A stretch of DNA of 48,347 nucleotides from Macrostomum lignano. Its lineage: Eukaryota. The notes beneath the pieces were generated by a model. That model was not told the DNA's origin. It searched no databases and worked only from the letters and a program-made list of their open reading frames with translations. A program made the position numbers and the translations under genes. Positions 1-48,347 of this stretch are shown here, in pieces; positions within the stretch are counted from its first letter, which is position 1; the number at the start of each line of letters is the position of its first letter. The stretch covers positions 1 through 48,347 of the forward strand of contig NIVC01002730.1 in assembly GCA_002269645.1 (NCBI GenBank), in the 5' to 3' direction.

Positions 1-148
1 TAGGTTGTAAATCGCACGACAACCCCCCCCCCCCGGCATGTTTTGTGCAGCCAGGCACTGCTCTCGGCCATAGACAATAGAGCCAATCCACAGGACAAGT
101 CCTTGTATCGGGAAATAGTAAAACGTTATTAAACTACAAAATTTTCAG

Positions 149-195
149 CACCTCCATTGCGGCACATGACTGACGGGTGGCTTTCCGACTACATG
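149..195 (+). CDS. HHAT: HHAT-like MBOAT acyltransferase copy 1, small 5' exon (xPPLRHMTDGWLSDYM)
   Basis: ttttcag acceptor before 149, gtaaag donor at 196; 47 nt, same length and phase as copy 2 exon 42529-42575 (shared GWLS motif). Confidence 0.7.
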
Positions 196-278
196 GTAAA
201 GTACATTCATGACATGCCCATTCCGAACTGTCATAAATTCATTGTATTGATCATAAGTACAAACTGACACATTCTCAG

Positions 279-395
279 GAGATTCCGGCCGATTTCATGG
301 AGATCGAAATGCTCAGCCAGTATAAGAGCATTGCTGCCATTTCTGTCGGCTTTCTGATGGTCAGCCTGATCACACTGCGGTGCTCGAGCCGAACT
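279..395 (+). CDS. HHAT: HHAT-like copy 1 exon (EIPADFMEIEM...SVGFLMVSLITLRCSSRT)
   Basis: ttctcag acceptor, weak gtacgc donor at 396; open, phase 0 at both ends; aligns to copy 2 exon 42206-42319 (YK, SVGFL, VS). Confidence 0.7.
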
Positions 396-443
396 GTACG
401 CTCTGGCCTGTCTTGCTTAAAGTTTCATGTCGCTCAACCCCTG

Positions 444-1730
444 GAGAGAGAGTGATCAGTCAGAGGAGGAGTGACAGTGGCAGAGTGATCAGTCAGAAGA
501 GGAGTGACTGTGGCAGAGTGATCAGTCACGAGAGAGTGACAGTGACAGAGTGATCAGTCACGATAGGAGTGACAGTGACAGAGTCATCAGCCAGGATAGG
601 AGTGACAGTGGCAGAGTGATCAGTCAGGATAGGAGTGACAGTGATTAGTCAGGATAGGAGTGACAGAGACGGAGTGATCGGTCAGGAAGGAGTGACAGTG
701 ACAGAGTGATCAGTCAGAGCGGGAGTGACAGTGACAAAGTGATCAGTCAGGAGGAGGAGTGACAGTGACAAAGTGATCAGTCAGGAGGAGGAGTGACAGT
801 GACAGAGTGATCAGTCAGGAGGAGGAGTGACAGTGACAGAGTGATCAGTCAGAGGAGGAGTGACTGTGACAGAGTGATCAGTCAGAGGAGGAGTGACTGT
901 GGCAGAGTGATCAGTCAGAAGAGGAGTGACAGTGACAGAGTGATTAGTCAGGATAGGAGTGACAGTGGCAGAGTGATCAGTCAGAGAGAAGTGACAGTGA
1001 CAGAGTGATCAGTCAGGAGAAGAGTGACAGTGGCAGAGTGATCAGTCACGAGAAAATTGACAGTGACAGAGTGATCAGTCAGGAGAAGAGTGACAGTGAC
1101 AGTGATCAGTCACGAGATGAGTGACAGTGACAGAGTGATCAGTCAGGAAGGAGTGACAGAGACGGAGTGATCAGTCAGGAAGGAGTGACAGTGGCAGAGT
1201 GATCAGTCAGAATAGGAGTGACAGACAGTGACAGAGTGATCAGTCAGGAGAAGAGTGACAGTGACAGAGTGATCAGTCAGGAGAAGAGTGACAGTGACAG
1301 ACTAATCAGTCACGAGAGGAGTGACAGTGACAGAGTGATCAGTCAGAGGAGGAGTGACTGTGGCAGAGTGATCAGTCAGGAGGAGGAGTGGCAGTGACAG
1401 AGTTTCTGACGAGAGAGTGACAGTGACAGAGTCATCAGCCAGGATAGGAGTGACAGAGACGGAGTGATCAGTCAGGAGAGCAGTGACAGAGACAGAGTGA
1501 TCAGTCAGAGAGAGCAGTGACAGAGACAGAGTGATCAGTCAGGAGAGCAGTGACAGAGACAGAGTGATCAGTCAGGAGAGAGTGACAGAGACAGAGTGAT
1601 CAGTCAGGAGAGGAGTGACAGTGACAGAGTGATCAGTCAGGAGAGCAGTGACAGAGACAGAGTGATCAGTCAGGAGAGCAGTGACAGAGACAGAGTGATC
1701 AGTTAGGATAGGAGTGACAGTGACAGAGTG
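444..1730. repeat. Intronic minisatellite, about 28-bp unit GAGTGACAGTGACAGAGTGATCAGTCAGGAGA-type
   Basis: about 45 degenerate tandem units. Confidence 0.95.
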
Positions 1731-1796
1731 CTCAACCGAAATGCCATATCCTGCAAGAGCAGCTGAGAACCTGTCAAGTTCCCCATTCCTCATCAG

Positions 1797-2807
1797 GTGC
1801 ACTACCTGGCTACTACAAGCTTCACCTTGGCTGTGACAGCGGCTATCCTTGGTTACAGAGCAGCGATGTACTTTCTGGTGTTGCACTGCGGTGCTGTCTG
1901 CATGGGATATTTCTCCCAGTTCGGTGTCTGGCTGTTCATTCTGTCGGCAATGATGCTGCAAAACTCGGATTACAGCAGCGCGCTCTTTCAAGTCCTGGAT
2001 CTCGAAGGTGATTACTCTCACCTGTTCTACCCAATCTCTGGCTACCTGTACTGCCGCTGCATCTCCGCTGGACTCAGCCTCAACCAAATGCTGCGGGACC
2101 AGAGACGCCAACCTGCAGATGAGGCACAGCAGCTGAGCCTGCTCCAGTTCCTTAGACTGCACCTTCCCCGAGCTTTGGCTTACGGATTTTACCTGCCCTG
2201 GCACTTTTCCGGCCCGATCCTCACCTTTGCTGACTTCTGTCGGGAGGCTGAGAGACCCGACAGGCTGGTGTGGAAGACGAAGCTGCTGCTACAGCTGGCG
2301 TGGCGAGCGACTCGCCTGTTGGTGTGGATGCTGCTGCTTCAGGTGCTGCATCATTTCCTACCTGTTGGAGCATTTCTGGAGAGCATTCGGTCTTACGAGT
2401 CCGTGCCCTACAAGCGGCTCGTGTTTTCAATGTACCTGCATGGCCAGAACTTCATGCTGGTCTACGTGCAGCTGTACGGCTGGCCGGGTCTCGTGTCCAG
2501 CATTGACGGAGTCGAGCTGCCGCACTGGCCCGACTGCATCAGCCGGGTCTATACTTACAGGCAGATGTGGCGCGTGTTCGACAGGGGGCTGGCCTCCTTC
2601 ATGTACAGCCACATCTACATCCCCATGGGAGGCAGTCGGCACGGCATTGTGAGACAGGTAGCTGCTGTGGCTGCCAGCTTCGCCTTTGTCTCCATCTACC
2701 ACGGCGACTCGACCAGCGTCCGCATCTGGGCTGCGCTGAACGCACTGCAGCTGCTTCTGGAGACCCTGGCCTGCGCTTTCTATGAGAGGAAGTTGAAGAC
2801 GTGGCTG
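1797..2807 (+). CDS. HHAT: HHAT-like copy 1, large MBOAT-domain exon (337 aa)
   Basis: catcag acceptor before 1797 (the ORF-track M is GTG=Val), gtgagt donor at 2808; MBOAT motifs FSGPILTF, WRVFDRGL, HIYIP, FAFVSIYHG, WAALN typical of HHAT/Rasp. Confidence 0.92.
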
Positions 2808-2821
2808 GTGAGTCCGGGGAT

Positions 2822-4205
2822 CAGAGTGACTGACCCAGAGTGAGCTCCGGGTGACTGACCCAGAGTGAGCTCCGAGTGACTGATCTAGAGTGAGCTCTGA
2901 GTGACTGACCCAGAGTGAGCTCCGAGTGACTGACCCAGAGTGAGCTCCGAGTGACTGATCTAGAGTGAGCTCTGAGTGACTGACCCAGAGTGAGCTCCGA
3001 GTGACTGACCCCAGAGTGAGCTCCGAGTGACTGATCTAGAGTGAGCTCTGAGTGACTGACCCAGAGTGAGCTCCGAGTGACTGACCCAGAGTGAGCTCCG
3101 ATTGACTGACCCAGAGTGAGCTCTGAGTGACTGATCTAGAGTGAGCTCCGAGTGACTGACCCAGAGTGAGCTCCGAGTGACTGACCCAGAGTGAGCTCTG
3201 AGTGACTGATCTAGAGTGAGCTCTGAGTGACTGAACCAGAGTGACCTCCGAGTGACTGACCCAGAGTGAGCTCCGAGTGACTGACCCAGAGTGAGCTCCG
3301 AGTGACTGATCTAGAGTGAGTTCTGAGTGACTGACCCAGAGTGAGCTCCGAGTGACTGACCCAGAGTGAGCTCCGAGTGACTGACCCAGAGTGAGCTCTG
3401 AGTGACTGATCTAGAGTGAGCTCTGAGTGACTGAACCAGAGTGAGCTCCGAGTGACTGACCCAGAGTGAGCTCCGAGTGACTGATCTAGAGTGAGCTCCG
3501 AGTGACTGACCCAGAGTGAGCTCCGAGTGACTGACCCAGAGTGATCTCCGAGTGACTGACCCAGAGTGAGCTCCGAGTGACTGACCCAGAGTGAGCTCCG
3601 GGTGACTGACCCAGAGTGAGCTCCGAGTGACTGATCTAGAGTGAGCTCCGAGTGACTGACCCAGAGTGAGCTCCGAGTGACTGACCCAGAGTGAGCTCCG
3701 GGTGACTGACCCAGAGTGATCTCCGAGTGACTGACCCAGAGTGAGCTCCGAGTGACTGACCCAGAGTGATCTCCGAGTGACTGACCCAGAGTGAGCTCCG
3801 AGTGACTGAACCAGAGTGAGCTCCGAGTGACTGATCCAGAGTGAGCTCCGAGTGACTGACCCAGAGTGAGCTCCGGGTGACTGACCCAGAGTGAGCTCCG
3901 AGTGACTGATCTAGAGTGAGCTCTAAGTGACTGACCCCAGAGTGAGCTCCGGGTGACTGACCCAGAGTGAGCTCCGAGTGACTGATCTAGAGTGAGCTCC
4001 GAGTGACTGACCCAGAGTGAGCTCCGAGTGACTGACCCAGAGTGAGCTCCGAGTGACTGACCCAGAGTGAGCTCTGAGTGACTGACCCAGAGTGACCTCC
4101 GAGTGACTGACCCAGAGTGAGCTCCGAGTGACTGACCCAGAGTGATCTCCGAGTGACTGACCCAGAGTGAGCTCCGAGTGACTGATCCAGAGTGATCTCG
4201 AACTC
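2822..4205. repeat. Intronic minisatellite, 25-bp unit GAGTGACTGACCCAGAGTGAGCTCC
   Basis: about 55 tandem units directly after the 2808 donor. Confidence 0.95.
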
Positions 4206-4329
4206 ACTTTGACCTTCTTGTGTGTCCGAGAACAGAGTTTGAAGGAAGAGTAGTTAACACAACACCCCGTTTATGATGTCATTCAGTCTGAAAACTTTTC
4301 CCCGCAACAATCCTGCACAAATATTTCAG

Positions 4330-4486
4330 AATTTGATCCTCAGCCCCAACAATCACCAGCGGTTGGTTGCTTACGTCATTGGCTGCAATTTGGTCCTGAC
4401 TTCCTGCTTTATATTTGTCTTCCTGACCGGCAAGCACCCGGCTGTTCATCTCATGGTGGAGATTTTTAAACCTCTTTTTCTATACA
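4330..4486 (+). CDS. HHAT: HHAT-like copy 1 penultimate exon (NLILSPNNHQRLVAY...EIFKPLFLY)
   Basis: tttcag acceptor, gtaaga donor at 4487; 157 nt, identical length in copies 2 and 3. Confidence 0.85.
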
Positions 4487-4544
4487 GTAAGAATGTCGCA
4501 CGATAGTAATTTGGCCTTTTTATTCATTAATATCACTGTCAACC

Positions 4545-5175
4545 CTTCCCGTCTCTCCCAACCCCTTCCTGTCTCTCTCACCCCTTCCTGTCTCTCTCAC
4601 CCCTTCCTGTCTCTCCCAACCCCTTCCTGTCTCTCTCACCCCTTCCTGTCTCTCCCAACCCCTTCCTGTCTCTCTCACCCCTTCCTGTCTCTCCCAACCC
4701 CTTCCTGTCTCTCTCACCCCTTCCTGTCTCTCTCACCCCTTCCTGTCTCTCCCAACCCCTTCCTGTCTCTCTCACCCCTTCCTGTCTCTCCCAACCCCTT
4801 CCTGTCTCTCTCACCCCTTCCTGTCTCTCCCAACCCCTTCCTGTCTCTCTCACTCCTTCTTGTCTCTCCCAACCCCTTCCTGTCTCTCTCACCCCTTCCT
4901 GTCTCTCACCCTTTCTCGTCTCTCTCACCCCTTCCTGTCTCTCTAACCCCTTCCTGTCCTTCATCCTTCCTGTCTATCTCACCCTTTCCAGTCTCTCACC
5001 CCTTCCTGTCTCTCACCCCTTCCTGTCTCTCACCCCTTCCTGTCTCTCACCCCTTCCTGTCTCTCACCCCTTCCTGTCTCTCACCCCTTCCTGTCTCTCA
5101 CCCCTTCCTGTCTCTCAACCCTTCCTGTCTCTCCAAACCCCTTCCTGTCTTTCTCTCAAGCCATTCCTGTCTCTC
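4545..5175 (-). repeat. Minisatellite, about 20-bp CCCCTTCCTGTCTCTC family (reverse orientation)
   Basis: tandem units; reverse complement of arrays at 5520-5990 and 12518-14646. Confidence 0.95.
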
Positions 5176-5218
5176 TCAAAGAAGATGAAAAGTAAGCAAA
5201 ACAAATACACTTTCGCAG

Positions 5219-5334
5219 GACCTTGGTGGCATCTGCAGGTGGTCCTGGCCTTGTCCTATTGCTGTGTACAGATCTCACTGTGGTATGAGAGTCGAACCGC
5301 GAATTCTGGGAAGGAGGCGAAGAAAGTCAGTTAA
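5219..5334 (+). CDS. HHAT: HHAT-like copy 1 last coding exon (RPWWHLQVVLALSYCCVQISLWYESRTANSGKEAKKVS*)
   Basis: tttcgcag acceptor, phase matches previous exon, TAA at 5332-5334; homologous to 40296-40408. Confidence 0.85.
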
Positions 5335-5519
5335 ATTGAGAATGAATTTACTGATTCGTGAACTAAAATTGACAAGATTAACTTCTGAGAGCTGAACAAA
5401 TTTAACTTGCAATTGTGCTTCTTTGAGATCTTGCTTTTAAATTTGGTGGCGGTTCAGCTTCGGGGGGGCAATGACCCAGCTTCTCAGAGAAGAAGGGGTA
5501 TGTGAAAGAAAGGAAAGAG

Positions 5520-5990
5520 ACGAGACAGGCAGGAAGAGGTTGACAGAGACAGGAAGGGGTGAGAGAGACAGGAAGGGGTTTGGAGAGACAGGAAGGGGTT
5601 TGGAGAGACAGGAAGGGGTTTGGAGAGACAGGAAGGGGTTTGGAGAGACAGGAAGGGGTTTGGAGAGACAGGAAGGGGTTTGGAGATACAGGAAGGGGTT
5701 TGGAGAGACAGGGAGGGGTTTAGAGAGACAGGAAGGGGTTTGGAGAGACAGGAAGGGGTTTGGAGAGACAGGAAGGGGGTTGGAGATACAGGAAGGGTTG
5801 AGAGAGACAGTAAGGGGTTTGGAGATACAGGAAGGGGTTTAGAGAGACAGGAAGGGGTTTGGAGAGACAGGAAGGGGTTTGGAGAGACAGGAAGGGGTTT
5901 GGAGAGACAGGAAGGGGTTTGGAGAGACAGGAAGGGATTGGGAGAGACAGGAAGGGGCTGGAGAGACAGGAAGGGCCGGAGAGACAGGCA
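5520..5990 (+). repeat. Minisatellite, 20-bp GGAGAGACAGGAAGGGGTTT family
   Basis: tandem units downstream of the copy 1 stop codon. Confidence 0.95.
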
Positions 5991-6404
5991 GGGGTCGGTT
6001 GAGACAGGACTACCGTTTTGCTGTTTATGCAAATTAGGTTAAAGTACAAGGACAAAATTCTCGATATGTTTCTTACTTACTACTTTAACAATCCATATTG
6101 TCGCATGTGCAGTAGTATATGTATGCAGTATGATAGTTCTCCACGTATTTTAATGGTGTGATTGAATGATGTGATGTATTTTAATGGTCAGCTGATCTTT
6201 GCTATTGTAATTTCTATTTGTTTCTCGACATTTTAAGCTGCTCTCAGTTTTAAGAACTTTGTAATGTATCTGTCATTACATTTTTTATCCTACACTTACT
6301 AATTGGACTGGAATGATGTCAGTAAATAAACTTAGTTATAGACTAGCAATCAGAGCCCCACCCGTTGGGGAGGGAACAAAGAATGAAATAAAATTTTGAA
6401 CTCC

Positions 6405-8092
6405 TCACCTCCTCATTTCTCACCTTAGTGTTCACTTCTCACCTGAGTGTCCACTCCTCACCTGAGTGTCCACTCCTCACCCGAGTGTCCACTCCTCACC
6501 TGAGTGTCCACTTCTCACCTGAGTGTCCACTTCTCTCCTGAGTGTCCACTCCTCACCCGAGTGTCCACTCCTCACCTGAATATCCACTCCTCACCTGAGT
6601 GTCCACTCCTCACCCGAGTGTCCACTCCTCACCTGAGTGTCCACTCCTCACCCGAGTGTCCACTCCTCACCTGAGTGTCCACTTCTCACCTGAGTGTCCA
6701 CTCCTCACCTGAGTGTCCACTCCTCACCTGAGTGTCCACTCCTCACCTGAGTGTCCACTCCTCACCTGAGGGTCCACTTCTCTCCTGAGTGTCCACTATT
6801 CACCTGAGTGTCCACTTCTCACCTGAGTGTCCACTCCTCACCTGAGTGTCCACTTCTCACCTGAGTGTCCACTATTCACCTGAGTGTCCACTTCTCTCCT
6901 GAGTATCCACTCCTCACCTGAGTGTCCACTCCTCACCTAAGTGTCCACTCCTAACCTGAGTGTCCACTCCTCACCTGAGTGTCCACTTCTCTCCTGAGTG
7001 TCCACTTCTCACCTGAGTGTCCACTCCTAACCTGAGTGTCCACTCCTCACCTGAGTGTCCACTCCTCACCTGAATATCCACTCCTCACCTGAGTGTCCAC
7101 TCCTCACCTGAGTGTCCACTTCTCACCTGAGTGTCCACTCCTCACCTGAGTGTCCACTCAACACCTGAGTGTCCACTTCTCACCTGAGTGTCCACTCCTC
7201 ACCTGAGTGTCCACTTCTCTCCTGAGTGTCCACTTCTCACCTGAGTGTCCACTCCTAACCTGAGTGTCCACTCCTCACCTGAGTGTCCACTCCTCACCTG
7301 AGTGTCCACTCCTCACCTGAGTGTCCACTCCTAACCTGAGTGTCCACTTCTCACCTGAGTGTCCACTCCTCACCTGAGTGTCCACTCCTCACCTGAGTGT
7401 CCACTTCTCACCTGAGTGTCCACTCCACACCTGAGTGTCCACTTCTCACCTGAGTGTCCACTTCTCACCTGAGTGTCCACTCCTCACCTGAGTGTCCACT
7501 TCTCACCTGAGTGTCCACTCCTCACCTGAGTGTCCACTCCTCACCTGAGTGTCCACTTCTCACCTGAGTGTCCACTCCTCACCCGAGTGTCCACTCCTCA
7601 CCTGAGTGTCCACTCCTCACCTGAGTATCCACTCCACACCTGAGTGTCCACTTCTCACCTGAGTGTCCACTCCACACCTGAGTGTCCACTTCTCACCTGA
7701 GTGTCCACTCCTCACCTGAGTGTCCACTCCTCACCTGAGTGTCCACTCCTCGCCTGAGTGTCCACTCCTCACCTGAATGTCCACTTCTCACCTGAGTGTC
7801 CACTTCTCACCTGAGTGTCCACTTCTCACCTGAGTGTCCACTTCTCTCCTGAGTGTCCACTTCTCACTTGAGTGTCCACTCCACACCTGAGTGTCCACTT
7901 CTCTCCTGAGTGTCCACTATTCACCTGAGTGTCCACTCCACACCTGAGTGTCCACTTCTCACCTGAGTGTCCACTATTCACCTGAGTGTCCACTTCTCAC
8001 CTGAGTATCCACTCCTCACCTGAGTGTCCACTTCTCTCCTGAGTGTCCACTATTCACCTGAGTGTCCACTTCTCACCTGAGTGTCCACTTCC
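6405..8092. repeat. Minisatellite, 19-bp unit CTCCTCACCTGAGTGTCCA
   Basis: about 88 tandem units. Confidence 0.95.
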
Positions 8093-8399
8093 ATCCTTTA
8101 ATTTTCTTCCATTGACAGAAATGATGAGAGCGGGAAATTATTATTTGGGAGAAAAACGATGAGCTATGATAAATTAGGGTGAGTATAATCAGCCCGTGGA
8201 CAACTAGCAGGTCTCCACAGCAGTGGCACAGTTTTCGCAGTTTAATTCAACCGATCAATTTCAGACACCGAAGTGTCAACTGCAGGCAATTGGGTGCCAG
8301 CATTGTTTGCCAAAGCTAGAAGATTGATAGAGGCGATTCGAGAAATTAAAAGGAGCTGCGTCTGCTTCGGTGAAGGACCAAAAGGTGGAAAAGGAAAGC

Positions 8400-9975
8400 A
8401 TGAGAGGAAGAGAGAGAGAGGAAGTTAGAGAGAGGAAGGGAGAGAGAGGAAGGGATAGAGGAAGGGAGAGAGAGAGAAAGGGAGAGAGAGGAAGGGAGAG
8501 AGAGGAAGGGAGAGAGAGGAAGGGAGAGAGGAAGGGAGAGAGAGGAAGGGAGAGAGGAAAGGAAAGAGAGAAAGGGAGAGAGGAAGGGAGAGAGAGAAAG
8601 GGAGAGAGAGGAACGGAAAGAGAGGAAGGGAGAGAGGAAGGGAGAGAGAGGAAGGGAGAGAGGAAAGGAGAGAGAGAAAGGGAGAGAGGAAGGGAGAGAG
8701 AGAAAGGGAGAGAGAGGAAGGGAGAGAGAGGAAGGGAGAGAGAGGAAGGGAGAGAGAGGAAGGGAGAGAGAGGAAGGGAGAGAGAGGAAGGGAGAGAGAG
8801 GAAGGGAGAGAGAGGAAGGGAGAGAGGAAGGGAGAGAGGAAGGGAGAGAGGAAGGGAGAGAGGAAGGGAGAGAGGAGGGAGAGAGAGGAAGGGAGAGAGA
8901 GGAAGGGAGAGAGGAAGGGAGAGAGAGGAAAGGAGAGAGAGAAAGGGAGAGAGAGAGGAAGGGAGAGAGAGAGAGGAAGAGAGAGAGAAGGGAGAGAGGG
9001 AAGGAGAGAGGAAAGGAGAGAGAGAAGGGAGAGAGAGGAAGGGAGAGAGAGGAAGGGAGAGAGAGGAAGGGAGAGAGAGGAAGGGAGAGAGAGGAAGGGA
9101 GAGAGAGGAAGGGAGAGAGGAAGGGAGAGAGAGGAAGGGAGAGAGAGGAAGGGAGAGAGAGGAAGGGAGAGAGAGGAAGGGAGAGAGGAAGGGAGAGAGA
9201 GGAAAGGAGAGAGAGAAAGGGAGAGAGAGAGGAAGGGAGAGAGAGAAAGAGAGATAGGAAGGGAGAGAGAGAAAGAGAGAGAGGAAGGGAGAGAGAGGAA
9301 GGGAGAGAGAGGAAGGGAGAGAGAAAGGGAGAGAGAGAGGAAGGGAGAGAGAGAAAGGGAGAGAGAGGAAGGGAGAGAGAGGAAGGGAGAGAGAAAGGGA
9401 GAGAGAGAGGAAGGGAGAGAGAGAAAGGGAGAGAGAGGAAGGGAGAGAGAGGAAGGGAGAGAGAGGAAGGGAGAGAGAGGAAGGGAGAGAGAGGAAGGGA
9501 GAGAGAGGAAGGGAGAGAGAGAAAGGGAGAGAGAGAGGAAGGGAGAGAGAGAAGGAGAGAGAGAGGAATGGAGAGAGAGGAAGGGAGAGAGAGGAAGGGA
9601 GAGAGAGGAAGGGAGAGAGAGGAAGGGAGAGAGAGAAAGGGAGAGAGAGAGGAAGGGAGAGAGAGGAAGGGAGAGAGGAAGGGAGAGAGAGGAAGGGAGA
9701 GAGGAAAGGAAAGAGAGAAAGGGAGAGAGGAAGGGAGAGAGAGAAAGGGAGAGAGAGGAAGGGAGAGAGAGGAAGGGAGAGAGAGGAAGGGAGAGAGAGG
9801 AAGGGAGAGAGAGAAAGGGAGAGAGGAAGGAGAGAGAGGAAGGGAGAGAGAGAAAGGGAGAGAGAGGAAGGGAGAGAGAGAGAAAGGGAGAGAGGAAGGG
9901 AGAGAGAGAAAGGGAGAGAGAGGAAGGGAAAGAGGAAAGGAGAGAGAGAAAGGGAGAGAGAGGAAGGGAGAGACA
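8400..9975. repeat. Polypurine array (GAGAGAGGAAGG-type, 12-16 bp units)
   Basis: almost only A and G on the + strand. Confidence 0.95.
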
Positions 9976-10599
9976 GAAAAGTGAAGACAAAATAGACAGA
10001 AGACAAGACTGCGGGAGACTGGATGTACTAGATGAAGAAAGGCCATTAATTGCAGGACGAATTCAGCAAGATAGCGCTAAGATAGGCAGCGAATCCTGCG
10101 CAACCCAAAAAGTGTACAGTTTGTCCGCTCTAAATTGCGCTGCTTATGTAGATAACGCCGCAAAGAATTCTTTAGCAACGCAGCAAAAGCGAACAGCTAG
10201 ACAGCTACAGTGCACAGAATATATTTATAACTAAAGTGAAACAAAATCCCCCAAGCTCTGTGCATAATCGGTGCGTTTTCACCAGTTAACTGCATGACCT
10301 CGATACGGAGAAATCGATGAAAGCCCCACCTATGAGGAGGGAGGGGTGAAAGTGTTGGGGTAGATCTGTGGGATTCTTGTCCACGGGTTGGGTCCTTAAT
10401 TTATGGTTAAGGGTCCGGGAAATGAGCGGAATTCAGCGACCTCCCCCCTCTCCTCCCCGTGCCCCATGCCGCCAACAGGGAACTGGGCTAGGAGAGGAAG
10501 CAAGGTATGAGGACCGCTCTGTCACGGTGACTGGCAGAGCATGACTTGGCTTGGGACAACTCGTTTCCTTGGCGAAGGAAAAGTTAAAAACCAGATGAA

Positions 10600-11880
10600 G
10601 GAAGGGAAGACTGAAAAGAGGTAGAAGAGGGGGAAGAGAGGGCAAAGAGGACAAAAAGGACAAAGAGGGAAAGGAGGGAAAGGAGAGGGGGCAAGAGGGA
10701 GAAGATGGAGAAGCAAGAGAAGAGAAGGAAGAGGAGGAAGAGAGAAGAGGGGGAAGGGGCTATAGGGAGAAGAGGGAGAAGAGGGGGAAGAGGGGGAAGA
10801 GGGGGAAGAGGGGAAGAGAGAGAAGAGGGAGAAGAGGGAGAAGAGGGAGAAGAGGGAGAAGAGGGGGAAGAGGGAGAAGAGGGGGAAGAGGGAGAAGAAA
10901 TAGAAGAGGGAGAAGAGAGAGAAGAGGGAGGAGAGGGCAAAGAGGGGGAAGAGGGAGAAGAGGGAGAAAAGGGAGAAGAGGGAGAAGAGGGGGAAGAGGG
11001 AGAAGAAATAGAAGAGGGAGAAGAGGGAGGAGAGGGCAAAGAGGGGGAAGAGGGAGAAGAGAGAGAAGAGGGAGAAGAGAGAGAAGAGGGAGGAGAGGGC
11101 AAAGAGGGGGAAGAGGGAGAAGAGAGAGAAGAGGGAGAAGAGGGCAAAGAGGGGAAGAGGGCAAAGAGGGGGAAGAGGGGGAAGAGACAGAAGAGGGGGA
11201 AGAGGGGGAAGAGGGGGAAGAAGGAGAAGAGGGAGAAGAGGGAGAAGAGGGAGAAGAGGGGAAGAGGGAGAAGAAATAGAAGAGGGAGAAGAGAGAGAAG
11301 AGGGAGGAGAGGGCAAAGAGGGAGAAGAGGGAGAAGAGGGAGAAAAGGGAGAAGAGGGAGAAGAGGGGGAAGAGGGAGAAGAAATAGAAGAGGGAGAAGA
11401 GAGAGAAGAGGGAGGAGAGGGCAAAGAGGGGAAGAGGGAGAAGAGAGAGAAGAGGGAGAAGAGAGAGAAGAGGGAGGAGAGGGCAAAGAGGGGGAAGAGG
11501 GCAAAGAGGGGGAAGAGGGGGAAGAGACAGAAGAGGGGGAAGAAGGAGAAGAGGGAGAAGAGAGAGAAGAGGGAGAAGAGAGAGAATAGGGCGAAGAGAG
11601 AGAAGAGGGCGAAGAGGAAAAGAGGGAGAAGCGGGAGAAGAGAGAGAAGAGGGAGGAGAGAGAAGAGGGAGAAGAGGGAGAAGAGTGGGAAGAGAGAGAA
11701 GAGGGCAAAGAGTGGGAAGAGAGAGAAGAGAGAGAAGAGAAAGAAGAGGGAGAAGAGGGAGAAGAGGGAGAAGAGGGCAAAGAGTGGGAAGAGAGAGAAG
11801 AGGGCAAAGAGTGGGAAGAGAGAGAAGAGAAAGAAGAGGGAGAAGAGGGCAGAGAAAGAGAAAAAACAGAGAAGAGGAGA
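10600..11880. repeat. Purine-rich array (GAGGGAGAA 9-mer type)
   Basis: degenerate 9-bp tandem units. Confidence 0.9.
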
Positions 11881-12517
11881 GAGTAGCGGTCGTTTTTTTA
11901 AATCAGACAAAAAATACTTCAAAACAAAAGTGGAATTTTTGTTTGAATGCTTCTTTGTATTGTTAGAATTTAAATTTCTAAAGTTTCGGCTTTCTGTACG
12001 CACATTTCAAAGCGCCAGCTAACAAGAGTGCCGGGGCAAGAGCTGCTGAAGCTGTTGGATGGGGAAGGCCGTGCAAAATTCGGCGGCAGTGCATGTGGGT
12101 TCTGTGCGGCATGTGCGGTCTCTGGTCAGCTACGCCGAAATTCGAATATCTACTCAACTTAAGACAGCTTGAGAAAATATTGTTTAATTGCAGCAATTCA
12201 AACAGACATTTTTATTAAGCGAGGCCTAAATAAAAAACATGTCGAACTCCATACTATGACATTGTTTGTAACTTTAGTTTTAAGAAGATTAGATGGATTC
12301 GACTGAAAATAACAAACAAAATTACGCGGGGCACACGAAAAATTGATAAACGAATGAGATTGTTTATTAGTAGCTAAGTATGCATAGCATTTTAATAACT
12401 AAGTGTCAGTCTAAACACAATAGTGGTCAGGCCAATCTTTTTCGCGTTCCAACTTTTCAACTCGATTTTGTTAGCCGGCAGCTCGTTGGGTTGAGAAATT
12501 GCTTTTAGTGCGTTGGG

Positions 12518-14646
12518 GCAGAGAGACAGGAAGGGGTTGAGGGAGACAGGAAGGGGTTGAGGGAGACATGAAGGATTTGAGAGAGACGGGAAGGAATTGG
12601 GAGAGACAGAAAGGGGTGAGAGAGACAGGAAGGGGTTGGGAGAGACAGGAAGGGGTTGGGAGAGACAGGAAGGGGTGAGAGAGACAGGAAGGGGTTGGGA
12701 GAGACAGGAAGGGGTGAGAGAGACAGGAAGGGGTTGGGAGAGACAGTAAGGGGTGAGAGAGACAGGAAGGGGTTGGGAGAGACAGGAAGGGGTTGGGAGA
12801 GACAGGAAGGGGTTGGGAGAGACAGGAAGGGGTGAGAGAGACAGGAAGGGGTTGGGAGAGACAGGAAGGGGTGAGAGAGACAGGAAGGGGTTGGGAGAGA
12901 CAGGAAGGGGTGAGAGAGACAGGAAGGGGTTGGGAGAGACAGGAAGGGGTTGAGGAAGACAGGAAAGGGTTGAGGAAGACAGGAAGGGGTTGGGAGAGAC
13001 AGGAAGGGGTGAGAGAGACAGGAAGGGGTTGGGAGAGACAGGAAGGGGTTTGGAGAGACAGGAAGGGGTTTGGAGAGACAGAAAGGGGTTTGGAGAGACA
13101 GGAAGGGGTTTGGAGAGACAGGAAGGGGTTGAGGGAGACAGGAAGGATTTGGAAGAGACAGGAAGGGATTGAGAGAGACAGGAAGGGGTTAGGAGAGACA
13201 GGAAGGGGTTAGGAGAGACAGGAAGGGGTTGAGGGAGACAGGAAGGATTTGGGAGAGACAGGAAGGGATTGAGGGAGACAGGAAGGATTTGAGAGAGACA
13301 GGAAGGGATTGAGGGAGACAGGAAGGATTTGGGAGAGACAGGAAGGGTTTGAGGGAGACAGGAAGGATTTGAGAGAGACGGGAAGGATTTGGGAGAGACA
13401 GGAAGGGATTGGGAGAGACAGGAAGGGGTTGGGAGAGACAGGAAGGGATTGAGAGAGACAGGAAGGGGTTGAGGGAGACAGGAAGGGGTTAGGAGAGACA
13501 GGAAGGGGTTGAGGGAGACAGGAAGGATTTGGGAGAGACAGGAAGGGATTGAGAGAGACAGGAAGGGGTTGGGAGAGACAGGAAGGATTTGGGAGAGACG
13601 GGAAGGATTTGGGAGAGACAGGAAGGGGTTAGGAGAGACAGGAAGGGGTTGAGGGAGACAGGAAGGATTTGAGAGAGACGGGAAGGATTTGGGAGAGACA
13701 GGAAGGGATTGAGAGAGACAGGAAGGGATTGGGAGAGACAGGAAGGGGTTGGGAGAGACAGGAAGGGGTTTGGAGAGACAGGAAGGGGTTTGGAGAGACA
13801 GAAAGGGGTTTGGAGAGACAGGAAGGGGTTTGGAGAGACAGGAAGGGGTTGAGGGAGACAGGAAGGATTTGGAAGAGACAGGAAGGGATTGAGAGAGACA
13901 GGAAGGGGTTAGGAGAGACAGGAAGGGGTTAGGAGAGACAGGAAGGGGTTGAGGACAGAAGACAGGAAGGATTTGGGAGAGACAGGAAGGGATTGAGGGA
14001 GACAGGAAGGATTTGAGAGAGACAGGAAGGGGTTGAGGGAGACAGGAAGGATTTGGGAGAGACAGGAAGGGTTTGAGGGAGACAGGAAGGATTTGAGAGA
14101 GACGGGAAGGATTTGGGAGAGACAGGAAGGGATTGGGAGAGACAGGAAGGGGTTGGGAGAGACAGGAAGGGATTGAGAGAGACAGGAAGGGGTTGAGGGA
14201 GACAGGAAGGGGTTAGGAGAGACAGGAAGGGGTTGAGGGAGACAGGAAGGATTTGGGAGAGACAGGAAGGGATTGAGAGAGACAGGAAGGGGTTGGGAGA
14301 GACAGGAAGGATTTGGGAGAGACGGGAAGGATTTGGGAGAGACAGGAAGGGGTTAGGAGAGACAGGAAGGGGTTGAGGGAGACAGGAAGGATTTGAGAGA
14401 GACGGGAAGGATTTGGGAGAGACAGGAAGGGATTGAGAGAGACAGGAAGGGATTGGGAGAGACAGGAAGGGGTTGGGAGAGACGGAATGATCTGAGAGAG
14501 ACAAGAATGGGTTGGAGAGACAGGAAGGGATTGGGAGAGACAGGAAGGGGTTGGAGAGACAGGAAGGATTTGAGAGAGACGGGAAGGATTTGAGAGAGAC
14601 AGGAAGGGGTTGGGAGACAGGAAGGGGTTGGGAGAGACAGGAAGGC
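12518..14646 (+). repeat. Minisatellite, 20-bp GGAGAGACAGGAAGGGGTT family, 2.1 kb
   Basis: about 105 units; same family as 4545-5175 and 5520-5990. Confidence 0.95.
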
Positions 14647-14725
14647 GCTGCAGTCTGGAAAGGCAGCCAGGCTGATAGCAGATGCAGAGCTAGGGGGGGG
14701 GGGCAGGTGCGGAGCCCCAGCCAAC

Positions 14726-15886
14726 TCAGGCGCGCAGATCGGGCACGGCCTCCATGCTGCCGAACAGACTGGTGAGCTGCTGCTGGTAGTTGTCGATGGA
14801 GCGGCGCATGATGTCCAGGCAGGGGCCGAGCAACCGCTCGAACGAGCCGACGTCCAGCACGGCTACTTTGCACTTGCCGCCGCAGGCGTAGACATTGGCG
14901 GCTCGGGGCTGCTTGGTCAGCAGGGCCAGCTCGCCGAAGTAGCCGCCCTTCTGCAGTCTGGACAGCTCCATCTCACCGCTGCCGTCCTGGGTTTTCCGCG
15001 TGATTCGCACCTCGCCATCCTCGATAAAGTACATCTCGTTGCCAACGTCGCCCTGGACGATGATGCAGTCGCCGTCTTCGTACACGCGGGACTTCAACGC
15101 ATCGGCGATGTTCATCCGTTCGTAGGGCGCCAGCTCCTTGAGCAGCGGCACGGAGTCGATGAGGTTCTCGTACATCACTCGCTTCTGGAAGGCCTTCTTC
15201 AGCACCAGACGTCGGAAAGTGTCGCGGTCCATCGCCCAGATGCTGCCGGAGGAGGCGCATTGGATGGTGGCAGCCCGCGGAGCGTTGTACATCAGGGCGA
15301 GCTCGCCAAAGGAGCCTTTGTTATCGTACTGGCCGACCTTGGTGTCCTGGCCGTTGATCAGGACGTAGATGTCGTAGACTCCCGACTCGATCACGTAGAA
15401 ATTGTCGCCGTCCTCGCCCTGCGTGATGACCTTCTCGCCCGGCTGGCAGCGCCGCTCGAACATGGCGTTGATGACGTCACGCATCTGGTCCTCGTCCAGG
15501 CAGCGGAACAGCAGGATGTGCTTGACGGCCTCGTTCAGGCGCTGCCGCTGCTCCTCGGTCTTGGGGTGGTTCACTACCGGAGTGTCGTCGTCGTCCTCTT
15601 TCTCCGGGTCGAAGCTCTCGCCGGCGACGGCAACTCGGCGAGGTCCGCGACGCGGCGGCGGCGCCTGCATAGGCTCGTCGTCGATGTCTGAGTCGGCTTC
15701 GGCAGCTTCGGCGGCGGCCTCGGCCCCCTCCTGACTCTGCGAGATTTTTTCCATGCGCAGCCTGGTGAAATACTCGATGGCGAATTCCACGACATCCTCA
15801 GGCGTCTCCTTGAGCACAGCCACAGTGAAGTCCTGCAGCAGGTCTTTGAAGCCGGGCGGAATTTGCACCACTTTCTTGCCACTCAT
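14726..15886 (-). CDS. PRKAR2: cAMP-dependent protein kinase type II regulatory subunit (386 aa, single coding exon)
   Basis: ATG at 15886; RII-type D/D domain [17 protein letters not shown]...FAIEYF, inhibitory segment RRVAVAGE, two cAMP phosphate-binding cassettes [18 protein letters not shown] and [18 protein letters not shown]. Confidence 0.96.
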
Positions 15887-17237
15887 GTTGCGGCTGTGAC
15901 TGAGGCTTGAAGAATGATAAAAACGATCTGTCCTAACCGAGATTCGCTGCTTCGGCCCCGGCTGAAAATCCGATACAATTGCTACGCTAGAACCAAGCAA
16001 GGCCTTCAGGCAAAACTAACGGCCACCTTTTCCACTTCAAGCCTTTTTGCCTTTCTATCCAACCGATAAACTCTGGGCCTCCCGCCTTTAGTCCTGGCCC
16101 GCCAGCCCGCCTTCCTCCTCGTGTCACTGGGGCGGGGGGGGGGCTGGCCAGTCGGAAGACCAGAGAGGGGTAGAGAGAGGAGAGAGCGGAGACGAGGGTG
16201 GAAATAGCGAGAGAGGAGGGAACCAAAGCCCAGATCGACATTGCAAGCCCCCTCCACCGTCTGAAGTACAGGGAAGGGGGCAGCAGCCGCAGTTTGGTAT
16301 GCCTGACTGCCTGCCTGCCCCGCCCAAGCCCTGTGCACGCTAGGATTTCACCAAAGATATGCGCGCCGATGTGAATGGGATTAGCCGCAACCCCAACCCC
16401 TGGTGCGGGCGGTGTGAGAGCTGCAGTCCGGGCAAGTGTGACAGGAGAGGGAGAGGGGAGCTGGGTAGAGAATCTGGTAAGGAGCACTAGGGAGGGGAAT
16501 TTTTCACCTCACTCTCCCTCTCCCCATTCATCTCGAACACCCGTCTCTTGTCGGATCCTGCGAAGGCGCGCAGGAAGATGGAAAAGTTTCTGTCAGAAGT
16601 TCCCCTGGATATCCTATACTAAGGCCAGCCCGGCATATTCATTATCGCGGGCTGTTCGGTCTACTTTGGCCCGAAACCGAAGGCTAAGGCAAGCCGCCAT
16701 CACGCAGCCTCCTAGCCGAATTCCTTCCTCGTATTTTCATCTAGCCGTTCCCGTTCGGCTTTACAGAGCAGCCCCCCCCCCCCCCGAGGGACATTGGAGG
16801 AACTGAGGGGCGGCGGCGGAACTCCGCTGCTACATTTCATCTCGCCGATCCCGGAGCCGCCTTGAGGACTTCTTTGGGCGGAAAGTAATTAGGCCTCTCT
16901 CGCCTTCCCTTTTTTCATGCGTCTGTCTCTTAAACAGAGCAGCGAGGCCTGTCGCGTGGGGTAATTTATTTAGACACCCATCCAATAGGCACGGTAGCTA
17001 TTGATAGGATACAGTAATTCCCTTTTATATGCGATGTGGCAGCTAATTTGCTATGCATGATGACGCTGACCTGGTTGCTAGCCATGCGTGTGCAACATAA
17101 GACATCTGTGTGTGTGTGTGCAGCTGTATCGCTGCGTGCTGCCGAACTTTATCGAACTCTCTTTTTTAGGCTGTTTAAACGTTTTTTCTGGATACCAGTT
17201 ATTTTGTTGGTGCAGTCCGTTTTGTAATGCTGTCAAG

Positions 17238-17745
17238 GCCTATTTTGGCGCTATACCGGTACTTAAGGTCCATTTTGGCGCTATACTAAAGGTCCATTTT
17301 GGTGCTATACTTAAGATCCATTTTGGTGCTATACTTAACGTCCATTTTGGCGCTATGTCTGAGGCTCATTGTAGCACCATCCTTGGGTCCATTTTAGCGT
17401 TATGTTTAAGATTCATTGTGGCGCCATCCTTGGGTCTTTTTTAACGCCATTATTGGGTCGATTTTAGCGCCATCCTTGGATCGATTTTGGCGCCATCCTT
17501 GGGTCGATTTTGGCGCCATCCTTAGTTTCATTTTGGCGCCATATTTAGGTCTATTTTGGCGCCATCCTTGGGTCGATTTTGGCGCCATCCTTAGTTTCAT
17601 TTTGGCGCCATATTTAGGTCTATTTTGGCGCCATCCTTGGGTCGATTTTAGCGCCATCCTTAGTTTCATTTTGGCGCTATCTTTGGGTCTATTTTAGCGC
17701 CGTCCTTGGGTCTATTTTGGCGCCATCCTTCGGTCCATTTTGGCA
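17238..17745. repeat. Minisatellite, 22-24 bp units around TTTTGGCGCCATCCTT
   Basis: degenerate tandem units. Confidence 0.85.
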
Positions 17746-18249
17746 CTACTGAGATACAGTTCAACCATTTGTTTGGTTCCCTCTTATCGCAATCGTAGGT
17801 GCCATTATCACATTAAAATCTCATTCCCCAATGTGTGGGCGTCTGCTACAAGCCCAGCCAGTTTAGGACTCCAGGAGTGCACACAATGCCGTTAGCAACT
17901 GACTCGTAAATTGCCTTGCCAAGCTATTTTTATCGCGTGGGAAATCGAATTTGCGGAAATATAGCAGCACTGAGAGCTACAATGCGCCCTTTCTCAGAGG
18001 CAACTTCAAAAACGCGACGGAACTGCTAATGCATTTTTGAGCTGGACATTGCGGACGGAACTGCAAGAGCGGATACTGAGGAACTAAGCGGAAGGAATAA
18101 GGCAGCGGAGGAGGGCGGGGGTTTATTGAATTTCTCCTGGCCTCAAGATAGATTTCCCTGTCCAAGCAGTAGGCGGTTCTGTTGGAAAGAAGTCAAAATG
18201 CCCTGCTCACACTGGGCGGCGTACTGGAGTGTGACGGGGATAGAGGTTG

Positions 18250-19676
18250 ATATGGAGGAGGCTGCTGTCTCTATCCTGCCCTTCCTGACTATGAGATTGA
18301 CATGGAGGAGGCTGCTGTCTCTATACTGCCGTGCCTGACTGGCTATGAGATTGACATGGAGGAGGCTGCTGTCTCTATACTGCCCTTCCTGACTATGAGA
18401 TTAACATGGAGGAGGCTGCTGTCTCTATACTGCCCTTCCTGACTATGAGATTGACATGGAGGAGGCTGCTGTCTCTATACTGCCTGACTGGCTATGAGAT
18501 TGACATGGAGGAGGCTGCTGTCTCTATACTGCCTGACTGGCTATGAGATTGACATGGAGGAGGCTGCTGTCTCTATACTGCCTGACTGGCTATGAGATTG
18601 ACATGGAGGAGGCTGCTGTCTCTATACTGCCTGACTGGCTATGAGATTGACATGGAGGAGGCTGCTGTCTCTATACTGCCCTTCCTGACTATGAGATTGA
18701 CATGGAGGAGGCTGCTGTCTCTATACTGCCTGACTGGCTATGAGATTGACATGGAGGAGGCTGCTGTCTCTATACTGCCTGACTGGCTATGAGATTGACA
18801 TGGAGGAGGCTGCTGTCTCTATACTGCCTGACTGGCTATGAGATTGACATGGAGGAGGCTGCTGTCTCTATACTGCCTGACTGGCTATGAGATTGACATG
18901 GAGGAGGCTGCTGTCTCTATACTGCCCTTCCTGACTATGAGATTGACATGGAGGAGGCTGCTGTCTCTATACTGCCCTTCCTGACTATGAGATTGACATG
19001 GAGGAGGCTGCTGTCTCTATACTGCCTGACTGGCTATGAGATTGACATGGAGGAGGCTGCTGTCTCTATACTGCCCTTCCTGACTATGAGATTGACATGG
19101 AGGAGGCTGCTGTCTCTATACTGCCTGACTGGCTATGAGATTGACATGGAGGAGGCTGCTGTCTCTATACTGCCCTTCCTGACTATGAGATTGACATGGA
19201 GGAGGCTGCTGTCTCTATACTGCCTGACTGGCTATGAGATTGACATGGAGGAGGCTGCTGTCTCTATACTGCCTGACTGGCTATGAGATTGACATGGAGG
19301 AGGCTGCTGTCTCTATACTGCCTGACTGGCTATGAGATTGACATGGAGGAGGCTGCTGTCTCTATACTGCCTGACTGGCTATGAGATTGACATGGAGGAG
19401 GCTGCTGTCTCTATACTGCCTGACTGGCTATGAGATTGACATGGAGGAGGCTGCTGTCTCTATACTGCCTGACTGGCTATGAGATTGACATGGAGGAGGC
19501 TGCTGTCTCTATACTGCCTGACTGGCTATGAGATTGACATGGAGGAGGCTGCTGTCTCTATCATGCCTGACTGGCTATGAGATTGACATGGAGGAGGCTG
19601 CTGTCTCTATACTGCCTGACTGGCTATGAGATTGACATGGAGGAGGCTGCTGTCTCTATCATGCCTGACTGGCTGA
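18250..19676. repeat. Minisatellite with two interleaved variants of 49 and 50 bp (...ATGAGATTGACATGGAGGAGGCTGCTGTCTCTATACTGCC...)
   Basis: about 29 near-identical units. Confidence 0.95.
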
Positions 19677-20248
19677 GATAGACACAGAGAGTGAAGATAA
19701 ACACTGGAGATAGACACGGAGGGTGGATATAGACACTGGCGATAGACACTGGAGATAGACACTGGAGATAGACACGGAGGGTGGAGATAAACACGGAGAG
19801 TGGAGACAGACACTGGGGATAAACACGGAGGTTGGAAACAGACACTGGGGATAAACACGGAGGGTGGAGACAGACACTGGGGATAAACACGGAGGGTGGA
19901 GATAAACACGGAGAGTGGAGACAGAACTGGCGATAAACACGGAGGGTGGAGACAGACACTGGGATTAACACGGAGGGGTTGAGATAGACACAGGGGATAA
20001 ACACGGAGAGTGAAGATAGACACAGAGAGTGGAGATAGAACTGGCGATAAACACGGAGAGTGGAGACAGACACTGGAGACAGACACTGGGGATAAACACA
20101 GAGAGTGGAGATAGACACAGAGTGGAGATAGACACTGGAGATAAACACGGAGGGTGGAGATAGAAACTGGGGATAAACACGGAGAGTGGAGACAGACACT
20201 GGAGACAGACACTGGGGATAGACACGGAGGGTGGAGACAGACACTGGA
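19677..20248. repeat. Minisatellite ACACGGAGGGTGGAGACAGACACTGGGGATAA-type
   Basis: degenerate 16/32-bp periodicity abutting the previous array. Confidence 0.9.
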
Positions 20249-21097
20249 CATAGCTATAGGTGACAGACATTAGCGGTGGTAAGAGAACACAAAGTGAAAC
20301 TGTCGCAGGAAAATAACCAGAACTACTCAACTCGCAAGAGTGTATAAAAAGCTCACATAAACTTAGCCAACTGCTTATTCCTGACTGGCAGATGTCTCTG
20401 TGCATTATTGCATCGCTGTTAAGCCCCGCATCACAGCGCCGGTCCCTTCTATCCATTGTGTCAAAAATTCAGCCCAACATATTCGAGTGCTGAGTAAATT
20501 AATTCCCTACAAAGTATTGCACACTCAGCAACAGAACCTGCATGCTTATTGTAAGTTACCCTCCAGTTGGACATTGAAAACTCGGACCCCTCCCCCAAGT
20601 GTTTGCCTTTGTAGGAGGGACACGACGTTTAGCGAGCACGCGCCAGTGGCCTCGGCCCGACATGTATCAGCTTGCAGTGGATTGGATAGCGCGCACTTTA
20701 TCGGGCAATCCAACTTCATAGAAATGGGGCAATATAAACACGAGCGTTTCACACAGAGCTGACTGGCTTCTGCAAATATTGAAAGACAACTCTGTAGGAA
20801 ACATATGGTTGAACTTAAACTGGAAACAGAATCATGATGGTACTACTGAAAATTCGAATTAAGTAGCATAATTAGATACTAGCAATTTGCTATTCTACTA
20901 TATATTTATAGTAGAACTTAGAACTTCTAAGTTAGAAGTTCTTAGATAGAAGATAGAACTTAAGATAGAACTTCTTAGCTTCGATTTCGATGGCGCTGAA
21001 AATCCCCGTAATTCTATCAGGCTAAATGAGGAGTCCACGTAGACACTTCAAGACCCACTCTATCGCGATCAAAGCGACCTCCAGCTCCGGTCACATT

Positions 21098-24000
21098 GGG
21101 AATAGCTCATGATGGAAGCAGCTCATGATGGGAATAGCTCATGATGGGAATAGCTCATGATGGAAGCAGCTCATGATGGAAGCAGCTCATGATGGGAATG
21201 GCTCATGATGGGAATAGCTCATGATGGGAATAGCTCATGATGGGAATAGCTCATGATGGGAATAGCTCATGATGGGAATAGTTCATGATGGGAATAGCTC
21301 ATGATGGGAGCAGTTCATGATGGGAAGAGCTCATGATGGGAATAGTTCATGATGGGAATAGCTCATGATGGGAATAGTTCATGATGGGAATAGCTCATGA
21401 TGGGAATAGTTCATGATGGGAAGAGCTCATGATGGAAATAGTTCATGATGGGAAGAGCTCATGATGGGAAGAGCTCATGATGGGAATAGTTCATGATGGG
21501 AATAGCTCATGATGGGAAAAGTTCATGATGGGAATAGCTCATGATGGGAATAGCTCATGATGGGAATAGCTCATGATGGGAATAGCTCATGATGGGAATA
21601 GTTCATGATGGGAATAGCTCATGATGGGAATAGCTCATGATGGGAATGGCTCATGATGGGAATAGCTCATGATGGGAATAGCTCATGATGGGAATAGCTC
21701 ATGATGGGAATGGCTCATGATGGGAATGGCTCATGATGGGAATAGCTCATGATGGGAATAGCTCATGATGGGAAAAGTTCATGATGGGAATAGCTCATGA
21801 TGGGAATGGCTCATGATGGGAATAGCTCATGATGGGAATAGCTCATGATGGGAATAGCTCATGATGGGAATGGCTCATGATGGGAATGGCTCATGATGGG
21901 AATAGCTCATGATGGGAATAGCTCATGATGGGAATAGCTCATGATGGGAATAGTTCATGATGGGAATAGCTCATGATGGGAATAGTTCATGATGGGAAGA
22001 GCTCATGATGGAAATAGCTCATGATGGGAATAGCTCATGATGGGAATAGTTCATGATGGGAATAGCTCATGATGGGAGCAGTTCATGATGGGAAGAGCTC
22101 ATGATGGGAATAGTTCATGATGGGAATAGCTCATGATGGGAATAGTTCATGATGGGAATAGCTCATGATGGGAATAGTTCATGATGGGAAGAGCTCATGA
22201 TGGAAATAGTTCATGATGGGAAGAGCTCATGATGGGAAGAGCTCATGATGGGAATAGTTCATGATGGGAATAGCTCATGATGGGAAAAGTTCATGATGGG
22301 AATAGCTCATGATGGGAATAGCTCATGATGGGAATAGCTCATGATGGGAATAGTTCATGATGGGAATGGCTCATGATGGGAATAGCTCATGATGGGAATA
22401 GCTCATGATGGGAATGGCTCATGATGGGAATAGCTCATGATGGGAATAGCTCATGATGGGAATAGCTCATGATGGGAATAGCTCATGATGGGAATGGCTC
22501 ATGATGGGAATGGCTCATGATGGGAATAGCTCATGATGGGAATAGCTCATGATGGGAAAAGTTCATGATGGGAATAGCTCATGATGGGAATAGCTCATGA
22601 TGGGAATGGCTCATGATGGGAATAGCTCATGATGGGAATAGCTCATGATGGGAATGGCTCATGATGGGAATAGCTCATGATGGAAGCAGCTCATGGTGGG
22701 AATAGCTCATGATGGGAATGGCTAATGATGGGAATAGCTCATGATGGAAGCAGCTCATGATGGAAGCAGCTCATGATGGGAATAGCTCATGATGGGAATA
22801 GCTCATGATGGGAATGGCTCATGATGGGAATAGCTCATGATGGGAATAGCTCATGATGGGAATGGCTCATGATGGGAATAGCTCATGATGGGAATAGCTC
22901 ATGATGGGAATGGCTCATGATGGGAATGGCTCATGATGGGAATAGCTCATGATGGAAGCAGCTCATGATGGGAATAGCTCATGATGGGAATAGCTCATGA
23001 TGGGAATGGCTCATGATGGGAATAGCTCATGATGGGAATAGCTCATGATGGGAATGGCTCATGATGGGAATGGCTCATGATGGGAATAGCTCATGATGGA
23101 AGCAGCTCATGATGGGAATAGCTCATGATGGGAATGGCTCATGATGGGAATAGCTCATGATGGAAGCAGCTCATGATGGAAGCAGCTCATGATGGGAATA
23201 GCTCATGATGGGAATAGCTCATGATGGGAAAAGTTCATGATGGGAATAGCTCATGATGGGAATGGCTCATGATGGGAATAGCTCATGATGGGAATAGCTC
23301 ATGATGGGAATAGCTCATGATGGGAATGGCTCATGATGGGAATGGCTCATGATGGGAATAGCTCATGATGGGAATAGCTCATGATGGGAATAGCTCATGA
23401 TGGGAATAGTTCATGATGGGAATAGCTCATGATGGGAATAGTTCATGATGGGAAGAGCTCATGATGGAAATAGCTCATGATGGGAATAGCTCATGATGGG
23501 AATAGTTCATGATGGGAATAGCTCATGATGGGAGCAGTTCATGATGGGAAGAGCTCATGATGGGAATAGTTCATGATGGGAATAGCTCATGATGGGAATA
23601 GTTCATGATGGGAATAGCTCATGATGGGAATAGTTCATGATGGGAAGAGCTCATGATGGAAATAGTTCATGATGGGAAGAGCTCATGATGGGAAGAGCTC
23701 ATGATGGGAATAGTTCATGATGGGAATAGCTCATGATGGGAAAAGTTCATGATGGGAATAGCTCATGATGGGAATAGCTCATGATGGGAATAGTTCATGA
23801 TGGGAATGGCTCATGATGGGAATAGCTCATGATGGGAATAGCTCATGATGGGAATGGCTCATGATGGGAATAGCTCATGATGGGAATAGCTCATGATGGG
23901 AATAGCTCATGATGGGAATAGCTCATGATGGGAATGGCTCATGATGGGAATGGCTCATGATGGGAATAGCTCATGATGGGAATAGCTCATGATGGGAAAA

Positions 24001-24934
24001 GTTCATGATGGGAATAGCTCATGATGGGAATAGCTCATGATGGGAATGGCTCATGATGGGAATAGCTCATGATGGGAATAGCTCATGATGGGAATGGCTC
24101 ATGATGGGAATGGCTCATGATGGGAATAGCTCATGATGGAAGCAGCTCATGATGGGAATAGCTCATGATGGGAATAGCTCATGATGGAAGCAGCTCATGA
24201 TGGAAGCAGCTCATGATGGGAATAGCTCATGATGGGAATGGCTCATGATGGGAATAGCTCATGATGGGAATAGCTCATGATGGGAATGGCTCATGATGGG
24301 AATAGCTCATGATGGGAATAGCTCATGATGGGAATGGCTCATGATGGGAATGGCTCATGATGGGAATAGCTCATGATGGAAGCAGCTCATGATGGGAATA
24401 GCTCATGATGGGAATAGCTCATGATAGGAATGGCTCATGATGGGAATAGCTCATGATGGGAATAGCTCATGATGGGAATGGCTCATGATGGGAATGGCTC
24501 ATGATGGGAATAGCTCATGATGGAAGCAGCTCATGATGGGAATAGCTCATGATGGGAATGGCTCATGATGGGAATAGCTCATGATGGAAGCAGCTCATGA
24601 TGGAAGCAGCTCATGATGGGAATAGCTCATGATGGGAATAGCTCATGATGGGAATAGCTCATGATGGGAATAGCTCATGATGGGAATAGCTCATGATGGG
24701 AATGGCTCATGATGGGAATAGCTCATGATGGGAATAGCTCATGATGGGAAAAGCTCATGATGGGAATAGCTCATGATGGGAATAGCTCATGATGGGAATA
24801 GCTCATGATGGGAATAGCTCATGATGGGAATAGCTCATGATGGGAATAGCTCATGATGGGAATGGCTCATGATGGGAATAGCTCATGATGGGAATAGCTC
24901 ATGATGGGAAAAGCTCATGATGGGAAAAGCTCAT
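21098..24934. repeat. Satellite-like array, 16-bp unit GGGAATAGCTCATGAT, about 240 copies
   Basis: 3.8 kb of unbroken 16-bp periodicity. Confidence 0.98.
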
Positions 24935-25985
24935 CATCATGGCGGGATATTTTGTGAGCTATTTCATATAAAGGAGTTACAAAACTGCAAGAAATTTTTC
25001 CTTTTTTGACAGTAAAAGTAAAACACAACAGGCCGACACAAAAAGCAAGATTCAATTTAATTTAAATCTGCTTGAATTCGTCGGTTAAAGTCGAGCAGGT
25101 GGCAAGGCAGTGAATATATAATTAATTAATTAATTAATTCTTTGCTTGAAACATTACGCAGTAGTACACAAGTCAGTGAACTGTCACCGATTCAGAGAAC
25201 TATAATATCATCGATGATCCTCATTAATAACAGTTTAAACACAGCATAATGAATTCAAAGCAAATTTATAGTGATTATGTATAATAAATAGTAAATATAT
25301 AAACATAAATATTCAATATACTTCAGCTGACAGACTATAACAAAACTAATTATATAATCACATGGAACTTTCGCTTTATTTGAGATTCAAAATTTATTTT
25401 AAAAAACACAACGAACAGACAAACAGCAAAACAGCAAGGTTGAGGAAAATTTGATAAAATGAATAATTATTATATGATAATATTAATAAATATGGTTATG
25501 ACTAGAGATGCTGGGAGGTTAAGCTTGTTCAGTTAATCAGTAAACAGTTATCTAACTAACCCTAAAGAACCAAACAAGTTATGAATGGTGGTATATGGAA
25601 GAACTACGGTTACGATAATTACTAGAGATAAATGACAAATGGCGTTCGGTGCGCAGGAAAGTCTGGGTTCTCTATATTTCTATAGAGTTTGCCACAGCGC
25701 AAACCGTAGCGCGAATCCAGCAGTCAAATCAAAGGAATGGCTGGTCCGCGCTCTTGGTCTGGTTTGCAGCTTGGAAACAAAAAGACACAAATTCTCCAGA
25801 CATACTACTGCAGAGAAACGTATTTCAGTAAGTAGCAAATGACAGATTTGGTTTGTTAAACTTAGCTGTGCACATGCATAGATTTTAATACTAGAGTAAA
25901 AGAGCTGAACACACATGCAATAGACAACAACGTGAATAAAATATAGAAATAATAGAACGGATTTTTGTTTCCTTTAGCGCGCAAA

Positions 25986-26628
25986 CTGAGCTGGTCTCTA
26001 AGCGCGCAGATATCCCAACTCTGAACTGAGCTGCTCTCTAAGCGCGCAGATATCCCAACTCTGAACTGAGCTGCTCTCTAAGCGCGCAGATATCCCAACT
26101 CTGAACTGCGCTGCTCTCTAAGCGCGCAGATATCCCAACTCTGAATTGAGCTGGTCTCTAAGCGCGCAGATATCCCAACTCTGAACTGCGCTCGTCTCTA
26201 AGCGCGCAGATATCCCAACTCTGAACTGCGCTGCTCTCTAAGCGCGCAGATATCCCAACTCTGAACTGCGCTGCTCTCTAAGCGCGCAGATATCCCAACT
26301 CTGAATTGAGCTGGTCTCTAAGCGCGCAGATATCCCAACTCTGAACTGAGCTGCTCTCTAAGCGCGCAGATATCCCAACTTTGAACTGAGCTGCTCTTTA
26401 AGCGCGCAGATATCCCAACTCTGAACTGAGCTGCTCTCTAAGCGCGCAGATATCCCAACTCTGAATTGAGCTGGTCTCTAAGCGCGCAGATATCCCAACT
26501 CTGAATTGAGCTGGTCTCTAAGCGCGCAGATATCCCAACTCTGAACTGCGCTGCTCTCTAAGCGCGCAGATATCCCAACTCTGAACTGCGCTGCTCTCTA
26601 AGCGCGCAAATATCCCAACTCTGAATTG
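25986..26628. repeat. Minisatellite, 40-bp unit CTGAACTGAGCTGCTCTCTAAGCGCGCAGATATCCCAACT
   Basis: about 16 near-identical units, no unique spacers. Confidence 0.95.
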
Positions 26629-26695
26629 AAAACTTCGAACACATCATATTCAAAAACATCTGTGAACTACAAAGCAGAGCCTGCAATAGCCTCAC

Positions 26696-27284
26696 TCAGC
26701 GCTTCCCAGTGCCGGGCTGCTGCTGTTTGCTAGACGAAGACGAGCCCGGGCGCCTCATCAGGCCAGACAGGGTGGACCGAAGGCCGCCGCCGGAGCCGCC
26801 AGAGCTGGCAGATTTGGTTTTAACGCCAGCAGCAGTGGATGAGGCCGTTGACGAGACCGAGCTGCCAATAGAGACGCTTGACGAGGCGGTGGCGGAATCG
26901 GCCGAGCTGGTAGGCCGGGGCAGCCGGCTCTGCACCCGGGGCGGCGGGGCCGGGGCCGCCGGTCTCTGATGCTGCGGAGGCGGCGGCGGCGGCGGCGGCG
27001 GCTGCTGAGTTTTGATGTCGTGCCGGGCCTTCAATGGCTGCTGGCCGGCCGGCTTACTGCGGGAATTGTTCTGGCCGGCCGCGGTCACAGATGAGGAGGC
27101 CGAGACGGCCAGTTCGATGCCGAAAGAGTGCGAGTTGAGCAGCTCGAGGGAGGTGGACAGATCGGCAAACAGCTCGCAGTGGACGGTCTGGGCGCTGCGC
27201 AGGAAGGCGCCCGGTTTGTAGTAGCGCTTCAGAATGGACTCGCTGCTGGCGGCGTGGTGGAACCAGGCGCTGAGCTGCTTGGAG
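26696..27284 (-). CDS. RUN-domain (RUSC1/2-like) gene, exon with the RUN C-terminal part and a Pro/Ser-rich tail
   Basis: gtgcag acceptor; continues (N)SKQLSAWFHHAASSESILKRYYKPGAFL...DLSTSLELLNSHSFGIEL, matching RUN motifs; TGA at 26696-26698. Confidence 0.8.
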
Positions 27285-27379
27285 CTGCACGGCGGGGCGG
27301 GGCGAGTGGCTTAGCAAGCTGCTGGGAATCTTATTACTGAAGATCTAACTGCTTTGGAACTGAAGCAGAAAGAAGGCAG

Positions 27380-27962
<583 letters not shown>

Positions 27963-27998
27963 ACCCACTAATACAGAACAAATTCCCCCAGAGCTCAC

Positions 27999-28528
27999 TT
28001 GAGGCAGGCGGCTACAAAGGCGTTGAACTTCAGCCGCTCCGTAGACAGTCCGCCTACCGAGCGGACCTGCCGCAGCACCTCGTTGAGCCGTCGGCTGGCG
28101 GGCTGTCCGCTCGGCTTGCAAGTCTCCTCAATCAGCTGCCACAGCTGGGATCTGCTGCGACCAAAGGACAGCCGGCTGCCCGGGCCGCTGCCGCCGCTGC
28201 CGCCAGAAGACAGCAGCTCGTCGGTCAGCAGGCCGTGCAGCGGCGGGCAGAGGCTCTGCGACAGCACGCTGGACAGCCGCTGCTGGTTGGAGGCGTCGGC
28301 CGTGCCGGCAGCCAGCGGGGAGGCGGTGGCAGCCAGGATCAGGTCGTTGACGCCGCGGATAGCGTCGGACACGAGCTGGCTGAGGCGGTCCAGCCGAGAC
28401 TGCCGCTGCTGCTGGCTGGCGGCGGCGGTGGACTCCGCAGTGCGCCTGGGCGAGCCGACTGGAGAGCCGCAGAACACCAGCGGCGGACTGTCGTTGTCGC
28501 CGTAGAGGCCAACCTGCTGCGGGATGAC
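27999..28528 (-). CDS. RUN-domain (RUSC1/2-like) gene, exon with the RUN core
   Basis: cggcag acceptor, gtgagc donor; LCPPLHGLLTDEL...LWQLIEE...LKFNAFVAACL resembles RUSC LCPALHALVADGL...FHAFILGLLN; phase 2 joins the next exon. Confidence 0.85.
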
Positions 28529-28639
28529 CTGCCGGGCCAACAGCGGATATTTAATTTGTATATACTACTTAGTTACTTAGGGGCTACAAAATTTATTGTA
28601 ATATATAATAATTGATTACACCTGCTCTAAGCAGATGTA

Positions 28640-28900
28640 CAATCGACAGCTCAGCCGCAGCTATTGCGAGCGCATCTGAAGGCTGCGTACGGCTGTTCAG
28701 TCCAAGGACTGGGGGGAGGGTCAACACACACCCTCAATTACCCCAGCTAATGCTGGAACCCATTTTACAGCTGGGTGAACTGAAACAATTCAGAGTTGAG
28801 CGTCTTACTCAAGAACACAAATTGTTCCGAGTGGGGTCGAGAATCGAACCCCCGACCTTCCAGTCGCGATTCCGACGTTCTAACCACTAGGCTACTACAC
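28640..28900 (-). mobile_element. tRNA-derived SINE with a CORE-like central domain
   Basis: A box TAGCCTAGTGG (28884-28894), B box GGTTCGATTCT (28840-28850), then TGTGTTCTTGAGTAAGACGCTCAACTC...CAGTTCACCCAGCTGTAAAATGGG. Confidence 0.75.
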
Positions 28901-29043
28901 TAAATGGTTAGGGGCTACCATCGCCCCTTAAACATAGCCTGCTGCGATAGGATGGGAGTTTTAAAGTCCCAAAGTCCAAAGCTTCTGGTTGTTGCCGATA
29001 TGTAGCGTAAATGACTTAATACTAGCGCAATACATTTGCTTAC

Positions 29044-29669
29044 CTGTACATCGTAGTTCAATTGCAAACTGAGCGGCCGGCGCAGCAGAGTCTGCTGACG
29101 GTGCGGCGAGTCGCCAGACGGCAGGACGGCGGCGGCGGCGCCTAAATCCACCGTGGACCCGACGCCGCCGCGCCAGATCTGACCGGCAGCAGCCGAGCCT
29201 GCAGTCGGGCTGGCAGCGGCCTGGCCTTTCGGACTATGGAACTGGATCCGGTCGCAGAAGGACACCGACTTCTTGGCGCGGAAGCCGCCGCCGCCGCCGC
29301 CGTCGTCGCTGTCGTCGGGTAGTCGCGCCTTGCCGACGAGGAAGCCGCCTGCGGCGTGGTTGAACGATGAGGCGTCGCGGCAGCCGCCGCTGAGGACTCC
29401 TCCTCCTGCGAGTCTGTCAGGCTCTGCGTCATATCGTAGCCGACGCCGCTTCCAGATGCGCCGGCGCCGCTGCCGCTGTTGGCTGCGGTGCCACCAGCAG
29501 CGGTGGCGGAGCTGACGGAGCAGAGCCGGTGCGGCTCGCTGAGCGTCCGTTTGGCGCCGCTGCCGCCGAGGCCGCCGCGCTGCTTCCTGGACGAGTCGGT
29601 GGCGCGGGCAACGCGACGACGAGCGGCGCGTCGAAGACGCTCGGCCGATTTGGATTCGGCCGCTTCCGC
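29044..29669 (-). CDS. RUN gene internal exon carrying an apparent 1-nt deletion near 29393
   Basis: ctcccag acceptor, gtaagc donor; both ends phase 0 but length is 626 nt; codon-biased frame changes near GAGGAGTCCTC/AGCGGC. Confidence 0.7.
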
Positions 29670-29711
29670 CTGGGAGACGGCAAGTGATGGAATAGAATTA
29701 GAACTCGCGTT

Positions 29712-30143
29712 TCCCATATACACAAAATATCCCATATACACAAAATATCCCATATACACAACATATCCCATATACACAAAATATCCCATATACACAAAAT
29801 ATCCCATATACACAACATATCCCATATGCACAAAATATCCCATACACACAAAAATATCCCATACACACAAAATATCCCATATACACAAAATATCACATAT
29901 GCACAAAATATCCCATATACACAAAATATCACATATGCACAAAATATCCCATATACACAACATATTCCATATACACAACAGACGTATTTGTGTATCCCAT
30001 ATACACAAAATATCCCATATGCACAAAATATCCCATATACACAAAATGTCCCATATACACAAAATATCCCATATACACAAAATGTCCCATTTACACAAAA
30101 TATCCCATACAAACAACGCAAACAATATGGAAATCTCCCATAT
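29712..30143. repeat. Intronic minisatellite, 18-bp ATATCCCATATACACAAA
   Basis: tandem units between the donor at 30157 and the acceptor at 29670. Confidence 0.95.
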
Positions 30144-30157
30144 TCTAAATTACTTAC

Positions 30158-31000
30158 CTCATCAGCGGCGGCCGCGGCAGCAGCAGCCGCAGAGGCGGCT
30201 GTTGTATCCAAGGACTGCGATCGCTTCTGCTTGCCACCGGCAAGTCGCCGAGCCAGCTGCTGCTGATGCTGCGGATGGCCGCAGTTTCGACACACAAAAT
30301 TCGACGCCGCCGAAGCCGAGACGCTGCCGTCACCGACTGCCGTCCCGATGCCGGAGTCGCCGGCAGCGTCGGCCGTTGTTGTCGCCGACGAAGCTGAGGC
30401 GGCGGCGGCGGCAGCAACGACAGACGACGGATCTCCAAGCGGCAGGGAATCGCGCAGGAAAGCCAGACTGGGCAGCTGCTGCTGCTGCTGAGCGGCGATG
30501 TACCGCCTGCCGTGCTGAAGATCCGAGTGGCTGCGGCCGACTCCGACGGGCCGGCCGGCTGTTCGTCGAGCTGCCGACCCCGCCGCCGCCGCAGACGCCG
30601 GGAACTGCTGCTGCTGGTCGACCAGCTCTCGGGCTCGGCGACGAAATTCGCGAAATCCCGGGCCGCCACCGTGTAGGAAGCGGAGAGTGGACTCGGGCTG
30701 CGGCTGCTGCTGCTGCTGGGGCGCTGGCTCAGGCGGCGCACCCGATGGCGAAGCGGATGCAGGCGTGTTGGTGGCTCGTTTGAATAGCTCCAGCAGGGTG
30801 CCTGAGTACCTGTTCTGCTGCTGCTGCTGGCGCACCTGCTGCTGCTGCTGGCGCACCTGCTGCTGCTGTTCGGGTGTCAATTGCTGCTGAAGCCGTTGCT
30901 GCTGTTGTTGCTGCTGCTGTTGTTGGGGTTGCTGCTGCTGCTTGCGCCAGGCAACAGCGTTCTGCTGAGCTGTGCTGGAGGACATCTCGTGACGGGACTT
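30158..31000 (-). CDS. RUN gene internal exon, poly-Q/poly-A rich (281 aa)
   Basis: tttatag acceptor, gtaagt donor, phase 0/0, open frame KSRHEMSSSTAQQ...AAADE. Confidence 0.8.
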
Positions 31001-31047
31001 CTATAAATTGGCAAATGTCAAGACAGTAAAATAATCCACTGTTAAAA

Positions 31048-31680
31048 AATATCCCATCCTCACAAATATCCTATTCTCAGAAATATCCCATCCTCACAAA
31101 TACATGTATCCCATTTTCAGAAATATCCACCCTTAGAAATATCCCACCCTCAGAAATATCCCATCCTCATAAATACACCACCCTCATAAATATCCCATCC
31201 TCACAAATATCCCATCTTCGTAAATATCCTTTTTTCATAAATATCCCATCCTCACAAATATCCCATCTTCGTAAATATCCTATTTCCATAAATATCCCAT
31301 CTTCATAAATATCCCATCTTTATAAATCTTCCATCCTCATAAATATCCCATCCTCACAAATATCTTATCCTCACGAATATCCCATCTTCGTAAATATCCC
31401 ATCTTTTAAATCTTCCATCCTCATAAATATCCCATCCTCACGAATATCCCATCTTCGTAAATATCCTATTTTCCATAAATATCCCATCTTCATAAATATC
31501 CTATTTCCATAAATATCCCATCTTCATAAATATCCCATCTTTATAAATCTTCCATCCTCATAAATATCCCATCCTCACAAATATCCTATCCTCACGAATA
31601 TCCCATCTTCGTAAATATCCTATTTTCATAAATATCCTATTTTCACAAATATCCATTCTTTATAAATTTTCCATCCTCAT
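31048..31680. repeat. Intronic minisatellite, about 18-bp AAATATCCCATCCTCAT/CAC
   Basis: degenerate tandem units. Confidence 0.92.
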
Positions 31681-31784
31681 AATTAGCCAATCGTTAATAT
31701 TTTATTTCCATTACTATATAATAAACAAAGACATCCTGAAACCATAAATAAATATCTAATTCTGACAAGCATCCCCAATCGCAC

Positions 31785-32647
31785 CTGATCGCTATCCAGC
31801 GGCCTAGCATCGCGCACAATTCTATTCAACTCTTTCCAAGACACCAGATGGCCGCCGCCGGCAGATTTCAATTGGCGCCAGGCGCTGTCGCCGCCGCTGC
31901 CAGCAGATCCGGCGCTAGTAGGCGGCGGCGGCGCCCCGGGGGCGTTGTTGTTGCCATTGGCAACGCCGGGGGAAGCGGCGGCGGAGACGTCTTTAATAGA
32001 CGAAGTTCGAACCGCGGACCAAGTAGTCATGGGAGGCCTGCCGGAGCCAGCGGAGGTGGCGGCAGCGGCCGGTAGCCGACTGTCATCAGCGGTGGCATCG
32101 TCGCTGGCCTCCAAATCGCTGGTACTGACGAATCGCTTGTTAGACTTGGCCAGCGCCATCCAGGTGTTCATATTGCTGCCGGCCGATGCGCCGCTCATAG
32201 CAACGGAAGCGTCCATGCCAACCACTACTTGATAGTTAGGACTGGCGCTTTTCCCCAATATCTGTTTAACATTAGCTGACGATTGACTAACACTAGTTGT
32301 CATGCCAGCTACACTGTTGCCTAGCAACAGAGAGCCAGCGCCGGCTCCCCCGACGCCGGCGTCCGTTCTCGCGGAGTCCTCCGGTTCGAATAGCGGGTTG
32401 CCAACTCCGGCCTCTTCGGCGTCTGCGGCAGCAGCAGCCGCTGCGGCTAAACACGAATCGCTGCGCGACATCTGCTCGGATAGAGACGAATTGGCCAGAC
32501 AGGCGGCGGCTGCTGCGGCTGCGGCCGACGAGAACTGGCTGGTGGCCCGGACGGGGTCCAGATGGGCCAGCTCCAGCTGGGCGAACAGGTCCAAGTTGGA
32601 CACGGCCGAGTCCAGGCCGGAGTGGACGGCGCGCCCTCCTGAGTGGT
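31785..32647 (-). CDS. RUN gene internal exon, Ala/Ser/Gly rich
   Basis: catcgcag acceptor (phase 1), gtgcga donor after DSDQ (phase 0), open frame with GC-rich codon bias. Confidence 0.78.
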
Positions 32648-32689
32648 CTGCGATGAAGAGAAATCGAAGAGATGTTCGTTCTCAAACTC

Positions 32690-34420
32690 ATTTCCTGAGT
32701 TTACCCGAATCTCGTTCTCCAATTTCCCTGTATCTCATTCTCTAAATTCCCTGAATCTCATTCTCTAAATTCCCTGTATCTCATTCTCTAAATTCCCTGA
32801 ATCTCATTCTCTAAATTCCCTGAATCTCATTCTCTAAATTCCCTGAATCTCATTCTCTAAATTCCCTGAATCTCATTCTCTAAATTCCCTGAATCTCATT
32901 CTCTAAATTCCCTGAATCTCATTCTCTAAACAATCTCATTCTGAATATCATTCCTTAATCCTTAACTTTCCTGAATCTCAATCCTTGTTTGAATCTCAAT
33001 CCTTGTTTGAATCTCAATCCTTTTCTGAATCTTTTCTGAATCTCAATCAGTTTCTGAATCTCAATCCGTTTCTGAATCTCGATCCTTTTCTGAATCTCAA
33101 TCCGTTTCTGAATCTCAATCCGTTTCTGAATCTCAATCCGTTTCTGAATCTCAATCCTTTTCTGAATCTCAATCCTTTCCTGAATCTTATTCCTTAATCT
33201 CACTGAATCTCATTCCTTAATATCCCTGAATCTCATTCCTTTATTACCCTGAATCTCATTCTCTAAATTCCCTGAATCTCATTCCTCAATCTCCCTGAAT
33301 GTCATTCTCTAAATTCCCTGAATCTCATTCCTTAATCTCCCTGAATCTCATTCTCTAAACTTCCCGAATCTCATTCTCTAATCTCCCTGAATCTCATTCT
33401 CTAAACTTCCCGAATCTCATTCTCTAATCTCCCTGAATCTCATTCTCTAAACTCCCTGAATCACATTCCTTAATCCTTAACTTTCCTGAATCTCAATCTT
33501 TGTTTGAATCTCAATCCTTATCTGAATCTCAATCCTTTCCTGAATCTTATTTCTTAATCTCCCCGAATCTCATTCCTTAACTTTCCTGAATCTCATTCCT
33601 TCATTTCCCCGAATCTTATTTCTTCATTTCCCTGAATCTCATTCCTTAATCCTTAACTTTCCTGAATCTCATTCCTTCATTTCCCTGAATCTCATTCCTT
33701 AATTCTCAACTTTCCTGAATCTCAATCCTTAACTTTCCTGAGTCTCATTTCTTCATTTCCCTCAATCTCATTCCTTCATTTCCCTGAATCTCATTCCTTC
33801 ATTTCTCTTAATCTCATTCCATCATTTCCCTTAATCTCATTCCTTCATTTCCCTGAATCTCATTTCTTCATTTCCCTCAATCTCATTCCTTCATTTCCCT
33901 GAATCTCATTCCTTCATTTCCCTTAATCTCATTCCTTCATTTCCCTGAATCTCATTTCTTCATTTCCCTGAATCTCATTCCTTCATTTCCCTGAATCTCA
34001 TTCCTTCATTTCTCTTAATCTCATTCCATCATTTCCCTGAATCTCATTCCTTCATTTCTCTTAATCTCATTCCTCATTTCCCTGAATCTCATTCGTTCAT
34101 TCCCTTAATCTCATTCCTCATTTCCCTTAATCTCATTCGTTCATCTCCCTTAATCTCATTCCATCATTTCCCCGAATCTCATTCTTTTCCCTGAATCTCA
34201 TTCCTTTCCCCGAATCTCATTCCTTTTTTCCTGAATCTCAATCCTTAACTTTCCTGAATCTCAATCCTTCATTTCCCCGAATCTCATTCCTTTTTCCTGA
34301 ATCTCAATCCTTAACTTTCCTGAATCTTATTCCTTTATTTCCCTGAATCTCATTCCTTAATGCTTAACTTTCCTGAATCTCATTCCCTGACTTCCCTGCA
34401 ATCCCATATCTCATTCCCTG
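32690..34420. repeat. Intronic minisatellite family around CTGAATCTCATTCC (18-22 bp sub-arrays)
   Basis: several drifting tandem variants. Confidence 0.92.
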
Positions 34421-34428
34421 CTACTCAC

Positions 34429-34567
34429 AGGACAAAGGCTCGAACGGCTGCAGGAAGTCTTCATCATAAGCCAGATCCTGGGCCGTAGATTCGGCCATCT
34501 CGTGCGGATAACTAACAGAGCGAGGCAGGGCTCCGCTGCTCACCGCCGGGTAGGCGCTCTCGCACAG
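34429..34567 (-). CDS. Most 5' recognisable exon of the RUN gene (LCESAYP...PRSVSYPHEMAESTAQDL...); start codon may be ATG at 34498
   Basis: ttgtgcag acceptor, gtgagt donor, phase 1 joins exon 32647; no further upstream exon found. Confidence 0.6.
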
Positions 34568-34919
34568 CTGCACAAGCGTGGGAGATAAGCGCTTTATATC
34601 ATTTGGTTTCGCATAATTAATTCAAGTTAAACAAATTAGACTAACTAGATCGGTTAAATGAAATTGCAATGAAAATTTAAGCACAGCTCTTTTAGAGATT
34701 TTAAATAATATCATTAAGCATGACTAATTAAAGTTAAATCAGTCAAATAATCGCTGAGTTCAATTCACAAAACGTTATTTATAAAGTGTGGTTAAACACT
34801 CACTTCGTAAACTGATAACTTACTTTGAAAGCTTTAAGGTAACTTAAATTTACTAATTAAATCAGGACAGACTCTAAAATAAAGATAATACCAAAACAAG
34901 TCAATGCAATCGTATAGTT

Positions 34920-34975
34920 CAGGGGTCGGCAAACTCCGGCCCGAAAAGCCTATCTATCTAGCCCTTGGTCTCTGA
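34920..34975 (+). mobile_element. Possible hAT-type terminal fragment
   Basis: CAGGGGTCGGCAAACTCCGGCCC resembles Charlie/MER58-like hAT termini; no partner TIR seen. Confidence 0.35.
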
Positions 34976-35019
34976 AACTTTACAATAGCAATCCGGTCCG
35001 CTCAAGGCTTGTGTCTTCA

Positions 35020-35720
35020 GCTCTTTCTCTCTTCTCTCCTCTCTCCACTCTTCTCTACCTCTCCTCTCTCCCCTCTTCTCTACCTCTCCTCTCTCCCCTC
35101 TTCTCTACCTCTCCTCTCTCCCCTCTTCTCTACCTCTCCTCTCTCCACTCTTCTCTACCTCTCCTCTCTCCACTCTTCTCTACCTCTCCTCTACCTCTCC
35201 TCTCTCCCCTCTTCTCTACCTCTCCTCTCTCCCTCTTCTCTACCTCTCCTCTCTCCACTCTTCTCTACCTCTCCCTCTCCCCTCTCTCCACTCTTCTCTA
35301 CCTCTCCCTCTCTCTCTCCACTCTTCTCTACCTCTCCTCTCTCCACTCTTCTCTACCTCTCCTCTCTCCACTCTTCTCTACCTCTCCTCTTCTCTACCTC
35401 TCCTCTCTCCACTCTTCTCTACCTCTCCTCTCTCCACTCTTCTCTACCTCTCGTCTCTCCACTACCTCTCGTCTCTCCACTCTTCTCTACCTTTCCTCTC
35501 TCCCCTCTTCTCTACCTCTCCTCTCTCCACTCTTCTCTACCTCTCCTCTCTCCACTCTTCTCTACCTCTCCTGTCTCCACTCTTCTCTACCTCTCGTCTC
35601 TCCACTCTTCTCTCCCTCTTCTCTACCTTTTTTCTCCTCCTTCTCTACCTCTCCTCTCTCCTCTCTCTCGTCTTATCTTATCTTATCTCTTCTCTCATCC
35701 CATCTCTCGCCTCGCCTTGC
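35020..35720. repeat. Polypyrimidine minisatellite (CTCTCCACTCTTCTCTACCTCTC-type, about 24 bp)
   Basis: tandem units. Confidence 0.92.
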
Positions 35721-35760
35721 CTCTCCTTTCTCACTCTATTCCCTTTTTTCCACTCCCAGC

Positions 35761-38700
35761 TGGTCCAAGGTATAGAGATAAACAAACAATAGAAAATTTA
35801 TTCAATAAACAATGACCTGCACTAAATCTATGATTCGAATGGCAACATTTGCCAATAGCAACTCACCCGTCCAATCAGCAGCATATTTTTATCCATTGTG
35901 CATTGATTTTGTTAGAAAGACAGCCAGTAGCTACTCAACCATTGCAACTCATGAAAAAATTAACAAGTCAAAAATTAACTGTAATTTGTTTATTTTGTAA
36001 TTGTTTTATTTTGTATGAGTCAATTAAAGAATTCTTTACTAAAAATTAGGCCAAAAAACTAATAATTGTAGTTATCATATTAGTATACGGAATTTATTGT
36101 TATTATCCCCTACTGATTTCATCTTACCAAGAGTCTTATCAACCAGTTTGTATTAGAGTAATATACTTCCTTAGTCACAGTTTAAAAAACTAAATGATTT
36201 GGTTGCCTTAGTTCTAAATCACTAAATATAATTAGAAATATATAAGATCTAAGCTAAGATTCATTCTGCTTGTAGCACCTGCCTTTATCATATATAATAT
36301 ATTGTGCCTCTTCCCCTAAAGTATGGGGTATTAAGTGTTAGGGTCTAGCCTACAATGTTATGAAATGAGTGCTAGAAGGATCAAAGTTATTTTTAGACTT
36401 TTATGGGTTTATGGATATTTGAGCCAACTTAAAAATAAGAATACATACAAATATGCAAATATATAAAAGTTAGGCTTAACATAATTATACTCAGTTTCTT
36501 TTTTACTTATTGAGTAATTACTTAATAAGTTTTTATATAGTTATAACTTGAACATTTCTTATTTAAGTATTTTTAACATGTTTACCTGCTTCTTTTTAAT
36601 GCCTAAAATAGAAGTTAGAATCAAATGCACTAAATAATAAAATAACCTAGTTTATTTAATGTTTTATAACAATTTACTTTAGCCAATTAAAGTAGCTTTC
36701 ATTTTGTTAAACCAATATATTTGTTCTTTAATTTTAGTCTTTAGCTTAATTGAAATTTAGTAAGCTTTACACAAAGACCATTCAAAGCAATGTATAAAGA
36801 ATGTTCAGTAAAAAAAGTAATAAAGTCTTTATGATTATAGTTTAATAATAAAAATATAAATGCAATAATCCAAATATATACAAAAACATATAAATTAGCT
36901 TTTATTTGTATTTTTACCTATGGGCTTATTAGGACTTCTTAATATACATTCATGCTTTATAAGTATATCAATCATAAAAATAAAAAATATTTACATTTTC
37001 ATAGTTTGGAATAGTCAGTAAGTACCCTGGAAAAAATGATTACATTTTTAATGTATACCAATATATGCCAAATATAGGCCCCTATTATCTTATACAAAGC
37101 TTCAAATCATCAATTTTGTAATAGTACTAATGATTTTGATATTTCATTTCAATTAAAAAAGTTCAAAACAATAAACAATAAACACTGTTGGACACCTGTC
37201 TATTAATAAGCATCAATCCATTATTAAGTGTTAATTTTAAGTATTTCAAGCATTAAGATTTCTTATTAATGTTAATAGACTACCATTAAGATTTTTTTGC
37301 ACTAAGGGATTAATGAATTTGCAATAATAATTTTGTGAGTTAATGACACATTCATTGTTAACATTAATGACAGTGTCAATGACCAAAGATACAAAGAACA
37401 AGAATATATGTCTGATAAGTGAAAACATTACAAATTAACAGATTAATACTTATTAATAATTATCAGTTAACTTTCAATTAACTTAACAAAATTAAGAGTT
37501 AATAAGTTAAGATTCTTTTGTTTTTACATTAAATGCTTTTGCCATTAATGGAAAATAAGATTTTCATTAATAGTTCCCAACACTGACAATAATTATATTT
37601 GTATACAGTTTTGATAATCTTCTCGAATCCTTCACTAAACTATTTTTTCAATGTTTTTTTATATTTTTTCCACTTGAAAAGCTGATTTTAGCATGTTTGG
37701 ATATCTTCTAAGCTATTAAAACAGTAAAATTAAGAACTTTGTTTTTTGCAATTTTCTAATTCTAGCAATACTTAATGATTCCTAGCAATTCATAGTTTTG
37801 AAGTTTCTTATTTTAGATTGGTACAAAAGTGCAAGAAACAATAAAACAATTTATCAGAAACAATGAAACAATAAGTGTCAAGACTCTTGTCAAAACTCAA
37901 ATAATGGGCAATCCAATATATTATGTGGCCAAAAACATTGATGGGATAATGTGCTAATTCTTAAGAAGTCAATAGGTTGCTAGCCATTTGCTGGGTGTCC
38001 CATGTCAGCCTAGCCAACTTTGCCACCATTGACATGTTTCTTTCCTTAGTCAGCTTGATAGTAATATGTAGCGAGTTTGGATTTACAGTAAATGATAGTT
38101 CTGCAAGGTAGCCTACTAGCATGGTGATGATCAACTTAATGGTTAATAGTCTTAATAAGAACCTAGTAGCAAGAACATAAGTCTAAATGTATTTCTCCTC
38201 TCTCTAACTCATCCCTTTGGGCTTTGGACCATAGACACTCCCAAGCATTAATGCTATATTAGACAATGTGATTGCCACATTTTTGCACTAATCTAAAAGC
38301 ACAAAAACTTTAAAACTTCTAATTGTTTAAGAATTATTAGGAATTGTAAAAATGAAAAGTGCTAAAAACAAAGTTATTAATTTTACATTGAAAAAATAGT
38401 TCAATGTTCAATTTGAAAAGAATGCAATAGTTTTATATAAAATATAAACAATATAAAACAAAAACAAAATTTGAGCATTTTTGTTAAAATTTCTAATCCT
38501 TAGGCAATATAATTCTTTTTTATTTAAAATTTGATATATAAAGTTTAGAGATTTGTCTTAGGCTAGTTTTTAAGTAAGTCATAATAAAACTAACTTGTAT
38601 TTTCATTTAAAAATAACTCACTTTTTCATGTTTTCTATATTTTGAGCATAAAATTTATTTATAGGGGGCCTATCAATATACAAATTACAATTATTATAAA

Positions 38701-39160
38701 CTAAAGGTTAAAATAATTATAAATATTTCAATTGCCACTATGCAAAGCTAAATTAAAAAATAATAATAAACACATTTTAAACAATAACTATATAGTCTAG
38801 ATTTAGGGTGGCACCCTGCCATTAAGTTTCATTTTTTTTATTTTTGTTATATAAATAAATTAATCAAAAGCAAAACACATTAAGCCAAGTAATCTATGCA
38901 CTAGTATACCCCATTAAAACATTTCTGGATCTACCTACAACACAACTATGCTTGATTGTGGTTTGTAAACTATCTAGTACAGGAAGCTTTTAGCTATGCC
39001 TCACTCACTCACATCACACTGACTGGTTTGCTGATAGTGATACTCTATTCTGGTCTTTCAAGCCAAGGTCAAGAAGTAGAAAGGTACATTTTTGAAGTCA
39101 CTGATTAAATATGCAGGCCTAGGCTAGGTCTATACATCTATTGAAACTTAAAATTCCCTT
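35761..39160. other. AT-rich, CpG-depleted non-coding block, possibly a decayed transposon
   Basis: only 5 CpG counted in 3.4 kb; no long ORF; abrupt return of CpG at 39162. Confidence 0.6.
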
Positions 39161-39553
39161 TCGCCGAAAATTCCTTCGCCGAAATGGGCTGCACTCATTC
39201 TAATATGCACAGCAAATAAATAAATGCATAGCATAGTTAGTATGTATATTTAGTATATTTAGAAATGCCTTCTCAATGACAGTAAATGACAGTCTCAATC
39301 TCAACGCCTCGAATTCGTCTTAGCATAGCATCTTAGCATTTGTGGTGATTTTATCCATAGGCCTGCCTACCTACTTGTTTCGAGGCAATAGTTTTTATTT
39401 CCAACTTTGATGTGAAAGTTAAATTGTTAAACAAACGAACAGACGGTTAAAACAAAACCACATACAAAGCTGATGCTTTTATTAACTTCATATTTCTTTC
39501 ATGTTTAAAACTGCGCGTACTAAATATATGTTTGTAAATATCATCAACAAATA

Positions 39554-39909
39554 AGGGGGGGCCGTAGCCCAGCGGTAGCGCAGCTGCTCTGGTGTGCCAG
39601 CGACCCAGGCTCGATTCCAAGTGCAGTCACATTATTTTGGGGCTGAATTGGAATCTCGGCTTGGCTCTGCTCGTGCAATTAACGGCCTTGAGAGCCAACC
39701 CCCCAAGGCGCAGTGAAGTGTACATGCCTAACGATAATATAAAGTTAGGGCCGCTTTACACTCCTGTGTGAGTGTGTGCCTGCGTACGTATCCGCGCGCT
39801 TGTATGCCTGCTCAGCTTGTATGCCGCAGTAATGCCTCTCGCCGGTTGTGTGCCTATGTCGCTTAAAGTGCGCCAGGGTGCACACAACCCCCTGCCTCTA
39901 ATAAAAAAA
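39554..39909 (+). mobile_element. Full-length tRNA-derived SINE with A-rich tail and 14-bp target-site duplication
   Basis: A box TAGCCCAGCGG (39565-39575), B box GGCTCGATTCC (39608-39618), AATAAAAAAAA tail, TSD ATCATCAACAAATA at 39540-39553 and 39910-39923. Confidence 0.88.
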
Positions 39910-40295
39910 ATCATCAACAAATAGCCACAATATATGAAGAGATCAAAGTATGCAAGCCCTTTCTTAGATATATTTGTCTTTGCCAGGAAGACCACGGAAC
40001 ACTGTATGAACAGTATTAAGAAAAGCTTTATGAGTCAAAACTAATGGTAACCAGTTCAGATAACCATGCAGATCCAAGCGATGTCTAAGAAGACGGAAAG
40101 TTTTTACTTTCACACCGATACATGTATGTAAAATATACATTCATGTAGTAGTTTCATTGTGTTTGCAACGTAAAATGATGAAAATGAGCTAGTCAGTAAC
40201 TGCGCATAAGAATAAAAAATGAAACTATCAATAGCGTTATGGGCTGGCTCATTTGCTTACCATCTAGAGCCACTCATCGATTATCATTTCACAAA

Positions 40296-40408
40296 TCAAT
40301 TGTCTTTCTGGACCTTATTTTTGGACTGATCGCGACTTTCATACCACAATGAGATTTGTACGCTGCAGTAGGATAGGGTTAATGTCAAAAAAAGATGCCA
40401 CCAGGGTC
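40296..40408 (-). CDS. HHAT: HHAT-like copy 2 last coding exon (RPWWHLFLTLTLSYCSVQISLWYESRDQSKNKVQKDN*)
   Basis: attgcag acceptor; homologous to 5219-5334. Confidence 0.85.
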
Positions 40409-40518
40409 CTGCAATGTGTTTATTAAGTTTATAGTTTCGATTAGGTAGGCTATTTTCATCTGTAAAGAAAGGCTTATTGCAATATACATGCACATGGATG
40501 TACGAAATGTAGCCTTAC

Positions 40519-40675
40519 TATAAAAAAGAAGCGGTTTGAAGATTTCAACAACGAGCCACAAAGCGTCCAGAGTATTCATGAGAAAAACAAAGATGAAACA
40601 AGACGTGAGGATCAGATTGCAGCCAATAATGTACGCAACCAAGCGCTGGTGGTTTTTTGGACTCAGGATCAGGCT
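40519..40675 (-). CDS. HHAT: HHAT-like copy 2 penultimate exon
   Basis: tttcag acceptor, gtaagg donor, 157 nt, SLILSPKNHQRLVAYIIGCN... Confidence 0.85.
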
Positions 40676-40811
40676 CTGAAATATTTAAAGGTACGAGTGT
40701 TTCCCTAATCATTACAGAATTAAGCATGCTCTCACAATGGACTTAAGTCCAGTCCTGAACTAGCCCAGAATCAAATCATTTCGAGTTCATTCTGTATCAT
40801 CATTATGGGGT

Positions 40812-40945
40812 CAATCACTCGGAGCTCACTCTGGGTCAGTCACTCGGAGCTCACTCTGGGTCACTCACTCGGAGCTCACTCTGGGTCAGTCACTCGGAGC
40901 TCACTCTAGATCAGTCACTCGGAGCTCACTCTGGGTCAGTCACTC
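40812..40945 (-). repeat. Short stub (about 5 units) of the 25-bp minisatellite found at 2822-4205
   Basis: reverse-complement units CACTCGGAGCTCACTCTGGGTCAGT. Confidence 0.92.
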
Positions 40946-40961
40946 TGATCCCCAGACTCAC

Positions 40962-41972
40962 CAGCCACGTCTTCAACTTCCTCTCATAGAAAGCGCAGGC
41001 CAGGGTCTCCAGAAGCAGCTGCAGGGCGTTCAGCGCAGCCCAGATGCGGACGCTGGTTGAGTCGCCGTGGTAGATGGAGACAAAGGCGAAGCTGGCAGCC
41101 ACAGCAGCTACCTGTCTCACAATGCCGTGCCGACTGCCTCCCATGGGGATGTAGATGTGGCTGTACATGAAGGAGGCCAGCCCCCTGTCGAACACGCGCC
41201 ACATCTGCCTGTAAGTATAGACCCGGCTGATGCAGTCGGGCCAGTGCGGCAGCTCGACTCCGTCAATGCTGGACACGAGACCCGGCCAGCCGTACAGCTG
41301 CACGTAGACCAGCATGAAGTTCTGGCCATGCAGGTACATTGAGAACACGAGCCGCTTGTAGGGCACGGACTCGTAAGACCGAATGCTCTCCAGAAACGCT
41401 CCAACAGGTAGGAAATGATGCAGCACCTGAAGCAGCAGCATCCACACCAACAGGCGAGTCGCTCGCCACGCCAGCAGTAGCAGCAGGTTCGGCTTCCACA
41501 CCAGCCTGTCGGGTCTCTCAGCCTCCCGACAGAAGTCAGCAAAGGTGAGGATCGGGCCGGAAAAGTGCCAGGGCAGGTAAAATCCGTAAGCCAGAGCTCG
41601 GGGAAGGTGCAGTCTAAGGAACTGGAGCAGGCTCAGCTGCTGTGCCTCATCTGCAGGTTGGCGTCTCTGGTCCCGCAGCATTTGGTTGAGGCTGAGTCCA
41701 GCGGAGATGCAGCGGCAGTACAGGTAGCCAGAGATTGGGTAGAACAGGTGAGAGTAATCACCTTCGAGATCCAGGACTTGAAAGAGCGCGCTGCTGTAAT
41801 CCGAGTTTTGCAGCATCATTGCCGACAGAATGAACAGCCAGACACCAAACTGGGAGAAATATCCCATGCAAACAGCACCGCAGTGCAACACCAGAAAGTA
41901 CATCGTTGCTTTGTAACCAAGAATAGCCGTTGTCACAGCCAAGGTGAAACTCGTAGTAGCCAGGTAGTGCAC
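40962..41972 (-). CDS. HHAT: HHAT-like copy 2, large MBOAT-domain exon (337 aa)
   Basis: catcag acceptor, gtgagt donor; about 98% identical to 1797-2807. Confidence 0.92.
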
Positions 41973-42031
41973 CTGATGAGGAATAGGGAACTTGGCAGGT
42001 TCTCAGCTGCTCTTGCAGGATATGGCATTTC

Positions 42032-42160
42032 GATTGAGCACTCTGTCACTGTCACTCCTCTCCTGACTGATCACTCTGTCTCTGTCACTGCTCTCCTGAC
42101 TGATCACTCTGTCACTGTCACTCCTATCCTAACTGATCACTCTGTTACGGTCTCTCCTAT
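42032..42160 (-). repeat. Short stub (4-5 units) of the 28-bp minisatellite found at 444-1730
   Basis: reverse-complement units CTGACTGATCACTCTGTCACTGTCACTC. Confidence 0.9.
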
Positions 42161-42205
42161 CTTGTCATTAGAAATCGATTCCGCCATCATTAAATATTGA
42201 CTTAC

Positions 42206-42319
42206 CCATCTCGGAGCCAAACGAATCGTGACCTGACTGACCAACAAGAAGCCGACGCTAGCAAAGATTAAGAATTTGTAGCCGTCTTTCAGATCCGATT
42301 CCAACGAAAAGGAGCGCTC
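42206..42319 (-). CDS. HHAT: HHAT-like copy 2 exon (ERSFSLESDLKDGYKFLIFASVGFLLVSQVTIRLAPRW)
   Basis: tccgcag acceptor, gtaagt donor, phase 0/0. Confidence 0.8.
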
Positions 42320-42528
42320 CTGCGGATTAAGATTGGGCCACCGGCGAGGCTGAACGAGCTAATAACATTTTATTGCCTGCGGTGTATCTATGCGAGACAA
42401 AGACTACATCTAAGCAACTCCTTTAAACACATTGAACTTGTAGTTTTTTCAGAGATAGTTACCATGCAGAGACTACAACACTAAAGATCAAGTTAAGAAA
42501 TTAATCCATTCTCTCGGATCCTTCTTAC

Positions 42529-42575
42529 CATCCACTTGGATAGCCAGCCATTCGTTAGCGTCATAGGGTGCAACT
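42529..42575 (-). CDS. HHAT: HHAT-like copy 2 47-nt exon (xLHPMTLTNGWLSKWM)
   Basis: ttgcag acceptor, gtaaga donor; homologous to 149-195. Confidence 0.75.
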
Positions 42576-42764
42576 CTGCAAGCGAATGCGAAACAATTAA
42601 AGAATTATACTGTTCTATAATGATAGCGTACGAGCTAGATAGAAAGGTTTTACGAGCGACATATGATTGATAGAGTTCTGATAAGGAATAACGAAGTACA
42701 CTGTTACTAATAGAAGTAATAGAAGTACACTACTATTGGCAAGCAGTCCGGCCCACTTCGCTGA

Positions 42765-42840
42765 TCCCTGAGCACTCACACGGATACGTGCGCAGGCACA
42801 CGCTCATACAGGGTGTACAGCAGCACAGACTTTCTCTTGG
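42765..42840 (-). mobile_element. Fragment of SINE body related to 39554-39909
   Basis: TACACCCTGTATGAGCGTGTGCCTGCGCACGTATCCG matches 39757-39800. Confidence 0.55.
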
Positions 42841-42938
42841 ACGGAAGTCACACGACAAGATTCTCGAACGATATTTATACCTGGCCAACATGTACCTATA
42901 CACCTGATTGCCACCAGAGTGAATTTATCATATCGAAC

Positions 42939-43167
42939 CTTTCTTTGGCGACCTGCCAATGTTTAGATAGAAGTCGCCAGCCGCGTAGCCGAATGCGGCA
43001 GCGAACACGGAGGCGTACAGCAGGGTTTCCCGAGGCCCAGCGCTGGGGGGAACGGAAGTTGACACCGAGGCGGCGGCTGAGCGTTTGATCGGTTCGGCTT
43101 CCTTGCCTTGAAGGTCTCCGCTTGTCTGCACCGAGTTTGCAGTTGACGAAGTGGAAGCCATCGTCAT
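42939..43167 (-). CDS. HHAT: HHAT-like copy 2 probable first coding exon (MTMAST...GPRETLLYASVFAAAFGYAAGDFYLNIGRSPKK)
   Basis: ATG at 43167; PRETLLY...Y...FY aligns with the HHAT N-terminal helix PRWELALY...FYSFYEVY; donor gttcga is weak and chosen for phase. Confidence 0.62.
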
Positions 43168-43814
43168 GGATGTTCGATCTTATCTGGTAGGACAAGGCTG
43201 AACGTTCTTTTAAGCTAAGCTTTTCTTCTCTGACTTAAGTAAAACATGCTGTTTGTTTTGCAGCCTTGCAGGGGTTGAACAGAGCACTGTAGATTTTGAA
43301 AAGTACAAGTTCGACCATAGACATTCATGCGAGTGTACCGCATTGGTGAAGAAGGAATAAAATGGACGTGTAATATGGAGATGGAAAACAAAAGCTGCCA
43401 CTTCAATAAGATAAGATAAGATAATAATATTGATATAATTAGATAGTCGTTTAACGGAGAAGATTTTAATGAAAAATTAAAAATCAGTTTCATGAAGAAA
43501 ATTTGATGTCTGCAAAGATTGTAGTCATTTTTGTGATATGTCAGAGATAAAGTTTGGGGGGGGGGGTTGCGTACGCACATTCAAGCTATCATGATTTATC
43601 CACATAAACTGACAATTAATCGTATCATTTCCATTCTTCTCTGTGTAATTTGCGTTTGGTGTGGCCCCCAATTGGGCCGTTTTACTTTGTGCTTGTTGTG
43701 TGCGTATTTAGAACGGTTCGTACAGTATAATAGGTTCACGATCGATAATTTAGGCCTCTAAATTATACTTCTCTAAACTAAAGGCCTCTAAACTAAACTA
43801 AACTTCGTGCGTGG

Positions 43815-44275
43815 CGCAAGAGAAGAGAAGAGTAAAAAGAGAAGAGAGGAGAGATGATAGAAAAGAGAGTAGACATGAGAGAGGGGAGATTAGAGATGAC
43901 AGGTGGAAGAGAAGAGAGGAGTGAGGCGGGAATGAAGAGGGAGAGAGAAGAGAAGAAGAAAGAGAATAGAGTAGAGTAGAGGGAAGAAACGAGAGAGCAG
44001 GAGAGAGGTGAGGAGATGGGAGAGAGGAGGGATAAAAGAGTACAGATCGAGGAAATAGAGGAGAAAGAGGAGAGAGGAGAGAATATAGACGAAAGAGAAG
44101 AGAGAAGAAATAGAAGAGAGAGAGGGGAGAGAGACGAGAGATGAAAGATCAGAGAGATGAGAGAGGTAAGAGAGTAGAGAGAGGAGAAAGTAGTGAGGAG
44201 AAAGAATAGGATAAAGATGAGAGCGCAGAGAGGAGAGATGAGAGATGAGAGACTAGAGATGAGAGAGCAGACAGG
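43815..44275. repeat. Degenerate GA-rich low-complexity tract
   Basis: purine-rich simple sequence. Confidence 0.8.
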
Positions 44276-44681
44276 AGAGGCTGGGTCTGGAGTCTGGATA
44301 ATGGCAGCAGTCAGTTTCTGCAAACAGGGAAAGCAAGATATGGTGTTTGAAAGGTTTTGTAGAGGATTTGGAGACGATTTGGAAGATGAGATTCAAGACA
44401 TGGGATTTCCGCTGATGGATTACAGGGAATGGAATTCTGGCGATGGGATTGCTTCCCCTTTCTCCTCCGGAGGAGGAATTCCACTCGTTTAGTAATAGCG
44501 TCAGCGGCCTGCAGCTAAAGAGGGCTGCAAAGTCAAAGGACAATTCAATGCAGCACAGCGCTTCAAACGATTATATTAATTGCAGTTTGCTTCAAATTTG
44601 CTCAACACAGCAGTTCAAACTCTAAAAAATATGCAATACACAGACCGAAACACAACTATCCAGATGATGTCTGTTGCTTTG

Positions 44682-44790
44682 GGCAGAGCAGCTCCTCGGC
44701 GGTAAACGCGTCCGACTCTCAAACCACGATCCCGGGTTCGATTCCCGGCAGCCACATTCATTTAGGGCTTGTGCACGAATATTGGCCAGG
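44682..44790 (+). mobile_element. tRNA-like SINE head, related to 39554-39909
   Basis: T-arm CCGGG-TTCGATT-CCCGG with B box at 44735-44745; downstream GCAGCCACATTCATTTAGGGCT matches GCAGTCACATTATTTTGGGGCT of the full SINE. Confidence 0.6.
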
Positions 44791-44906
44791 TGGGCTTCGA
44801 TCCCTTCTTGTTCTCTTTTCTTGAATATTGTCGCTGTTTTCCTTGGAGGTCTGTTGTCAAATTAACAAACCAAATCCATTCACCCCATCACAACCTGCAC
44901 ACGCAG

Positions 44907-45103
44907 TTGAGGATCTCTACCCTGATGAGAGACAGAGGCCCTCCGAGGCTGAGGTAGAGGGTGCGATTCGAGACCTACTGAAGCACGCTTCAGAGAGAGA
45001 AGCCGCCGAGGTGAAGCGCCGCCGAACAGTAGGACCTCCGGCTGGGCACCAACAGCCAGATGCGGCTCGGCATCAGCAGGCAACGGCGTCGAAGAATAAT
45101 TAA
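44907..45103 (+). CDS. Isolated exon-like segment resembling the C-terminus of DUF4806/BEN-like proteins (SEAEVEGAIRDLLKHASER)
   Basis: acgcag acceptor, open frame to TAA; motif resemblance from memory only. Confidence 0.3.
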
Positions 45104-45834
45104 TTCCAGTAGCGACGATGATTAGAAGACTGACAGATTTTAAAAACCATGCTTTTGCTTCGTTTCTCGCTAGTTTTTACATGTATTTCTGCTTAGTAAC
45201 GACTTGTTGGGCGACAGGTTTAAATTTTACTGTAGCTGTAGTGTATTTCGAGTAAGTTTAGTAACTATTTCAATAACTTTTAATCTGCGTTTTATTCTTA
45301 TTTCCGATCATTAAAAATTTTGCTATTTTCCTTTCCTGGTAATAAGTACGTTTGCTCGTAAACATTTATACTCAGTATACTGTATATACCGTAAAATATT
45401 TTCTGTTGGCCAGAAGTGGTTAACCTTTGCAGCAAATAATTGAAATAAAAATAAATAAGTAAATTTCAGCAACCAACCCTAAACACCGTACTAGGGTAGA
45501 AAATATTTCTAGACATCAATTTCCCGAGTCATTTTCTAATTGGACCTATAAATCCTGAATGCAAATGTGCGGTATTGTATAGAAACAAAAAAGTTTCATT
45601 TTCTACTAATAGTAGAATAGAAGACAAATTTCCCAGTACTAAAATAGTCCCGCGTCAGTAGCAAACGGACGTCATTTCGACTATAAAACTTTGTACATAA
45701 TGCGTACCAGAGGACTCTGATTTCAGGACGTCATTCGGACCATTTTTTTGACACCGGGGATCATGCGATTCACAGCCATGAGTGCTAAACCCCAAGGCGC
45801 AGAGAGTGTACATGATTGACGATCAGGAAAGTCA

Positions 45835-45915
45835 GGGCTGCTGTACACCCTGTGTGAGCGTGTGTGTGAGTGCGTGCCTGCGTACAGTATTGGTGCGCTT
45901 GTCTGTGCTCAGGAC
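45835..45915 (+). mobile_element. Fragment of SINE body related to 39554-39909 and 42765-42840
   Basis: GCTGCTGTACACCCTGTGTGAGCGTGTG...TGCCTGCGTAC. Confidence 0.55.
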
Positions 45916-46454
45916 TCAGCGAATGAGCAGGATTGCCGTCAGCACTGGCTGTGGGACCATGTTGCCGAGGGCATTGCGCCAGGTCGCCCCACAGCTCTTC
46001 TGCCATTGTTATCATTATTTATTTATATTTACCCTTCACTCAGCTTATATATAAAAGAGAACGGATGACTCAAATTCACTAAAGTTTAATTGGGAGAGCT
46101 GTTTGTATGTCGATCAGATTTTTATTCAATATATTGTTAGACTTCAGTGACTATATATATTCATTAATGTTTGCTTATGCTGCAGTCTATCCATGAGACG
46201 CATTAAGTTAAGTTCAGATTAGAACTCATACAGTAAGCTTCAGGATTATTTATTCAAATCAAAGCAGGAAAAGCACTTGGGGAAATTACAGTCACATTGC
46301 TAATCCGGATAATCAACATATTGGTTCAGGTTGATGGGAATAGTAGTTAACTAAGTAAATAAAATATTAATCAATATTTAGCAGTCATGTCTCATACGGA
46401 TCTGTGAATGAATTATTGATATATGAATTTGAATATGTTTCCAGGTGTTTCAGA

Positions 46455-46581
46455 TCAATTAATTTTCTGACAGACCTTGTTGACTTTCTTTCTCTTAGCC
46501 TCGACGCACTCTTCGTATCGGAGAGACAGTTGGACAGTGAAATAGGTCAATAATAGGCCACAAACAGATGCCACCAAGGTC
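46455..46581 (-). pseudogene. HHAT: HHAT-like copy 3 last exon with a 1-nt frameshift (pseudogene or sequence error)
   Basis: ttgtag acceptor, RPWWHLFVA then TGA at 46547-46549; adding one base near 46556 restores LLLTYFTVQLSLRYEE...QKIN*, colinear with copies 1 and 2. Confidence 0.7.
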
Positions 46582-46716
46582 CTACAATGCAGTGGATCGT
46601 TGATGTAGTTGTAGATCTAATATGTTCTAGATCGCGGATCCCTTTACTCTCTAGATAGCGGCCCATGGACAGCTGAAGTAGAAGGCGGCTACACTCAAAC
46701 ATTTGGTCCCGATTTT

Positions 46717-47226
46717 TCTACGCCAATCCCTTCATTTGGAGCCAAATAGCTCCCGTTATCTCAAAAAATCGACCACCAATTAGAATTGGGGATCTCTATG
46801 GGGAGAAATGGGGATTTCATGTGATCGGAAGCTTCCGAAACGTCTCGAAACGTCGAGTTATCCCTCCACTTCGTCGAGGTAGAAATCATCTGTCTATAAT
46901 GTGTCTCCATCAAGGCGAGTAACACAATGAGAGCTTGGGTAGGAGGATAACAGACACATTGTTAAAAGATAACTATCGCTACAATTCTTCATACAAACAA
47001 AGAGCGTTTATCGTGGTCATCCCGTCATTTAAACATTTGAAGCTCCAAATTAAAGGATTGACATAGAGGAACCGTGACCCAATGCTTCAGGCTCCATTCT
47101 AGAGCTTTTGGTTCACATGAATCATAATTTATCCCATTTCTCCCCATAGAGATCCCCAAATGCTAAAGTGGTCGGTTTTAGGCACAACGGGAGCTACTTG
47201 GCTCCAAATAAAGGGATTGGCGTAGA
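46717..47226. mobile_element. Foldback/MITE-like element with about 110-bp imperfect inverted repeats
   Basis: 46717-46823 is the reverse complement of 47114-47226 (TCTACGCCAATCCC...GGGGATCTCTATGGGGAGAAATGGG). Confidence 0.75.
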
Positions 47227-47686
47227 CGTAGAGAAACCGGAGTAGGAATGTTTCGGGCTCCATTTTGACTCTAAGTTCACATTCCCTTTCTCATGAGAAA
47301 GCGTAGTGCTGAATTTGTGTCATGGACATGTGCTCGAGAAAATTCAGCTCATTTCTAAGAAAATCGAATTTTCAGCATCCTTCTACTTACAGTTGTCCAT
47401 GTGGCGACTATTCTCTTTTAATGCTTGTGTGACAATGAGCCGCTGCCACAGGACAACACTCGTCCATAGAAAACACAGCCAATCAAGTTGATTTTACAAT
47501 GTTTCAAATCAGGTATTACGGTTGGTTACTGCGCTTCGGTGCTGACTTTTTTAATGGGATTATCCACTTGATTGGCTCGTATAAGCATTTCTAGCGCACC
47601 AATTTCACCGGGGTGGCAAAATTAGGTTTGTTGCGCAGCCTTGAGTTCGAGCTTCTACACCCGGAAAAGTTGGAATTGCAACTCAC

Positions 47687-47843
47687 TGTAAAGCAGTAGA
47701 GGCTTGAAAATTTCGACTATAAACAGCAGCGCAGATACGTCGCCAATTAGGAAGACAAAAATGAAGCAGGATGTCACGGCCAGATTGAAGCCGATAATGT
47801 AGGCCACCAGGCGCTGGTGGTTGGCGGGACTAACGCGGCGACT
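47687..47843 (-). CDS. HHAT: HHAT-like copy 3 penultimate exon (SRRVSPANHQRLVAYIIGFN...EIFKPLLLY)
   Basis: tttcag acceptor, gtgagt donor, 157 nt, open frame. Confidence 0.85.
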
Positions 47844-48054
47844 CTGAAATCGGTTAGTTTCATTTTATAATAATAATATTGCAACGATTCAAAGGTCGTA
47901 GCAACTGAATGCTGACCAATTCGAGCTATAAATTTTGTGTTTTGTCTCAAGCCTCAGGTTTCACTAACTGAATTTGTTTCATCAAACGATTTGCCAGCCA
48001 GATGCACCTAACGATAAGCTGTGTAAATCCCAAGTTCGGACGTTTAATTGAGCT

Positions 48055-48275
48055 GTCTTGGGGATGCTTGCTAGTTGAGGAATGCTTGCTATCTGGGGAT
48101 GCTTGCTACCAGTATCTGCGGGATACTTGCTATCTGGGGTTGCTGACTCTTGGATGGGGGGTGCTTGCTATCTGGGGGATGCTTGCTGTCTCGGGGATGC
48201 CTGCTATTTGGGGCTTGCTATCTGGGAGGTGCTTGCTATCTGCGGGATGCTTGCTATCTGGGGGATGCTTGCTAG
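48055..48275. repeat. Intronic minisatellite, about 18-bp TGCTTGCTATCTGGGGGA
   Basis: degenerate tandem units. Confidence 0.85.
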
Positions 48276-48347
48276 ATCGGAACCCAACCATTCAATGGAT
48301 GGAGCCATCCTAGCGGCGGGCATTATCACTGAAGACTTAATCGCTCG

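What the first reader, a model, noticed from the sequence alone, without database searches (positions are those of the whole stretch)
35761..39160. 3.4-kb island almost stripped of CpG with a sharp edge
I count 5 CpG (35836, 35868, 36088, 37624, 38072); at roughly 25-30% GC several dozen are expected. GpC is common. CpG returns at once at 39162, and other AT-rich parts (24950-25640, 39162-39540) have plenty. Traces fit decay: CACAACTATGCTTGATTGTG (38941-38960) reads as a CG-rich hairpin after CpG to CpA/TpG change, and CTAG is frequent where CCGG would be. This points to targeted methylation-deamination or a RIP-like process on one element, or to foreign DNA, in a genome that otherwise keeps CpG.
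Basis: partly seen in the sequence, partly recalled or inferred. Interest (0 to 1): 0.7.

Follow-up and report, generated by a model that had tools for sequence, protein, structure and literature searches.

The report
Sharp-edged CpG-erased mutational island in flatworm
A 3.4-kb AT-rich stretch just upstream of a gene in the flatworm Macrostomum lignano has lost almost all its CpG because cytosines inside it, and only inside it, keep mutating to thymine, which most likely marks a small, sharply bounded patch of DNA methylation in a genome that otherwise shows no sign of it.

Summary
Region 35761-39160 has 5 CpG against 60.5 expected (o/e 0.08), while GpC is 1.57. At matched GC, the last 300 nt inside the right edge hold 0 CpG and the first 300 nt outside hold 10.

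The window is a whole contig of the Macrostomum lignano assembly (NIVC01002730.1). The island lies between an MBOAT gene and a RUN-domain gene and contains the latter's first coding exon. It is non-coding, non-tandem and single-copy in all the sequence I could reach.

It is neither a chimeric join nor a contaminant. The same island with the same flanks occurs on three further contigs, giving three haplotypes 2.6-3.1% apart, each with about 5 CpG.

Polarised substitutions show a regime confined to the island:
- C-to-T changes at CpG hit 4 of 12 bases, against 4 of 857 in the surrounding unique DNA.
- Non-CpG C:G-to-T:A changes are 5.7% against 0.77%.
- A:T-to-G:C changes are unchanged.
- A SINE copy inserted inside the island in one haplotype carries 21 C:G-to-T:A changes out of 22. 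Its neighbour 0.4 kb outside carries 2 changes, neither C:G-to-T:A.

The best reading is local germline 5mC followed by deamination. Classical RIP, foreign origin and an assembly artefact are not supported. Methylation itself was not measured.

The parts
35761..39160 (.). CpG-erased, AT-rich island (GC 26.7%, CpG o/e 0.08), the domain of local C-to-T hypermutation
   Evidence: Searches give the composition and the edge. Searches give the substitution spectrum in three haplotypes. One search shows it is not tandem. Searches find no Pfam or Rfam match.
35868..35896 (-). First coding exon (about 10 codons) of the RUN-domain gene, followed by a GTGAGT-type donor. It contains the only CpG (35868) conserved in all three haplotypes.
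   Evidence: The gene model P0125 on the sister contig starts here. The exact motif was located.
35034..35624 (.). CT-rich 25-nt minisatellite in intron 1 of the RUN gene. It forms the left border of the island.
   Evidence: TRF; exon 2 at 34430-34576.
37590..38450 (.). Old inverted repeat in the island core that folds into a long hairpin. The arms are about 190-270 nt and 74% identical, and the loop is about 400 nt.
   Evidence: arms; z = -6.8 and -5.3; 140 matches, 48 mismatches, 27 of them transitions. It is present in all haplotypes.
38668..38679 (.). Target site (12-nt duplication) where haplotype NIVC01002729 carries an extra 356-360-nt SINE copy inside the island. That copy is C-to-T hypermutated.
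   Evidence: insertion; 21 of 22 lineage-specific changes are C:G-to-T:A; CpG 11 against 21; GC 0.47 against 0.55.
39150..39184 (.). 15-nt CpG-bearing tandem unit exactly at the right edge. There are 2 copies here and in L011, and 3 in L005.
39161..39553 (.). AT-rich right flank (GC 0.34) that keeps its CpG (12 against 11.2 expected) and shows no CpG hypermutability
   Evidence: (region 39161-40295: 1 transition at 76 CpG bases).
39554..39905 (+). Resident tRNA-derived SINE with an A-tail and 14-18-nt target-site duplication, lying 0.4 kb outside the island. It is CpG-rich (21 CpG) and stable among haplotypes.
   Evidence: direct repeats 39536-39553 and 39906-39923; sequence; other copies in L006 and in the window; 98.9% identity between haplotypes.
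40296..43167 (-). MBOAT/HHAT-like gene (556 aa) upstream of the island on the same strand. CpG o/e is 0.75 and there is no CpG hypermutability.
26699..34576 (-). Remaining exons of the RUN-domain gene. CpG o/e is about 1, with 1 transition at 393 CpG bases.

Best explanation
The island is resident Macrostomum lignano DNA: the 3.3 kb upstream of the RUN-domain gene's start codon, plus its first exon. It lives under its own mutational regime.

Inside the island, cytosines are converted to thymine several times faster than in neighbouring unique DNA, and far faster still at CpG. A:T-to-G:C changes run at the normal rate. New CpGs arise by random mutation from the roughly 390 TpG/CpA sites at about the rate they are destroyed, so the island sits at a steady state of about 5 CpG. 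Its G+C content is still drifting down, from 0.27 now towards an inferred equilibrium of about 0.17.

The most likely cause is dense cytosine-5 methylation of this one domain in the germline or stem-cell lineage. CpG would be the main target, with weaker CpA and CpT methylation, followed by spontaneous deamination of 5mC to T. The surrounding genes and spacers would be unmethylated.

Shown here: the regime, its confinement and its CpG preference. Inferred: that 5mC is the cause, and what recruits it. Candidates for recruitment are AT-rich heterochromatin, an old silenced element, or small RNAs from the central hairpin repeat.
For: 1. Resident, not an artefact. The same island with the same flanks lies on contigs NIVC01002729, NIVC01003352 and NIVC01004183. 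The three haplotypes are 2.6-3.1% apart and each has about 5 CpG in the island proper.

2. Polarised spectrum.
- Island: CpG transitions at 4 of 12 bases plus 2 transversions; non-CpG G/C transitions 5.7%; A/T transitions 0.87%.
- Surrounding non-array DNA, 30263-45392: CpG transitions at 4 of 857 bases (0.5%); non-CpG G/C transitions 0.77%; A/T transitions 0.89%.
- Fisher test for CpG transitions, island against background: p = 1.4e-6.

3. CpG turnover. Of 9 CpG sites seen in any haplotype, only the one in the exon/donor is conserved. Site 38128 reads TG, CA and CG in the three haplotypes, which means two independent deaminations of one CpG.

4. Steady state. There were 4 gains, matching about 4 expected from the 390 TpG/CpA sites, against 6 losses among 6 ancestral CpGs. 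G/C-to-A/T changes run at 0.079 per G/C site and A/T-to-G/C at 0.016 per A/T site, giving an equilibrium GC of about 0.17.

5. AT-richness alone does not cause it. The control 24935-25983 (GC 0.33) keeps 24-27 CpG in three haplotypes, with 1 transition at 49 CpG bases.

6. Natural experiment. The SINE copy inserted inside the island in one haplotype has 22 lineage-specific changes, 21 of them C:G-to-T:A. The context order is CpG 0.17 > CpA 0.145 > CpT 0.085 > CpC 0.04. P(21 or more of 22) is 1.6e-7 even under the island's own spectrum. The resident copy 0.4 kb outside has 2 changes.

7. Reviews report that M. lignano retains DNMT1 and DNMT3 and has low-level 5mC whose genomic pattern is undescribed.
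Against: - No 5mC measurement was available, so methylation is inferred from mutation alone.
- The CpG-specific numbers are small: 12 ancestral CpG bases in the island.
- Non-CpG C-to-T is also raised, 3-fold against non-coding flanks and 7-fold against all background. The SINE insert has about 5 times more non-CpG C-to-T than the island's steady-state rate predicts. This needs either non-CpG methylation, survivorship of refractory cytosines in the old island, or changes that arose in the SINE's source copy or during retroposition.
- A switch from 0 to 10 CpG across one coordinate is sharper than spreading chromatin marks usually give.
- A densely methylated region immediately 5' of an expressed gene's first exon is unusual for invertebrates.
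- The primary paper on M. lignano methylation (Wasik et al. 2015) could not be read here.
Confidence: 0.6

Rival explanations
1. Methylation-independent local cytosine deamination. The AT-rich island spends more time single-stranded (an easily unwound region, replication origin, R-loop or transcribed outron/intron), or it is a preferred substrate of an AID/APOBEC-like deaminase. C-to-U events would then accumulate in all contexts.
For: - Non-CpG C:G-to-T:A is raised 3-7-fold in the island.
- The SINE insert shows mostly non-CpG hits, with a 5'-A preference (ApC 0.23 against about 0.08) and a non-significant G-to-A over C-to-T excess (14 against 7, p = 0.11).
- The island contains a long hairpin-forming repeat.
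Against: - It does not explain the near-extinction of CpG alone: o/e is 0.08 while CpA, CpT and CpC are 0.8-1.2.
- It does not explain the 5-6-fold higher rate at CpG than at other cytosines inside the island (4/12 against 47/829).
- The equally non-coding AT-rich control (GC 0.33) shows nothing of the kind.
- There is no significant strand asymmetry in the island (p = 0.08).
Confidence: 0.2
2. A RIP-like, homology-directed process. The island would be a copy of a repeated element that a repeat-sensing machinery mutates C-to-T over exactly the repeated length, which would explain the razor-sharp edge.
For: - The right edge is sharp.
- C-to-T occurs in all contexts, with CpA about as strongly hit as CpG in the SINE insert.
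- Composition is AT-rich with TpA/ApT of 1.03.
Against: - (CpA+TpG)/(ApC+GpT) is 1.25, above the RIP threshold of 1.03, and the TpA/ApT value is matched by the non-mutated control.
- CpA is not depleted (odds ratio 1.17).
- The duplicated SINE copy 0.9 kb away in the same haplotype is unmutated, whereas RIP hits both copies.
- No second copy of the island was found in any fetched locus.
- RIP is known only from fungi (my own knowledge).
Confidence: 0.08
3. Foreign or ancient-origin DNA that arrived already CpG-poor, for example by horizontal transfer from a heavily methylated genome or from a CpG-poor element family, and has simply not re-equilibrated.
For: - Its composition (GC 0.27) is far from the window's (0.48), and no other such segment occurs in about 60 kb of unique M. 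lignano sequence.
- The edge is sharp.
Against: - It is present in three haplotypes with syntenic flanks, so it is older than their 3% divergence.
- CpGs are being destroyed now, at 6 of 6 ancestral sites, so the deficit is actively maintained rather than inherited.
- A CpG-rich SINE that landed in it is being eroded too.
- There was no similarity to phage records and no protein-domain trace.
- A general nucleotide database was not available, so distant foreign similarity was not tested.
Confidence: 0.05
4. Assembly artefact, contamination, chance, or selection against CpG in a regulatory region.
For: The contig comes from a repeat-rich long-read assembly, and the window also carries a suspicious inverted duplication at its left end.
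Against: - There are four independent contigs with identical junctions.
- Poisson p is 1e-9 to 1e-15.
- Divergence in the island (2.6-3.1%) is as high as or higher than in the flanks, so there is no sign of constraint.
Confidence: 0.02

Closest known systems
5-methylcytosine deamination and CpG depletion of methylated DNA (vertebrate bulk genome; methylated compartments of mosaic invertebrate genomes)
   Same: There is a CpG-specific deficit with normal or high GpC. CpG-to-TpG/CpA transitions are many times faster than other changes. The same CpG decayed independently on both strands (TG/CA/CG at 38128). The state is a steady one of a few residual CpGs.
   Different: The scale and sign are reversed. 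This is one 3.4-kb depleted patch in a CpG-replete background, the opposite of a CpG island. The o/e of 0.08 is lower than the typical vertebrate value of about 0.2 (my own knowledge). Non-CpG cytosines are also eroding, and the edge is almost base-sharp.
Invertebrate mosaic (gene-body) methylation, as in Ciona, oyster, honeybee and annelids
   Same: It is an invertebrate with DNMT1 and DNMT3 and a bimodal local CpG o/e.
   Different: Here the gene bodies (MBOAT, RUN, PKA-RII) keep CpG (o/e 0.75-1.2) and show no CpG hypermutability. The depleted segment is the 5'-flanking intergenic DNA.
Transposon-targeted methylation in cnidarians and other invertebrates (Ying et al. 2022, PMC8857917)
   Same: Methylation would be directed at a non-genic or selfish segment rather than at gene bodies, and a SINE that landed in the domain is affected.
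   Different: The island has no recognisable transposon features or copies. The SINE copy just outside the domain is not affected, so targeting is by position and not by element family.
Fungal RIP relics and AT-rich methylated blocks (Neurospora, Leptosphaeria AT-isochores)
   Same: A sharply bounded AT-rich block created by C-to-T mutation, with inserted repeats mutated in it. In Neurospora such AT-rich DNA is itself the signal for heterochromatin and DNA methylation (my own knowledge).
   Different: The RIP dinucleotide indices are not met, CpG rather than CpA is the prime target, a linked duplicate escapes, and the host is an animal.
APOBEC-type editing of retroelements
   Same: The inserted SINE copy differs from its relatives almost only by G-to-A and C-to-T changes.
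   Different: Both strands are hit (14 against 7, not significant). The surrounding non-retroposed island DNA shows the same bias among haplotypes, and CpG is preferred.

Membership tests
5mC-deamination CpG decay (methylated domain) | CpG o/e strongly reduced while GpC is not | tested here: met
   CpG o/e is 0.08 and GpC o/e is 1.57.
5mC-deamination CpG decay (methylated domain) | Polarised substitutions show CpG transitions far above non-CpG C transitions, and above CpG transitions in unmethylated neighbours | tested here: met
   Island: 4/12 at CpG against 47/829 at non-CpG G/C. Background: 4/857 at CpG. p = 1.4e-6. Site 38128 reads TG/CA/CG. The numbers are small.
5mC-deamination CpG decay (methylated domain) | The organism encodes maintenance and de novo DNA methyltransferases | not tested
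   Taken from reviews citing Wasik et al. 2015: DNMT1 and DNMT3 retained, with low-level 5mC. The primary paper was not readable, and the genes were not searched for here.
5mC-deamination CpG decay (methylated domain) | 5mC physically present on the domain in the germline | not testable with these tools
   No methylation data were accessible.
Repeat-induced point mutation (RIP) | Dinucleotide indices: TpA/ApT at least 0.89 and (CpA+TpG)/(ApC+GpT) at most 1.03 | tested here: not met
   The values are 1.03 and 1.25. The unmutated AT-rich control gives 0.97 and 1.19.
Repeat-induced point mutation (RIP) | Acts on duplicated sequence and mutates both copies | tested here: not met
   The SINE copy inside the island has 21 C:G-to-T:A changes. 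The copy 0.9 kb away in the same haplotype is 98.9% identical to its allele. The island itself has no second copy in the fetched loci.
Invertebrate gene-body methylation | CpG depletion lies in transcribed gene bodies, with intergenic DNA spared | tested here: not met
   Gene bodies have o/e 0.75-1.2 and CpG transitions at 3 of 643 bases. The depleted part is 5'-flanking. Caveat: the true transcription start of the RUN gene is unknown, so the island could be a 5' intron or outron.
Horizontally acquired or contaminant DNA | Absent from allelic or homeologous copies, or similar to another taxon | tested here: not met
   It is present with the same junctions in three haplotypes on four contigs. 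There was no phage match. A general nucleotide database was not available.
Transposable element (single insertion) | Terminal repeats or target-site duplication, coding remnants, and other genomic copies | tested here: inconclusive
   There are no terminal repeats at the island ends, no Pfam hit in six frames and no other copy in about 200 kb of fetched loci. The whole genome could not be searched.

The most novel reading that the evidence does not exclude
The island is a position-defined 'mutational sink' in an animal genome: a bounded chromatin domain in which any DNA, including newly inserted retroposons, is rapidly and almost exclusively C-to-T mutated in CpG and non-CpG contexts. It would be a metazoan counterpart of fungal RIP/AT-isochore genome defence, driven by DNMT-type or deaminase enzymes and perhaps nucleated by the central hairpin repeat through small RNAs.
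Probability: 0.15. Interest if true: 0.85.

Novelty: new variant of a known kind. Interest (0 to 1): 0.55.

Why it matters
Free-living flatworms such as M. lignano are reported to keep DNMT1 and DNMT3, but where their sparse methylation sits is undescribed. This locus gives a sequence-only prediction: methylation, or another cytosine-deaminating activity, is concentrated in rare, sharply bounded, AT-rich intergenic patches rather than in gene bodies. It is also strong enough to erase CpG and to degrade a retroposon that lands there.

If similar islands exist genome-wide, they would mark the targets of flatworm DNA methylation. That would give a new example of methylation used away from gene bodies in a spiralian, and show how AT-rich 'holes' can be created and maintained by mutation alone.

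It is also a caution for annotation. Composition outliers of this kind can look like foreign DNA without being foreign.

Tried and rejected
- Synthetic CpG-free construct or vertebrate contaminant: this was my first thought, because of the other zero-CpG stretches. I rejected it. Those stretches are minisatellite arrays, and the window is a Macrostomum lignano contig.
- Degenerate tandem array as the origin of the island: TRF at minimum score finds only trivial repeats.
- Coding or RNA content: no ORF above 66 aa, no Pfam hit in six frames, no Rfam hit at gathering score or at E up to 1, and no tRNA.
- Phage similarity: none.
- Terminal inverted or direct repeats at the island ends: none. Only an internal old inverted repeat was found.
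- RIP indices: negative.
- Strand asymmetry as a sign of transcription-coupled deamination: not significant.
- More copies through exact look-up of short island ORFs: nothing on record.
- A fourth haplotype from contig NIVC01003353: the fetched part ends at about window 26.2 kb, and its first 11 kb, which by extrapolation could reach the island's left part, had no gene to fetch it by.
- The primary methylation paper (Wasik et al. 2015) was not held, and the Macpiwi paper does not mention methylation.
Full report
**1. The observation**

Region 35761-39160 is 3400 nt at 26.7% GC. GpC is 95 (o/e 1.57). With a background o/e of 0.8, the Poisson probability of 5 or fewer is 2e-15.

The right edge is abrupt at matched composition. 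The segment 38861-39160 (GC 0.367) has 0 CpG against 9.9 expected. The segment 39161-39460 (GC 0.360) has 10 against 9.6.

The strand-symmetrised dinucleotide profile of the island is almost the same as that of an AT-rich control, 24950-25983 (GC 0.33). Only CpG differs, 0.08 against 0.90.

The window has other zero-CpG stretches, but all are minisatellite arrays whose unit happens to lack CpG. The island has no tandem periodicity.

- CTAG occurs 15 times against 8.1 expected. That is no more enriched than TGCA or AGCT, and CTAG is not what CpG deamination makes of CCGG.
- The 38941-38960 'hairpin' is a 5-bp stem with no CpG in any haplotype.

**2. Where we are**

The 424-aa ORF at 14726-16000 is a PKA type II regulatory subunit. 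Its best named relatives are Macrostomum lignano proteins. Exact look-up shows that the window is the whole contig NIVC01002730.1 of assembly GCA_002269645.1.

The annotated genes all lie on the minus strand:
- an MBOAT/HHAT-like gene at 40296-43167;
- a RUN-domain gene whose exons run from 34576 down to about 26700;
- the intronless PKA-RII gene.

The fuller RUN model on the sister contig begins with a short first coding exon. In the window this exon is at about 35868-35896, followed by a GTGAGT donor.

So the island is the RUN gene's first exon plus the 3.26 kb upstream of it. It is bounded on the left by a CT-rich minisatellite in intron 1. On the right it is bounded by an AT-rich but CpG-replete 0.4 kb stretch, then a SINE, then the MBOAT 3' end. 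About 60% of the contig is minisatellite.

The island has no ORF above 66 aa. It has no Pfam signal in six frames, no Rfam match, no tRNA and no phage similarity.

**3. Not a join, not a contaminant**

Using the neighbouring genes as handles, I fetched the same region from three more contigs:
- NIVC01002729 (L005);
- NIVC01003352 (L011);
- NIVC01004183 (L009).

All carry MBOAT, the island and the RUN exon in the same order. L009 is 99.75-100% identical to the window, so it is the same haplotype assembled twice. L005 and L011 are two further haplotypes. The three are roughly equidistant, 2.6-3.1% apart in the island and 1.6-3.3% apart in the flanks. Each has about 5 CpG in the island proper. 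The CpG-erased state therefore predates their split, and the junctions are real.

**4. What is happening in it**

I assigned each singleton difference to its lineage by comparing the three haplotypes site by site.

| Class | Island | Surrounding non-array DNA (30263-45392) |
|---|---|---|
| Transitions at ancestral CpG bases | 4 of 12 (plus 2 transversions) | 4 of 857 (0.5%) |
| Transitions at non-CpG G/C | 5.7% | 0.77% |
| Transitions at A/T | 0.87% | 0.89% |

The Fisher test for CpG transitions gives p = 1.4e-6.

Other comparisons point the same way:
- The purely non-coding right flank gives 1 of 76 at CpG and 2.1% at non-CpG G/C.
- An AT-rich non-coding control (24935-25983, three haplotypes) gives 1 of 49 and 2.0%. 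It keeps 24-27 CpG in every haplotype. Low GC by itself therefore does nothing.

Of the 9 CpG sites seen in any haplotype of the island, only the one in the exon/donor (35868) is shared by all three. Site 38128 reads TG, CA and CG in the three haplotypes, the classic footprint of two independent deaminations of one CpG.

CpG gains (4) match what random A/T-to-G/C transitions at the roughly 390 TpG/CpA sites should give. Losses were 6, among 6 ancestral CpGs. The count of about 5 is therefore a mutation-decay steady state. Overall, G/C-to-A/T changes run at 0.079 per G/C site and A/T-to-G/C changes at 0.016 per A/T site. That implies an equilibrium GC of about 0.17, below the present 0.27.

The rates by 3' context are CpG 0.33, CpA 0.065, CpT 0.063 and CpC 0.039. 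A 5' G protects the cytosine in island and flank alike, which fits the GpC excess seen all over the window. Strand asymmetry is not significant.

**5. A natural experiment**

A 352-nt tRNA-derived SINE sits at 39554-39905, 0.4 kb outside the island. It has A/B-box-like head motifs, an A-tail and a 14-18-nt target duplication. It has relatives elsewhere in the genome.

Haplotype L005 carries an extra copy, in inverted orientation, inserted inside the island at 38668-38679 with a 12-nt duplication. Using the unlinked L006 copy as the reference state gives this comparison:

| Copy | Lineage-specific changes | GC | CpG |
|---|---|---|---|
| Inserted, inside the island | 22: 21 C:G-to-T:A, 1 C-to-A, no A/T-to-G/C | 0.47 | 11 |
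| Resident, 0.4 kb outside | 2 | 0.55 | 21 |

The hit rates in the inserted copy are CpG 7/42, CpA 8/55, CpT 4/47 and CpC 2/50. The probability of 21 or more out of 22 is 1.6e-7 even under the island's own spectrum. The resident copy in the same haplotype is 98.9% identical to its allele.

So the effect goes with position, not with the repeat family or with duplication.

There is a caveat. The history of the source copy is unknown. The non-CpG load is about five times what the island's steady-state rate predicts. Part of it may therefore predate insertion, or reflect that the old island retains only refractory cytosines.

**6. Mechanism**

The regime is established by the data above. It is a local C-to-T hypermutation, strongest at CpG, confined to 35.8-39.16 kb, and ongoing since before the haplotype split.

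Its cause is inferred. The CpG preference, the context order CpG > CpA > CpT > CpC, and the reported retention of DNMT1 and DNMT3 with low-level 5mC in this species point to dense cytosine methylation of this one domain in the germline lineage. Deamination of 5mC would follow. I put this at 0.6.

What recruits it is unknown. Three leads are worth noting:
- The AT-rich sequence itself may be self-reinforcing, as in Neurospora (my own knowledge).
- The island may be an old silenced element that is no longer recognisable.
- An 861-nt hairpin-forming inverted repeat lies in the core (37590-38450; z = -6.8 and -5.3; arms 74% identical) and could feed a small-RNA pathway.

The razor-sharp right edge coincides with a CpG-bearing 15-nt tandem unit whose copy number varies between haplotypes (39150-39184). 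That unit may be a barrier or a bound regulatory site. It may equally mark the real transcription start of the RUN gene, in which case the island would be a methylated 5' intron or outron. None of this was testable here.

**7. Rivals**

- Methylation-independent single-strand or enzymatic deamination (0.2). It explains the non-CpG excess but not the selective extinction of CpG.
- A RIP-like homology-directed process (0.08). The indices are 1.03 and 1.25 and the control is similar. The linked duplicate is untouched. No second copy of the island was found.
- Foreign DNA that arrived CpG-poor (0.05). The deficit is being actively maintained, and a CpG-rich insert is being eroded too.
- Artefact, chance or selection (0.02). 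Four contigs agree, the p-values are extreme, and divergence in the island is not reduced.

**8. Comparison and novelty**

The process resembles ordinary methylation-driven CpG decay, but the geometry is inverted. This is a small 'anti-CpG-island' in a CpG-replete, apparently unmethylated neighbourhood, and it lies outside the gene bodies where invertebrate methylation normally sits.

Transposon-directed methylation is known in cnidarians and other invertebrates. Here, however, targeting follows position rather than element family. I rate it a new variant of a known kind, from a single locus, with indirect evidence for the enzyme involved.

**9. Limits**

- There is one locus, 12 ancestral CpG bases and three haplotypes, with no true outgroup.
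- No whole-genome search, no methylation data and no expression data were available.

Noticed in passing
window 1605-2958 and 40811-42164: A 1354-nt inverted duplication (97% identical) carries the large MBOAT exon together with its flanking 33-nt and 25-nt minisatellites. These arrays are hugely expanded in the left copy (449-1734 and 2824-4199). It is either a real partial inverted gene duplicate at the contig end or a long-read assembly artefact.
   Followed up: partly
window 39554-39905; L005 6974-7329; L006 8839-9204; window 45761-45912: A tRNA-derived SINE family with an A-tail and 12-18-nt target-site duplications. It shows an insertion polymorphism between haplotypes: an extra copy sits inside the island on contig NIVC01002729.
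   Followed up: yes
window 37590-38450: An old inverted repeat in the island core folds into a long hairpin (z = -6.8 and -5.3). The arms are 74% identical, with 27 transitions among 48 mismatches. It is present in all haplotypes and could be a foldback or MITE relic, or a source of hairpin RNA.
   Followed up: partly
window 39150-39184: A 15-nt CpG-bearing unit repeated in tandem lies exactly at the right edge of the island. There are 2 copies in two haplotypes and 3 in the third, and its CpGs are conserved.
   Followed up: partly
whole window (for example 449-1734, 2824-4199, 6419-8089, 8402-9973, 12520-14645, 18243-19674, 21097-24934, 32707-34355): About 60% of the contig is minisatellite arrays with unit lengths of 4-49 nt, each with a different unit. 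Array lengths differ between haplotypes. Several arrays lie in introns, and some are read through by long spurious ORFs.
   Followed up: partly
L009 (NIVC01004183.1, 1-19257) against window 30296-48347: A second contig is 99.75-100% identical to the window over more than 6 kb, with 0 substitutions in the aligned island and flanks. The same haplotype appears twice in the assembly.
   Followed up: partly
window-wide; island and flank 39161-40400: GpC is over-represented almost everywhere (o/e 1.1-1.7). Cytosines preceded by G have the lowest C-to-T rate, in the island (0.016) and in the flank (0.006). This looks like a genome-wide context effect independent of the island.
   Followed up: partly
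window 14726-15886 (-): An intronless PKA type II regulatory subunit gene encodes an identical protein on three contigs. An 83%-identical paralogue lies on an unrelated 703-kb contig next to an eIF4E gene.
   Followed up: partly
L008 10001-21836 and 25123-28095: Two MBOAT/HHAT-like paralogues (573 aa and 556 aa, 83% identical over the large exon) lie in tandem on the same strand. The upstream one spreads over 11.8 kb.
   Followed up: no
window 38477-38575 against L005: The haplotype with the extra SINE also lacks about 100 nt of island sequence, about 90 nt from the insertion site.
   Followed up: no
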